DNA of 63,024 bases, the filler included. It is 8 parts of 8 records of this genome, joined end to end, with 100 filler letters (N's around TTAATTAATTAA, not from the genome) between each part and the next. Parts side by side here need not be neighbours in the genome. Positions count along the whole stretch, not along the records: positions 20,309 to 28,308 come from SRR2962707_5234; 7 more parts are not named here. One strand, given 5' to 3'. Every line of letters begins with the position of its first letter. Position 1 is the first letter of the stretch. A program made the translations under genes and the position numbers. The notes below the pieces were generated by a model. That model made no database searches and was not told the DNA's origin. It saw only the letters and a list, made by a program, of their open reading frames with translations. Below are positions 1-63,024 of the stretch, in pieces.

Positions 1-643
1 CTGCAGGCGGCAATAGGCGAAATCGGCGGTTAGCGCGCGGGCCGGGCTTTGCGCGGTGTCGGTAATCACTCGTGCCACATTGTGGCGGGCCAGCAGATCA
101 TTGACGGCGGGGTCGTCAAAGCTGGCGTGGCGCAGCTCGATGGCGTGGCGCAGTTGCCCCACATTGGTCGCGTCAAGGTAGGGCGCATGCTTGATCCGCT
201 CATCAGCCTTTTTGGCAAGCGCGATATAGTCAGGGATGGTGTGGGGCAGCATGGACAGGAAATTGTCCAGCACCTGGGCATCAAAGCTCAGATTGGGGGG
301 CAATTGCCAGATGAAGGGCCCCAGCTTGTCCCCCATGGCCAGCGGGCCGGACGCCAGGAAATTGGCTAGCTCGATCTCGCAGTTTTTGAGCCGCCTGATG
401 TGGGTGACCAGTTGCGGGCCCTTGAGCGAAAACACGAACCCCTCGCGGGTCTGCTCGGCCCATTTGGCAAAGCTGGCCGGTTTCTGGTTGCCGCGGAAGG
501 TGGCGTTGATCTCGATGCTGCCCAGGCGCGAACTGGCATAGGCCAGCTCGTTTTTCTGCACCAGGCCATCGGGATAGAAGGTGCCGCGCCAGGGTGAACA
601 CCCAGCCTGCCGTTCCGGTGCGTGCGATGCCTGTCCTGCTCAT
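1..643 (-). pseudogene. DUF72 family protein, frameshifted near 595, 3' end truncated by contig edge
   Basis: ATG at 643 gives MSRTGIARTGTAGWVF. The DUF72-like body (PWRGTFYPDGL...SIEINATF...KGPQLVTHIRRL...QLPPN...TADFAYCRLQ) continues in a different frame from 594 to base 1. That frame has an upstream stop at 642-640 and no start codon. Confidence 0.75.
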
Positions 644-680
644 GGGTCACCCTCTTGAATTGGCTCAGGCGCCATAGTGG

Positions 681-1538
681 CTAGTCCTGCGCCTTTCTCA
701 AGGCATATTGGCCCAGCAAGATGCTGGCCAGCACGATGATCATGCCCAGTGCCTGGGGCAGGCTGAGCATTTCGTTGAGGATCCACCAGCCCAAAACTGT
801 GGCGCTGAGCGGGCTGAAAAACCCCAGCAATGACACCGCGCTTGGGTGCAGCCGCGCAATGCCGCGGATCCAGATCAGATAGGTCAGGGCGGCGCCGATC
901 AGCCCCAGATAGGCCAGTCCCATCAGATTGGTCGGGCTGATGGTACCCCAGTCGGTGCTGGCCAGCGGCAGGAAAGGCAGCAGCAGCAGGCCGCCGGCGG
1001 TCAATTGCCAGGCGGTAAAGGTCAGGGTGGATACCGGTGGCTTCCATTTGCGGCTGAGCACGGTGCCCAAGGCCATGGACGCCGAACCGAGCAGGCCGGC
1101 GGCGACGCCGACCATGTCGAGCCGGGCGGCTGGCGTCAGGATGAGCAGGGCGACGCCGCCAATGCCGATGGTGACGGCAATGACCGATAGCGCCCGGATG
1201 GGGGTGCCGAGCAAAACGCGGGCGGCAAAGATCACGATGAAGGGCTGCAGCGCGCCCATAACGGCTGCAACGCCACCGGGCAGGCGATAGGCCGCCACAA
1301 ACAGCAGGCTCCAGAACAGGGCAAAGTTGAGTGCGCCCAGCACCAGCATGCGCCCGATCCAGCGACCTTGGGGCAGGTCCCGCACTATGAGCAAGAGCAG
1401 CAGGCCCGCGGGCAGGGCGCGCAGTACCGCAATTGTCAGCGGGTCCAGATTGGGCAGCATCTGGGTGGTGACAATATAGGTGCTGCCCCAGATCAGGGGC
1501 GCGGCTGCGGTCAGGGCGATATCGGCGAAGCGGGCCAT
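681..1538 (-). CDS. pecM: EamA/DMT family transporter (PecM-like)
   Basis: APLIWGSTY, RALPAG, AAYRLPGGVAA and about 10 hydrophobic segments. Divergent from a MarR gene. Likely start is ATG 1538 (MARFAD). Confidence 0.85.
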   Translation of the reverse strand: MARFADIALTAAAPLIWGSTYIVTTQMLPNLDPLTIAVLRALPAGLLLLLIVRDLPQGRWIGRMLVLGALNFALFWSLLFVAAYRLPGGVAAVMGALQPFIVIFAARVLLGTPIRALSVIAVTIGIGGVALLILTPAARLDMVGVAAGLLGSASMALGTVLSRKWKPPVSTLTFTAWQLTAGGLLLLPFLPLASTDWGTISPTNLMGLAYLGLIGAALTYLIWIRGIARLHPSAVSLLGFFSPLSATVLGWWILNEMLSLPQALGMIIVLASILLGQYALRKAQD

Positions 1539-1550
1539 GGTACATCCATT

Positions 1551-1594
1551 TATCTTGACCTCAAGATACATGGATTAATCTTGACATCAAGATA
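1551..1594. promoter_or_regulatory. Two palindromic MarR/PecS-type operators
   Basis: TATCTTGACCTCAAGATA at 1551-1568 and AATCTTGACATCAAGATA at 1577-1594. Both are ATCTTGA-N2-TCAAGAT and lie in the divergent intergenic gap. Confidence 0.8.
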
Positions 1595-1615
1595 AATTCG
1601 GGATGGCATGTAGGC

Positions 1616-2095
1616 ATGGATGATGTCGACAAAATCAGGGCGCAATGGGCCCGCCAATGCCCCGATCTGGATACCGCGCCCATGGGGCTGATCGGCCGTC
1701 TGGCTCGGGTATCGCAGCATATGTCACAGGCCATGGCGGCCAATTTTGCCGCTCACGGTTTGAGTAGTGCGGGTTTTGATGTGCTGGCGACGCTGCTGCG
1801 GTCCGGACCGCCCCACGCGCTGTCGCCGGGGCAGTTACTCGCCACCATGATGGTGACATCAGGCACGATGACCAATCGTATTGATCAGCTGGAAAAGGAC
1901 GGTCTGGTCGCCCGCCAGCGCAGCCTCGCCGACAAGCGCAGCTATGCTATTGGCCTGACCGAGAGCGGTCGCGCAGCCGTCGAGGGCGTGTTGGCGGACC
2001 ATGTCAAACTGCAGGCTGATCTGGTGGCGATATTGCCCGAGGACGAGCGGGCGCAACTGGACGGTTTGTTGCGCAGCTATCTGGCGCGCATTTGA
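1616..2095 (+). CDS. pecS: MarR family transcriptional regulator (PecS-like)
   Basis: N-terminal DDVDKIRAQW..CPDLD, FDVLATL, SGTMTNRIDQLE, DKRS wing motif. Confidence 0.85.
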   Translation: MDDVDKIRAQWARQCPDLDTAPMGLIGRLARVSQHMSQAMAANFAAHGLSSAGFDVLATLLRSGPPHALSPGQLLATMMVTSGTMTNRIDQLEKDGLVARQRSLADKRSYAIGLTESGRAAVEGVLADHVKLQADLVAILPEDERAQLDGLLRSYLARI

Positions 2096-2111
2096 GGGCA
2101 GGGGCCGCCAG

Positions 2112-2137
2112 AAAAAAGGGCTGGCCGAAGCCAGCCC
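2112..2137 (-). terminator. Rho-independent terminator of the porin gene
   Basis: Minus strand reads GGGCTGGC-TTCG-GCCAGCCC-TTTTTT, between convergent genes. Confidence 0.85.
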
Positions 2138-2178
2138 ATAGTTGGGTGTTGTGTTGACCCGATTTGGTCGGGCACTGA

Positions 2179-2856
2179 CTAGAACTTGTAGTTCACACCT
2201 GCACGGACGACACCGAAGCGCTGGGTGATGTCCTGATTGCCGATGGGCAGGCCGTTATAGGTCTGGGTGCCCAGATCGACGTAGAGATACTCGGCCTTGA
2301 CGGTGATCTTGTCGGTGGCCTGAGCTTCCAGGCCGACGCCCAGCGTCCAGCCGACATGGGTGGCGGATTGCGAGGTCACCACATTGGCCGGATCGGTCAG
2401 GCTGGCGCTGCCCCGGCCGGCTGCGATACCGCCGGTGACATAGGGCAGCACGGTGCCAAAGCTCATGCCGGCACGGCCGCGCACGGTGCCATAGAAATCC
2501 ACACCCGATTTGAACTTGCCGGTGGCGCCCAGATCTTCTTCATAGCCGATGGAGGCGAACTGCAGGTCGCCTTCGGCGCCCAGCACGAAGCCGCCCATAT
2601 CCATATTGTAGCCAGCCTGACCGCCCAGCTGCCAGCCGCCGGTATTGCGTTCGGTGGTAGCGCCACCAGCCACGTTCTGACGCGCGCCGGTGCCCCAGCC
2701 ATAGCCAGCGTTCAAGCCAGCGTAAAAGCCGTCCCAGCCCGAGGCAGGGGAGGGGGAATACAGGGGGCTGGTGCCGCTGTTCCAGCTCAGATCAGCGGCG
2801 TGCGCTGCGGGGGCGAACAGCATCAGGGCAGCAATGGAAAGAGCCTGGCGCTTCAT
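2179..2856 (-). CDS. Omp25/RopB-type outer membrane beta-barrel protein
   Basis: Signal peptide ending AHA-ADL, WDGFYAGLNAGYG, GTVRGRAG, KAEYLYVDLG, terminal VRAGVNYKF. Confidence 0.9.
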   Translation of the reverse strand: MKRQALSIAALMLFAPAAHAADLSWNSGTSPLYSPSPASGWDGFYAGLNAGYGWGTGARQNVAGGATTERNTGGWQLGGQAGYNMDMGGFVLGAEGDLQFASIGYEEDLGATGKFKSGVDFYGTVRGRAGMSFGTVLPYVTGGIAAGRGSASLTDPANVVTSQSATHVGWTLGVGLEAQATDKITVKAEYLYVDLGTQTYNGLPIGNQDITQRFGVVRAGVNYKF

Positions 2857-3054
2857 GGAAGACCTCGTCGGAAATCGCGTGATGAAATTTCCGCTAAAAT
2901 GCGACGTGATCCATTAACGTTCAGGTAAGGAACACGGTTAACGCCACAGCGCCAAAGCATGGCTGCGATCACATTTATGCGCGCCGCGCAGAGCTGACGC
3001 AAAACCGGCGACGTGACCCATCAACGGCCGGGCATCTCAGAAAAAGGGGGAGAA

Positions 3055-3076
3055 TGGTGCCCTCCGCCGGACTCGA
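3055..3076 (-). other. 3' fragment of a tRNA (probably tRNA-Leu), att site of the genomic island
   Basis: Minus strand TCGAGTCCGGCGGAGGGCACCA is a T-loop, T-stem, acceptor strand and CCA. The rest of the tRNA is absent and an integrase follows. Confidence 0.7.
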
Positions 3077-3156
3077 TCTCGGAACTCGCGGAACTATTAA
3101 ACCGTTGTTATTCAATAACAAAATTTGGCATAAGATTTTGATATCGACTAGGTGGG

Positions 3157-3191
3157 AAAAACGTGCCACAAAATACGCCACAAAACGTGCC
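3157..3191 (+). repeat. Short direct repeats, candidate integrase arm-type sites
   Basis: GCCACAAAA twice with a 12-bp period and AAAACGTGCC twice, between att and the integrase start. Confidence 0.5.
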
Positions 3192-3203
3192 CCAAGGACG
3201 TCA

Positions 3204-4580
3204 ATGGCTAGGTCAAGGCAAAGTGCTGAGGCTGATCGATATCTGGTCAGCAAAGGTCCGTGGTTTCACTACAAGAGGAGGGTTCCACAGTCAGTGTTAG
3301 CCCTTATGGGTGGCAGCCCTCACGTTCGCAAAAGCCTCAAAACCAAAGACCTGGCCATTGCACGTTTTAAGCGAGACGAACTTGAGGAGGCTGACGATCG
3401 TCTCTGGCAGGCGCTGGTAACGGGGCAGCGGCCAGCCGATGCCCGTCAAGCCTATGATTCCGTCGTGGCGACGGCGTTGGCATTGCGCTTCCCTTATCGC
3501 CAAGCCGGACAGGTTGCCGAGTTGCCGATCGACGAAATTGTCGCTCGGATTGCGGCAGTTCCGACATGTGGAAAAACAAGACCGGTGGCCGATGCTGCGC
3601 TCGGTCTGCTCAAGCCTCCCGAAGTCCTTGTGAGTGAGGCATTCGAGATCTATTTCGACGAAATTGCCACTGACGAACAGCGCAGTAAGAGCGCTCAGCA
3701 GCGTGCTGACTGGCGGAAGGTTAAGACCCGCGCGCGAAACAATTTCATAAAGGCCATCGGCGACGTACCGATCTCAAGCATCACTCGTGAACAGGCGTTG
3801 CAATTCTATCACCTATGGCGCCGACGCATCGCCCCCAATGATCGGGAAATATCTGAGGGGGCTTTGGTCACGCATGCTCCTGCGAGTGGCAACCGCGATA
3901 TTGGAAATATGCGTGTGTTGTTTTCGGCTTATCATAGGCATATCGGCGAGATGGACCGCTTCAATCCGTTCTCGGGTCTGGGATTTGACGAGGACGATGA
4001 GCGCACACGACCGCCGTTTGACGTGGCGTGGATCCGCGACAATATCTTGGCGCCCGGTGCACTGTCGGATCTGAATATCGAGGCTCGTCGGATTTTCCTG
4101 ACCCTTGTCGAGACCGGTGCCCGCGCGAGCGAAATCTGCAACTTGAGGCCAGAGCAGATAATGCTCGACCATCCTGTTCCTCACCTTGTGATCAGTCCGC
4201 GGCGGGATCGTGATGATCCACGCGAGATTAAGACTGCCAACTCAATGCGCCAGGTGCCACTCGTCGGCGTGTCGCTGGCTGCGATGCGAGCTAGTCCAGA
4301 GGGTTTTCCTCGCTATGCTGAAAGGGGTACGGCCTTGTCTGCAGTGCTGATGAAGCACTTCCGCGCGCGCAAACTGCTACCCTCCAAGGCGCACACAATC
4401 TACTCCATCCGCCATGCGTTTGAGGACCGGATGAAAGAAGCCGGCATTGACGAAGAATTGCGTAGGATTCTGATGGGGCATGCTATCGATCGACCTCGTT
4501 ATGGTGTCGGTGGCAGCTTGAGTTGGCGGTTGGAAAATCTGACGCGGATCGCGTTACCGTTTGACAGCGCCATTGTGTAA
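3204..4580 (+). CDS. Tyrosine recombinase/integrase with DUF6538-like N-terminus
   Basis: YKRRVP...RKSLKTKD N-terminal domain. Catalytic TGARASEI, IKT, YSIRH, MGH, RY. AAGGA precedes ATG 3204. Confidence 0.9.
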   Translation: MARSRQSAEADRYLVSKGPWFHYKRRVPQSVLALMGGSPHVRKSLKTKDLAIARFKRDELEEADDRLWQALVTGQRPADARQAYDSVVATALALRFPYRQAGQVAELPIDEIVARIAAVPTCGKTRPVADAALGLLKPPEVLVSEAFEIYFDEIATDEQRSKSAQQRADWRKVKTRARNNFIKAIGDVPISSITREQALQFYHLWRRRIAPNDREISEGALVTHAPASGNRDIGNMRVLFSAYHRHIGEMDRFNPFSGLGFDEDDERTRPPFDVAWIRDNILAPGALSDLNIEARRIFLTLVETGARASEICNLRPEQIMLDHPVPHLVISPRRDRDDPREIKTANSMRQVPLVGVSLAAMRASPEGFPRYAERGTALSAVLMKHFRARKLLPSKAHTIYSIRHAFEDRMKEAGIDEELRRILMGHAIDRPRYGVGGSLSWRLENLTRIALPFDSAIV

Positions 4581-4910
4581 TTCCTGTCGACACCGCGAAA
4601 TTTGGTAATGGCAAGATCGGGGCCGATTGCGGACTGACGACTTTTGGTGAGGAGTGGTCGGAAGCAGACACCCGATCGCGGAGGGCTTAATAGCGTTTCA
4701 CGGGCCGAAATCGGTCTTTCCGCTTCTGGGACCTGAACCCAGATAGATGGCGTTCTAACTATATCCGCCAGAGGCAGCTTCCGACCCATACCTTGGCCTT
4801 ACCTCTTGTCAAATCGAACGACTTCTGTAGATGGCCCCGGCATTAACCCGCGGAACTATGCCCCAGCACCAGCGTTGCCTCTTAAAGGCATATGTTTTAG
4901 GGGGACACCG

Positions 4911-6062
4911 ATGGCAGATTTTTCTCAGCGTCTGCGTGAGCCGATGGTTCTGGCGCTACTTGTGGCAGCAGCTATTGGCTGGGTGGCCTTTCTGGCCATG
5001 TGGTTCAACTCCGCCACTCAATACGGCTCCCAGCAGGAAACCGTTGCGATGCTGATGACCGAGCGCGATGTTTCGCAGGCCCAGCTTGCCGAAATCACCG
5101 CCACCTCCGGCACCCTTGAAGAACTTCGGGGTCAAGTGAGCAGCAGTCGGGCGGAACTGGACGCCACCATCCAGGCACTCGAAACCGCGCGCGCCGACCT
5201 TTCGTCCCGCAACGACGAATTGGTGGCCTTGGACCTGCAGCTGGAAGCTAAACAGGCAGATGCAAAAGAACTGGATACGCACGTCGCCAGTGCAACACGG
5301 GCGGTCAGCGATCTTGACGCGGGTCGCGAGCAGCTAGAGACCGAGATCAATCAGGCGCAGAGCCAGTTGACTGACATCGGAGCCCGTGTCGAAGAGGCCA
5401 GAGCGCTCGAGGCCACGACCACCACTAACGTCGCTCAGTACACCAAGGAAGCCGCGGCTTCTGCGGTTAGCCTGTCCCGCACCCAGACGCAGCTCCAAGA
5501 TACCCAGGAGAAGTTGACGGCGGCACAAACACAGATGGCCGACCTTGCTGGTCAGACCGAAGCTGCCCAATCTGCGTTGGCACAACTTCAGCAGCAAACC
5601 GCGGACCTCGAGAGTCGTCGCGACCAACTCTCGGGTGAACTGCAAAGCTACCAAAGCCAGCGCGATGAGCTGCAGCCGCAGGTCGAACAATTGACAAGCA
5701 CCCTTGCCGATCGCAGCCAGGAACTGGCTAATGTCGAGGCGCAGCTCGCCGACTCCCTCGCCTCCTCAGACGCCGCCAGTACACTGGGCCAGTTTATCGT
5801 CTCGGGGGAAGGCAGCGCGCAGGGTCTGACCTTAACTTTGAATGAGGACGCCGGTTTCACTATGACAAGCCGAGATGGGCGCTCTGTCTCAGGGAGTTAT
5901 ATTCTGGCTGACCAGGAGCTTCGACTGACCGACGCCAATGGCGATCTTGGAAACGCGAGCTTTCCGATGGCTTGCTCTATTTCGCGAACGCCATTGGGGT
6001 TTACTGTTGGGTCTACGAACGGCTGCGCTATCTCGGGCCTGACCTTCGAACAAAATAAATAG
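4911..6062 (+). CDS. Membrane-anchored long coiled-coil hypothetical protein
   Basis: One N-terminal TM helix, a long Q/E/L/A heptad region, and a small beta-rich C-terminal domain with two Cys. GGGGAC precedes ATG 4911. Confidence 0.7.
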   Translation: MADFSQRLREPMVLALLVAAAIGWVAFLAMWFNSATQYGSQQETVAMLMTERDVSQAQLAEITATSGTLEELRGQVSSSRAELDATIQALETARADLSSRNDELVALDLQLEAKQADAKELDTHVASATRAVSDLDAGREQLETEINQAQSQLTDIGARVEEARALEATTTTNVAQYTKEAAASAVSLSRTQTQLQDTQEKLTAAQTQMADLAGQTEAAQSALAQLQQQTADLESRRDQLSGELQSYQSQRDELQPQVEQLTSTLADRSQELANVEAQLADSLASSDAASTLGQFIVSGEGSAQGLTLTLNEDAGFTMTSRDGRSVSGSYILADQELRLTDANGDLGNASFPMACSISRTPLGFTVGSTNGCAISGLTFEQNK

Positions 6063-6331
6063 AATGGCACCTGTCATGAGAACGAATGCGCCGCCCAAAA
6101 GCCGCGCATTTTTTATGTCCGCATCTGCCCAAACCTCCGCGGCTCGGGGCGGTGGGACGTCTCGTGAGGCCACTCGTTGGATGCAGGCAGCTATGGTCGG
6201 TTGCTGCCCTTCCGGCGCCCCAATTAGTTCTGCGGCCGAGCTACCTCGCTAATGCTCGACAATGTGGGTCAGCTAGACCGGAGCCAGGAAAATGCCCAAC
6301 GGAGCCAGAATCCTCAATTTTTCACTATGTG

Positions 6332-6724
6332 ATGGCCATGACACAAGATAGTACTCGCAAACCCTTTGCCGACCGCTGGATGTCAAATGGAGAGCTTCAG
6401 AGAATTGCCTCGTATCTAGACCGCGGGCGAAAATTTGAGGACCTGCTAAGCGATGATTTGGCGTCCGAGCTAGTCTTGGCATATGAAAGATGGCAGCGCG
6501 TTGATTTTGATTTCTTCAGCGCCGAGCATATCAACACAGATGACATTTCCGCGGAGTACGCTTTGCGAGAGATTGACCCGCCATTTGAACTGGTGCGGGA
6601 TCGAATTGATAGCCTAACTTCATCTATGGCTGATACATTATCGGCTAGCTCTGCAACGCAGCGTGAGGAACTTCATAATCGGATGATTTCTGAACTTGAA
6701 AAGCTCTTGCGACAATTAAACTAA
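6332..6724 (+). CDS. Hypothetical protein
   Basis: 3' part of ORF 6086-6724 has protein-like composition (YLDRGRKF..LS..L...W). Start uncertain. Confidence 0.55.
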   Translation: MAMTQDSTRKPFADRWMSNGELQRIASYLDRGRKFEDLLSDDLASELVLAYERWQRVDFDFFSAEHINTDDISAEYALREIDPPFELVRDRIDSLTSSMADTLSASSATQREELHNRMISELEKLLRQLN

Positions 6725-7072
6725 CTAAGCCCGGAACACAATTACTTGGTCGTATGAGGCCTTGAATTTGCCAGTTGCTGTATGGGGACGGGGGACATTA
6801 AACTAGATCGAATATGCTCTTATGCTGTGACTGTGTCGGTATTCGATGGGGCTGAGAGAGAAGCCCAGAAGCTCCCGCACGCCCATCGTGGAGGGCGCTG
6901 CACAGCGGCAGCCGGCCCAACCTGAGCAGAATACGCGGAAAATTGCCCGACTTGACGGTCCGAACTTTGAGACAGGTCACAATAATGTTGGATGGAAGTT
7001 AGGGGAACGTCACGGTGAAGCGGTTAAGTTCCTAACCCGTTATTAAGTGAGCTGACATACATTTACGCTCTG

Positions 7073-8071
7073 ATGCTCAATTCGAGACCGCTGACAGTGC
7101 CCAGTGACATTGATCTATTTAACCTTGACCAGTCTGGATTTGACGCAGCTGCATTATCTCAATCCAGCTTGTCCGATGCCCAGGATATAATGGGCGTTGC
7201 GTTTGATGCGCTGCCATTTCCCCTGTTGTTCCATACCAATCAAGGTATCCTCTATGCCAACACTGAAGCGGGAACACTGTTCCAGCTCGAACCGCCTGCG
7301 CTAGTGGGCAAACACCTACTCGATCATGTAGCGACAGAAGATCAAGTCGCAGTTTCCACGATGCTGCAAACCGGATTATCTCACCCCGAACGCAAGACAT
7401 CGATGGAAGTCTTGCTTGCGGTAGGAGCCAGTGAGCGGCTTTGTCGGATCACTCTGGTTCGTCTACCTTGGGCCGGCAATCCCATTATCCAACTAACAAT
7501 CGTTGACGTGACCGATCAACGTCGTGCTGAAGCGTCATTGCGCCAGCTCACCATAACTGACGAGCTAACCGGCGCCTACAATCGCCGCCACGCCTTCTAC
7601 GAAGGGTCACTTTACACCGAGGCATACAAGAAGGATGACACGCCGTTCACAGTCGCAGCAATAGACATCGACTATTTTAAGAAGGTCAACGACACCTTTG
7701 GACACGCCGCTGGAGATCAAGCGCTAATTAGACTGTCCAGAGTGGCCCATAATTTCCTGCCAACTATACGAACTTCAAATTCATCTATGTTTGCGCGTAT
7801 CGGGGGTGAGGAATTCGTACTGCTTCTTCCAGGCACGCCGCTGACTCCAGCCGCAGCGATTTCCGATCGCTTCAGACGTGTGGTTGAATCAATGCAAATT
7901 GAGAGCGGTGACGTAAAGTTCCAGATCACAGTTTCTGTTGGAGTGAGCACCATGTCGTCGACAGACGACAGCTTTGAAACTCTACTTGCGCGGGCAGACT
8001 CCGCGCTCTACTGCGCCAAGGAAAACGGTCGAAATCGTGTGATGAAATTTGCAGATGAGGATCGGATTTAG
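7073..8071 (+). CDS. PAS-GGDEF diguanylate cyclase
   Basis: DELTGAYNRR, DIDYFKKVNDTFGHAAGD, RIGGEEF, ADSALYCAKENGRN. Confidence 0.93.
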   Translation: MLNSRPLTVPSDIDLFNLDQSGFDAAALSQSSLSDAQDIMGVAFDALPFPLLFHTNQGILYANTEAGTLFQLEPPALVGKHLLDHVATEDQVAVSTMLQTGLSHPERKTSMEVLLAVGASERLCRITLVRLPWAGNPIIQLTIVDVTDQRRAEASLRQLTITDELTGAYNRRHAFYEGSLYTEAYKKDDTPFTVAAIDIDYFKKVNDTFGHAAGDQALIRLSRVAHNFLPTIRTSNSSMFARIGGEEFVLLLPGTPLTPAAAISDRFRRVVESMQIESGDVKFQITVSVGVSTMSSTDDSFETLLARADSALYCAKENGRNRVMKFADEDRI

Positions 8072-8150
8072 ATTCCGTCAACTGATTTTAGTTGCGAATT
8101 TTCAAGATTGCTCGGTTTTAAACCGATGGATATCAATCAAGGCGAATAAA

Positions 8151-10691
8151 ATGCCTACCCTTCCAGTGAATATTCATTCACATTTTTCAATGAATACAGC
8201 ATTGGCCAACCTCGTCGATTTGGCGGCGGTTCCCACGTTCGTGTTAGGTCTCGATTCCCGCTTGGTTTACGCAAACTTGGCCGGAGCGGAGTTGCTTGGA
8301 CTGTGCCCCCATATCCAACAGGGTATCGGGTGGGATGAGATCCTACATCCAGAGGACAAATACACAGCATTGTCCGAGTTAAATTGTATTCTTGATGGGA
8401 AGTCAAAATACATTCAAAGGTCTCGTAGATATCTAACAAATTCTAGATCTTATGTGTGGGTGTCTGAGGTTGCTTCAGTTATAAACGATGAATGCGGAGG
8501 CGCTGAGTACATTCTCTTGCAGTCGATGGACATTGATGCCGAAATGTCGTCGGGGATTGCGGTGCGCCAAAGCGACGCGCGTTGGAATTTTGCTTTGGAA
8601 AGTGCAGGGCAAGGGGTGTGGGAGGCCGATCGCGTTAATGACACAGTCTACTATTCCAGCACTTGGAAGCGAATTAGAGGGTTTGCTGAAGACGCGGTTA
8701 TAGACAGCTCTCAGGAAGCCTGGCTGCAGCGGGTACACCCGGAAGATCGAATTAAAGTCGAAGAAGCGATCCAAAGGAATAATATAGGCCCATCGAGAAA
8801 CACATTCTCGTATCGCGAAATGCACCAACATGGACACTACATCTGGATCGAAAGTAGAGGCACCCCAGTTGCGTTTCTTCTTGATGGTCGACCATCCAAG
8901 ATAATTGGCACCGACACAGATATAACTGATCGCATAAACGCGGAACAATTAGCGCAATCGAGTTCGAAGCGATTGGAGTTGGCCCTAAAGGTTTCAGGAA
9001 TTGGCGTATTTGAAGCTGACCTGAAGACCGGCGCCCTCGCATTTGATGAGCGGCTTTACGAAATTTACGGGATTTCTCCAGAGAAAAAGCAACTTAGCGC
9101 TTTTGACTTTGAAACAGCGTTACATGTGGACGACGCATCAGAAATTCTTGCGCAGATTAATGATGCCGTACAGCATCAGGGTTCGTATAGCGGTCGGTTT
9201 CGCATAATGCGGCCTGACGGCGAAATACGGACTCTACTGTCACACGCTACCTACTTGAAGCATAGTGACGGAAACCACAAGTTCATTGGAGCAAACTGGG
9301 ATATTTCCGAAGATGTTGCGCTTTCGGACAGCCTGAAGGCGGCAAAAGCGCTTGCGGAGAAACGCAACGCTGAACTGGAGCAAGCCAACGCCCGTGTTAA
9401 ATATCAGTCTTCGCATGATCCCCTCACTGGCTTGCATAACCGGCCCTATATAGTCGCTTTGCTTGAGGAAAAACTGCACAACAAGAGCAAGTTAGTCTCG
9501 ATCCTAAGTATCAATATTGATGGCTTCAAGAAAATTAATAGCGCCTTAGGACGTGAGGCAGGCGACGCGGTGCTGATACACGTCGCCAAACTAATCAGCA
9601 ATGCAGTGGGTCGCGAATGTAAGATCGCTCGAACTACAGGAGACGAGTTCGTGGTGAGTCTCGAGTTGGTCGACGTCGACCGACTGGCCGCGATAGCCTG
9701 TAAAGTCGTCGGGGCATGTGCAATTCCATACGCCTATCAAGGGCATCAATGCCATTTCACCGCCAGCGTTGGCATAGCTATCGCGCGCGACGGTGAGAAG
9801 GACGCCAATCAGTTCATGGCTAAGGCCGAAGCTGCCTTAGACGTTGCGAAACGCCACGGCGGAGGCAGGTTCGAATTTTCTACGGAAGCGCTTCAGGTTG
9901 CAATCAATCTAGTCAAAAAGTCCGCGGACGATGTCTTGGCCGCCGTGCAAAATGGACAGTTTGTACCGTACTATCAACCGATCGTTGACGCGAAGACGAT
10001 GGAACTCGTCAGTGTTGAGGCTCTTGCCCGCTGGAATCACCCCGACAAAGGCATTCTTGGTCCGAATAGTTTCTTAAAAGTAGCAGACGACCTCGGCTTG
10101 ATCGAACAAATCGACGCTATGGTTCTTCGGCAGACTGTCGCAGACATGAACAGTTGGCGTTCCGCGGGCATCAAAGTGGAATCGGCCTCCGTAAATGTTT
10201 CGTTTAAAAGATTAGAGTCTGGCAGCTTGATTTCGTCGCTTTCAGAACTAAACATTGTCCCTGGCACCATTAGCTTTGAACTATTGGAATCTATTTTCCT
10301 CGACGATGTCGATGAACATCTGACCCACAATATAGACGCATTAAAAGAACGAGGAATTTCTATCGATATCGACGACTTCGGTACCGGTCACACTTCTTTT
10401 GTAAGCTTGTATAGACTCCATCCTCGTCGTTTAAAAATCGATCGACAAATTATCGCTCCCATTGACCAAGACGAAGACAAACGGAAGATCGTGGGGTCAA
10501 TACTGGAGATTGCTCGGACCCTAGGGATAAAGGTGGTTGCAGAGGGGGTGGAAACAGCTACCCACGCAAGGCTCCTAAAACGGATGGGGTGTGATTATTT
10601 GCAGGGGTTCGCGTTCGCGAAGCCGATGAACGCTGATGATTTTAGCTCTTGGGCCGTAGAGCATTCTAGAAGCCCCGGGCAAAATCAATGA
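8151..10691 (+). CDS. Multi-PAS GGDEF-EAL protein
   Basis: Three PAS/PAC repeats, degenerate RTTGDEF, intact VEALARW, DDFGTG, VAEGVE and QG motifs. Start uncertain (8049, 8151 or slightly downstream). Confidence 0.92.
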   Translation: MPTLPVNIHSHFSMNTALANLVDLAAVPTFVLGLDSRLVYANLAGAELLGLCPHIQQGIGWDEILHPEDKYTALSELNCILDGKSKYIQRSRRYLTNSRSYVWVSEVASVINDECGGAEYILLQSMDIDAEMSSGIAVRQSDARWNFALESAGQGVWEADRVNDTVYYSSTWKRIRGFAEDAVIDSSQEAWLQRVHPEDRIKVEEAIQRNNIGPSRNTFSYREMHQHGHYIWIESRGTPVAFLLDGRPSKIIGTDTDITDRINAEQLAQSSSKRLELALKVSGIGVFEADLKTGALAFDERLYEIYGISPEKKQLSAFDFETALHVDDASEILAQINDAVQHQGSYSGRFRIMRPDGEIRTLLSHATYLKHSDGNHKFIGANWDISEDVALSDSLKAAKALAEKRNAELEQANARVKYQSSHDPLTGLHNRPYIVALLEEKLHNKSKLVSILSINIDGFKKINSALGREAGDAVLIHVAKLISNAVGRECKIARTTGDEFVVSLELVDVDRLAAIACKVVGACAIPYAYQGHQCHFTASVGIAIARDGEKDANQFMAKAEAALDVAKRHGGGRFEFSTEALQVAINLVKKSADDVLAAVQNGQFVPYYQPIVDAKTMELVSVEALARWNHPDKGILGPNSFLKVADDLGLIEQIDAMVLRQTVADMNSWRSAGIKVESASVNVSFKRLESGSLISSLSELNIVPGTISFELLESIFLDDVDEHLTHNIDALKERGISIDIDDFGTGHTSFVSLYRLHPRRLKIDRQIIAPIDQDEDKRKIVGSILEIARTLGIKVVAEGVETATHARLLKRMGCDYLQGFAFAKPMNADDFSSWAVEHSRSPGQNQ

Positions 10692-11103
10692 GCAACATGT
10701 GGCGGTCGCGAATTCTGCTAAAGGCTGAGGCGGTCAAAGTTTCGATCATTGCGATTAGCTCATTAGGAAGACATGGTCACCGCGTCACATTGTGATGACA
10801 AGGTGGGTTAAACCAGTAAGCTAGTTGTCGTAAGGTGCGTTTCTCGGGCCCAAGCCCTTGTGGTCGACGGCGACAGCACTTGAAACTAGAGACGCGAACA
10901 TAACGCGCGGGTTTCGGCGCAGGAGGAGTTGGGAGGCTCTTTCTGCAAGTGCGTTGTCGTCGACCGTTGTTTCATCCAATCAGCCAAACTCGGCCTCGCT
11001 ATCGCGAGTGGATTTGCGCAGCGATAGGCTGACTCGCCAGCGATGGGGTGGGTGGCATTTCCGCTCAGCAGTCTGGGTCTTCTCTGCACACGGGCTGAAG
11101 CGA

Positions 11104-11264
11104 GCCCCGAATTCATCCAGCCGAGAGCAAAGTCCTCTGGTCAGAAAGCCTTGCGGGCTTGGTGTGCAATGGGAGAGAGCTATTGGCGCGCCTTACTCCC
11201 TCGCCTGCACCATCGGGTCTCGAAATGCGCAAATTCTCTGCTGTCGGCTGGATGAATTCGGGGC
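11104..11264. mobile_element. MITE-like element with 26-bp terminal inverted repeats
   Basis: GCCCCGAATTCATCCAGCCGAGAGCA (11104-11129) matches the reverse complement of 11239-11264 at 25 of 26 positions. No coding capacity. Confidence 0.55.
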
Positions 11265-11364
11265 CTGACTTCAAAAGGCCCGATCTCCACACCCGATCTA
11301 TTGGTAGGGTGTTAAACATGGGTACGCTTTTGGGCGCTAGGGTGTCAGCAACCCGAGTACCAAT

Positions 11365-13584
11365 ATGCATAGTAAATTCCCGACAGAAACACGCTTATCA
11401 TTCCGCCAGTTTGCTCTGCTTGCAACGATAGTTGCAGCCGTGCTGCTCGGCGCGGTGTGGGCGTTGGTTTGGGGAGCCGTGCAGCGCATCGACGGCATGG
11501 TGTTGACCGAGGAAAAACAGGCAATAGCCGCTGGCTTGACCCAAGAGCAAATACGCCTAGTGGAAGAACAACGGCAGATTACGACCCGGGATGATGCGGT
11601 CGCCAAGCTCCGCACCAACAATCGCATCTGGATTGTCGACAACCTTTTTGACCATATGCGCACATCGCACAACGAAGGTCGCATGTATCTGGTAGCCGCA
11701 AACGGCACCGTCATGGGGATGACCGAAAATGGGTGGGCGTGGGGCGAACCATTCGATGCTCGGGACAAGGTAGCAGTCGAGTCTGGGCTGGATAAACTAC
11801 GGAAGAGAATGGCAGACGCCGCTACGACGAACTTCAAGCACGCTTTGGCCGAAATAGGTGTCGCTGACCTTGTTCGTTTGTCTGACCGGAGAATAGCATT
11901 CCTCAGTATTCAACCGGTGGTCGGCACTGATCATGCAAGTTGGCAAGACCCAGGAAGCATGTTCCTGCACGTCGTCGTCCGGGTCTTGGATGGCAGTTTA
12001 CTGTCAAATTTGTCTGAGCGCGTTGGCTTGATAGGTCTGAAGGTCGGGGCGCCGGGTAATGTCCACGCATCACTGGCTATGCAGAATTCAGACGGTAGTC
12101 CCTTGGGCTATCTAATCTGGACGCCAAACCGACCAGCCCTGAAGCTGCTTCTGGACACTGCGCCAACCTCAGCGGTTATTCTAGGCGTTGCCGCTATCAG
12201 CATATTTTCGCTTTTGGTCTGGCTCCGGCGTGCCGCGGCGCTAGTCGATGAAAGCAGAGACCAAACAACGTTCTTAGCATTCCATGATCCGCTAACGGGT
12301 CTGGCAAATCGAGTTCAATTCGGGACGAGTTTGCGAGAAGCAATGAAATATGAGTATCTGGCGGCCACAAAGGTACTGCTCATCGCCATCGATCTTGATC
12401 GCTTTAAGGAGGTCAACGACACGCTAGGTCATGCCGCCGGTGACCAATTGCTTGAACAGGTCGGCAAGCGACTTTCTCAAGCGCTATCGGACGGCGCTAC
12501 ATTGGCCCGTCTGGCAGGCGATGAATTCGCCATTGTGCAGCCAGGCATAGTCAGCGATGGGCATGCCCGGTGGCTGTGTCAAAGCATCCTGCAATCGCTG
12601 AATGAGCCATTCGCCCTCTCAAGCGGATTGATCCATGTTACCGCCAGCTTTGGTGCTGCGTTGGAGCCCGGCGATGCCGTAGCGCCGGAGGAGATGCTAA
12701 GGCGCGCCGATGTCGCCCTCTACGCAGCGAAGGCAGCCAGGTCCAATTGCTTTGAAATCTACACGCCCGATATGGACAGCACTCGTCGAGAAAAGCGCAA
12801 TTTGGAGGTCGATTTACGCCATGCCTTGATTTGCGGCACAGGGCTCTTCCTTGTCTATCAGCCCATCTTTGACGCTGTTACTGGTAAAATATCTGGCGCT
12901 GAAGCCCTTGTGCGCTGGCTACATCCGATTAAAGGCCTCCTTGCACCTGACGTCTTCATCGGAATTGCCGAAGAAACTGGCGTCATTGACGAGCTTGGGC
13001 TTTGGGTGCTCGATGAAGCCAGCCGGTTTGCAGTTGCGTCCGGATTGCCCCGGATAGCTGTTAACGTATCACCGGTCCAGTTCCTCGACTCGCAATTTGC
13101 GGATCACGTTCTGCAAACGCTGCACCGCCACGAACTTGCCCCCTCTCGTTTGGAGCTAGAAATCACGGAGGGTTTGCTGCTTCAGAATTCAGGCCTAGTT
13201 CGGCAAGCACTAGTCCAACTGCGCGATCAGGGCGTTCGCATCGCACTCGACGATTTTGGCACTGGCTATTCCTCAATCAGCTACCTCCGTAGCCATGACG
13301 TCGACAAGCTCAAAATCGACCAGTCTTTTACGCGTATGATGACCCATGACCAACCCACTCACGCCATTGTTCGGTCGGTGATAGAAATGGCACACGCCCT
13401 AGGCATGAGCGTAACTGCTGAAGGCGTAGAAGACGAACAGCAACGGCTCTTACTGCAGCAACTTGGATGCGACTATTTGCAGGGGTATCTGCTTTCACGC
13501 CCACTAAGCGGTGACGTCTTAGTTGAACTCTTGATTAGTAAAGGGCCAGCAGGAAAGTTAGTTGCTGAGGCACGACGTGTCTGA
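11365..13584 (+). CDS. CHASE4-like sensor GGDEF-EAL protein
   Basis: Two TM helices flanking a periplasmic domain, HDPLTGLANR, RLAGDEF, AEALVRW, DDFGTGYSS, AEGVE. Confidence 0.92.
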   Translation: MHSKFPTETRLSFRQFALLATIVAAVLLGAVWALVWGAVQRIDGMVLTEEKQAIAAGLTQEQIRLVEEQRQITTRDDAVAKLRTNNRIWIVDNLFDHMRTSHNEGRMYLVAANGTVMGMTENGWAWGEPFDARDKVAVESGLDKLRKRMADAATTNFKHALAEIGVADLVRLSDRRIAFLSIQPVVGTDHASWQDPGSMFLHVVVRVLDGSLLSNLSERVGLIGLKVGAPGNVHASLAMQNSDGSPLGYLIWTPNRPALKLLLDTAPTSAVILGVAAISIFSLLVWLRRAAALVDESRDQTTFLAFHDPLTGLANRVQFGTSLREAMKYEYLAATKVLLIAIDLDRFKEVNDTLGHAAGDQLLEQVGKRLSQALSDGATLARLAGDEFAIVQPGIVSDGHARWLCQSILQSLNEPFALSSGLIHVTASFGAALEPGDAVAPEEMLRRADVALYAAKAARSNCFEIYTPDMDSTRREKRNLEVDLRHALICGTGLFLVYQPIFDAVTGKISGAEALVRWLHPIKGLLAPDVFIGIAEETGVIDELGLWVLDEASRFAVASGLPRIAVNVSPVQFLDSQFADHVLQTLHRHELAPSRLELEITEGLLLQNSGLVRQALVQLRDQGVRIALDDFGTGYSSISYLRSHDVDKLKIDQSFTRMMTHDQPTHAIVRSVIEMAHALGMSVTAEGVEDEQQRLLLQQLGCDYLQGYLLSRPLSGDVLVELLISKGPAGKLVAEARRV

Positions 13585-13736
13585 GGCCTGGGGGGGGGTA
13601 GAGGAGATAACTCCTTCGGCCGTTGTCGAACTTTTGTAGACGCCTCTCGGGCCTGCTGACTTTGATCGCTGTATCAGCAATCGTCGGTCCTCAAGCTTGA
13701 TGCAGGCCTGTTTCAGGCGAGCAGATCGTTATAAAC

Positions 13737-14102
13737 ATGATGGGGGGCCAGATTGCCTTAAGTCAGAGGTGGGTTATGCAAGCGATGCGGAAATTGGAAC
13801 TATCAAAAGACGAGCATCGAATGCTGATCTGGCTTGCCATGGACGGCATAAAAGAAGGAAGCGAATACGCCGTTCCTCACTGGCGTGATGACTTGATCGC
13901 ACTGGAGCCGATTATCCACGAGCTTCAACCGGGGCAATCGCTAGAGTTTAGCCACGTGAGGATGCAAGCGCTTAAAGTTGCTGTCGGATTAGGTTGTGAG
14001 CATAACGAGCATCACCTGGCAGACGAAAGGCTCAAGGACGATCTCCCATTCGTCGAGTCGCTCCTTGTTAAGCTCGATGAGGCGACACGCCGCGACATAT
14101 GA
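13737..14102 (+). CDS. Hypothetical protein
   Basis: 121-aa ORF with normal globular composition. Start uncertain. Confidence 0.5.
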   Translation: MMGGQIALSQRWVMQAMRKLELSKDEHRMLIWLAMDGIKEGSEYAVPHWRDDLIALEPIIHELQPGQSLEFSHVRMQALKVAVGLGCEHNEHHLADERLKDDLPFVESLLVKLDEATRRDI

Positions 14103-14211
14103 CTATGGCGAGCGAAGGGCGCAGCTACCAGAGCGGACCGTCCGTTTTTAGGAAATCTAATCGGCCACCTGGATGGCCGGAATGGGGCGCAATGGCGACC
14201 GGCAGCTGCCG

Positions 14212-14311
14212 NNNNNNNNNNNNNNNNNNNNNNNNNNNNNNNNNNNNNNNNNNNNTTAATTAATTAANNNNNNNNNNNNNNNNNNNNNNNNNNNNNNNNN
14301 NNNNNNNNNNN
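14212..14311. other. Artificial contig linker
   Basis: N-run, TTAATTAATTAA (stops in six frames), N-run; 100 nt. Confidence 0.99.
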
Positions 14312-14591
14312 TCTCGAAACTCTCTCTCGAAACTCTCTCTCAGACGTCGAGTCACGAAAGCTTTGTGCGTGGTGGAGCCAACGTGTCTGTCGGCTTTTTC
14401 TTTCTCCCTTTTTCTTTTCCGTTCATTTCAGCTTTATTGTCTTTTCTGTTGGAGTACTTTTTTTTTTTTCCTTTCTCTTGGCTGGTTTGTGGGCTGCTCT
14501 GCTGCTGCTGCTGCATTGACTGTTGCCCCGTTCTTGCCCTTTCCCCGTTCTTGCTCTTTCCCCGTGCTGCTCTCTTGTCGAGCTACGAACG

Positions 14592-16706
14592 ATGGCGGAC
14601 GCTGGAAAGGAAGTGGACATGGTGGAGCAGGCGGTGCATTGGGCCGCCAGCAACGGCCTGACGATGTTGTCGAAGAAAGACGGCAAGATCGAAGGTCTCC
14701 AGCACTGCCCGATGACTCTGGAGCCTTTCGAGCTTCCGCAAGCAGCGTTCGAGCAGGCGCAGTCGTACGCTCTGCCCTTCAACGTCCTCGTGGACCGCGT
14801 GAGTCGCGACACCGAGTTCATGTATCACGCGCTGGAAGGGGTGGTCGGCTCTGACGAGTTCACCGCAAACCTCATTCGCATCTCGAGAGCGGTCAATTTC
14901 CCGGAGGGTGGGCTGCGCCAGAAGATCGCCCTCGGGTTCCAGCGATCGGACTACATGCTCAACGAAGCCGACGGTAATATGCTGCAGGTGGAGCTCAATA
15001 CCATCTCGGCCTCTTTCGGGGTCTTGAGCGACCGGATCTCCAGGCTCCACCGATTTCTGCAGGCACGTTTCAGGCAGTCGGAGGGCCTCGCCCTCCCCAC
15101 CACTAACGTCACGCAGGGTCTTGCCAACGCCATTGCTGCGGCACACACCCTGTACAACCTGAACCACACTTCAGGCAGCAGTGCCGCAGTGAGCGGCACT
15201 GTGGTTGTCTTTGTGGTGCAAGGCGGGGAAACGAACATTGCAGACCAGCGGCCTGTGGAGTACGCGCTCTTTGAAAAGCACGGGGTGCGCGTCGTTCGCC
15301 TAACACTTGCGGAAATCCATGCTCGCACGGTGCGTCCGTGTCCCACACAACGACATTCTGCGTGTGGTTGTGCATTTTTGCTCCCCTGAGTGTTGTTCGT
15401 TCAATGGCTGTGACACTCCCTTATTGTTTCCATCCTTTGCAACATCTCCTGCTCCGTCGCAAACATCGAAACAGTCGCTTTCTGCCGACTCGGGAAGACT
15501 TCTTTTGGACGAAACTGATGAAATTTCTGTGGTCTACTTCCGCGCCGGCTACTCTCCAAACGACTATCATGGCCAGGTATTGATGTTTGAGCCCTGCAAG
15601 CAAGGTGCCAGACCTATGCCTCCCGAGCACCCGCCCACGTCAATGCCTATTACGCTCACGCCAAATTTGTTGTGCTCCGCATGCTGTCAACCCACATTTC
15701 TCAGGTTGAATGGGACGCCCGTGAACGTGTGGAATCGTCATTGGCCATCAAGTGTCCGAGTGTTGACTATCAACTTGTTGGCACTAAGAAAATTCAACAA
15801 GTATTGGCTGACCCGAAAATTTTGTCGAGATTTTGCTCACCGGAGGATTCGGCACTTCTTTTCAAGTGCATGGCTGGCATTTGGGCGCTGGGGACCGAAG
15901 CAGATGAGGCTGCCAAGGCCGAGCGTGCAAAAGTGAGTCACGACTGTGGTGAAATCTACAATTTGCAGAATTTCTTCTCCTTGCTGCCTTGTTGTTGACT
16001 CGTGCTTGTTTGTTTTGTTTTTGGTATTGTTGGCAGGCGATCGAGCATCCTGAAAACTATGTTGTGAAACCTCAGCGTGAAGGTGGTGGCAACAATTTTT
16101 ACGGTAAAGACGTTCGTCGTGTGCTGAAGGTCAGTCAGTTGTCCAAATCAAAGTTTTCCTCGCTTGTGTTCTATTGCGTGTCCAACAGTGTATTTATTAT
16201 ATTTCCCGCTGATGCTGCGAATGCTTGCGCCTGGGAATACACCAAGGAAATGTCTGAGACCGAGCTGAGCGCTTACATCCTTATGCAGCGCATTTTCCCC
16301 GCAGCGGTGCGTGCCTTGCATCCTTGACGGAGGTTGCACCCAGCTGGTGTTTTGCGAGCCTCTGTGTGTGGTTGTGTCAGTGCATCACGTGCCAATTTGC
16401 TCACTTGTAGGCTGACACCACGTTGGTGAGGAATGGTCTTCCAGCACGCGGAAAAGCGTTGTGCGAACTTGGTATCTACGCTCCGTACATCGGCGATGGA
16501 GAACGGACTTTCCTCAATGCTACAGTTGGTAAGTGTTGTCAACATACGTACGTGGTTATGTCGTGTTCGTCTCCCATGCTTGCGCATGATTTTCCTTGTC
16601 TAATGTTCGCGTAGGTCACCTTGTACGCACGAAGTTTGTCGGGGTCGACGAAGGTGGGGTTGCTTCCGGATATGCTTGCCTGAGCAGTCCAGGTCTCAAA
16701 CCGTAA
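14592..16706 (+). CDS. GSS: Eukaryotic glutathione synthetase, about 7 exons
   Basis: RSDYM, QVELNTISASF, VVYFRAGYSP, KCPSVDYQLVGTKKIQQ, KPQREGGGNN, ELGIY, EGGVASG, joined across GT-AG introns. Confidence 0.93.
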
Positions 16707-16811
16707 AACGCACACGTTGTTTGTAAGCGAAGAACACCGGAGTTTTTGTAGACCAATTGCTTTAATTTTATTGGGTGCGAATACCAAATTCTCTCTCAAA
16801 TACCGAGGGCG

Positions 16812-20136
<3,325 letters not shown>

Positions 20137-20208
20137 TCGCTCACCTCACGCACCGAGGGGCAGAGGACAAACCTCTGAAGCGAGAGCGAGAGAGAGAGCG
20201 AGCGAGCG

Positions 20209-20308
20209 NNNNNNNNNNNNNNNNNNNNNNNNNNNNNNNNNNNNNNNNNNNNTTAATTAATTAANNNNNNNNNNNNNNNNNNNNNNNNNNNNNNNNNNNN
20301 NNNNNNNN
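20209..20308. other. Artificial contig linker
   Basis: Same N/TTAATTAATTAA/N spacer. Confidence 0.99.
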
Positions 20309-21150
20309 AGCTTCACTTGTTTCTGTTTGCATTCTGTTGCAGTGTTCTCGGCATTGTCTACGACGCCGGCTACTATGTTGACTGGAAGTGTCTGCCCGCA
20401 AACTCCAATGCAAGCAAGTACATTCAAGACAATTTTTCTGGAACAGCCATGGCTGAGTTCATTACAGGTTTTTGGACGTGGCTTGTGCTGTCCACAGTGC
20501 TGCTTGCACACCGTGAGGTACCGGATCTGGGCTTGCACCGAATGTCGCATCCAGGGCGAGAGTTTTCTGCAGAAACTTCTTCTTGCGCATCATGCTGCTG
20601 CCGGAATGTCCTACTTGTCGTCTTCCACGTCACAGTAGTTATTTTTGAAGCGCTTTTGGGCGCTTCTTGTGTATCCTATGCTATGGTCCAGCAAGATGAC
20701 ATGCGCAACCGCAATCAGACCTTGCTGGGGTTAATCGTGTCGTTGGTAGGGACGATTGCCATTCATATTGCTTGCTGCGTTGGATGGTCCCGATTTAAGC
20801 TGCATGCGAACTCCACGCGCACGAACAGTGGCCAGGATCAGCAAGGCAATGGGGTTCATGATATCCATGACGGTAGAAGCACCGACGTAGGTAGTGTGGG
20901 TCAACAATACAGTACTAGGCGTCGTGATCCGGACCAGACTAACTCGAATGGAGGTGCGCGATCAAGGGGTGGCGTGCTGGAAGAGTACAACTATGGGGAT
21001 GGACTCAATGCACCATTGTTGGAAACTGCCGGTGAAGTCGGTCAAAGCACATCTGCGGGACGTGTGCAACGAACTTTAAGCGAGGAGTTTGCCCCTACAG
21101 TTGTTCACGATTTATCTGACGTGTTGAGTCCAGCTTTTACGAAACCGTAA
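20309..21150 (+). CDS. Partial hypothetical membrane protein (eukaryotic)
   Basis: Long ORF from the contig edge with about four hydrophobic helices and a polar tail. It ends at a GTAAG donor-like site, so it may continue. Confidence 0.55.
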
Positions 21151-22413
21151 GTTTTGCTGCCTTCTTTGCTTGTTGTGGCCGTGAGTCCTGCATTAGTCTG
21201 ATGTTGCCAGGGATAAAACGTTCACGTACGCATGTTGGATTTGTTCTCACAACCTTGCGAACCATCACTGCATCACTGGTGCTGGCACTGTAGGGGGCAT
21301 GAAGATGACACTTTTACGGCAACATTTCCGGGTGGGGCACAGCAACGCACTCATCGAGGCTGCGGCATTAAAAAGTGCTGTGGCCTGTGGTGTAGATGCT
21401 GTGGTGATGCGGGCAAGCCTCCGGTGGTAGAGGAAGTCACACGTGTTGTCCGTGCCTCAACATGGATGGGTGTGGATTGGACGCTGGAACGGTATGCCTT
21501 TGTCCCGTGATTTTGCTCGACGATTTCACACACATTTTTGAATGTGGTCTGTGAATGGGTGACTTGTTGACTTGTACTATGGTGTTGTAATAACTCTGCA
21601 CGCAGAGGTGATCGCAACGTGTCCTTTCGTGACGAAACTCCACGAGGTTTTGGAAACGAAAATGGGTTCAGTTTTGGAAGAATGGAGAATGAGGAGGATG
21701 GTGTCCTTGAGCCTTCGACTCGCAGATTTTCATGCGGGGCAACACTGCGCGATTGTTGCGGGGGTTGTCCAGTGCGCTCGATCAACGACGCCGACGATGC
21801 TGAGGTAAGCATTGACACTGCGGCTTGCCAAACAAATTGGGTTTGTCATCGGTGCCTGAATTCATAAAGTTTGCTCCGCCTGGGTGTATTCGACCTTGCC
21901 GTTGGCATCTAGGATCACATTGCCCCTGAAGCAACCAGTGGGTCTGTTCCGTGCACGCTCTCAGTGCTTCTGGCCTTGTTCAAGGTGCTCATTTCATTCC
22001 AAGTCTCGTGGTTAATGGTCTGCGTCCGTTGTATCAAAATGCTGCCTCCTCAATGTTTTGTCTGAAACTCCGCGTTACGTTTTTTTTTGCTGGAAGGTCA
22101 TCAGCTTGGTGTGCCTGGTGTGCTTCGTTGGGACACTTGTTTACGGTGTGACAACATGCTCCCATCCCTTCGGAAACTGGACCGGGTCGTCTGGGTAGAA
22201 TCCCCAAATTGTCGCTCATCTTCTAGGAAAAATCAACCCATGCGTCGCACGACGCTTGTTGTTTGTATCAAAGTGAATCAAATAAACTGTGAGCCCACGT
22301 GAATGCAGAGACAATATCCCTTGCCAAACATTAATTTTTTATGCTGCTTTCTTCTTGACAGCCTTGCTGGTAGTGATGGGCAATGTACACAGACTGGTTC
22401 CTCCTGCATCCAA

Positions 22414-22955
22414 TCACTCCCCTTTCGCAGTTGGTGGCACGGTTGCGATCACTTTAAACTCGACTGCAATGTTTTTCCCATTCGGAGGAAGCGCGGTGAT
22501 TCCACTGGCACACAATCCACAGCAAGGCGCAACAAGGTGCATCGTCAGTTCGCAACCATCACCAGCAACGGAATTCAACAGGTGACCATTCGCAACAGCA
22601 ACGTACATTGTGGTTCGGGTAGCATCAATCCCCGCCATCTCTTCCGCATATACTGCGTTGAAGGCGGGAAAGTCACGTTCCATGTCGGTCAGGAAGCACT
22701 GCACATCAACGACGTTCTCCAGCGAAGAGCCCGCACCCTCAAGGACGGCGCGAATGTTCGAAAACACTTGCCGAGTCTGTGCCGCAGCATCATAATCTCG
22801 CATGGCACCAGTCTCAGGGCACACGACAGGACCACCGGGGACACCATTGGTCTCCGGGTCTCGTGGCCCAATCCCAGCCAAATACAGCGTCTCGCCGACG
22901 CGCCGAGCATGCACGTACGCTCCAACCGGGCGTGGCGCTGCTTTTACATCAAAAG
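22414..22955 (-). CDS. RidA/YjgF family domain, probable 2-aminomuconate deaminase
   Basis: [58 protein letters not shown]. Confidence 0.85.
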
Positions 22956-25900
22956 CGTCACTTGACATGGTGGAGAAGCTGCGGTGCCCAGTCGGAATGG
23001 TTGCTGGGCGACCTGGAAGTGGCGGAGATGTGAGCGGGCCAGTTTTGACACAAACAGTGGAGGTTTCGGAGTAGAAATTGAGTGAGTGAGTGCCGCCCTC
23101 GCGTGCCACTCCACTGGCTTTGTATCCACCGAAGGGCATGTGGAGTTCGCGAAGCAGCCAACAGTTCACCCATATGGTTCCTGCATCTATGCTTGCAGCG
23201 ACATTGTGACCGCGTGACATGGATGTGGTCCACACCTGGGCTGCCAGACCGTACCTGTGAATCATTCAATACGAAGAGACCGCACTTCAGTGATTGAAAA
23301 CCAGGGTGACGACCACCGCTACAATTTGCAAACAGCACCGAAAAAACATGTATGTACGCAAAAGGCCAAAGCCTACTTGGTATCATTTGCAAGCGAAACC
23401 GCTTCATCGTCGGACGTAAATGGGTGAACGGTCACGACAGGCCCGAAAATTTCCTCCTGCACAACTCGGCTGTCGTGAGGCAACCCGCCAAGAATGGTTG
23501 GTCGCCAGAAGTAGCCACCTTCACCAGTCTCTTCTCCATCAGCATCTGTGAAGGATGCCTGAAGCTCTTTCGTACTTGGTGGAACGCCGCCGCACAGGAC
23601 TTCGCCCCCTTCACTACGGGCAAGGTCAACGTACCCGGCAATCTTTGCCCGATGCGCTGCCGACGAGAGTGGGCCCATGTTTGTGTCTGAATGACTTGGG
23701 TTCCCTACCCGCAACGATTCTGCAGCAGCCACTAAGGCGCTAACAAAACGTTCATAGAAGCCCTGGCCATCATCTTCGATCAAGATGCGGCTGCCACATA
23801 GGCAAATTTGACCAGAGTTCAAAAAAGAGCTGCGAATCACGCCGCGAACCGTCGCTTCAAAATCACAGTCAGCAAATACAACGCAAGGATTCTTGCCACC
23901 GAGTTCAAGTGACAGCTTTTTGAACTGTGAGGCTGCAAGAGCAGCCACTTGCGCTCCGGTGGCTGTTCCTCCAGTAAAGGATACGGCAGACACTTGAGGA
24001 TGTGCTACCAGAGGGCCACCACAATCAGCCCCATAACCATGCACAACGTTGAAAACACCATCAGGGAGCCCGGCTTGTTGCAGTGCTCGGGCAAGTAAAA
24101 CAGCCGACCGTGGGGTGACTTCCGAGGGCTTCGCCACGATACTGTTGCCCATCGCCAAAGCTGGGGCCTACGCGTACAAATGCAAAAGAAACCAAATTCA
24201 ACTAGGAGGAACAAAAGAGGCCTATCGCAAGGCAGCTTCGTTGCCGTGCCCATGTCTATGCCTGCTTTCGCAAAGCAAGGTAGCAAGGCAGCACATACCA
24301 GCTTCCACGACAACAAATACAAAGGGAGGTTCCAAGGAGTGACCAAACCCACTACGCCGATCGGTTTGCGGACGGTGTAGGAAGTGCTTTGCAAAAAGTC
24401 TGGGGGGCCATCAATGTGGCGCAATTCGTCAGCGTTGGCGTGCTGCGCTAACCCAGCAAAGAAACGAAGGTTGGCAATCGCTCGAGGAATATCCAAGGCG
24501 CGAGCAAGGCTCAGAGGCTTTCCGGTATCTGCACTTTCGGCATGAACGAATTCCTCAAACATTGGGCCTTCCATTATATCAGCAGCCTGCACATTTCAGA
24601 CGAAACGCAGAATGCGGCATGTTTCACACCTCCCACAACATCGAGCATACCGAATACAACGACAACAGTGAGCAGTTGGCACTTTGCCGTAGACGTACAG
24701 AGGAGAGAACACGGCAGCGCGCTTCCAATGACATCGATGACCACGCGCTTCCTTTGCCAAGGGTTCCAGCCGCCGCTTGAACTGCTGAATCGACATCTGC
24801 ATCAGTTGAAGCTGCAAGAAGGCCATTCACTCGCCCGGTGGCAGGATTTTCGAGCTCTAGTGTGCCACCACCAATGGCTGCGACATCGGCACCATTGATG
24901 AAGTTGTGAACGCGGGGTGGGCTTCCAACAGCGTGGTAAGCTGCGGCAGATACCGTACTGCCAGATGAGTTCGTTGTTTCTGTAGGCACGTTGAGCTTGA
25001 AGAAATCAATGGCATTGCCACCCATCATCCTAGCACGTTGACCATTGGTCAAAAATCCGGCCGTCTGGTTGGCCTGACATACGCGCCCAGTGATATCATT
25101 CTGACTCAGCTCTGAGCACAAAAGCGAAAAAACACCGCACAGTTGCACCCCTGGCAAAGACTGACCACCAAGTCTCCAATTTTCTGCTCACCCAGCGGGA
25201 AAGGGTAGTCCGAGCCCAACATGATACGGTCTGAGCCGAATACATCAGTGAGCAGCTGTTTTCAACAGAGTGGTGCGAGTGAAAAGCAAAAGAAGGCAAT
25301 ATCGTCATGGCACAACAGCGACAATCCGAATCAGAGAATAGTGCGCGCGCGATGGTGTGTCTGCTGGGGGAAGGCGTTGTGCACAGCGTGCAGACGTACC
25401 TTGAGCGCACCACTGTCAAACACTGCGGAGTCAACGCTGAAACGGTCGCAATAGTGAGAAGGGGGGTGCTGTGACTTTCCACGAGCAATGCTGCGCTCTC
25501 GCCATGCGTTGTCCAGACGTCCAAGCAAATACGGAAAGGCGCCACCACCGTGCGCGAAACACAGCCGCAGGCTCTCGGGTAATCGATCAAAGGCGCCACC
25601 AAGAATCATTGACTATGTGTACATTCAATGCAGTTACGACAAGAACATGCAAAAGTGTGTGCAAAAATGCGCAACAAAAAGTTTCGGACGCGCAGAGCTC
25701 ATCAAGTGACTGTTCAAGCAGTTCTTTCATCACGAAGGCAGACAGTACAGTTGCGGGAGGCTAGAGGCGAGAAAGAAGAAAAACAGGGCGGCAAACATCG
25801 TGAAACAATTCGGCCCTGCTCAGCAACTGGGCCAAACTTACCACGATTGACAAGTGCGTCTCCAAAGGCATGCCGACAGTCCATCCCATCATGTACTTCT

Positions 25901-28308
25901 CCAATCGACCACTCATCATGTCCATGTCCCATGGGTGCACAAGCACAGGGATATCTTTTTCAGCACAGTGCTGCGCGTACACGTCAAATGCACGACAGCA
26001 ATAGGCAAATGAAAAAACAAATTTGTCAGATACAACAGAGCAACACGTGAGTCTTTGCTGTTGTCATGACAACTGTTATGACTCGTACTTGGAGGAATGT
26101 GATGAGTCCTTCATCGTCTAAGTCCTTGTTTCCGACGTGGTTTCCAATTTGAACTCCAACCTGAACCGTGCATAAATCGGGCCACATTGGAAAGTGAGCT
26201 AAACCACAAATACCAAGTGCATGCCGGCACTGCAATCCAAGAACTCACTGCTCGAGGACCGTCACCGCAGCAAACACGTTCAACTTCTCGGCAAGAAAGG
26301 TCAATATCTTGCAGTGGAACTTGACAAAGACCATGAAGCCTTCCGTGGGTCGTTGTCTTGTCGTCACAGAGACCGACGATGTAGTCGTTCATGTGTTGTG
26401 CTACGGCCAGTGCCTCTGATGCTGGACGATCCCACTGAAATAGAATTGGCGTCGCGCACACGATTTGATGATGAATTCCTGCATGGTCGAGATCGGACAA
26501 GCGCGCATCTATATTTTGATGGGCCACGTATCGACAGGCAAATAGAGACAGGCAAGTAAGGGGCGCGCGCACACACACACACAGTCAATTGACAGCGAGC
26601 AACGATCAACAGGACACATGTATTAGAGATGCCTGGGCAACAACGAGATGCTGCACGTGCACACCGGAACGTACCAACGTCCCAACATGCTTTTGTAACT
26701 GGTCGGAAGTCCTTCTGCCCCTTCATTAGCATCGCAGAGGCATGGTGATCGTAACCAAACTTCTGTGACACGTCAGGTAAATCGGTGTGTCGCATCCATG
26801 GCCTGACGCAGATCGATGGGCAGCAAGATATTTGATCACTTCAGGGACACAGAAGACCTTCATGTCGACATTGTCAAAGGAGCCATGGGAGGAACATTTG
26901 GGAAACGCACCACTCTGAACCACCAAACTTCTCGGCAAAATCAGGCCACTCCCGCGGAAGAAAGTGGGAGTGCATGTCCACTACAGTTGGTGTCTTGCCG
27001 TTGGTGCTCGAGGTTGCACTTGTGCTGAAAGTACGGCGTGCTGGACCATTGATCTCGAGGCCGCCTCCAGCACCGCCTGCGATCGAGATCGCACGGTCAC
27101 GGCGGGACAACTTTCTCGCAACTCTGTTGCTGATACTCACTGCGACGCCTCCTGACTCCACGCGCAGAGACGCCCCGAGAGGCTCTTGCACCAATGTCAT
27201 ATCACCATCACGCAGTGGCAACAAAGGAAGACCTGGAGCACTCTCGGCCTGCACGAGTTCGCTGGTGCCACTGAGCTGGTAGATGAAAGACTCGTCAGCA
27301 CCCACTCCTCCTACACCGTGAGTTAGCACAGGCTCTGCAACGCCCCGATCCATGCGAGCTGGCATTTCACATGGGCCCTTGTGAACATGCATCACAAATT
27401 CGGAGTCGAACACAACGTGGGATCCAGCTGGCTGGTCTGCAATCCACGATTCCAGGTGAAAAGGTTCTGGCGGGATGGCAACGGGGTCTTCGGGGGTAGG
27501 CCTTTGGGTGAGGGACAAAAGTGCGATGGTGAGACAACCTTGAATAACCGGCAGAAAAATCACAACTTCTCATCAGGAATATGATGGGAAGTGCATCGTT
27601 GCAGAGTTTCCAAACTCACCGGACCGCCATCCCATGCTCCCATCCAGGCACTGTCGCTGCGGCAGTAGCAGCATCCGATTGCAAATACGCTTCGTGCTGT
27701 TCGATCACTGGCTTGAGTTGCGTCCCAAGGTTGTGGCAGTGGAACCACTGGCGATACTGTGGGTCCAGCACGTCGGGTCGCTCCTGGGTTGCTGCGCCAA
27801 CGTCGGCGTACCACTGCACGGCGTCCAACTCTGACAGCGAGCGTTCTCGCTCAAAAACAAACCCAACCGAGCCCGCCTCGCGAGTGGGGTTGTGCGGCAC
27901 TGACGACTGCAGCAGCCAAACGTAACCTGGAGGAAGGTGCACAGGACGCTGCACATTGCCATTCTGCACGATGTTGACCACAGCATTGCCCTTCAACTGC
28001 CAGAAGAGTTCTTCACCTCTCTGCAGGTGGTAGTCGGTCCTCTGGTTGGGCCCGCCCACGATCATCACCTTGAGTGCGTCCTCATACATGAGCCTGTTTG
28101 CAACTGGCGGCTTGAGCTTGTCTTTGTTCGACTCAAACCACGCGGAGAATGACATCACCTGCCCCACTGCCGGGCTCTGGCAACTGCTGGAGCCTTCCTG
28201 CACGGCACCAGCAGCACTAGCAGCAGCAGCGTGTTGGCAACGGGCTCCACCTTGTTGAACAGCTGAGAAGCTGCGTCGGTTGCTGTTGTTGTTGCTGTTG
28301 TTGTTGTT
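22414..28308 (-). CDS. Kynurenine-pathway polyprotein HAAO-ACMSD-ALDH8A1-RidA, multi-exon, 5' truncated
   Basis: Four recognisable domains. Each junction lies within one stop-free ORF (26874-27563, 24624-25157, 22414-23265). The frame is open to the contig end at 28308. Confidence 0.88.
23050..24915 (-). CDS. ALDH8A1: 2-aminomuconate semialdehyde dehydrogenase domain (ALDH8A1-like)
   Basis: [71 protein letters not shown]. Confidence 0.9.
24990..26985 (-). CDS. ACMSD: 2-amino-3-carboxymuconate-6-semialdehyde decarboxylase domain
   Basis: [60 protein letters not shown]. Confidence 0.92.
27120..28155 (-). CDS. HAAO: 3-hydroxyanthranilate 3,4-dioxygenase domain of the polyprotein
   Basis: [51 protein letters not shown] second cupin-like half follows intron 27502-27619. 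Confidence 0.92.
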
Positions 28309-28408
28309 NNNNNNNNNNNNNNNNNNNNNNNNNNNNNNNNNNNNNNNNNNNNTTAATTAATTAANNNNNNNNNNNNNNNNNNNNNNNNNNNNNNNNNNNN
28401 NNNNNNNN
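28309..28408. other. Artificial contig linker
   Basis: Same spacer. Confidence 0.99.
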
Positions 28409-28479
28409 GTGCGTGTGTGTGTGTGCGTGTGCGTGTGTTTCCTTTGTGTGTGATTCTGCTTCAGAAACAGTGAGTTGAG

Positions 28480-29937
28480 ATGCTGAGCCGTGTGCTTCGC
28501 GGCGCTGGCCCGGGCTTGTCGGCTGCCCTGAGCCGCCCCTCCCACTCCCACCAGAGAGGTGGAGCATGTGCCAGGAGGCAGGGCGTGCGAATGTTCCAAG
28601 TGTTTGCACCGCTGCACCAACCGCACTCGAGCGGGCTTCCAGCAGGCCGAAAAGACAGAGAAGAAGAGGAAGAATTAGAAGCCCCTGCGTCTCAAGGGCG
28701 TGGACTGAAAGTTCACTCGTTCTCCAGCGAGCTTCAGCGCCTCGCTTTGGCACCCTTTGCCTTTGCCACTGGATCGTCGGCCTCGTCCTCCACGCAGGTG
28801 CGTCGGCTCGCTCACCTTTGTTTTTCTCCTGCATGGCGTCGTACGCGTTCCCGCAAGCAACTGCCGGAAACCAATCGCTCAAATGTGAAACTTCGTGCAA
28901 CCTGCGTTTTCTTGCAGGTGTTGGCAACTGCCGTTGGGAGTGTCCCTGCTCCACTTGTCGGTCCGCTGGCTGTGAAGGCATTACAGATACTCCCTCCACT
29001 GGCTTGTCAGGCTGCCTTTCTGGCCCCTCTAGATGCAATGAAATCCATCAAAGCAACGGGCACAACAGGAGATCTTCCTCTCATTCCATACGCGTCAATG
29101 GCTTTGAACGGCGTGCTGTGGGTTACTTATGGTGTGTATGCAGTTCAGTGCTTCATTCAGCCAGTCGATACGGGTCCGCATGACAGTCATTAATTTGTCC
29201 CAGTTCCATTGGATTTACTGCTGCATCCGCGACAGGTCTCCTCAAATCTGACCCCACGATCTGGGCCCCTAACATCACTGCATTGGCAATGGGAAGCTAC
29301 TATTGGAAGACCTACGCAAATCACACCCCTGCAGATTTCAACATGACACCTTATTATGCTGGTGGCGCTCTCGTGAGTGCTGGTATTGTGGGAACAGCTC
29401 TCTTTGCAGATGCAGATATCGCGGTCAATGCGCTTGGACTTGTTGGGAACGGAATTGTGGTGCTCATGTTTGGCGGGTGAGCGCCTGTTTGGCTTGGTTG
29501 TGCGTTCTTCACCGTGGTCCAATGATCGAAGCTGTTGATCCTTTTCTTTGCTGTTCTTAACTCATCGTTCCACTGTGATGGTCACCCGTTGTAGGCCTCT
29601 GGCAGCCATAAAGACGGTAATTCGAGACAAATCGACCAAAGCCTTGCCATTTGCTATGACAATTGCCACCTTTGCCAACTGCAGTCTCTGGTTTTCCTAT
29701 GGATTTCTTGTCGTGCACGATCCTTACATTTGGTTCTGCAATGGGCTCGGTAAGAGCTGCGCGGAAACGCTTGAAGGAAGTGGTTGCTAGGAGTTACCGA
29801 CCAATTTCATGCGCGATTGTGTCAAGTCCGTTTTTCAGAATGCATGTTTGTCTTCGCCTGCAGGCCTGCTCTCTGCGTCGGTCCAAATTGGACTATTTGC
29901 AAAGTACGGTATTCATCGTGAGTCAGATCAAAAATAG
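28480..29937 (+). CDS. SWEET (MtN3/saliva) sugar transporter with N-terminal extension, multi-exon
   Basis: Two MtN3 repeats: FLAPL..IK..TG.LPLIPY...LWVTYG...PN and MFGG|PLAAIKTVIRDKSTKALPF...LWFSYG...DPYIWFCNGLG. Confidence 0.9.
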
Positions 29938-30161
29938 AAAGTTCCATTTCACCCAGCAGCATCCGAAACCCACTTGTTTTGTGACGCCCGGCTGCAATCT
30001 GGCAAGATTGGCGAAAATGTGATTGTTCCTGACAAGCTACGTCATTCAGGCGTCACGAGGCATGTGCAGTCGCCTTTTCCAGTCGCCGAAGCTCACGCAC
30101 CATCGACACAAACGCTCCCGTTAATTAATAAAATGAGTAAATCCTAACGCCTACTAACAGC

Positions 30162-33100
30162 TTATCTCTTCTTCAGCGACTTTTTGGCCTCACCAACTGC
30201 TTTCATAACACGCTTAATTTCTTTTTCTTCAGCTTTGGTCGTGAAGCGCTTGAGCTCCTGCTTCAAGTTTGTCTGACGTGCATGCATTGCGCAAATTATG
30301 TCAAACGCGCGACAATCGACAGTGACGATGGGGAGGAGAAGCAAAACCGCCAGACTCACCTTGATGTGCAGAAATTGCGCTCTATTTTTGGGGTCATAGT
30401 CCCCCCAAGGATTGGGGGCTTGAACCAAGCGAACAATTGTCTGGAACACGTCTGGATCAACACCGTCAGATGCGGATCCAATGGAACTGGCAGCCGGCGT
30501 TGACTCACCACCAATGTTGCTGGCACTTTCGTTCATCTTCGCGGGCGGAGGGCCGCCTGGGGGCGCTGGTTCAGCCTCATCATGATCGTCGCCAGCCTGT
30601 TCCGCTATTGCAAGCTGCTTAAGTCGTTCTTCACGCTGCACGTACAGTCACGGCAAAATTAGCGGCAAGGAAAGTTGAAAACGCCAGAATGACAATCGCC
30701 TGTAAGACCGTGCGTGGAGTATGGGTGGCCGACCTGAATCCTAAGGCGTTCTGAGCGAGATCGCGGGGACAAATTCAGGTCTCTTTCGGGATCAATCGGT
30801 GGCTCTGATCCAGCCTGGTGAAGGCACCGAGCGTATATTTGCCAAGCAAAGCGATGCATGCCAAAAATATTCAGAGCGCGGCATCCATGAACGAACAATC
30901 CAAATCAACAGCAACTGCGGAACTGCACGAAGCATGCAGTGACTATGTGGTGCTGGGTTCAAACCTGGCCGTTTCGACGAAGTTGTTCTTGCTCTTTCTG
31001 AGCTTTCAGAACAGCTTCTTGCTGCTTCTCCCAGGCTTTTAGCTCGTCCGCGTATTTTACTTTTTTTTGCCACTTTGTCACGTAGTAGTTTGCGTCGTGT
31101 TTCTTCTTTCGCAGTGCTTTTTGAATGTGAGAAATCTCTTTGGCGGTGACAATGTTGCGTGCAATTGCCTGGAATTTAGCGCAAGCATGTACCACCCACC
31201 CATCATCAGTGCTAAAAAAAAGCACACAACAGAAAGCAGTCAGTCGTGCTTCTTCATTTGCTGAGATAGCGTACCATGCCTAAAACAAGTGTCAACGGAC
31301 TGTCAGTACCAGTAATACCGGCTAAATTCGCCAAGGCCTGGAGGGCCTTCTGCCTCGCTGCAGGGTCAACGCTGTTGCTTTGCTCCTTGGCATCTGCTTC
31401 TTGCGCGGTGTTGCCAGACTGGGAATTGTTGGTAACGGCTACACTAGAGTCTGTCGTTCTCGCGTTGGTCTCTGCAAGTGCAGTCTCTGCTTCGCGTTGC
31501 TGTGCGTCTTCCTGCTCCTTCTTCCTTTGCTCCTCTTCCTTACGCCGCTCTTGTTCGGCTCTCTCCTGTGCTTCAAGTTCTGCCTGTTCCTTTTTTTTCT
31601 GCTCGTGCAGCTTTCTCTGGGCCTCCTTCTCCTCCTCCTCCGCTTGCTGTTGCCGCTTGGCCGCTTCTTGCGCTTCTTGAGCTTTTCGAGCAGCCTCTGC
31701 TTTGGCCCTTTCTTCCTTGGCCTTCTCCTCCTCCAACTGTTGCCGCTGTCGCTCTTCTTCCGCTGCAAGTTTTCGCTGCCGTTCAGCCTCTGCTTCTTCT
31801 GCTTCTTGTTTTCTTTGGCGTTCTTGCTCGGCGGCTGCCGCTTTTTGTTCTGCATCTTTCCGTATGCGCTCTTGCTCCGCTCGCTCAAGTTCTTCCTTCT
31901 GCCTCCGTTCTTGCTCAGCTTTTTCCCTCTCTTCCTCTGCTTTTCTCCTGCGCTCGTGCTCCGCCTTTTCTTCCTCCTCCTTTCTTCGGCGCTCTTGCTC
32001 AGTTTTCTTTCTCTCCTCCTCCTTCGCCTCCTCCGCTTTTCGCATACGCTCTTGCTCAGCCTTTGCCTCTGCGTCTCTTCGTTTTCGTTCCTTCTCAACC
32101 TCTTCTTCCTTGGCCTGTCGCTGTTGTTCTTGCTCAGCTTTTTCCTTTTCTTCTATGCGACGCTGTGCTTCGGCCGCATCCAGCTCCGAGATGTTCTGAC
32201 TTTGTGGGTCGGGGGCAGCTTGTGTTTTCGATTGTTCGCCGGCTCCTTCCTGATCTCCAACACTCTGCGAAGGAGCTGCCGCAGCACCGCCAACTGCTTG
32301 CACTTGACTCTTCGCTTCTGTGTTGTTTTCAGTCCGCTGGCTCTGGTCGTCGACTTCAGTGCCTTGTTCCATCGAACCCAAGTCCCCGGGAATATTTTCC
32401 ACATCGGCTTCATGCTGAGGAGCGGCTGCTGCTGTCTTTACATCTACGTTGTGTGCGCTCGCAGTGGAGCCGTCAACAGCGTGCGCGTCTTGGTGATTTG
32501 CAATGCTCTCATTTGAGCGCGCAGCCGCATCATCCTCCCTGCTATCCACACCGTGATCACTAGACGATCGTCTGAATTCAATCGGGGACGGACCCGGTTG
32601 CGAGGTATCGGCAATTTGAGCGGGCTCGTTTGCCTGCGTCGTCAACTCGGACGATGGAGCAGAGCTAGGCATGTGGACATTGTCGCTCGCAGCCTGATCT
32701 GAAGACAGTTCCGCTGCCTGTGTTAGACTGGGACTGTCATTGGAAATGACACCTGCCCGTGAGTCACTATCTTCAGCAATCGATGGCGGCGGAGGCGCAG
32801 CAATGATGGCGTCATTAACGATAGCTGAGTCGGATTCCAGTGTGGCGGGAGGCGGAGGAGGGCTTGCTGTGCTTGAATCAATCTCTCCAAAATTCTTCAT
32901 GTCAGGGCTTTTCTCCTCCGATGAAATAGTGTCACTGCCTTCTCGAGCGCGAGAAATCAATTTCTCGAGTGAAAGGCCTGACTTGCTCGCCCATCCAACT
33001 TCCCCAGTCATCTATCAGTATCAACAAAAATGCAACAGAATTGTCACCGACCAAACATCGTGCATGTTGTGTCATGTTTTGCCAAGAATGAAAGCCATTG

Positions 33101-33343
33101 ATTCCAAACGTTCCCACAAACGAACGCAATCGGCAAAGCAAACAACGCTAGGCAATCCACACCCACTGCGAAACAAACACTCACTCTGTCTTGAAAGTAG
33201 CGCGTGCGGTATTGTGAGTCGATGAACCACATCCGCTGCCAGTCTGCCGGCAGCTCCCACGTCGTTGAGCCAGTGAGCTCATTGTGGAAAAAGTAGCGCC
33301 CAGAACGGGTATCAAATAGGCATTCCCACGTCTGTTGCTCCAT
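30162..33343 (-). CDS. WW-domain protein with charged E/R/K helical region, multi-exon
   Basis: N-terminal WECLFD..GRYFFHNELTGSTTWELP plus a second degenerate WW. Long EQERRRKAEEE-type region in 31254-33011. Further exons to the stop at 30162. Confidence 0.75.
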
Positions 33344-33651
33344 TGAGAGACGTTTCTCCGGGCCAAGACCCAAGAACGGGCAACAGTCAGTCCAAGCAGC
33401 CGTTCAAGGACGCAATATCGGGACTCTTGATCAAGAGCCTAACCGCTGCGTACAACAATACTCAGCCCTTGCACGCACACGCAAGCGCTCTAGCACACGC
33501 AGTGAAGAAACGACGTCAAAAAAGGTTCTGCACAGCTTCTTTTTTGTGAAAAGACAACCTATTGACGTGGAGAGATCAGACAGATCACCTTGGTTCTCGC
33601 ACGATTGCTGCATTTCACATATTCAACACCGCACCTGCCCAACCCGACGCA

Positions 33652-33751
33652 NNNNNNNNNNNNNNNNNNNNNNNNNNNNNNNNNNNNNNNNNNNNTTAAT
33701 TAATTAANNNNNNNNNNNNNNNNNNNNNNNNNNNNNNNNNNNNNNNNNNNN
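33652..33751. other. Artificial contig linker
   Basis: Same spacer. Confidence 0.99.
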
Positions 33752-35397
33752 GGCGACGACAGTGACGAAATGGATGTTTCCTGCGGACAGCGCACGATTT
33801 TGCTCGTTTACGACACGTTCGAGCTCTCTTGGGACTGCTGCAACATCTACCGTCGGTGCACCGACCCGGACTGGCATCATCACGAAATATTTCTCCGCGA
33901 GAAGAGCGCTCTTCGGCAGCTGGGCGCGGAGCTGCGGCGCAAACTCCGCGACAGCTTCAACTTTGCAGAAATGACCCTGGAAGAAGATTTGAGGAACTGC
34001 GCCCCTGTGCCTAGCCACGACGTGGCAGTCTTGCTGCAGCATGATTGGCCCACCGTTAATGAAAACCCTGGGTGGTTGTTACAGTTTACGAACTTTGTGC
34101 AGATGACACCGATAGTCCCAAACTACACCGAGGTATTTTTACGCACACAAATACTCACACACGCATGCACATGCTTACAATTGCAGACGAAAATCGAGAA
34201 TCCATCTTGACTGTATCGGCTTGTTCATTGCTGATTTGCTTGGAAGTTTTGCGCCTAATTTTTGTCGGTGACTGTTCTGGTGTGTCTTGCTGTGCAGATG
34301 TTTGACCTGTACAACAAGACAACATACCTTCGCAAATTGCTGGCTGCAAACGCCGCACAACGTGAGGCTTCTTCCCCTGGACATGTTGGTGCTGGTCGTA
34401 CTGCAGGACCTGACGAAATTCCATTGCTGCCAACCATCATTGTTGGGCCGGATACCGATGTGCTGAATCTTGCCAGACGTGTTATGCAGTCGTTTCGTGG
34501 AGACCAGTTTGTTGTCAAGGAAAATTTCTCTGCTGGGAAAGAAGGAGTGTCTTTCATGAAGATGGATCGTGTGGCAGATCCAGACGGAGCACGCCTTGCC
34601 CGCGACCTGGAAGCGCACCGCTTTATGATGCAAGCCAGATCCAATGCAAACCAAATCATCGCTCCAGAGTTTGTCGTGCAGGAATTTGAACCAGAGTTTG
34701 AAACGGCGGCCGAGGTAGGAGCACGTCTACTCGCTGATCGCTGGCTCATGCTTGAATGGGCCACGTGAGACCCCTTCGAGTTGACATGTATATCACGGTT
34801 GCTTTGATTCAGATTCGGATGTTCTACATCGAAGGCGAATTTGTTTATGCCGTTGATCACGTCGGTTGGATCGGGCCAGGAAGTTGGCCAACGCCTCAGC
34901 AGGACCCCCGAATTTTAGAACCACTCCAGCGGAGCGTGCGGCTGATAATGCGGGTTCTTCCATCGCTCCAGCATTTGTACGTGGTCGCATTGATTTCCAG
35001 CTCCCTTTGTAATTGCATCGAGTCAATGGAAACAAATCTATACCGCACACTCACCAACAGTGTCTTATGATACGCGTAGGTATTTAGTTCGTTTTGACTT
35101 CGGTCCCAATGGTCGCCTGAATGAGATTGAGATTTTTCCCGACATGTTTGGAGGTGAGGACCTCACATCCTTCGTTTCTGCAACCGTCGATCGCTCTTCA
35201 GCGCCGCACGCCCGCACCTGGTTGCTGTCATGAAAATAAGATCTGGTCGTGACACAATTGAGCTGTGCTATTCCAACTTGTGGTTCTTCATAGGTCCAAT
35301 GTGTTCGCTGAAAACCCAGGAGTGGGAGCTGTTTCGGGATAGACTCTCGGATGCGCTGGTCCGATCTATTCATCGCAGACTGTCGCGCAGCGTCTGA
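33752..35397 (+). CDS. ATP-grasp-like protein, 5' truncated, multi-exon
   Basis: FVVKENFSAGKEGV, FVVQEFEP, IRMFYIEGEF and VRFDF...LNEIE occur in ATP-grasp order across GT-AG introns. Confidence 0.65.
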
Positions 35398-35602
35398 GGC
35401 AGGTCGCAGCTCACATGAGGGTTTTATTTTAATAAAATGAAATAACAATTAATAGCACTTTGGGCAACGCGCTATTGGATGAACCATGGCGTGGGCATGC
35501 TTGAACCCCGAATGGTTGTTGTGCAAGTCTGGCGACAACTAAAGCTCTGGTTTGAAAGTATTCTGAAACCCAGATCCGAAACATTTTAAATATAAACAAG
35601 AA

Positions 35603-38600
35603 TTAGATCTTAGGGATCGACGACAGCTTCTGTTTGCTTCCACGTCTGCTATCCTTCTTACTCTTTTTGTGTTTGTCTTTTTTCTTGCTTTTCTTCTGCT
35701 TGTCTTTCTTGCCAGACGGTCCAACTGGCAACGATGACAACGAATCGCCTTGCCTCCCGCTACCAATTCCAGCGCTACTGCCAGGGCCAGGGACGCTCTC
35801 ATGGTGCTTGCTCGATCTTGAGAGAGCTGGAATGGCTGCACTTAGGCTACTTGTGCCATTGTGCAAGTCTTTGTGACTGCTGCGGCTACTGCTGCGCTGC
35901 TTGTCTTGTTCACGACCCCGCGTTGTGCTCGTAGATGGGAGTCCCATCGAGCGGCTGTTTATTCCCGTCGCTGGCAGGCCGCTGCCACTTCGACCGAGTC
36001 TACCCGTCGAAGGTGACAAACTTGAAGCTGAATGCTGTTGGTGCAAACGTTGAAGTCCCGCTGATGGCAACATGCTCGATGTTGCGCCATGCCCTCCAAC
36101 TACATCACTTTTGCCTCGACGAGGGCCACCACTGCTAGATGAGAGTACCGGCATACTATGATCGGGATGGCCGCGGCGCTGCTGCCGATCATGATCATGG
36201 TCCATTCCCCCACGCTGAGGATTCGGAAGAGTCATTGGTGCACGAGGACTCTTGCGACTGGCACCTGGTCCAGGGAGTTTCAGAGCAGAGCCTCCGAAAC
36301 TTGAGTTGTTCGAGCCGGAAATGTTCCTACTTTGCGACGCAGGGGGTAAAGCTGCTGGCAGTGCACTGTTTTCGGTCTCTTTCTTTGACTTCTTCTTCTT
36401 CTTGTCCTTCTTCTTTTTCTTCTGCTTCTTGTCTGGCTGGCTTTCTGAAGGTCCAAGACTGTCATTGTCGGTAGTGCTGCTGCGTGGAAGCACGGTGGAT
36501 GCAGCCTTTTTATTGTGCGGAGCGAGAGCGCAAGCCTCCTCGTGCGCAGAGACAACATTGAACGATCCCTGAAACCCACAATTGTAGTCACAGCCATAAA
36601 GTGGCTCTGCGGGCTCTTGTGCGCTGGGTGACTCAGCTGGCGTCTCCTTCGCGATATCTCGAATTTCACTGTCACTGTGACGATGATCATGATGGTGATG
36701 ATGCTTTTGGTGCTTGCCATGCTTCTCACGAGCTTTCTTGTTCTTCTTTAAAGCCTTTTTACTATTGTCGCCGCTGCGGCTGCCAGATGATTGACGTGAT
36801 CGGTTGGTGAGATTCAATTCGTTTAGTTTGCGAGCGCGGGGTGTTTGCGCGCGGTTGGCCGCGAGCTCTGCAGCAATCAAAGCTGCAGACTTCTTACTTT
36901 GTTGCTTGGTGTCACCATGACGGCCGCTTAAAGCACCAACACTGTCGTGCTGCTGTCGTTGCTGATGAGCTTGATTGTTGTCACGCTCTTCCTCCGCAAG
37001 CCTAGCAAGCTTTTTCTTCCACTTCCGAACATAGTGTTCCTTGGTGTGCCGCCCTGACTCGATATGGGTTTGTATTTTCTGAATCTTTTTGAAAGTGATC
37101 TGACCCTGCTCGAGCATGGTCTCGATCAGCGAGTCGAAGTCAACATCTGCTGTGGGGCCGGTCGACACCTGCGCAAGCACCTTCACGCGCGATGACGCCT
37201 CTCCTTGTGGCTTTTTGCCCTCTCCTTGACCATGTTGTGTGGGATATCGCGATGGGCTTACAACAGGGTTTAAGCTGCGAGGTGAACTGCGAGAGCGCGA
37301 AGCCTGCAAATATAGTTTAAGGAAGCAGGTGTATCATGCAAAAAGCAGCATACTTGACACCAAAGCTCATTGGATGCGAAAGGCAGCAAAAACATTCGAA
37401 GTTCAAGCGCACCGTCAGAGAAGCAATTGACTCTCCAGAGCCAGAGGGTTTTCGCGACCAATCGTGAAAGTGATCAGAGAATCCCGCTTCTCGACTGTGA
37501 ATCTCATCTTCGTAATCTTCGTTAGAGAGCTGGCTTTCTCTGGTCTGGTGTAAACTGCTTTCCAAGGAATTGCCTAAATGAGATCGTGTGTCGCTGGCTT
37601 GAGCTAGATAATCTTCGTCCAGAGCAGAGTCTTCGCTTCCATTATGGCTGTAAATTTCAGCACCTTCATCTTCAGCCTCTGTTCTTTGCACATGACTGGA
37701 AAAGGACGATCCACTCCCCTCTCCAGGTCCAACCTCGACGTCAGAGATGTCGTCGTCATAATTCGGATTAATTTTGCTTGATTCGCGCACTCCATTTCGG
37801 TCAACGAACAAATCGAGTTTGATGCGTGGCGATGCTTGTTGCATCTTGGATGTGCTGGGGTGGTGGCGAACTGGGGAGACAGTTCCTGAACCATACTCCT
37901 CACTGCCATGATTGCGAGGATCAGTTGCGTCACTTTCAACGCCCAAATCGTCACCTTCGTTGCTATCGTAGCTGTCGTCAAAATTCGGAACCTGTGAAAA
38001 ATCTGGGCGCACTTGCGAGTTGTGAACCTGTTTTAGCAGTAAACCCGCTTCCACACGACTGCCATCGCTAAGAGTGGCATCTTCTGTTAACTTGACGTCG
38101 TAGAGTGCGTCAGACTGATTGTCATAAACGCTCACGATTTTCCCGGCAACCGTGCCTTCAGCTTCTGCGGCAGGAACAATCACTGATTCCGTTACAAGGA
38201 CGGCAGTTCCGGCAGGGAAGAGCCCCGAAATCAGAGCATCCGTTTCTCCGAGTGCGACAAAGCGGCGGTCAAAGTGTGCATCCGGCGCAACATGCTGATT
38301 GTGAGTGCTTGGTTCAATGTCGCTTCCATACTCATCGTCTTCGTCCTCGTCGTCATGTTCAGATGCCCATCCTCCTAAAACCTCGGGCGATTGTTCCGGA
38401 GAGCTAAAAGCCGGTTGGTCAATGCCTGCGTCCTCGGCATACTCGATACCACGCGTTTCGCCGATTTGCGAGCTTTGGGCAGAGTCCTGACTCCAGCCAG
38501 TCGCTTCACCCTCTCTATCGCTCACAATTGCATCCTTGGGACTGCCATCCTCGCTTGCACCGTCAGAAAACGCGTCACTATCGCGATCGCTGGCGCTCTG

Positions 38601-40943
38601 ACTGCCGTATTCCTCAAACTCACCATGACTACTCTCAAACTCGTCCTCGCGACGAACATTGCTTCGTGCACTTGCACCCAGCTGAATATGCGACCGTCGC
38701 GACGAACGCACAACGGTTTGGTCCGCAGAATCGGACAATGACCGGTCATCAACACCGTCCCTGTAAAGTTCTTTATCTGACTGACTTCGACTGCTGTATT
38801 CTCCATGGCCAAGTGATGGTTCAGGGACGTCCCTGGAGTCGAATGAATCAGCAGGACCGTCGTATTCGGCTTGATGCGCGGCCAAACTTTCATCATCGTG
38901 TGATTTTCCTTGCGGCCTGCCTAAACTGCCCGAATCGTGATGAATATCGAGAGATGGATATCCGCCCTGCTCACTGGGTTCTGCAGTGGGAGACTGTCCT
39001 TTGCTGAGGTTGAGACGCAAGGATTTGATCGGCGACGTGGCAGGATTACGGCTGACCTTTAGGGGAGCATCATACGTGTTGGTCGATTGCTGATCATCCA
39101 CAGATTCATGTCCTGCCTGGTCAATGTTGTCGGCATTGAGATCGTCCACGGATGACTCTGACAGGCCATCGTAAAGCCCGTCGAAATCATCGTCCAATTG
39201 TCCGCCCACGGTATTGTTGCGGTCACGCGACGACGCGTCAGCGTCGGACAGCTGTAGCGCAGGGGATGGTTCGGACTCCAGCAAGGGCTGGCCGAGAGCG
39301 TCGTCTGGGAAGCTACGATCGCTGGTTTGCAGCTCGTCTTCCGAGTCTCCGCCTGCTGCGGCACTGACACCTGGAGTGGATTTATTCGCTTCATCTCCCG
39401 TTTCTGGTACGTCAAAGCCGTATTCACCCTCTTCATCACTTTGTGATTGTGACAAAGGAGAATGTTCGTCATCCAGCTCGTTTGGCACTTCAATTTCGTC
39501 GAAGGCAGCCATGCGCTGGGAGACTTCAGAGTCAGAGTAGGATGACGAATCGTTGAACGAGGTGGAAAGGTTGAACGAAACATCAACTGCAGATGCTCGT
39601 GGCGACGATGTATCGGCTGGGCTGCGATTGGCTGACCGTGTGCCAGTGCCACCAGATCCAGGCCTGAGCGACCCATCAAAAGGCCCTATCCACGAATCTT
39701 GATCGTCCTGCTGAGGACGCATCGACTCTGACAAGCCACCTCGAGGAATGCGTCGAACCGCGATGCCGCCTGTCCAATCTGATTGTCGGCTTATCGACGC
39801 AGCATCGTCGTTGTCGTTCTCATCAAACGTCCGTTGCACAAGTGAGCTGCTTAGTAGGGTGCCAGGTGGAACTTTCTTCAAAAGTTGGCGGTGGCGAACG
39901 CTTTCTGAGCCATTGGCATGTTGAGGCGTTGTCAAAGATCCAGGTTTCACCCCAGTATCCACCGCAAGACGGAGAAGTTCTCGCTTGTGCTGAGGGCTTG
40001 AAAATTTCGCCACCGCCAGTGCTGCTGCATCAGCTCCAATAGGTTCACTCTGCAGCTGCAGCTGTACCTTCCGTTCGTTCCACCAAGCCTTGAACGCTCC
40101 TCCGGCCCGCTCACTTGACTGTGAGGAGCCCTCTGCACCAACCGACGTGCTGCCGGTCAGTTCCGGGGATGAGAGTGACAGTGCCGACGACTGCGATGCC
40201 TTTTTCCGAAGTGCTGCTTTTTGGCGCGCACGAAAAGCTTTCAGGCGGTCTTTGTAGATCGCCCTCGACGTGAGAATGCGTGTGCGGCGGCTCCTCCGCG
40301 TCAATGTACTGTTTCCAAAGGCGGGAGCTGCCGTTTGGGGCCGCAAGTCCTCCGAACTATTTGATTCTGTACTGTGGGAAGCAGGGTTCCCGGAAGCGGT
40401 GCTTGGGCGCCGAAGCACAGCTCGAGGTGATGTAAAAGCTTGCTGCGGTGAAATTCTTTTGGACGAGGCCGCTGCCGCTGCCGCTGCGGCGCTCGTGACC
40501 CTCGGCGATAGTCCGGATTGCAGAGCCCGTGCAACCCGCGGTGACAGGCCAGGCTTCAATCCTTCTGCAAAGCCCCAATTGCGTGAACGCCGGTCGCCGG
40601 GGGCTCGTGAAGGATCAGACGGACGGCGCTGCCGCGGCGGCGTCCCAGGCGGGCGGCCGCCTGAGGACGAAGCGGCTGCTGCGGTAACGCGTGGAGACAA
40701 GAGAAATCTGGGAGAAACGCCGGCAACGTGGTTGCTGCTGTTGTTGTGGTTTTGGCTTCCCCACGAAGCACTGCGCCGGTGCCCCTGCGTCCTCAGCGCT
40801 TCGCCAAGAGAAATTGCGCTAGCAGAAAGTTTATCTCGTGGTGACCCTGCCGCCATATCTTCTGCACTCCGTGCCACAGCGAGCGGCGAAAAATTGCGTG
40901 CTGGAAGACTGGCTGACAAATTCAAACGTCGGCGGTCGTCCAT
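35603..40943 (-). CDS. Large low-complexity, disordered protein (two exons)
   Basis: ORFs 37317-40943 and 35603-37309 join in frame via intron 37304-37412. Rich in SPR motifs, Ser/Asp and Lys tracts. Contains a CDYNCGF...HEEAC motif. Confidence 0.7.
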
Positions 40944-40981
40944 GCTGCTGCTGTGTTGCAGCAGCAGCAGCAGCAGCAGCA

Positions 40982-41081
40982 NNNNNNNNNNNNNNNNNNN
41001 NNNNNNNNNNNNNNNNNNNNNNNNNTTAATTAATTAANNNNNNNNNNNNNNNNNNNNNNNNNNNNNNNNNNNNNNNNNNNN
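40982..41081. other. Artificial contig linker
   Basis: Same spacer. Confidence 0.99.
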
Positions 41082-41111
41082 GGATCGAACCTACGACCAA
41101 TTGATTAACAG
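41082..41111 (-). other. att site: tRNA-Asn(GTT) fragment from anticodon loop to T-arm
   Basis: Minus strand CTGTTAATCAATTGGTCGTAGGTTCGATCC. tRNA similarity stops at the anticodon loop CTGTTAA. Confidence 0.85.
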
Positions 41112-41241
41112 CCCCGTCAGTGCCATTTCGCCCGTTTTCTCCGACATACGCTTGATGGCCATAAATCATTGATAATGAACATTTATTCTTGACCGTTTGT
41201 GCGCTCATGACTCATCTTCAGCGCTATAATTCGCTGCTCAG

Positions 41242-41262
41242 TGCTTCCGTAGTGCTTCCGTA
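41242..41262 (+). repeat. Tandem TGCTTCCGTA, candidate integrase arm-type sites (left)
   Basis: Two copies with an 11-bp period. The same pair recurs at 48863-48883. Confidence 0.7.
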
Positions 41263-41301
41263 AATGGAGGACGGGAGGGGTAAAATGAAAAGGTGCAAGC
41301 A

Positions 41302-42489
41302 ATGTCAAAGTTAACAAAGAGATCAGTTGAAGCGCTCGAAGTCAGCGGCAAGGACTATCTTGTCTGGGACGCGGAACTGTCTGGATTTGGTGTTCGCGTG
41401 TTCTCATCAGGCCGGAAATCATATCTGGTTCAGTATAGGGCAGGCGGGAGGACTAGACGGCGCTCCATTGGGCAGCATGGCGTGTTGACCGCTGAGGAAG
41501 CCCGCAACGAAGCGCGAAAGCTATTGGGGGAGGTAGCGAAAGGAGGCAATCCCTCTGAGGATCGTCAACAGCATTTGCGTGGGCCGTCGATGGCGGCATT
41601 GTGTGACCGTTTTCTGACTGAATACGCTGAACACCACTGCAAGCCGTCAACCCGCAAGGGTTATGAGATTGTTGTTCGGACCTGCATCAAGCCCAAGCTG
41701 GGACCGCGTAAGATCGTTGATATCTCCCGCGCAGAAATCGTGGCTTTTCACCATGGCATGCGTGACCGACCATATATGGCAAATCGTGCCGTCAGCATTT
41801 TGTCCAAGATGTTCAATTTGGCAGAAGACTGGGGCATGCGCAAAGACGGTGCGAACCCAGCACGGCGGATTAAGAAGTTCAAAGAGGAAGAGAAAAAGCG
41901 ATACTTGTCAGATGATGAGCAAGCAAGGCTAGGTGACGTGCTCGCAGAGGCGCTGGAAATGGGGCAGGAGACGCCTTACGTGGTTTCAGCGATATACTTA
42001 CTGATGCTGACCGGATGCCGCTTAGGAGAGATTTTGACGCTGCAATGGGATTATGTGACCGCCCGTCATTTAGAACTGCCTGACAGCAAGACAGGTCGGC
42101 GGCGTATTCCGTTACCGCGTGAGGCCTATGATGTGATCATGTCATTGCCGCGTGTGGTTGGTAATCCGTATGTGATTTTAGGTGAAAGCGACGAGGGCCA
42201 CCTGATCAACCTGCAAAAGCCGTGGCGGCGGATCAAAGCGAAAGCGGGAATTGATGATGTTCGCATGCATGACCTGCGGCACACTTATGCCAGTGTCGCT
42301 GTCATGAGTGGGATTGACCCCTTTCTTTTGAAAGAAATTATGGGCCACAAGAACTTACAGACCACGCTGCGCTATTCGCACTTCGCAGATGAGGCCGTCC
42401 AGAAGGCCGCAGGATCGGTCGCCAGTCGTTTGGCCGGCGCTATGAGGCGATCCGTGGTGGATCAGCCCAAGCTGCGTGTCGTGAGCTAG
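41302..42489 (+). CDS. Tyrosine integrase with arm-binding N-terminal domain (P4-like)
   Basis: KLTKRSVE..WD..LSGFGVRV..SGRKSY, TGCRLGEI, SKTG, HDLRHT, MGH, RY. Confidence 0.95.
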   Translation: MSKLTKRSVEALEVSGKDYLVWDAELSGFGVRVFSSGRKSYLVQYRAGGRTRRRSIGQHGVLTAEEARNEARKLLGEVAKGGNPSEDRQQHLRGPSMAALCDRFLTEYAEHHCKPSTRKGYEIVVRTCIKPKLGPRKIVDISRAEIVAFHHGMRDRPYMANRAVSILSKMFNLAEDWGMRKDGANPARRIKKFKEEEKKRYLSDDEQARLGDVLAEALEMGQETPYVVSAIYLLMLTGCRLGEILTLQWDYVTARHLELPDSKTGRRRIPLPREAYDVIMSLPRVVGNPYVILGESDEGHLINLQKPWRRIKAKAGIDDVRMHDLRHTYASVAVMSGIDPFLLKEIMGHKNLQTTLRYSHFADEAVQKAAGSVASRLAGAMRRSVVDQPKLRVVS

Positions 42490-42673
42490 CCTTGCCCCGC
42501 GAGGCTCGCGCATTGATGGAAATGCTAGATTTGCTATGTGCATCTGTCCGATGCTGCTGTTCAAAGAGCGGCCGGACAGATTGCCAATCAACTTGTTGCC
42601 CCATTAGGAGCTGTGGCGTCTCAAGGCGAAACGCGGTTTAAGTACCTTCAAATCTAAAGCAGGTCACCGATAG

Positions 42674-43498
42674 GTGGCACGTTGTGAGGATCGCGCGATG
42701 TGGGACCACCGTCTATTCTATGTGTTGAGCGAGGTGTATTGGCGTACGGGTCACGCAATGTATGGCGACATCTGGACGGGATACGAAACCACATATCGCC
42801 CCAAGGCCGATCTGTCGGTTTTGCGTCAAAAGCACAAGAACGCTGCGCGGGATTTTGACCAACACCTAAGCCAAGCAAAATTCTTGCGTATGCATTACCC
42901 CGAGAATGCGACCGACGTGGAATACCGATCGCACCAAGCGGATATAATAGCCGCAGAAGCCGCTGCCGCTGATGCTAGGTTAAAGCGAGATCAATTGAGC
43001 GACGCACTACGTGTTCCCGAACAAAACCAAGAGAATTTTGATCGCGGTGCAGGTGTTCAGCGACGTCTTATAAGAGCATTCAGCCATGGTGAACTTGCCT
43101 TGATCTTTGGGACTGGTTTGCAGGTCGAATGGGGTAAATGGGCGCGCCACGCGACCTTTCGCGTAAGTTTCGCACAATCCTTGATCTATGCGCCGTCCGA
43201 TCTCAGCGGCACAAGACGCGCAACAGGATTCGTAGAGCGGAAAGCTTTTGATGATTGGCTTTACGGGCCTTTCGATATTGAGGTCCGTTTGGCAAAACGC
43301 GAGGGTTCGGAACAGTTTTCGGAAATGCGAGATTGGTTTCTCAACTTGATTGTAGCAAACTCCAAAAAGCCGAATAGGGAAGATTGCGAACGCCTATTTT
43401 TAAAGGGATTTTCCCCGAATGGTAAAACTACTTTCGCTGATCTTTGGAAAGCATTTGCGCCGGACCATTGGCGGCAACGAGGCCGCCCAAAGTCTTAG
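42674..43498 (+). CDS. Hypothetical protein
   Basis: 274-aa ORF after the integrase with a C-terminal helical segment ending GRPKS. Start uncertain. Confidence 0.65.
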   Translation: MARCEDRAMWDHRLFYVLSEVYWRTGHAMYGDIWTGYETTYRPKADLSVLRQKHKNAARDFDQHLSQAKFLRMHYPENATDVEYRSHQADIIAAEAAAADARLKRDQLSDALRVPEQNQENFDRGAGVQRRLIRAFSHGELALIFGTGLQVEWGKWARHATFRVSFAQSLIYAPSDLSGTRRATGFVERKAFDDWLYGPFDIEVRLAKREGSEQFSEMRDWFLNLIVANSKKPNREDCERLFLKGFSPNGKTTFADLWKAFAPDHWRQRGRPKS

Positions 43499-43677
43499 AT
43501 TAGAGAACTTTCTATTTAAGCAGCCCCGATTTTCATTTATTATAAGGCACTGATTTTATTTCACTTTATCTTCAGTAAATTTCTTATTTTAGCCATGCCG
43601 ATTTTTATTTTTTACGGTCCATCGCCTACGTACCTTGTCCTCACATCAAGTAACGCAACCGACGTGAGGTCACACCA

Positions 43678-43893
43678 ATGCAGCAAACTGAACCAAGTCC
43701 TAGCAGCCTAGTAAATGAACGCGAAGCCGCGTCGATCCTTTGCTATTCTGTCCGCGCGCTCCAGAATTGGCGGCACCGTGGCGGCGGACCCGACTTTATA
43801 AAAGTATCGTCCCGCTCTGTTCGCTACCGTCGCACCGATTTGGAAAAATGGATCGCGGCCCGAACAGTTAGCAACACCAGCCAAACCATTTAA
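43678..43893 (+). CDS. AlpA/excisionase-like HTH protein
   Basis: LVNEREAASIL..SVRALQNWR..GGGPDFIK..RSVRYRRTDLEKWI. GAGGT precedes the ATG. Confidence 0.88.
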   Translation: MQQTEPSPSSLVNEREAASILCYSVRALQNWRHRGGGPDFIKVSSRSVRYRRTDLEKWIAARTVSNTSQTI

Positions 43894-44030
43894 CACACCA
43901 GTTTTGCCTCAGAGGGCTTGGCAGCACCTTTGAGGATTTTGGGGCCGAAAGGCTTTCAAACGGGCGCGAAGTTTCGCAGCTTCGCGCCCTTTCTGTGTCT
44001 GCCGTTCTCTCAAACACAAAGGTTTCCACA

Positions 44031-44252
44031 ATGACAAAAACGCCCGCCTACAAGTTTCGACTTGGACTTATCAGCGCAACCATCTGGGATAACGACGGCT
44101 TCTACTCCGTTGATTTAGCTCGTTCTTATAAAAACAGCGAAGGCCAGTGGCAAAGCACCGCCAGCTACGGACACGCCGATCTGTTGAACGTTGCAAAGTC
44201 CGCAGAACGCGCGGAAAACTGGATCGCGAGGCAAGCAAATGCAGCCAAATAA
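44031..44252 (+). CDS. Small putative ssDNA-binding protein
   Basis: 73 aa, beta-strands then a helix (ISATIWDN..YSVDLARSYK..GQWQST.SY...DL), directly upstream of rep. Function is inferred. Confidence 0.55.
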   Translation: MTKTPAYKFRLGLISATIWDNDGFYSVDLARSYKNSEGQWQSTASYGHADLLNVAKSAERAENWIARQANAAK

Positions 44253-45657
44253 GTCACCCCGCAAAAACCCAGTTCGGCCCCAAAATAAAAGCTGCCCCGC
44301 CGGAGGCACCAACCAGCCCGAACAAGTACCAAATCAGACAGCCAATCGCACCCCAAGGGGGGTGGTAGTAGCACCCCCCTCTGGAAATACATCCACCATT
44401 CCCGACATGACCATTTTGCATAAAGGTTTTGATACGATTGCCTTGTCAATCAAGGCTACTTTGACGCCAGAATTTCTGACGCATCTGGAAACGGAGCAGT
44501 CACGCGCAAAGACCGACAACGCCTCTGTTCTTTGCACCTATCGCGACGTTGAATTCCACCTCAAGCACCACGGTGGCGCGGGCTACCAGTTCTTGCTGGA
44601 TAGCGGGGCGGACGGCGCGTCGTGGGCTTTCAAACGCCCCCACCCCAAAGACCCTTGGGGCATCCGTATAAGCATCGGTTCGCGCTTTCTGGCCCTCAAC
44701 GGTCTGGGCCGTGCTAAGGCCCACGTAGAGGACACTCTGGCCGCGTGGGGCATCCGGTTCCAAGCCGAGGACGTCAGCATCGCCCGCGTTGATTTTTGCG
44801 TCGACGTCTTCGCGCCGAATTTTACTTTGCAGCCGGATCATTTTGTCATGCACAGCGGCACGGGCAGACGCGATCATATCACCGATACAGAGAAATCAGT
44901 GAACGGAAAATCGGGACGCACCACATCGGTCACGCTGGGGAAAATGCCGAACCGCCAAGTTATCGTATACGATAAACGCGCCGAGGTGATTGCACGGTCC
45001 AAAACATATTGGTGGGCGATCTGGAACGATACGCTACGTAGGCAAGGCTTGCCGCTTCTACACTATGATACACTACGTAGGGAAATTCATGCAGGCCCCA
45101 GTTCCCCTATAGTATCCTACATAGAGAAACCCGCCCACTATATCGCAAATATAGACGCGACCGATCCTACCATCAGCCGTGTGTGGCGGTTCGAATTTCG
45201 GGCTGGCAAAGATTACCTAAAGGATACTTGGGGCATCCGCACGTGGGGCCAGTTGTTTGACCTCTTTGGCGATCTGGTCCGGCATACGGGCGACGTCGTC
45301 CGCTATACCGCCCCGAATGATGATCCCAATCGCAGCCGTTGGCCCAATCATCTGATATGGGAAACCGTGGTCGCAGAAATGAACGATGATCTGCTGGAAA
45401 TGCGAAGCGGTGCTGATCCCAATCCGATGAAGGAAGTTCACAGAGAGAGCCACATCAGCTTGATCATGCGGCAAGTGTTCGGGTCACACATTACTTTGGC
45501 TGCGTTACACGGCGTTGAGGATGAGGACCTTCCAAGTTTTATGGATACCACCCTGAACGGGCTGAAAGACATGGCACAGGCTGAACCAGAGGACACCGCT
45601 AAGAAGCTCCAAAGCGCCAAGGATCGCTATCGGTTTGTAGGGTCAGAAGGTGCGTGA
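44239..45657 (+). CDS. Rolling-circle replication initiator/relaxase, Rep_trans-like
   Basis: GFDTIALS, ARVDFCVD, TLGK...IVYDK (candidate catalytic Tyr), WRFEFR. Start is 44239 or 44407. Confidence 0.78.
   Translation: MQPNKSPRKNPVRPQNKSCPAGGTNQPEQVPNQTANRTPRGVVVAPPSGNTSTIPDMTILHKGFDTIALSIKATLTPEFLTHLETEQSRAKTDNASVLCTYRDVEFHLKHHGGAGYQFLLDSGADGASWAFKRPHPKDPWGIRISIGSRFLALNGLGRAKAHVEDTLAAWGIRFQAEDVSIARVDFCVDVFAPNFTLQPDHFVMHSGTGRRDHITDTEKSVNGKSGRTTSVTLGKMPNRQVIVYDKRAEVIARSKTYWWAIWNDTLRRQGLPLLHYDTLRREIHAGPSSPIVSYIEKPAHYIANIDATDPTISRVWRFEFRAGKDYLKDTWGIRTWGQLFDLFGDLVRHTGDVVRYTAPNDDPNRSRWPNHLIWETVVAEMNDDLLEMRSGADPNPMKEVHRESHISLIMRQVFGSHITLAALHGVEDEDLPSFMDTTLNGLKDMAQAEPEDTAKKLQSAKDRYRFVGSEGA
44356..44380 (+). 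other. Hairpin, candidate double-strand origin/nick site
   Basis: AGGGGGGTG-GTAGTAG-CACCCCCCT, a perfect 9-bp stem at the 5' end of rep. Confidence 0.55.
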
Positions 45658-46047
45658 AGGTCGGAATGCGGTCATTCGCTACGGGTGCGAAATTGTAAGA
45701 GCACCTGCACGGTAGCCGACATTCGGGCTGGTTGGGTATAACACAGGCTGGTTTCGAAAAAGAGAACGGATCTAATTCATAAGTATTTGGGTGAATATTG
45801 ATCGGGGCAATGTGCGATGTTGGGGTCGAGGCGGGAAGCACAAGCGGCGCTGTTTTATGAGTTCTCGCATTCCTGCGTTGGGATTTTCACACTTGTCCTT
45901 TGACTTCTTTGCGGTGATAAAACTCCGGCTTGTCTTACCCAAAGACGTACATTTTAATTTGCCAAACTACTGCCATTACAGAGCCTCACTTTGACACCAA
46001 TAACTCAAGATGAACTGATCCTATGAAATTTAAAAATACTAAGGAAC

Positions 46048-46500
46048 GTGGTGATGGATGATCAAACCGCATCAGTAATTGCAATAGTTGTTCTTCTTGT
46101 TGTCCTCGTGGCGCTTATAAAAGGTGCCATCAAGACATTTCAACGAAATTGGATTGCCGCGCTTCTGCTTCTGTTGGTGCTTACCCCGATTTGGGCGATT
46201 TGGGCATTCGTTGAGCTTTTTACGGGTCCGATCAACAAAGCGCCCGCGCAACCCACCTCGAACACCCAAAGTGTCAATGTAACCCTGGTAAATCAAACCG
46301 ATGGAACGACCAGAAGGATTGATGGCATTCAGTCTGATGAATATAGGAACGTCATAGATGCGCGGGTCGTCAACGAGGAGTCGGCATTAGACCAACCCTC
46401 TGCTTCCTTGCAGAAAGATGATACAAAGGAGTGCCCATTCTGTGCTGAGACCGTGCGTCGTAATGCCGTCGTTTGCCGGTATTGCAACAGGGACATCTGA
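46048..46500 (+). CDS. Membrane protein with C-terminal zinc ribbon
   Basis: Two N-terminal TM helices and CPFCAETVRRNAVVCRYC at the C-terminus. Confidence 0.8.
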   Translation: MVMDDQTASVIAIVVLLVVLVALIKGAIKTFQRNWIAALLLLLVLTPIWAIWAFVELFTGPINKAPAQPTSNTQSVNVTLVNQTDGTTRRIDGIQSDEYRNVIDARVVNEESALDQPSASLQKDDTKECPFCAETVRRNAVVCRYCNRDI

Positions 46501-46508
46501 AGATACTC

Positions 46509-46892
46509 ATGAAGAGCGAAATCGAAAAATACGCTTCGCAAAAATTGCGGGACCTTGGGAAAATCTTGAGGCAGCGCGATCGCGGCGTCGTTGTCGGGGC
46601 GGTATTGTCCTTCATTCCAATTTTCCCTGCCTGCACGATCGGCCTCATCATATCGGCATTCAACTTTTTCCTGATCTTGAGAGGGAAGTTGGGCAAGGAT
46701 GAAGAACGTCTTGTAAAGATTAGTATGGTCGCGGGATGCTTGAACAGTATCCTTTGGATATACGTCTTGTTCTATATTGGGCGTGAGTTAATTCCCGCTA
46801 TCGGCTATTTCTTCGATGCATTATTTGCGCTGTTCAATCGATTCGGCATCGATGTGTTGGGGCTTAGTGGCTCAAGTGGACTTGATGTCTGA
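46509..46892 (+). CDS. Hypothetical membrane protein
   Basis: Hydrophobic ORF starting 8 nt after the previous stop (MKSEIEK). Confidence 0.65.
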   Translation: MKSEIEKYASQKLRDLGKILRQRDRGVVVGAVLSFIPIFPACTIGLIISAFNFFLILRGKLGKDEERLVKISMVAGCLNSILWIYVLFYIGRELIPAIGYFFDALFALFNRFGIDVLGLSGSSGLDV

Positions 46893-47231
46893 TTGCGAAA
46901 CTTAGGGCCAGCTTTTTAGGCAGAAGACGCTTGATTAGAATGATCGGGTTAGGTTCACATTCCACATGTCGCCTCTTTGACTTCGTTCTCTATTACAAGA
47001 AGTTTGCATAATGTTTCCAATGTCCGCGATGCGAATGCTGCATGGCAACGGTCAAAAGACAGCCTAAGGTCGGCTCTAGGCCGGGGGCGGCCATGACGCG
47101 TTATATCATAAAAATAAACTAAGGTTGGAAATAGTTTGCAAGGGCGGCTGGCTTGGTGTCAGTGCCGTCAAGCGAATTACCGAGATAAACTTGCTAACGT
47201 TTTCTTAACCAGTGTTTGCCAGATTACGCTT

Positions 47232-47429
47232 ATGAGTGTTTGGAAGCTCGAAGCCAGTATGACCGAAGAAAGGGCCCCCTCAAAATGGGGCTATGCCTTA
47301 GCTTTGAACGCCGAGGAAGCTCTTGAGCACTGCAAGAAAACTAGCGGACTTCCATTGAATTGGGTGCATGAAAAGCACCCCGAGATGCTCTGGCCTGGCT
47401 TGCCCGGCAAGCAGGTCGACTGGTCTTAG
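47232..47429 (+). CDS. Small hypothetical protein
   Basis: MSVWKLE...WGYALALNAEEAL...WPGLPG, convergent with the nuclease gene. Confidence 0.4.
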   Translation: MSVWKLEASMTEERAPSKWGYALALNAEEALEHCKKTSGLPLNWVHEKHPEMLWPGLPGKQVDWS

Positions 47430-48517
47430 GCTGCCCCGCCGCGAGATACGCGGAACGCCGTCGGCTCCAGCAGCCATTCATCAATATCCCAACGGATAAG
47501 CGTCTCAAGCGTTCCGCCGGAAGCCTCGGGCCGCTTTTCATCTTTTTGTAGACGAATGCCTGTCACTATCATCAGCGCGGTGCGGCCCTTCTCCTTGCGA
47601 TGCAGCGCAACCTCGCCATGCGTCATCGCAATCGCATCAGCTTTGTCGCTAGTCGTGCCTTTGACCTCCACGAAGAGTATTTCATCATCTTTTTTGGCTT
47701 CGAAGTCGTAGGGCTTGTTGGCCGATGTGTTGCTTGGCTTGTACCCTTGGGATAGCAACCAATCCTCGACCATATCCATGGCGCGTAGCTCTACTGCGTG
47801 GCGTTCTTTGGCGTTGAGGCCAAAGCCCTGGCCTTTGCGGGCATTAGATGTAGGGCGGGTGATATCGAGAATATCGAGCTCGGTCTGATCTGCAGGGGAA
47901 AGCTCTCTGCCTAAGCGCTGCGCCGCATAGATCGACTGCAACATTTCAGCGGCTTCGATCAAGTGCCGCTCCATAACATCATTCTCAATGTCATTGTAAG
48001 CAATCTTCTTTACGAGTGCGCAAGCGCGCTCGAACGATTTAGGAAGCTTCGCTCTCGCACCGAAATAATTCGCATCGGTAAAGGAACTAAGGTTACCGCG
48101 ATCCTCCAAGACAATCTCGCGCGCCCATTCGCAGCGTTTATCCAGTTCCTCTAGCGGCAAGACTATCGAATAGCCGTTGTAGAACTTAGAGGAGCTACAC
48201 CCGACAGCGATGTTCACACCTGAGCCATCGGTCGAAAAGTGCAGGACGACGTAAAAGCCATCAGTAGGGCGCGGCGACATCTCTTTCGAACAAAAGCGTG
48301 TCCAGGCAAGCTCCGTCTTTCGCCCAATCCCATCTGAACCTTCAACAAAGAAGTCATGGCCGAAGGGGCCCAGAGCGCGTGCCAGTGGTTCGCGGAGCGC
48401 GCGGATTTCCTCAGCAAGCTCTTGGCGTATAAGCCGCCCACGTTCTTGCATCTCCGGCGTGTTCTCGGAGGAATATTCAGGCTGGAGCTCACAAATACGG
48501 CGAAGCGTGTCGCGCAT
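47426..48517 (-). CDS. McrB-N-like (DUF3578) plus DUF3883 PD-(D/E)xK nuclease, putative restriction enzyme
   Basis: N-terminal EGSDGIGRKTELAW.RF....SPRPTDGFYVV.HF. C-terminal AVELRAM...PYDF...FVEVKGTT...MTHGEV. Confidence 0.75.
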   Translation of the reverse strand: MRDTLRRICELQPEYSSENTPEMQERGRLIRQELAEEIRALREPLARALGPFGHDFFVEGSDGIGRKTELAWTRFCSKEMSPRPTDGFYVVLHFSTDGSGVNIAVGCSSSKFYNGYSIVLPLEELDKRCEWAREIVLEDRGNLSSFTDANYFGARAKLPKSFERACALVKKIAYNDIENDVMERHLIEAAEMLQSIYAAQRLGRELSPADQTELDILDITRPTSNARKGQGFGLNAKERHAVELRAMDMVEDWLLSQGYKPSNTSANKPYDFEAKKDDEILFVEVKGTTSDKADAIAMTHGEVALHRKEKGRTALMIVTGIRLQKDEKRPEASGGTLETLIRWDIDEWLLEPTAFRVSRGGAA

Positions 48518-48862
48518 TCTTTCCCAATCTATTTTGCTTGATTTTATCCTTGCACCTTAATGTGACGCACCGAAAGAGTGCAAAGCGGAAATCGTATTGA
48601 ACCTTTGAAATCGGCACTGTGGAAATGCAGTGAATGTCCGCAATGCGGGCTGCGGCTGCAGAATTTCCACCGGGTGTCCAAGGTCAGGAATGGGCCGGCA
48701 ACGGCGCTTGCGTCGCTTAGGTTCGGTGATGCAGCAGGGCGAAGAGGGTAAGAGGTAAGCAGCACCGTGAATGTCCCCAGCAGGCCAAGTTGATTGCAAT
48801 CCAGATCGATTAGGATTTTTCGATGTGTTGCGAAAATTCAACGCACTTAGCTGGCGACCTGC

Positions 48863-48883
48863 TGCTTCCGTAATGCTTCCGTG
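48863..48883 (+). repeat. Tandem TGCTTCCGT(A/G), candidate arm-type sites (right)
   Basis: Same motif and 11-bp period as 41242-41262. Confidence 0.7.
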
Positions 48884-48910
48884 AACGAAAACATCAGGCA
48901 GTCTCAAAAA

Positions 48911-48945
48911 ATAAAAACCCTCTAAGTCATTGACTTAAAGGGTTT
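48911..48945 (-). terminator. Hairpin/terminator just downstream of the tRNA 3' end
   Basis: AAACCCT-C-TAAGTCA-T-TGACTTA-A-AGGGTTT inverted repeat, followed by a T tract on the minus strand. Confidence 0.6.
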
Positions 48946-48949
48946 ATAT

Positions 48950-48979
48950 TGGCTCCGACGGTAGGGATCGAACCTACGA
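48950..48979 (-). tRNA. tRNA-Asn 3' end (partial), att site
   Basis: Minus strand TCGTAGGTTCGATCCCTACCGTCGGAGCCA. Overlaps the left-end fragment that carries the GTT anticodon. Confidence 0.8.
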
Positions 48980-49079
48980 NNNNNNNNNNNNNNNNNNNNN
49001 NNNNNNNNNNNNNNNNNNNNNNNTTAATTAATTAANNNNNNNNNNNNNNNNNNNNNNNNNNNNNNNNNNNNNNNNNNNN
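48980..49079. other. Artificial contig linker
   Basis: Same spacer. Confidence 0.99.
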
Positions 49080-49136
49080 GGGCAAAGATAGATAAATCCT
49101 TGCCCTCTGCAAATATTATGTAATTATTTATTGATG

Positions 49137-51206
49137 TTATTCCACCTTGAATGTATCAGCCGGAAGATCTTGATTCACAAGTATCTCCGTAGCTTTCAGC
49201 TCTATATTTTGCGGACCCACTTGTTGTTTAATCAAATGAGGGAACATTACACCAGATACTTCCATATAATCCTGGTAACTGACCGATTGTGTCGATTGAC
49301 CCTGCGGCGTATCCACTACTTTGGAATACCGTACCTTCAAGCCGCTTGCTGCATCAAAATAAACTGTGAATTTATTGCCTTGAGGCAGGGTCACTTCGAC
49401 AGCATATGCATCACTTCCATTGATATTTTCAACAGCAACTAACTCCATCTTAGCACCAAGTTCTTTCAGGCCAAGTTCAGAGAATAGAGATGATGAAACT
49501 ATCTGCTCTTCTTTGGTAGCATCATCCATGGGTATTTTATTGCCCATTTGAAGGACTGAAGCATTCTCACCATCTGATGTTGATGACAACACAGTCATAC
49601 CAGCCATACCGAATGTAATGTTTGATTTCATCCCCTTAGAGGCAATCTGGGTATAGCTCAGATCTCTTCCCATCATTTGACCAGCCATTTTTGTCGTCAC
49701 GTTTTCGATTTGGCTAATTGCATCTGCTCCACCAAGTGCCTTTTCATAATTTTGAATCACCTTATCTGCTGTCAATCCATCAGGTAATTTAGCCATCGAT
49801 GGATCCACTTCATTGCCATACGTATCATAGTACTTGAGCTCTCCAAACTGCTTCAGTTTTTCTCCAATTTCACTGGCCTTACCTACAATATTGATATATA
49901 CATTCTCCGTTTTCAGGTATTTCTGAGCCGCAGCTTTCACATCTTCAATGGTTACAGCTTGTACTTTTTGAATGTACGTGTCGTAGTAATCGGCAGGCAA
50001 GCTGTATATAGATGTGTTCAGAGCGAAGTTGGCCACCGTTTGTGGGCGTTCAAGAGACTGTGCGAAATTTCCGGAAATATAGTTCTTGGCAAGGGTTAAC
50101 TCCTCATCTGTGATCTCACCTTTTCTTACCTGCTCCATCTCGTAAAAGATCTGTACCACCGCGCTATCCGTCACTTCATTTCTTACATCTGCATTGGCAT
50201 TAAATCGGGATACCAATTCATCAGATGAAATACTGGATCTACTTCCGTAAGTGTAGCCTTTGTCCTCTCTAAGGTTCATGTTCAATTTGCCAGCAAACGA
50301 TCCGCCAAGAACCTGATTCATTACCCGTACTTTGATCTCATCCTCGGATCCAACCGGCAATACCACCGGGTAGGTCACATTGATTACAGATTGAACCGAA
50401 CTGGAACGATTCACCAAACCAACCATGGTTTTAGCTGGCAACTCAGGTGTCTCGTAAGTTGGCATTGGAACTTCTCCCTCAGCCCAGCTTCCGAAATAGG
50501 TTTTCACCAACTTCTTCATCTCCTTAGGATTTACATCGCCTACAATAGCCAGATAAGAAATATTCGGTTTGAAATAGGTCGCGTGATAATTCTTAAGGTC
50601 ATCCACAGTGATGTTGTTGGTTGTTTCCTCTGTCTGAATTTCGCCATAAGGATGGTTGTCGCCATATACCAACTTTGAATTCAGGTTGCTGGCGATTGCA
50701 TCCGGGCTCTCTTTGGATTGAGCTAACCCTGATAGGGTCTGCTTTCTGATTTTTTCCAACTCTTCCTCAGGAAAAGTAGGATTGAAAGCTACGTCAGTCA
50801 TCAACTCCAAAATCTTCTCCTTGTATTTAGAAAGGCCTGACGCAAACACATTGGTAGATCCTGCAAAAATGGATGCTCCGATAAAATCGATTTCTTCATC
50901 CAGTTGCTCTTTCGTTCTGGTCTCTGTACCGCGTTGCATCATTTGACCAACCATACTAAGGTATCCTACCTTGTCTGCTTCAAGAATCGCCTCCCTATCT
51001 ACCAATAAGTTGTAGCTTACTCTCGGGAGTTTATGGTTTTCGATGATGAAAACTTTCAGCCCGTTTTTAAGCTCAAAAGTTTCATACTCACCAATGTTAA
51101 TTGGTCTTGGTGTTGCCGCTTCCGGCAACTTACTCCGATCCACCTGTGCAAAAGAAGTCAGCACAGCCATGGTCAGAATGAATGAAAATATATTTTTAAA
51201 ATTCAT
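49137..51206 (-). CDS. M16 family peptidase, non-catalytic subunit with C-terminal extension
   Basis: LKNGLKVFIIENHKLP, HPYG, MNLREDKGYTYG. No HxxEH. Has a signal peptide. Confidence 0.9.
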   Translation of the reverse strand: MNFKNIFSFILTMAVLTSFAQVDRSKLPEAATPRPINIGEYETFELKNGLKVFIIENHKLPRVSYNLLVDREAILEADKVGYLSMVGQMMQRGTETRTKEQLDEEIDFIGASIFAGSTNVFASGLSKYKEKILELMTDVAFNPTFPEEELEKIRKQTLSGLAQSKESPDAIASNLNSKLVYGDNHPYGEIQTEETTNNITVDDLKNYHATYFKPNISYLAIVGDVNPKEMKKLVKTYFGSWAEGEVPMPTYETPELPAKTMVGLVNRSSSVQSVINVTYPVVLPVGSEDEIKVRVMNQVLGGSFAGKLNMNLREDKGYTYGSRSSISSDELVSRFNANADVRNEVTDSAVVQIFYEMEQVRKGEITDEELTLAKNYISGNFAQSLERPQTVANFALNTSIYSLPADYYDTYIQKVQAVTIEDVKAAAQKYLKTENVYINIVGKASEIGEKLKQFGELKYYDTYGNEVDPSMAKLPDGLTADKVIQNYEKALGGADAISQIENVTTKMAGQMMGRDLSYTQIASKGMKSNITFGMAGMTVLSSTSDGENASVLQMGNKIPMDDATKEEQIVSSSLFSELGLKELGAKMELVAVENINGSDAYAVEVTLPQGNKFTVYFDAASGLKVRYSKVVDTPQGQSTQSVSYQDYMEVSGVMFPHLIKQQVGPQNIELKATEILVNQDLPADTFKVE

Positions 51207-51225
51207 GATTTCTTGATTTAGGGTT

Positions 51226-52578
51226 TTACTGATCTTCGTCCATTTGCTCGCCTTCCGGCTTTTGCTGGGCCGATTTTGGCAAGTAGTAAAGGGTTACACG
51301 ATTTTCTGGAGTAAGGTATTTTTTAGCTACCCGTTGAATATCCTCCTTGGTTACTGCCATGTACCTTTCGATTTCACTGTTGATCAGATTGGCATCACCA
51401 AAGTAGACATGATAGTCAGCCAGGCTTTCTGCAATACCTCTTACAGTGCTATTTGAGCTAATGAAATTATTCTCAATTTGATTTTTCAACTTCTGGAATT
51501 CACGATCATCAATTGGCTCATTCATCACTCGCTCGATCTCGGTTGTCATTGCCTTCTCAAGTTCTTCAGGCGTTTTGCCAATGTTTACAAGTCCAAGTGA
51601 AATGAACAATCCGCCATCTTCAAGTGCAAATGGGAATGACCCCACGAAAGCAGCTAATTCCTGATTGTCAACAATCTCTTTCTGATACCTGGAACTCTGC
51701 CCACCAGAAAGAAGTGTGGTTAGCATTTGCATTGCATAGTAATCATCAGATCCCTGCTCTGCCATACGGTAGGCCTGGAATACACCTGGTAGCTGTACAT
51801 TATCAAATACTTCCTCTCTTACTTCCTCATCCATTTTAGGTGCAGAAATCTCCGGTCTTGGGATGGTCTTGGTTCCCTTTGGGATGTCTCCAAAATAGCT
51901 TGCTACCAATTTTTTGGTTTCTTCAATATCAATGTCACCTGCTATCGCAAGCGTGGCATTGTTTGGCACGTAGAATGTGTCAAAGAAATCTTTAAAATCC
52001 TCCTCGGTTGCTGCATCGATATCTTCAAAAGATCCGATTGGCGTCCATGAATATGGGGTGTCTTTGTAGGCCAATCCGAAGATTTTAGCCTGGAATGACA
52101 TGTAAGGTTGATTGTCAATTCTTGTTCTTTTTTCCTCCTTCACCACTTCCTTTTGGGTGGCCACTCCTATTGAGTCAATTTTAGCATGAAGCATTCTTTC
52201 TGACTCCATGTAAAGCGCCAGCTCAAGCTGATGCGACGGGAGAGTTTCAAAATAGAAAGTTCGATCGAATGAGGTGTTGGCATTTAACTGTCCTCCGGCA
52301 TTCTGGATGATTTTGAAGAATTCCCCTCTTGGAATATTAGGAGAACCCTCAAACATCAGGTGCTCAAAGAAGTGAGCGAAACCGGTTCGGCCTTTCGGCT
52401 CATTTTTAGATCCAACATGGTACAACACAGAGGTGTTGACGATTGGGGTGGAATTGTCCTGGTGTAAGATGACATGTAGTCCGTTATCCAGGTCGTACTC
52501 CACAAAATCAATTCGCCTTTCCTGAGCACTCACGCCCAGAAATGCGAGCAGACAAATTATGATTAGTGTATTACGCAT
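51226..52578 (-). CDS. M16 family zinc peptidase, catalytic subunit
   Basis: YHVGSKNE..GRTGFAHFFEHLMF, NANTSFDRTFY, VVKEEKR. Confidence 0.95.
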   Translation of the reverse strand: MRNTLIIICLLAFLGVSAQERRIDFVEYDLDNGLHVILHQDNSTPIVNTSVLYHVGSKNEPKGRTGFAHFFEHLMFEGSPNIPRGEFFKIIQNAGGQLNANTSFDRTFYFETLPSHQLELALYMESERMLHAKIDSIGVATQKEVVKEEKRTRIDNQPYMSFQAKIFGLAYKDTPYSWTPIGSFEDIDAATEEDFKDFFDTFYVPNNATLAIAGDIDIEETKKLVASYFGDIPKGTKTIPRPEISAPKMDEEVREEVFDNVQLPGVFQAYRMAEQGSDDYYAMQMLTTLLSGGQSSRYQKEIVDNQELAAFVGSFPFALEDGGLFISLGLVNIGKTPEELEKAMTTEIERVMNEPIDDREFQKLKNQIENNFISSNSTVRGIAESLADYHVYFGDANLINSEIERYMAVTKEDIQRVAKKYLTPENRVTLYYLPKSAQQKPEGEQMDEDQ

Positions 52579-52656
52579 ATTAATTAGGGTTTACAAAAAT
52601 TTCGATTTGATTAGTACCTCAAAACTAGGATTTATTACTCCTTGAGGTTATTATCT

Positions 52657-53649
52657 TCAAATTTTATTGAGGATCTTATCTACCAGGTCCTTCTTAAGTC
52701 TTGGTCCATACTTTGACACTACAGCCGAGCTTGCTGCGCTTGCCAATCTCCCAGCCTCCGCATAGCTATGGCCATGATTGATGGCATATAGAAATGCCCC
52801 AGCAAACATGTCTCCTGCTCCAGTACTATCAACTGCTTTGGTTGGGAAAGGTTCAATGTGATGATATTCCGATCCATCAAAAACCAGGGATCCTTTCTCA
52901 CTAAAGGTGATCACAAATTGCTTGGCAACCTTTGAGATTGCTTTCTTCACTTCCTCAAGACCTTGCACGCCTGTAAACAGTTCCGCTTCCTCGACATTGC
53001 AGAACAGCAAATCCACGCCATCACCAACCACTTCAACCATCTGGTCCCTGAAGTACTTCACCATTGACGGGTCAGAAAAAGTCAGACTCACTTTTACGTT
53101 CTTTTCTCTAGCTATTTGCTTGGCTTTTTTCATAGCTTCCAATCCGGTTGGGGAAGAAACCAGGAAACCTTCCATGAATATATAATTCGAATCACCTATT
53201 GCTTCAGCATCGAGTTCATTGGTAGAAAAATCAGTGGTAATGCCCAGGAATGTATTCATGGTTCGCTCTGCGTCCGGGGTGATCATCACCAGGCATTTTC
53301 CGGTGGTTCCAACATGCAGGTTATTGGTGTCTAGATTCGTATCTATTCCGCTTTCAATGAGATCCTTGACATAGAGTTCACCATCTTCATCGTTGGCAAC
53401 TTTGCATGTATAAAACCCTTTGCCCCCAAACAAGCTTAGGCCGAAAATAGTATTGGCTGCTGAGCCACCACCTTGCTTTTTTCTGATTTTCCCATGAACT
53501 CCCGCCAGTAATTGCGCTTGTCTTTCCTCATCCACCAAGGTCATCAGACCTTTCTCTACCTGGTTTTCTTGAAAAAATTGATCTTCAACTTCGATTTCAT
53601 AGTCTACCAAAGCATTACCAATGGCACATACATCATACTTTTTGCTCAT
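52657..53649 (-). CDS. PfkB family sugar/adenosine kinase
   Basis: GNALVD, GGSAANT, ERTMNTFLG, DSTGAGDMFAG. Confidence 0.92.
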   Translation of the reverse strand: MSKKYDVCAIGNALVDYEIEVEDQFFQENQVEKGLMTLVDEERQAQLLAGVHGKIRKKQGGGSAANTIFGLSLFGGKGFYTCKVANDEDGELYVKDLIESGIDTNLDTNNLHVGTTGKCLVMITPDAERTMNTFLGITTDFSTNELDAEAIGDSNYIFMEGFLVSSPTGLEAMKKAKQIAREKNVKVSLTFSDPSMVKYFRDQMVEVVGDGVDLLFCNVEEAELFTGVQGLEEVKKAISKVAKQFVITFSEKGSLVFDGSEYHHIEPFPTKAVDSTGAGDMFAGAFLYAINHGHSYAEAGRLASAASSAVVSKYGPRLKKDLVDKILNKI

Positions 53650-54527
53650 TCTTTTTCTGTTATTTCCAAAGCTCGATCAGGATAGTCCGTGATGATCCCA
53701 TCGACTCCCCAATCAATTAACTGTTTCATGTCATCCTGCTCATTCACCGTCCAGGGTATCACCTTCATACCTGCACCTTGCAGATTTTTAATTTCGTCAC
53801 GCGAAAGTAATGGATAATAACATGAATAAATTTCAGGGGTAAATCCCAGCTTCTGCACATTCGCTTTCCAATCTTTCTCATCTTCAATCAGCACAGCCAG
53901 TTTCACATTCGGATATTGCTTCCTGAAATATTGAAGTGTCCGGAAGTCGAACGATTGGATATTCACCCGATCCCAAATCCCCTTAGCAGAAATAAGCTCA
54001 AATACCAAATCAGAAAATTCCTCAGGGCCTGGATGAAACAATCCATCAGTTTCATTGGTAGTCTTTAATTCAATGTTGTAGAATAATGGTGCTCTACCGG
54101 ATTCTTTCACGAAGCTTTCTACACTATCGATCAAGGCAGAAAGTAGTGGTTTGAAAGTGGACATTTTCTTTTGCTCAGGAAAACGTGGATGTTCTTTTTG
54201 TCCACAATCAAACTTTATTATTTGTTCATAATCCAACCTATAGATATTGATGACAGAGTCTTCCGAAATGGTACCTCCACCAGCATCAAGACAAAAATCC
54301 GGAGAAAAATAGGGCTCGTGGCTCACCACCAATTGATTATCTCTTGAAACAACCAAATCCAACTCAAGCGTTTTCACCCCCATCTCAGCAGCCATTAGAA
54401 ATGCCGGAATAGAATTTTCAGGTGCCAAACCGCGGGCTCCTCTATGTCCCTGAATATCTATAGGTGTTGATTCCATGGTTTCAGTACAGGATAAACAAAC
54501 AAATATTAGCCAGATGATTTTTTTCAT
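53646..54527 (-). CDS. Glycerophosphodiester phosphodiesterase
   Basis: QGHRGARGLAPENS, LELD, NIELK, IQSFD, WTVN, GVDGIITDYP. Lipobox-like CLSC. Confidence 0.93.
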   Translation of the reverse strand: MKKIIWLIFVCLSCTETMESTPIDIQGHRGARGLAPENSIPAFLMAAEMGVKTLELDLVVSRDNQLVVSHEPYFSPDFCLDAGGGTISEDSVINIYRLDYEQIIKFDCGQKEHPRFPEQKKMSTFKPLLSALIDSVESFVKESGRAPLFYNIELKTTNETDGLFHPGPEEFSDLVFELISAKGIWDRVNIQSFDFRTLQYFRKQYPNVKLAVLIEDEKDWKANVQKLGFTPEIYSCYYPLLSRDEIKNLQGAGMKVIPWTVNEQDDMKQLIDWGVDGIITDYPDRALEITEKE

Positions 54528-54565
54528 ACGTATTTAATTGGTCGAGTTTGTTGCAACAAAACTCA

Positions 54566-55645
54566 TCACGACAAGAACTTAATTCGGGTAAAAATGTAAT
54601 GCAACGACTCTTCATTGATGACTAAACGGTAGAAATCGGAATCTGCCAATTGCTGCGGTTTATAACCACTATCATTAAGATATTTCTTACTGATTTTCTT
54701 GTCAAACCAGTGAACGAGTCTGATTTTATCTCCTTCGATCTCAAGGCATGTCATCCCCCTTTTCCCTACCACGCATCCTGAGTTAAATACACAAGGGATA
54801 TGAAATAAGGTATTGTAGACATAATTCTGAAAATTATGATCCTTGTTCTCCCTGTAGTATTTCTTAAGCTCCTTCTTGTTTGATTTGATGCTTGATTGAA
54901 TTTCTTGCAGTTTTTCTGGCTTAGCCTGTGCATACTCTCTACATAGCTGCTCAATCTTGTATTTTAACCGCTCTACTTTATGAAGAGACTCGAAGAGAGG
55001 ACGGTGGGTATGTCCGATGATTGACACCACTTTGTTGAACGCTGAAAAACCGTATGCTCGCTTTTCTATTTTGTACTGTTTTTTACTGCTGTGGGAAACT
55101 GAGTAGCTCTTGATGCCAAGGGGGTTGGCAAAGTATTTCAGTGTGAAGCCTATTAGTTCGTTGTGCTCCTGATATTTCTTACTTGCCTGATGGCCGTGAA
55201 AAATGAATAAATCATTCTCTTCAAATTTTAGCCGCAATGATTCGTAGTGCTTATAGGTGAAAGGAAGATCCTTCATCAGGTATAATTCCAAGTCATGGTT
55301 TCCTATGGTCTTGTAAAGGGCTTGCCTTTCATTAAACTGATCAAACAGATCGTAGACTTTCTTCCATTTCTTAAAAATCTTTTTGACTTGAAAACGCTGA
55401 AGTTCCTCAACATCGCCATTCAGTATCAGGGCGTGTTTGTTTTTGAGGTAATACTTTTCAAGTGTATCTGTAAATAACTTCGAATTCCTCTTGAAGTCGT
55501 CGGTAGCACCTCCATCGCCCATGTGGAGGTCAGAAAAAATGACCCATTTTTTATGCGTTTTCAAATCCATTGTATGACTGGATTCAAAAAGTTTATTCAG
55601 CTTTCTGTAAAGTACTTTGGTATTGACGCTGTTCTTATTGGCCAT
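54566..55645 (-). CDS. Calcineurin-like metallophosphoesterase
   Basis: SDLH, NGD, GNHD, FHGH, GHTH, NSG motifs. Confidence 0.88.
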   Translation of the reverse strand: MANKNSVNTKVLYRKLNKLFESSHTMDLKTHKKWVIFSDLHMGDGGATDDFKRNSKLFTDTLEKYYLKNKHALILNGDVEELQRFQVKKIFKKWKKVYDLFDQFNERQALYKTIGNHDLELYLMKDLPFTYKHYESLRLKFEENDLFIFHGHQASKKYQEHNELIGFTLKYFANPLGIKSYSVSHSSKKQYKIEKRAYGFSAFNKVVSIIGHTHRPLFESLHKVERLKYKIEQLCREYAQAKPEKLQEIQSSIKSNKKELKKYYRENKDHNFQNYVYNTLFHIPCVFNSGCVVGKRGMTCLEIEGDKIRLVHWFDKKISKKYLNDSGYKPQQLADSDFYRLVINEESLHYIFTRIKFLS

Positions 55646-55888
55646 TTCAGAAAATCAGTACAAATCAACTAGCCAAGTTATGGATTCACCTAGAAGAAGT
55701 ATGCTTTTTTTATGAATAAGAATAAAAGTTAACATTTACGAAAAACAGATTTCACCATATTAGGAATTGGCATTGACTAACATAATTAGGTGAGCAACAG
55801 CTACCCTAAAATGGGTAAAATAAAGGTAAGGCTTGCGATCAAGTTTTTGATTTTTTTACTTTAGAGTTCAACTTAACAATCACTACCT

Positions 55889-56266
55889 ATGACTGATTTT
55901 GATGTGCAACCAACAGTAGGAATTCAAAAAATAAACCATAAGGGCACGGAAATTATCTACATCGATTACCGTGGACAATCCGAAGAACAGATGCTTGATA
56001 CAGCTGAATCATTGAAAGAATATCTTCTTTCTGAACCGGGAGAGCATCTTCGGTTGGTAAACATTTCTGACACCCCTGCTACTCGCAAATTCACGGCTTA
56101 CATCAGAGAGCTTGGCAAAGAGACAAAACACATTCCTGTCCGTGGAGCGATTGTGGGTATTACAGGTGCCAAGAAAGTATTGCTATCAGGCTACAATAGG
56201 TTGTTAGGTGGAGCTATGCGCCCCTTTGATGATGAGGAAACTGCCAAGGAATACCTGGTAAGCTAA
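55889..56266 (+). CDS. Hypothetical SpoIIAA/STAS-like protein
   Basis: HKGTEIIYIDY...AIVGITG.KKVLL...FDDEETAKEYL pattern. Confidence 0.65.
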   Translation: MTDFDVQPTVGIQKINHKGTEIIYIDYRGQSEEQMLDTAESLKEYLLSEPGEHLRLVNISDTPATRKFTAYIRELGKETKHIPVRGAIVGITGAKKVLLSGYNRLLGGAMRPFDDEETAKEYLVS

Positions 56267-56272
56267 AACACA

Positions 56273-56300
56273 AAAACCCAGGCCATTTAGCACTGGGTTT
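56273..56300. terminator. Probable bidirectional terminator
   Basis: AAACCCAG...CTGGGTTT hairpin between convergent genes. Confidence 0.6.
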
Positions 56301-56320
56301 CGTTGGTTGTCCAAAAACTA

Positions 56321-57019
56321 TTATCTCACTACTTCAAACTCAATGATCTCTTTTGTGATGTTGTAAAACACATCATAAGCTTTCACTTCAATACTTACAC
56401 TGCCTACTCCAACTTTGGCCAGTTCCTTAGATAAGTCTATAAATGATAAATCCTGGCTGTCAATTCTTGGATTGTCATTGATTTTATAGGTGACCCGATG
56501 AATTTCGGTGTTGACGTCCGCTAAGCTAACGGTCAGTTGTACACCTTTCGAAAAGACAGGCTTACCCTCTTTGAAGGCTACCGGTGATGTTCCAAACTTG
56601 CTTGCTACAACAGGGCCACTTTTATCAATGTATACCTTGTCTGTTCGTACCTGCTCCTGATTTCCTTGATTGTCTACACTATAATATAGCATGGTATACT
56701 CTCCTTCTTCAAGGTCGTGAGGTACCATCTGACGGCCATCAGATTGCATATAAGGGTAGTCGCCTATCTTGAAATAGGTTGTTTTAACGCCTGATCCCTC
56801 CTCTACTATTTTGAACTTGATTCGGGTGACAGGACCAAAAACGAAATCCCCGGATTCTGTTCTTAATAGGTCAGTATGAGGTGCAGTAATATCCTTCACA
56901 ACCGATACGGTGTTAGTGGATGAATTCACATTGGCTTTGTCCAGTGTCAGTTGAGCAAATGATCCTATACTTATTAGGAGTAGGCCGAATACGTTTATTA
57001 ATCTTGGTGATAAATCCAT
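56321..57019 (-). CDS. Secreted beta-rich protein with OmpL47-like/Ig-like repeats
   Basis: Signal peptide, DITAP, SGVKTTYFKI, YYSVDNQGNQE, IDKSGP. Confidence 0.7.
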   Translation of the reverse strand: MDLSPRLINVFGLLLISIGSFAQLTLDKANVNSSTNTVSVVKDITAPHTDLLRTESGDFVFGPVTRIKFKIVEEGSGVKTTYFKIGDYPYMQSDGRQMVPHDLEEGEYTMLYYSVDNQGNQEQVRTDKVYIDKSGPVVASKFGTSPVAFKEGKPVFSKGVQLTVSLADVNTEIHRVTYKINDNPRIDSQDLSFIDLSKELAKVGVGSVSIEVKAYDVFYNITKEIIEFEVVR

Positions 57020-57296
57020 TGCTGTTTATGTATTGAATTTGAGGTGCAAAGCTGAACTAATAACCAGGTATTGAAAATCGGTGTAAGAGAGGTATTTGAG
57101 CTAGGTGATATGATTAGAGATACACTAGGGGATTTTTAAGTTGGAAATTCACAACTTATTGACAATCTGACTACTGCTACTAGCTACCTCAAGTAATCGA
57201 GTAATTGAAGTTTGAATAATCCTCTTTACGGAAATCCAAAATCATCATGAACATTCTATAGTAGGACCCCTTGTAATCCCTCAGCAAAAAGGGCAT

Positions 57297-57327
57297 AAAA
57301 AAACCTCAATCCGGAGATTGAGGTTTT
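57297..57327 (-). terminator. Rho-independent terminator after the tRNA
   Basis: AAAACCTCAATC-CGGA-GATTGAGGTTTT, a perfect 12-bp stem. Confidence 0.8.
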
Positions 57328-57337
57328 GCAAAGATTG

Positions 57338-57352
57338 TGGGCGCTGAGGGAT
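57338..57352 (-). tRNA. 3' end of a tRNA (possibly tRNA-Val), truncated by contig end
   Basis: Minus strand ATCCCTCAGCGCCCA resembles a T-stem and acceptor strand and is followed by a terminator. Only 15 nt are visible. Confidence 0.45.
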
Positions 57353-57452
57353 NNNNNNNNNNNNNNNNNNNNNNNNNNNNNNNNNNNNNNNNNNNNTTAA
57401 TTAATTAANNNNNNNNNNNNNNNNNNNNNNNNNNNNNNNNNNNNNNNNNNNN
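57353..57452. other. Artificial contig linker
   Basis: Same spacer. Confidence 0.99.
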
Positions 57453-58130
57453 AACACAAAAACACAAAAACACAAAAACACACAAAAAAAAAACCAGCTG
57501 AAAAAACACACACACACACACAACATACAGGGCTGAAGACTTCGCGACTTCGCCCCACTTTCGCTTCGGTGCACAAGCTCGGCTCGATGGATTTAGTTGA
57601 ACCAAAAAAGAGCACCCTGAAGAAGTGAACCACCACCACCACCACCACCACCCACCTGTTATCGAACGAACAGAAGAGGGGCGGAACTCGTGGCTTGTGG
57701 TGCAGGTGCAGAGGTGTTGTGGTGCGCGCACACACACCCTCACCCAACCGCACAGGCACAAAGCACTGACAACGCACACACAACGCACACAGGAAACACA
57801 ACAAAGCACGCACAAAGCACTACATACATCATCATGATCATTGCTATTTTAATAAGAGTCTGCGTACATTAGATACAAAGCACACACATAAACACCCAAC
57901 AGAGCACGTTACAACACACCAAGACACACACACAGAGAGAGAGCACTAAGAGCACGCTAAACACACGCGAAGCACACTCAAAGCACACACAAATAAATAA
58001 ATAAGCGCACACGAAGCACACGACATACATCGAACATGGTGTACGTAATGTACAACATTACGTGCAACATACATTGACATACTACTTATAGAAAGCACAC
58101 ACAAAGCACAAAGAGGAGGAGGAAGGGAAG
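57453..58130. repeat. CA-rich low-complexity/microsatellite region
   Basis: (AACACAAA)n, (CA)n and (CCA)n tracts. Confidence 0.7.
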
Positions 58131-58301
58131 AAGGAGCACGAGGAGGAGGTTTTTTTTCGAACTCGTTTCGGAACGAAAACGAGAGAAGCGAAGACGAGAC
58201 CGCACTGCTTCTCACAGAGTTGTTTGCTCGGTGGTGGGTGGTGGGGTTAGTTGGCGACTCGTTCACATCTGATTGGAGCAACGGGCCGCAGCTTCTCCGG
58301 T

Positions 58302-59930
58302 ATGGCGGCGGTTGCTTCTGCAAAGGAGAAGCTGGTGGGAGATGGGTCCACCTCGATGGTCATGCCAGCGATTGTAACGCCTCTCACGAAAGACGGTTCC
58401 CTGGATGAAGACAGTGCCCGTCGGCTGGTGCGACACCTGTACGCTCAGGGCGTCGGGGGAATATACGTTTGCGGGTCCACAGGCGAAGGCTTGTACTTGG
58501 ACCGCGCTACCCGACGGTGAGTAGAAGACGGCACATTCGTGCTCCACCGCGCCCGTTTGGTAAGGCATATCATGAACGTAGCCATTCCATTCACTTCCTT
58601 TGACTGTATTTGTGGCGCCATTCTGCAGGCGCATGACTGAGGTGATGGTGGAGGAGTCGGCAGGGAAAGGCAAAGTTATCGTCCACGTGGGTGCCGCAGC
58701 AGACCAGGTTGGTGATGGCACATGCTGGCAGTGTGCTCGACACCATGTACTGCTGCGGAGCATCAACAAAGTGTCGCAATGCTTGTTCACGCGTGATGCG
58801 CTGGGATTTGTTTTTAATAGGACGCGTTCCACCTTGCACGCCACGCTGCAGCAACTGGTGCTGATGCCATATCGAGCCTTCCGAAGTTTGTTGGCGGTGG
58901 GCACAGTTTCACCGACACTTTGGAGTTCTATCGCACACTTGGTGCAAGCACGGAATTGCCAGTGCTTGCATACTATATCCCGCAGGCACGTATTGTGAGC
59001 TGTGCGGCAGCGCTTTTGCTGCACACTGTACACTGTGAACTCACTTTTATCTCACCATCGGGCGCACCGGTCGCTGACGTTGCAGGTAACGGGGGTGAGC
59101 TGGACATTGGGCCAAATTAAGCAGCTACTTGCACTTCCTGGCATTGGCGGGCTGAAATTTAGTGCCTTGGACATATACAATATTCAAGTGCGTCGCATAT
59201 TTGGCAGTAGATACAGGCTTGTAAGTGTTTGAGCCAGCTGGTCACTGTATTGTTAACAATCTTGTTTGGGCAATTTGCTAGCGGCTAAAAGCCATCGGTG
59301 CACTGAACGCTGAAACGCAACTAGCATTTAGCGGGCCAGATCAAATGTTCGTTTTTGGTCTCCAGCTTGGTGCAGATGGCGGCATCGGCACCAGCTATAA
59401 CTTTTTGGCCCCGCAATTCATCAACGTACGTATTTGTCTCTAATCTCCTTCGTTGGTAATCGTGTTGTGTGTGCTGATTGAATTCCGCGGGCTTCGACTC
59501 GTTTTCAGGCAGAGCGGTTGGTGCGCTCAGGCGACTTCAAGGGTGCGCTAGAAGTGCAAGAAACGATTAACGAGGTGAGAATTTGGGTGTGCGATGATAT
59601 CAATGGTCCACGTCGTTTTTTGCGACGTCATCCAATTCTGAGCATTTTTGTTGGTGTGCTCAGGTGTGCGAGATCTACAAGTCCTTCAATCAAATGGCAG
59701 CTTGCAAGTTGATTCTCTTCTGGCAAGGGTTGATTGAGTGCCCGCGCAAGGTGCCGTCCTTGCCTGCCCTCAACCGGTCCACACCCACTTCAAGGCATTA
59801 TCTCAATTTCTGATCCATGCTGGTTGATGTTGTGCAGGCCTCCGCAAGCAGCGCGCTGTCCGAAGCACAAGCTGAGGAGCTGCGAGCTCGGCTTGAGTCC
59901 ACCCTTCTCGGCCCAACTTTGAAACGTTGA
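58302..59930 (+). CDS. NPL: N-acetylneuraminate lyase (DHDPS family), multi-exon
   Basis: PAIVTP, GIYVCGSTGEG, IVHVG, YYIP, GLKFS (Schiff-base Lys), GADGGIGTSYN. Confidence 0.8.
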
Positions 59931-60186
59931 CGCTGTGTTGACCTTTTTTTTTTGACATGGAAATTCAATGTATGACACGTGCCGTGCATTGCCCACTGAT
60001 GAACAGGCACACCATCTGTAACATTAGTGAATTGAACAACGGCCGTGGCTTCGAGCAGAATGCTGTGCTCAGCTTGCGGAAGTCTCTCGACGCTATTTCA
60101 ATGGCTTGGGTCGGCAAGGGCAATCATTTGCTCATATGTGTAAATCGCAGTCTAAACCACGCAGGCATCAGAACGAAAACAATGTG

Positions 60187-62863
60187 TTACATCGACGCGC
60201 ATGCCATCACATCGGTCGCGCTAGCAACGATCTGAACAAAACGGAACTTTTCGTTTTCATTTCTCGGACCTGATGCCCGTCATCCCACTCAATCGCAACC
60301 CCATAGTTACCCCGTTTGTCAATCTTGAGGGGCTTCACGTCGTCTGACACAGAGGCCGGATCAAGAATCTGCAAGACAGCCCGCGCACAGCAAACCCACA
60401 AACAGGTAAGCGTCAACAGAAGGACATTGGTCAAAAGAAAACAACAAGAACTCCAAGGGAAGAAGGGCAGCAAGTACCTGCTCTCCTGTCATTTCATTGA
60501 TGGACGCAGCGTCACGGCTATCGCGGCGCAAGGCGGCAGGGTTGATTACGAATTCTGACCCCGCCAGATCGCCGGAAAAAATGCGAAGGACAATGCCTCT
60601 CTGCTCGTCGAACTTGACTTGAACAGCACCTTCCACCCGAGAATGCAAAGCGGCGGTTGCCTATCGTGTGCGCGTGCAGTGAAAGAGCAGTTGATGAGAA
60701 ACTCTCAGCAGCGACACCCACACAACACCAAGGGGGGGTAGTGGAAGAAAATGACGCACCACAGTCGCAACAAGATGCTCTGCAAGAGGCCCAAAGTCTT
60801 GCGTTCGGACTGTAGAATCAACCACAACCGCCGGAGTTCCATTCTCTCCGGCAGCTGAAAAGCTTTCCCGAATCGGCCTTCCACATACGCGCAAGATTTT
60901 TTTCCATCAAACACAGCGGGTTTGGGCGACACATCCGATGGTATCAAAGCCACGTTGAACATAAAAGGGTGTACGTACATCGTAAAGACAGATGACTCTT
61001 TAATGTCTTCGAACTTTTTGACGATAGCCTGACCAGACAAAAATATATGCAGCAATCGTGACAAATAATTCGGAAAGCAGTGCAATCCCAGGGTCGAATC
61101 ACAACACACCTCCGCGCTGCCGCGACCGAACGGATAGTATCTCTCCCCCGTCCCTGGTACGTCAAAGTGTGCCATATTCTCGACGAGGCCCATCACAGGA
61201 ACCTAAAACAGCAAACCCATACCAATTAGACATCTATTCGTTATGCATTGCATAAGGGACAAGATGAGTAAGGCGCATTGCACACCTTCAGCGTGCCAAA
61301 CATCTCAATTCCTTTGACGACGTCCACGAGACTGAGTTTTTGGGGAGTTGTCACAACCACTGCGCCGTCGAGTTTAAGATCCTGGCAAACTGTGATGTGG
61401 ATGTCCCCTGTGCCTGGCGGCCTTTCGCACACCGAAAAACGAAACACAGAGCCGCAAATGCAGTAAAACAAGGCGCACAGCGTAAGAAAGCGAGGCTTTG
61501 CAGTGAGACATGCTGCAACACAAACAACGCAACGCACATGTCGACAAACAAATAGTCCAGATCCCCCCAGTCGGTGCCCTGAATAATCTGGCTCACAATC
61601 TGGCTCACCATTGGACCTCTCAAAACAGCCGCGGAGTCGGACATGTACCTGGACACACATCAGCGAGGCAATCAACGAAAAAAAAAGAAAGAAAACAAAA
61701 ACGAAGATACACAATGCATCGGTCCCAGCGTGGTGAAAAAGGCGTCTCGCCCGCTTGCTTGCCGCGACGAGACGCGGCGGTCAGGCATGACAAATAGACA
61801 GTTACACCACTTACGACATGCCGTTGCTCCCGTTTCCTTCAGACTGTTGGTCGGCGGGCTTGGCAATCCAACCGTAAGACATCAGCTTTACACCGTTGTA
61901 CTCGGGCGGGCCAATCAGATCGTTGTTCTTGCTCTTTCGAATCGGCAAGCTACCTTCTGGCAACTTGACGAGCACTGGGAGACTGGGGCCTGTCGCGCAA
62001 GCAAAGTTTCAAAAAAGAGAAGACAAATGAGCAAAAACGCGCTCATGAACGATGGAGCAAGCGCGATGTATTGTCAATCGCCGGATGAACATGAATCGAA
62101 TGGTTGAGTGACGGACCATAGATGTCCGCATCGATGAGCCCGACACGCCCTCCCATGGCGGCCACCTGCGCACGTCACCAGCGTTAAAAAATACCTGTGC
62201 GCCTTTGGTTGTTGTGCAAAGCACACTCATTCTAAAGCACACATTCACAAACGCACCTGAAACGCCAAATTCGTCGCAATCGTGGATTTTCCAACCCCAC
62301 CCTTGCAACTGCTGACAGCAATGATTTTCGCCACATTCTGGAGTCCCGGAGCCGTCGTTCGCTGCGCCGGCCGCGGTCGCACCAGATCAACAGAGATATT
62401 GGCATCAGCCACCCCGTCGAGTGCGAGAAGCTGCTCGCGCAGATTTTCAACGTCCGCTTTCGGGTACGCTCCCGTGCTTGCCTGCCAATTATGGCATTTG
62501 TGGTGTAAGGGTGTGAATGGAATTTGTTAGCAATTGACAACGGCAACAACTGCGCAGGTAGTCAAGATTCTATCTGCACATATTAGCAAAACAACCCCGC
62601 ACAATTGTTGTTCAACGCACTTGCAGCACAACGTGTACGCCGCTGGTGTCAGCGTCCACAGACTGCACTTTGAAGAACCGTTCGTCCAATGCTTGCGCGA
62701 TGGTGTCGTTGACTAACTCAAGCGCAGCAGGCGCTGCTGCTGCAGCACCACCGGCAGTTCCGAAGCTGCGAGCCGTAGACCCTAGACGAGCAGCGCGTGC
62801 GAACGTCCAACACGGGCGTGCGCGCAAAGCCACGCGGCCTAGCTTCGCGAAAGAGGTCCACAT
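60187..62863 (-). CDS. HCF101: HCF101-like Mrp/NBP35 Fe-S scaffold ATPase with C-terminal DUF971, multi-exon
   Basis: [60 protein letters not shown]. The 3' end is approximate. Confidence 0.85.
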
Positions 62864-63024
62864 TGTGGTCAAGAGGCACCTCCTACTCTTCGACTCTTTG
62901 TTGTTTTTGTTACTTTTTTTGTTTGCTCCTGTTTCAAAAGTGCGTGAGAGCCAAGGTGAGCAGCACTGATGGGGGTTGGTGCAAAAAAAAGAACAAAAAA
63001 AAGGGGGGGGGGGAACGCAAAAGA

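What the first reader, a model, noticed from the sequence alone, without database searches (positions are those of the whole stretch)
22966..28278. MPP-like R-x-F-S motifs precede three domains: possible mitochondrial polyprotein cut after import
Seen: RRSFSA (28278-28261) before [12 protein letters not shown] (RRTFSTS at 27038-27018) at the end of an Arg-rich linker before ACMSD, and HRSFSTM (22986-22966) before RidA. The ACMSD-ALDH linker has no such motif. A similar ARSFGT ends the presequence-like N-terminus of the HCF101 gene (62773-62756) on another contig. Established: MPP prefers Arg at -2 with an aromatic +1 and Ser/Thr after it, and it cleaves tandem precursors internally, as in yeast Arg5,6. 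Inference: one precursor is imported and cut into HAAO, an ACMSD-ALDH bifunctional unit that could channel the unstable semialdehyde, and a free RidA able to trimerise. This would place a normally cytosolic pathway segment in mitochondria.
Basis: partly seen in the sequence, partly recalled or inferred. Interest (0 to 1): 0.85.

Follow-up and report, generated by a model that had tools for sequence, protein, structure and literature searches.

The report
Four-enzyme tryptophan-breakdown polyprotein with cleavage motifs
One spliced gene of a marine protist strings together four consecutive enzymes of tryptophan breakdown, and the short Arg-x-Phe-Ser-Thr signals kept in its linkers look like the cut marks of the mitochondrial processing peptidase, which suggests that the chain is imported into mitochondria and cut into pieces there.

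Summary
All three motifs lie at the stated coordinates in one minus-strand, 13-exon gene (22414-28308). Spliced RNA contigs show 11 of its 12 introns. The four domains are consecutive steps of the lower kynurenine pathway: HAAO, ACMSD, 2-aminomuconate-semialdehyde dehydrogenase, and a RidA-type 2-aminomuconate deaminase.

R-x-F-[ST] occurs three times, against 0.38 expected, and only in the leader and linkers. The two internal motifs are conserved. A full ortholog (L001) keeps both. Among 21 ALDH-RidA fusions, 10 carry R-x-[FYLM]-[SA]-[ST] in otherwise unalignable linkers, against 0.5 expected. The 21 residues ending at the motif's Arg hold 33 basic and 1 acidic residue. This matches the published MPP/Icp55 consensus and the yeast Arg5,6 internal site.

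Three things are weak or open:
- The first motif is 30 nt from a contig end. Its translation is only inferred, and it is not conserved in relatives.
- No N-terminal presequence is proven.
- Eleven fusions lack the motif, so cleavage is not obligatory.
- Import and cleavage are untested.

Verdict: probably (about 0.55) a new mitochondrial composite precursor of the Arg5,6 kind, giving HAAO, ACMSD-ALDH and free deaminase.

The parts
22414..28308 (-). Coding region as modelled: 13 exons, all GT-AG, 1454 codons counted from the contig end, stop at 22416-22414. Exons: 28308-27620, 27501-26911, 26802-26675, 26508-26249, 26160-26089, 25970-25842, 25612-25400, 25255-25166, 25073-24699, 24586-24299, 24167-23377, 23254-22607, 22504-22414.
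   Evidence: model; run X2's contigs carry the intron-less joined form at 11 of the 12 introns; the table says one further joint is not shown.
28156..28308 (-). Leader: 51 in-frame codons open to the contig end, with no ATG. It begins in an (AAC)n repeat. It is possibly part of an N-terminal extension or presequence.
   Evidence: Coding score of codons 11-51 is 0.162 in frame and 0.009 / -0.284 in the other frames. CDS windows score 0.207 +/- 0.087 and introns -0.329 +/- 0.142. The RNA contig aligns up to 28272.
28261..28278 (-). Motif 1, RRSFSA (codons 11-16).
   Evidence: Translation is inferred, not shown. No matching motif in the leader read for L001 or P0001.
27135..28155 (-). 3-hydroxyanthranilate 3,4-dioxygenase (HAAO), two-cupin eukaryotic type, codons 52-352 (one intron inside).
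   Evidence: PF06052 E=3.3e-43. Best solved match is human HAAO 2qnk, 6.4e-40, with query residue 4 opposite chain residue 8.
26988..27134 (-). Linker 1 (codons 353-401), rich in Arg. It holds the two highest-scoring windows of my crude presequence-likeness score.
   Evidence: No Pfam or NCBIfam hit on this exon.
27018..27038 (-). Motif 2, RRTFSTS (codons 385-391). Predicted MPP cut between T387 and F388, then Icp55 removal of F388.
   Evidence: Kept as RRSFST in L001 and as R-A-M-S-T in L003/P0165.
24990..26987 (-). [quoted passage not shown]
   Evidence: Exon 7 best matches solved ACMSDs (4ifk 8e-27; all 13 hits are ACMSD). Amidohydro_2 is a weak hit on that exon alone.
24918..24989 (-). Linker 2 (codons 753-776), with no Arg-x-Phe motif.
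   Evidence: L001 has none either.
23044..24917 (-). Aldehyde dehydrogenase of the 2-aminomuconate-6-semialdehyde dehydrogenase type, codons 777-1279.
   Evidence: PF00171 1.6e-89. The seven best solved matches are all 2-aminomuconate 6-semialdehyde dehydrogenases (4u3w 4.1e-70). Best NCBIfam family is TIGR03216 (single exons stay below its whole-protein cut-off).
22948..23043 (-). Linker 3 (codons 1280-1311), rich in Pro, with no acidic residue upstream of the motif.
   Evidence: pLDDT is about 28-37 with no secondary structure in the model (weak evidence, because the ALDH fragment also scores low).
22966..22986 (-). Motif 3, HRSFSTM (codons 1299-1305). Predicted MPP cut between S1301 and F1302, then Icp55 removal of F1302.
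   Evidence: The aligned column reads R-x-F-S-T in the majority consensus of 16 fusions. 10 of 21 fusions carry the motif.
22417..22947 (-). RidA/YjgF-family domain, probably a 2-aminomuconate deaminase, codons 1312-1454 (one 102-nt intron).
   Evidence: PF01042 1.6e-21. Best solved match is 6izh '2-aminomuconate deaminase', 1.7e-15.
62756..62773 (-). ARSFGT at the end of the presequence-like N-terminus of a NUBPL/HCF101-type P-loop NTPase gene on another contig. It is a possible same-organism example of the motif at a true N-terminal signal.

Best explanation
The gene encodes a composite precursor that carries the whole lower branch of the kynurenine pathway: 3-hydroxyanthranilate to ACMS, to 2-aminomuconate semialdehyde, to 2-aminomuconate, to its deaminated keto acid.

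I propose the following mechanism. The chain is imported into the mitochondrial matrix. The mitochondrial processing peptidase then cuts it two residues after the conserved Arg, at R-T|F (387/388) and R-S|F (1301/1302). If the leader is translated, it also cuts at R-S|F (13/14). Icp55 then removes the exposed Phe, leaving Ser N-termini.

Predicted products in this organism:
- HAAO, about 37-40 kDa.
- A fused ACMSD-ALDH, about 97.5 kDa.
- A free deaminase, about 16 kDa.

Shown here:
- The fusion and its splicing.
- The four enzyme identities.
- The motifs, and the conservation and position of the two internal ones.

Inferred:
- The N-terminal targeting signal.
- Import.
- The protease and the cut sites.
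- The products.
For: 1. One mRNA. Run X2's contigs carry the joined form at 11 of 12 predicted introns. Each of the three junctions lies inside a single RNA contig piece.

2. The domains are consecutive pathway steps.

3. R-x-F-[ST] occurs 3 times against 0.38 expected (P about 0.005), and only in the leader and linkers.

4. Conservation.
- The four-domain ortholog L001 is 59-96% identical by segment. It keeps RRSFST before ACMSD and KRSFST before RidA, while neighbouring linker residues change.
- L003/P0165 has R-A-M-S-T at junction 1.
- Of the 150 best representatives, 20 plus the window carry ALDH C-terminus + RidA. 10 of these 21 have R-x-[FYLM]-[SA]-[ST] in the linker (0.5 expected from shuffling each linker). 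7 of 21 have R-x-F-[ST] (0.48 expected).
- In the MAFFT alignment the only majority-consensus island in the variable stretch of the linker, after the proline-rich tail that follows the ALDH domain, is R-x-F-S-T.

5. The 21 residues ending at the motif's Arg hold 33 basic and 1 acidic residue over 10 sequences. Acidic residues reappear downstream. This is the pattern of a presequence/mature boundary.

6. In other lineages the ACMSD-ALDH linker carries R-G-F-A-S (P0015) or R-S-Y-A-T after an acid-free stretch with 7 basic residues (P0029/P0161, Chrysochromulina). Ala at the 'Ser' position fits a protease consensus, not a kinase site.

7. Published consensus. The yeast Arg5,6 internal MPP site is R-S-Y within an internal targeting-signal-like stretch, with Icp55 trimming predicted (PMC8734313, passages). 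The plant ICP55 motif is RX(F/Y/I/L)|(S/A)(S/T) (PMC8847149, passages).

8. N-terminus.
- The window's leader scores as coding in frame.
- L001 has an in-frame ATG 53 codons upstream of the conserved Met, giving a leader with 11 basic and 1 acidic residue.
- P0001 has a 32-residue basic extension.
- A second gene of the window has a presequence-like N-terminus ending in R-S-F-G-T.
Against: - Nothing here bears directly on import, cleavage or localisation.
- The N-terminal signal is unproven. The contig ends 30 nt upstream of motif 1. There is no ATG in the leader.
- In L001 the coding-potential test does not tell the frames apart (0.207 / 0.198 / 0.255).
- The leaders of L001 and P0001 have no R-x-F-S. 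Gene callers also favour long ORFs.
- Friedl et al. report that internal cleavage needs a strong N-terminal presequence. The whole model therefore hangs on this missing piece.
- Linker 3 of the window has only 2 basic residues in the 21 ending at the Arg. It ranks sixth in my crude score.
- 11 of the 21 ALDH-RidA fusions lack the full motif. Among them are short-linker forms (P0026, P0038) and P0013 with three RidA copies. Uncleaved fusions evidently work.
- The 21 sequences are related, so the shuffle expectation overstates independence. P0011 matches the L001 reading frame at the positions I compared and is 87% identical to the window in this exon.
- R-x-x-S also fits basophilic kinase sites.
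- My presequence score is home-made. It is not TargetP or MitoFates.
- The structure model is uninformative on the linker.
Confidence: 0.55

Rival explanations
1. The protein is an uncleaved multifunctional enzyme, wherever it is located. Under this reading the linkers are relics of the presequences that the once-separate genes carried. They survive as flexible tethers. The motif is either slowly decaying or kept for a reason other than cleavage.
For: - ALDH-RidA fusions exist with short linkers and no motif (P0026, P0038). One has three tandem RidA copies (P0013).
- 11 of 21 fusions lack the full motif.
- Linker 2 here has none.
- No N-terminal signal is proven.
Against: - A relic should decay. 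Instead, in 10 of 21 fusions that cluster below 50% identity, the motif is the only alignable island in linkers of 29-104 residues. It keeps its position 5-27 residues before the RidA core, and acidic residues stay excluded upstream of it.
- Three different junction types carry it in one lineage or another.
Confidence: 0.25
2. The motif is a regulatory phosphorylation site (basophilic kinase consensus R-x-x-S, possibly with 14-3-3 binding) in the interdomain hinges. This would resemble the hinge site of plant nitrate reductase, which I cite from memory.
For: R at -3 from a Ser is present in all three window motifs. The sites lie in disordered hinges rich in Ser and Thr.
Against: - The conserved features are Arg, a bulky hydrophobic residue two positions later, then a small residue. 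The Ser itself is replaced by Ala (P0015 and P0029/P0161, junction 2), by Cys (P0015, junction 3) or by Gly (first copy in P0016).
- There is no Pro at +2, as the 14-3-3 mode-1 motif would have (recalled).
- The asymmetry of 33 basic to 1 acidic residue upstream is unexplained by a kinase site.
Confidence: 0.08
3. The polyprotein is processed, but in another compartment or by another protease. One option is a plastid stromal peptidase, if the organism has a primary plastid whose transit peptides resemble mitochondrial presequences.
For: - The NUBPL/HCF101-type gene with the same kind of N-terminus could be the plastid HCF101.
- The organism is unidentified.
- Plastid polyproteins exist in euglenids and dinoflagellates (recalled).
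Against: - R-x-(F/Y/L)-(S/A)-(S/T) is the documented MPP + Icp55 signature.
- The same motif occurs in fusions of a haptophyte. P0029/P0161 are Chrysochromulina, and P0023 shares long near-identical stretches with them (my reading). A haptophyte plastid would need an ER signal peptide first (recalled).
- The leader read for L001 has no hydrophobic signal-peptide core (my reading).
Confidence: 0.07

Closest known systems
Yeast Arg5,6 / Neurospora arg-6 composite mitochondrial precursor (PMC8734313; abstract and passages read)
   Same: - Two consecutive pathway enzymes are made as one precursor.
- MPP cuts at an internal R-x-aromatic site (R-S-Y) inside a presequence-like stretch at the domain junction.
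- Icp55 trimming is predicted.
- The junction signal is conserved among fusion homologues.
   Different: - Four enzymes and up to three or four products, instead of two.
- A catabolic pathway that is cytosolic in mammals and yeast (recalled).
- Protist lineages, not fungi.
- Cleavage and the N-terminal signal are untested here.
Other composite precursors listed with internal MPP sites: Atp25, S. pombe Etp1, Rsm22-Cox11 and SPAC22A12.08c, rice RPS14 (PMC8847149, passage read; PMC5063612, search listing only)
   Same: Fusion proteins with a presequence-like stretch and an MPP motif at the junction.
   Different: Most of those join unrelated functions. Here the parts are successive steps of one pathway.
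Kynurenine-pathway gene clusters with a dedicated 2-aminomuconate deaminase, in a bacterium (Burkholderia cenocepacia) and in ascomycete fungi (preprint 10.64898/2026.06.05.730449; passages read)
   Same: The same enzymes act together, including a RidA-family (IPR006175) deaminase acting after the semialdehyde dehydrogenase.
   Different: There the genes are separate and clustered. Here they are fused into one reading frame. The preprint's text has no occurrence of 'fused' or 'fusion'.
KYU-HAAO gene fusion of Prasinoderma coloniale (PMC7455551; passage read)
   Same: A fusion that involves HAAO in an alga.
   Different: HAAO is fused to the upstream enzyme (kynureninase), not to the downstream three. 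The passages shown mention neither processing nor targeting.
Chrysochromulina tobinii KOO23627.1 'amidohydrolase 2' (P0161, 1018 aa) and the C. parva model (P0029)
   Same: A public record that already holds ACMSD-ALDH-RidA in one protein. Its ACMSD-ALDH linker is Arg-rich and ends in R-S-Y-A-T.
   Different: - No HAAO part in the model, which starts at the ACMSD core.
- The ALDH-RidA linker is missing from the model.
- It is annotated only as an amidohydrolase.

Membership tests
Composite mitochondrial precursor cut internally by MPP (Arg5,6 kind) | N-terminal matrix-targeting presequence | tested here: inconclusive
   The contig ends inside the leader. The leader looks coding in frame. L001 has an in-frame ATG and a leader with 11 basic and 1 acidic residue, but its coding score is not frame-specific. 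No TargetP or MitoFates was available.
Composite mitochondrial precursor cut internally by MPP (Arg5,6 kind) | Presequence-like (basic, acid-free) stretch at the domain junction | tested here: met
   By a crude score only. Linker 1 holds the top two windows and linker 3 the sixth. There are 33 basic and 1 acidic residue upstream of the motif in 10 fusions.
Composite mitochondrial precursor cut internally by MPP (Arg5,6 kind) | Arg at -2 and an aromatic or bulky hydrophobic residue at +1 of the putative cut, followed by S/A and S/T (Icp55 signature) | tested here: met
   R-T-F-S-T and R-S-F-S-T at junctions 1 and 3. Consensus taken from the literature.
Composite mitochondrial precursor cut internally by MPP (Arg5,6 kind) | The junction signal is conserved among fusion homologues | tested here: met
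   Junction 3: 10 of 21 against 0.5 expected, with the motif column aligned. Junction 1: all three sequences that include it, the window and two relatives, have R-x-[F/F/M]-S-T. Eleven of the 21 lack it.
Composite mitochondrial precursor cut internally by MPP (Arg5,6 kind) | Mitochondrial location, and cleavage into separate polypeptides by MPP | not testable with these tools
   Needs import and cleavage assays, tagging or N-terminomics.
3-hydroxyanthranilate 3,4-dioxygenase | Match to the family profile and to solved enzymes over the catalytic cupin | tested here: met
   PF06052 at 147 bits against a cut-off of 25. 2qnk at 6.4e-40. The NCBIfam equivalogs fall below their cut-offs on this single exon.
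ACMSD (amidohydrolase-2 superfamily) | Closest solved relatives are ACMSDs | tested here: met
   All 13 hits for exon 7 are ACMSD, best 8e-27. Pfam Amidohydro_2 scores 23.1 bits, below its 26.4 cut-off, on that 71-residue exon alone. The metal-ligand motifs were read by eye only.
2-aminomuconate-6-semialdehyde dehydrogenase (ALDH superfamily) | ALDH fold, with closest solved relatives of this specificity | tested here: met
   PF00171 at 301 bits. The top 7 PDB matches are AMSDH. Substrate specificity was not assayed.
2-aminomuconate deaminase (RidA/YjgF family) | RidA fold, and kinship with a validated deaminase rather than generic RidA | tested here: inconclusive
   PF01042 at 77 bits. The best PDB match is 6izh '2-aminomuconate deaminase' at 1.7e-15, only slightly ahead of generic RidA proteins at 5e-15. 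Fusion to AMSDH is the stronger argument. JGI names P0016 and P0025 '2-aminomuconate deaminase'.

The most novel reading that the evidence does not exclude
This would be a natural four-enzyme mitochondrial polyprotein. Several protist lineages, including this organism, its seawater relatives and haptophytes, would import the whole lower kynurenine branch as one chain. MPP/Icp55 would then tailor it at conserved R-x-F|S-T sites into stoichiometric enzymes. Which junctions are cut would vary by lineage: ACMSD-ALDH stays fused here and is separated in haptophytes. That would place 3-hydroxyanthranilate catabolism inside mitochondria. It would also show that a RidA-type 2-aminomuconate deaminase is the protist answer to the step after 2-aminomuconate.
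Probability: 0.5. Interest if true: 0.72.

Novelty: new member of a known kind. Interest (0 to 1): 0.62.

Why it matters
1. Internal tailoring by MPP is documented for a handful of mostly two-part fusion proteins. A conserved multi-cut precursor that carries a whole pathway branch would be the richest natural example. It would be a model for delivering enzymes to mitochondria in fixed proportions, an idea already pursued in synthetic nitrogenase polyproteins (search listing).

2. A 2026 preprint states that the fate of 2-aminomuconate in eukaryotes was unresolved. It finds a RidA-type deaminase in fungi and ASPDH in animals. The physical fusion of that deaminase type to the preceding three enzymes is independent 'Rosetta-stone' evidence. 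It extends the deaminase solution to protists.

3. It predicts a mitochondrial site for a pathway segment that is cytosolic in animals and yeast (recalled). That bears on how these organisms split 3-hydroxyanthranilate between NAD synthesis and catabolism.

4. The predictions are sharp and cheap to test: three polypeptides of given sizes, with neo-N-termini at two named serines.

Tried and rejected
I rebuilt the model from coordinates alone.
- No whole genome is held for this window. The missing 5' end could not be sought, and no proteome-wide motif statistics were possible.
- No contig end in the window continues the (AAC)n repeat.
- Word-index search with exon 2 (HAAO C-half + linker 1 + ACMSD start): among longer proteins, none of 4712 candidates scored at E <= 0.001. 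Among similar lengths, only 3 fragments were found, and only one (P0165) spans the linker. Junction 1 therefore rests on three close relatives.
- ESM Atlas: no usable hit.
- Earlier findings of this scan: nothing by sequence, place or words.
- Sequencing runs: no RNA holder listed. Run X2 is only guessed to be RNA, although its contigs carry the spliced form. No loose end extends past 28308.
- Cluster look-ups gave organism names for only two clusters, Chrysochromulina and Diplonema. The window's organism stays unidentified.
- The coding-potential test on L001's leader did not tell the frames apart.
- The AlphaFold2 model of exon 12 has mean pLDDT 55. The linker scores low, but so does the out-of-context ALDH fragment, so it is uninformative.
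- Literature searches for a described HAAO/ACMSD/ALDH/RidA fusion listed none. These covered PMC Creative Commons papers and bioRxiv only. I judged them from titles and abstract starts, plus the passages. Supplements were not seen.
- I considered and dropped a complex prediction for a RidA trimer. It would pass by likeness to solved trimers and would say nothing about cleavage.

Full report
WHAT THE WINDOW IS. The 63,024-base window is not one molecule. It is eight contigs joined by N44-TTAATTAATTAA-N44 spacers. The finding lies on the 8000-base contig 20309-28308. No whole genome is held for it.

THE GENE. Reading the minus strand, I built a 13-exon model from coordinates alone. Every intron is GT-AG and 88-229 nt long. 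There are 1454 codons counted from the contig end, and the stop is at 22416-22414.

Public run X2 is recorded only as a guessed RNA run. Its contigs carry the intron-less joined form, with canonical ends, at 11 of my 12 introns. The output says one more joint is not shown. The DNA run X1 shows none of these joints. Each of the three domain junctions lies inside a single RNA contig piece. The two RNA contigs meet inside the ACMSD part, so no single contig spans the whole frame. X1 differs from the window by one base, at 25461 inside exon 7. X2 agrees with the window there.

THE DOMAINS. They are four consecutive enzymes.
- HAAO: PF06052 at 3.3e-43. The best solved match is human 2qnk at 6.4e-40, with query residue 4 opposite chain residue 8. 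Codon 52 (ATG at 28155) is therefore the canonical start.
- ACMSD: all 13 solved matches of exon 7 are ACMSD, the best at 8e-27.
- An aldehyde dehydrogenase: its seven best solved matches are all 2-aminomuconate-6-semialdehyde dehydrogenases, the best at 4.1e-70. The best NCBIfam family is TIGR03216.
- A RidA-family domain: the best solved match is named 2-aminomuconate deaminase (6izh, 1.7e-15). Generic RidA proteins follow closely.

THE OBSERVATION. R-x-F-[ST] occurs three times in the model and never inside a domain. Shuffling the protein 5000 times gives a mean of 0.38, and 0.48% of shuffles reach three. The ACMSD-ALDH linker has none. ARSFGT (62773-62756) ends an N-terminus with 7 basic and no acidic residues in 36. 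That N-terminus belongs to a NUBPL/HCF101-type P-loop NTPase gene on another contig.

One caveat is serious. The contig ends 30 nt upstream of the first motif, in an (AAC)n repeat, and the 51 leader codons contain no ATG.
- For translation of the leader: codons 11-51 score 0.162 per codon in frame, against 0.009 and -0.284 in the other frames. CDS windows score 0.207 +/- 0.087 and intron windows -0.329 +/- 0.142.
- The RNA contig aligns up to 28272. Its remaining 36 letters equal the distance to the contig end.
- This makes translation of the leader likely. It does not show it.

RELATIVES.
- A metagenome scan with the HAAO exon returned eight loci. L001 is a 9232-base seawater-metagenome contig. 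It is a complete four-domain ortholog, 59-96% identical by segment, with partly different intron positions.
- L001 keeps RRSFST before ACMSD and KRSFST before RidA, although neighbouring linker residues differ. Like the window, it has no motif in the ACMSD-ALDH linker.
- L003/P0165, a closer relative, has R-A-M-S-T at junction 1.
- Upstream of the conserved Met, L001 has an in-frame ATG 53 codons away. The resulting leader has 11 basic residues and 1 acidic residue, and no R-x-F-S. Its coding score does not tell the frames apart (0.207 / 0.198 / 0.255).
- P0001 is 66% identical in HAAO. It has a 32-residue basic extension and also lacks the motif.

THE ALDH-RidA JUNCTION ACROSS MANY SEQUENCES. 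An exhaustive HMMER search with exon 12 (ALDH C-terminus + linker 3 + RidA) found 9653 proteins at E <= 0.001. Of the 150 best representatives, 20 carry both an ALDH C-terminus and a RidA domain. With the window that makes 21.
- Ten of the 21 have R-x-[FYLM]-[SA]-[ST] in the linker. Shuffling each linker predicts 0.5.
- Seven of the 21 have R-x-F-[ST], against 0.48 expected.
- The eleven without the full motif are P0013, P0015 (R-S-F-C), P0019, P0020 (R-G-L-S-I), P0024, P0025, P0026, P0029 (linker absent from the gene model), P0038, P0047 and P0063.
- In a MAFFT alignment of 16 fusions the motif falls into one column block. After the proline-rich tail that follows the ALDH domain, R-x-F-S-T is the only majority-consensus island in linkers that range from 29 to 104 residues.
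- In the ten motif-bearing sequences, the 21 residues ending at the Arg hold 33 basic and 1 acidic residue. Acidic residues reappear a few residues downstream. The predicted cut lies 5-27 residues before the RidA core.
- The sequences are related. P0011 matches the L001 reading frame at the positions I compared. The shuffle control therefore overstates independence.

THE ACMSD-ALDH JUNCTION IN OTHER LINEAGES. The linker carries the signal in P0015 (R-G-F-A-S). It also does in P0029/P0161, which the collection names as Chrysochromulina parva and C. tobinii. There R-S-Y-A-T follows 30 acid-free residues with 7 basic ones. All three junction types thus carry the motif in one lineage or another.

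HOW IT MOST LIKELY WORKS. The conserved features are Arg, any residue, a bulky hydrophobic residue, a small residue and a hydroxylated residue. These are the published signature of MPP cleavage two residues after Arg, followed by removal of the exposed F/Y/L by Icp55.
- The plant ICP55 motif is RX(F/Y/I/L)|(S/A)(S/T) (PMC8847149, passages).
- The yeast tandem precursor Arg5,6 is cut by MPP at an internal R-S-Y inside a presequence-like stretch, with Icp55 trimming predicted. That stretch is conserved among fusion homologues (PMC8734313, abstract and passages).

I therefore read the protein as a composite mitochondrial precursor. The cuts would be at T387|F388 and S1301|F1302, and at S13|F14 if the leader is translated. 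The products would be HAAO (36.7-40.1 kDa), a fused ACMSD-ALDH (97.5 kDa) and a free deaminase (16.0 kDa). The fusion, its splicing, the enzyme identities, the motifs and the conservation of the two internal ones are shown. The targeting signal, import, the protease and the products are inferred. Friedl et al. report that internal cleavage needs a strong N-terminal presequence. That is exactly the part I could not see.

RIVALS.
- An uncleaved multifunctional enzyme whose linkers are fossil presequences (0.25). It is supported by the eleven motif-less fusions, by the short-linker forms P0026 and P0038, and by P0013, where one ALDH is followed by three RidA copies. A fossil, however, would not remain the only conserved island.
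- A kinase or 14-3-3 site (0.08). The Ser is replaceable by Ala, Cys or Gly, while Arg and the hydrophobic residue stay.
- Processing in a plastid or by another protease (0.07). The organism is unidentified. But the motif recurs in a haptophyte's fusion, where plastid import would need a signal peptide first (recalled).

COMPARISON WITH WHAT IS KNOWN. The mechanism would be that of Arg5,6, Atp25 and the other composite precursors. The content is new.
- In five searches of the paper library I found no description of an HAAO/ACMSD/ALDH/RidA fusion (judged from listings).
- The Prasinoderma genome paper reports a different fusion, KYU-HAAO.
- The 2014 survey of eukaryotic NAD synthesis mentions 'gene fusion' only in its reference list.
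- A 2026 preprint identifies a RidA-family 2-aminomuconate deaminase in fungal kynurenine clusters and ASPDH in animals. Its text has no occurrence of 'fused' or 'fusion'.
- The three-domain fusion already sits in a public record, annotated only as 'amidohydrolase 2'.
- Supplements of these papers were not available and may bear on this.

VERDICT. The N-terminal motif and the targeting signal remain open, and cleavage is evidently not obligatory for this fusion family. I file it as a probable new member of the MPP-tailored composite precursors, with confidence about 0.55 and interest 0.62.

Noticed in passing
window 1-63024 (spacers at 14212-14311, 20209-20308, 28309-28408, 33652-33751, 40982-41081, 48980-49079, 57353-57452): The window is eight contigs joined by N44-TTAATTAATTAA-N44 spacers. 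GC content ranges from about 0.38 to 0.63 between them, so they may not all come from one organism.
   Followed up: partly
window 20341-22504, + strand: A convergent neighbour gene with at least four GT-AG introns, apparently a membrane protein cut off at the contig start. One RNA contig of run X2 runs from this gene straight into the 3' end of the polyprotein gene, so the two transcripts' ends abut or overlap. That contig also extends 761 letters beyond the contig start.
   Followed up: partly
window 25461 (exon 7, ACMSD): The DNA run X1 lacks one base here relative to the window, in a run of C. The spliced contigs of X2 agree with the window, so the window's reading frame is the supported one.
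   Followed up: partly
proteins P0012, P0013, P0032 (one search hits): RidA domains occur as three tandem copies in one chain. P0012 is from Diplonema japonicum. P0013 has the three copies after an ALDH, with a short motif-less linker. This may be an alternative way to build the RidA trimer (trimer state recalled) without cleavage.
   Followed up: partly
proteins P0003, P0007, P0009 (one search hits): Several stand-alone HAAO proteins of unnamed eukaryotes have basic N-terminal extensions of 30-50 residues. In P0003 the extension includes R-Q-L-S-T shortly before the cupin. This hints that HAAO may be organellar in more protists.
   Followed up: no
protein P0002 (one search hit): A 358-residue protein with two tandem copies of the catalytic HAAO cupin, rather than the usual catalytic plus degenerate C-terminal cupin.
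   Followed up: no
window 28273-28308 and 28409-28440: Microsatellites sit at contig ends: (AAC)n/(GTT)n at the end of the gene's contig and (GT)n/(CA)n at the start of the next. These are probably why the assemblies, and the RNA contig, break there.
   Followed up: partly
window 41082-48979: This contig begins and ends with the same roughly 17-base string, which I guessed by eye to be tRNA-like. A repeat at both ends may explain the contig break. I ran no tRNA scan.
   Followed up: no
L003 1-60: The 5' end of this metagenome contig reads like a sequencing-adapter remnant fused to the HAAO exon. Its N-terminal region is therefore unusable (the adapter identity is recalled).
   Followed up: no
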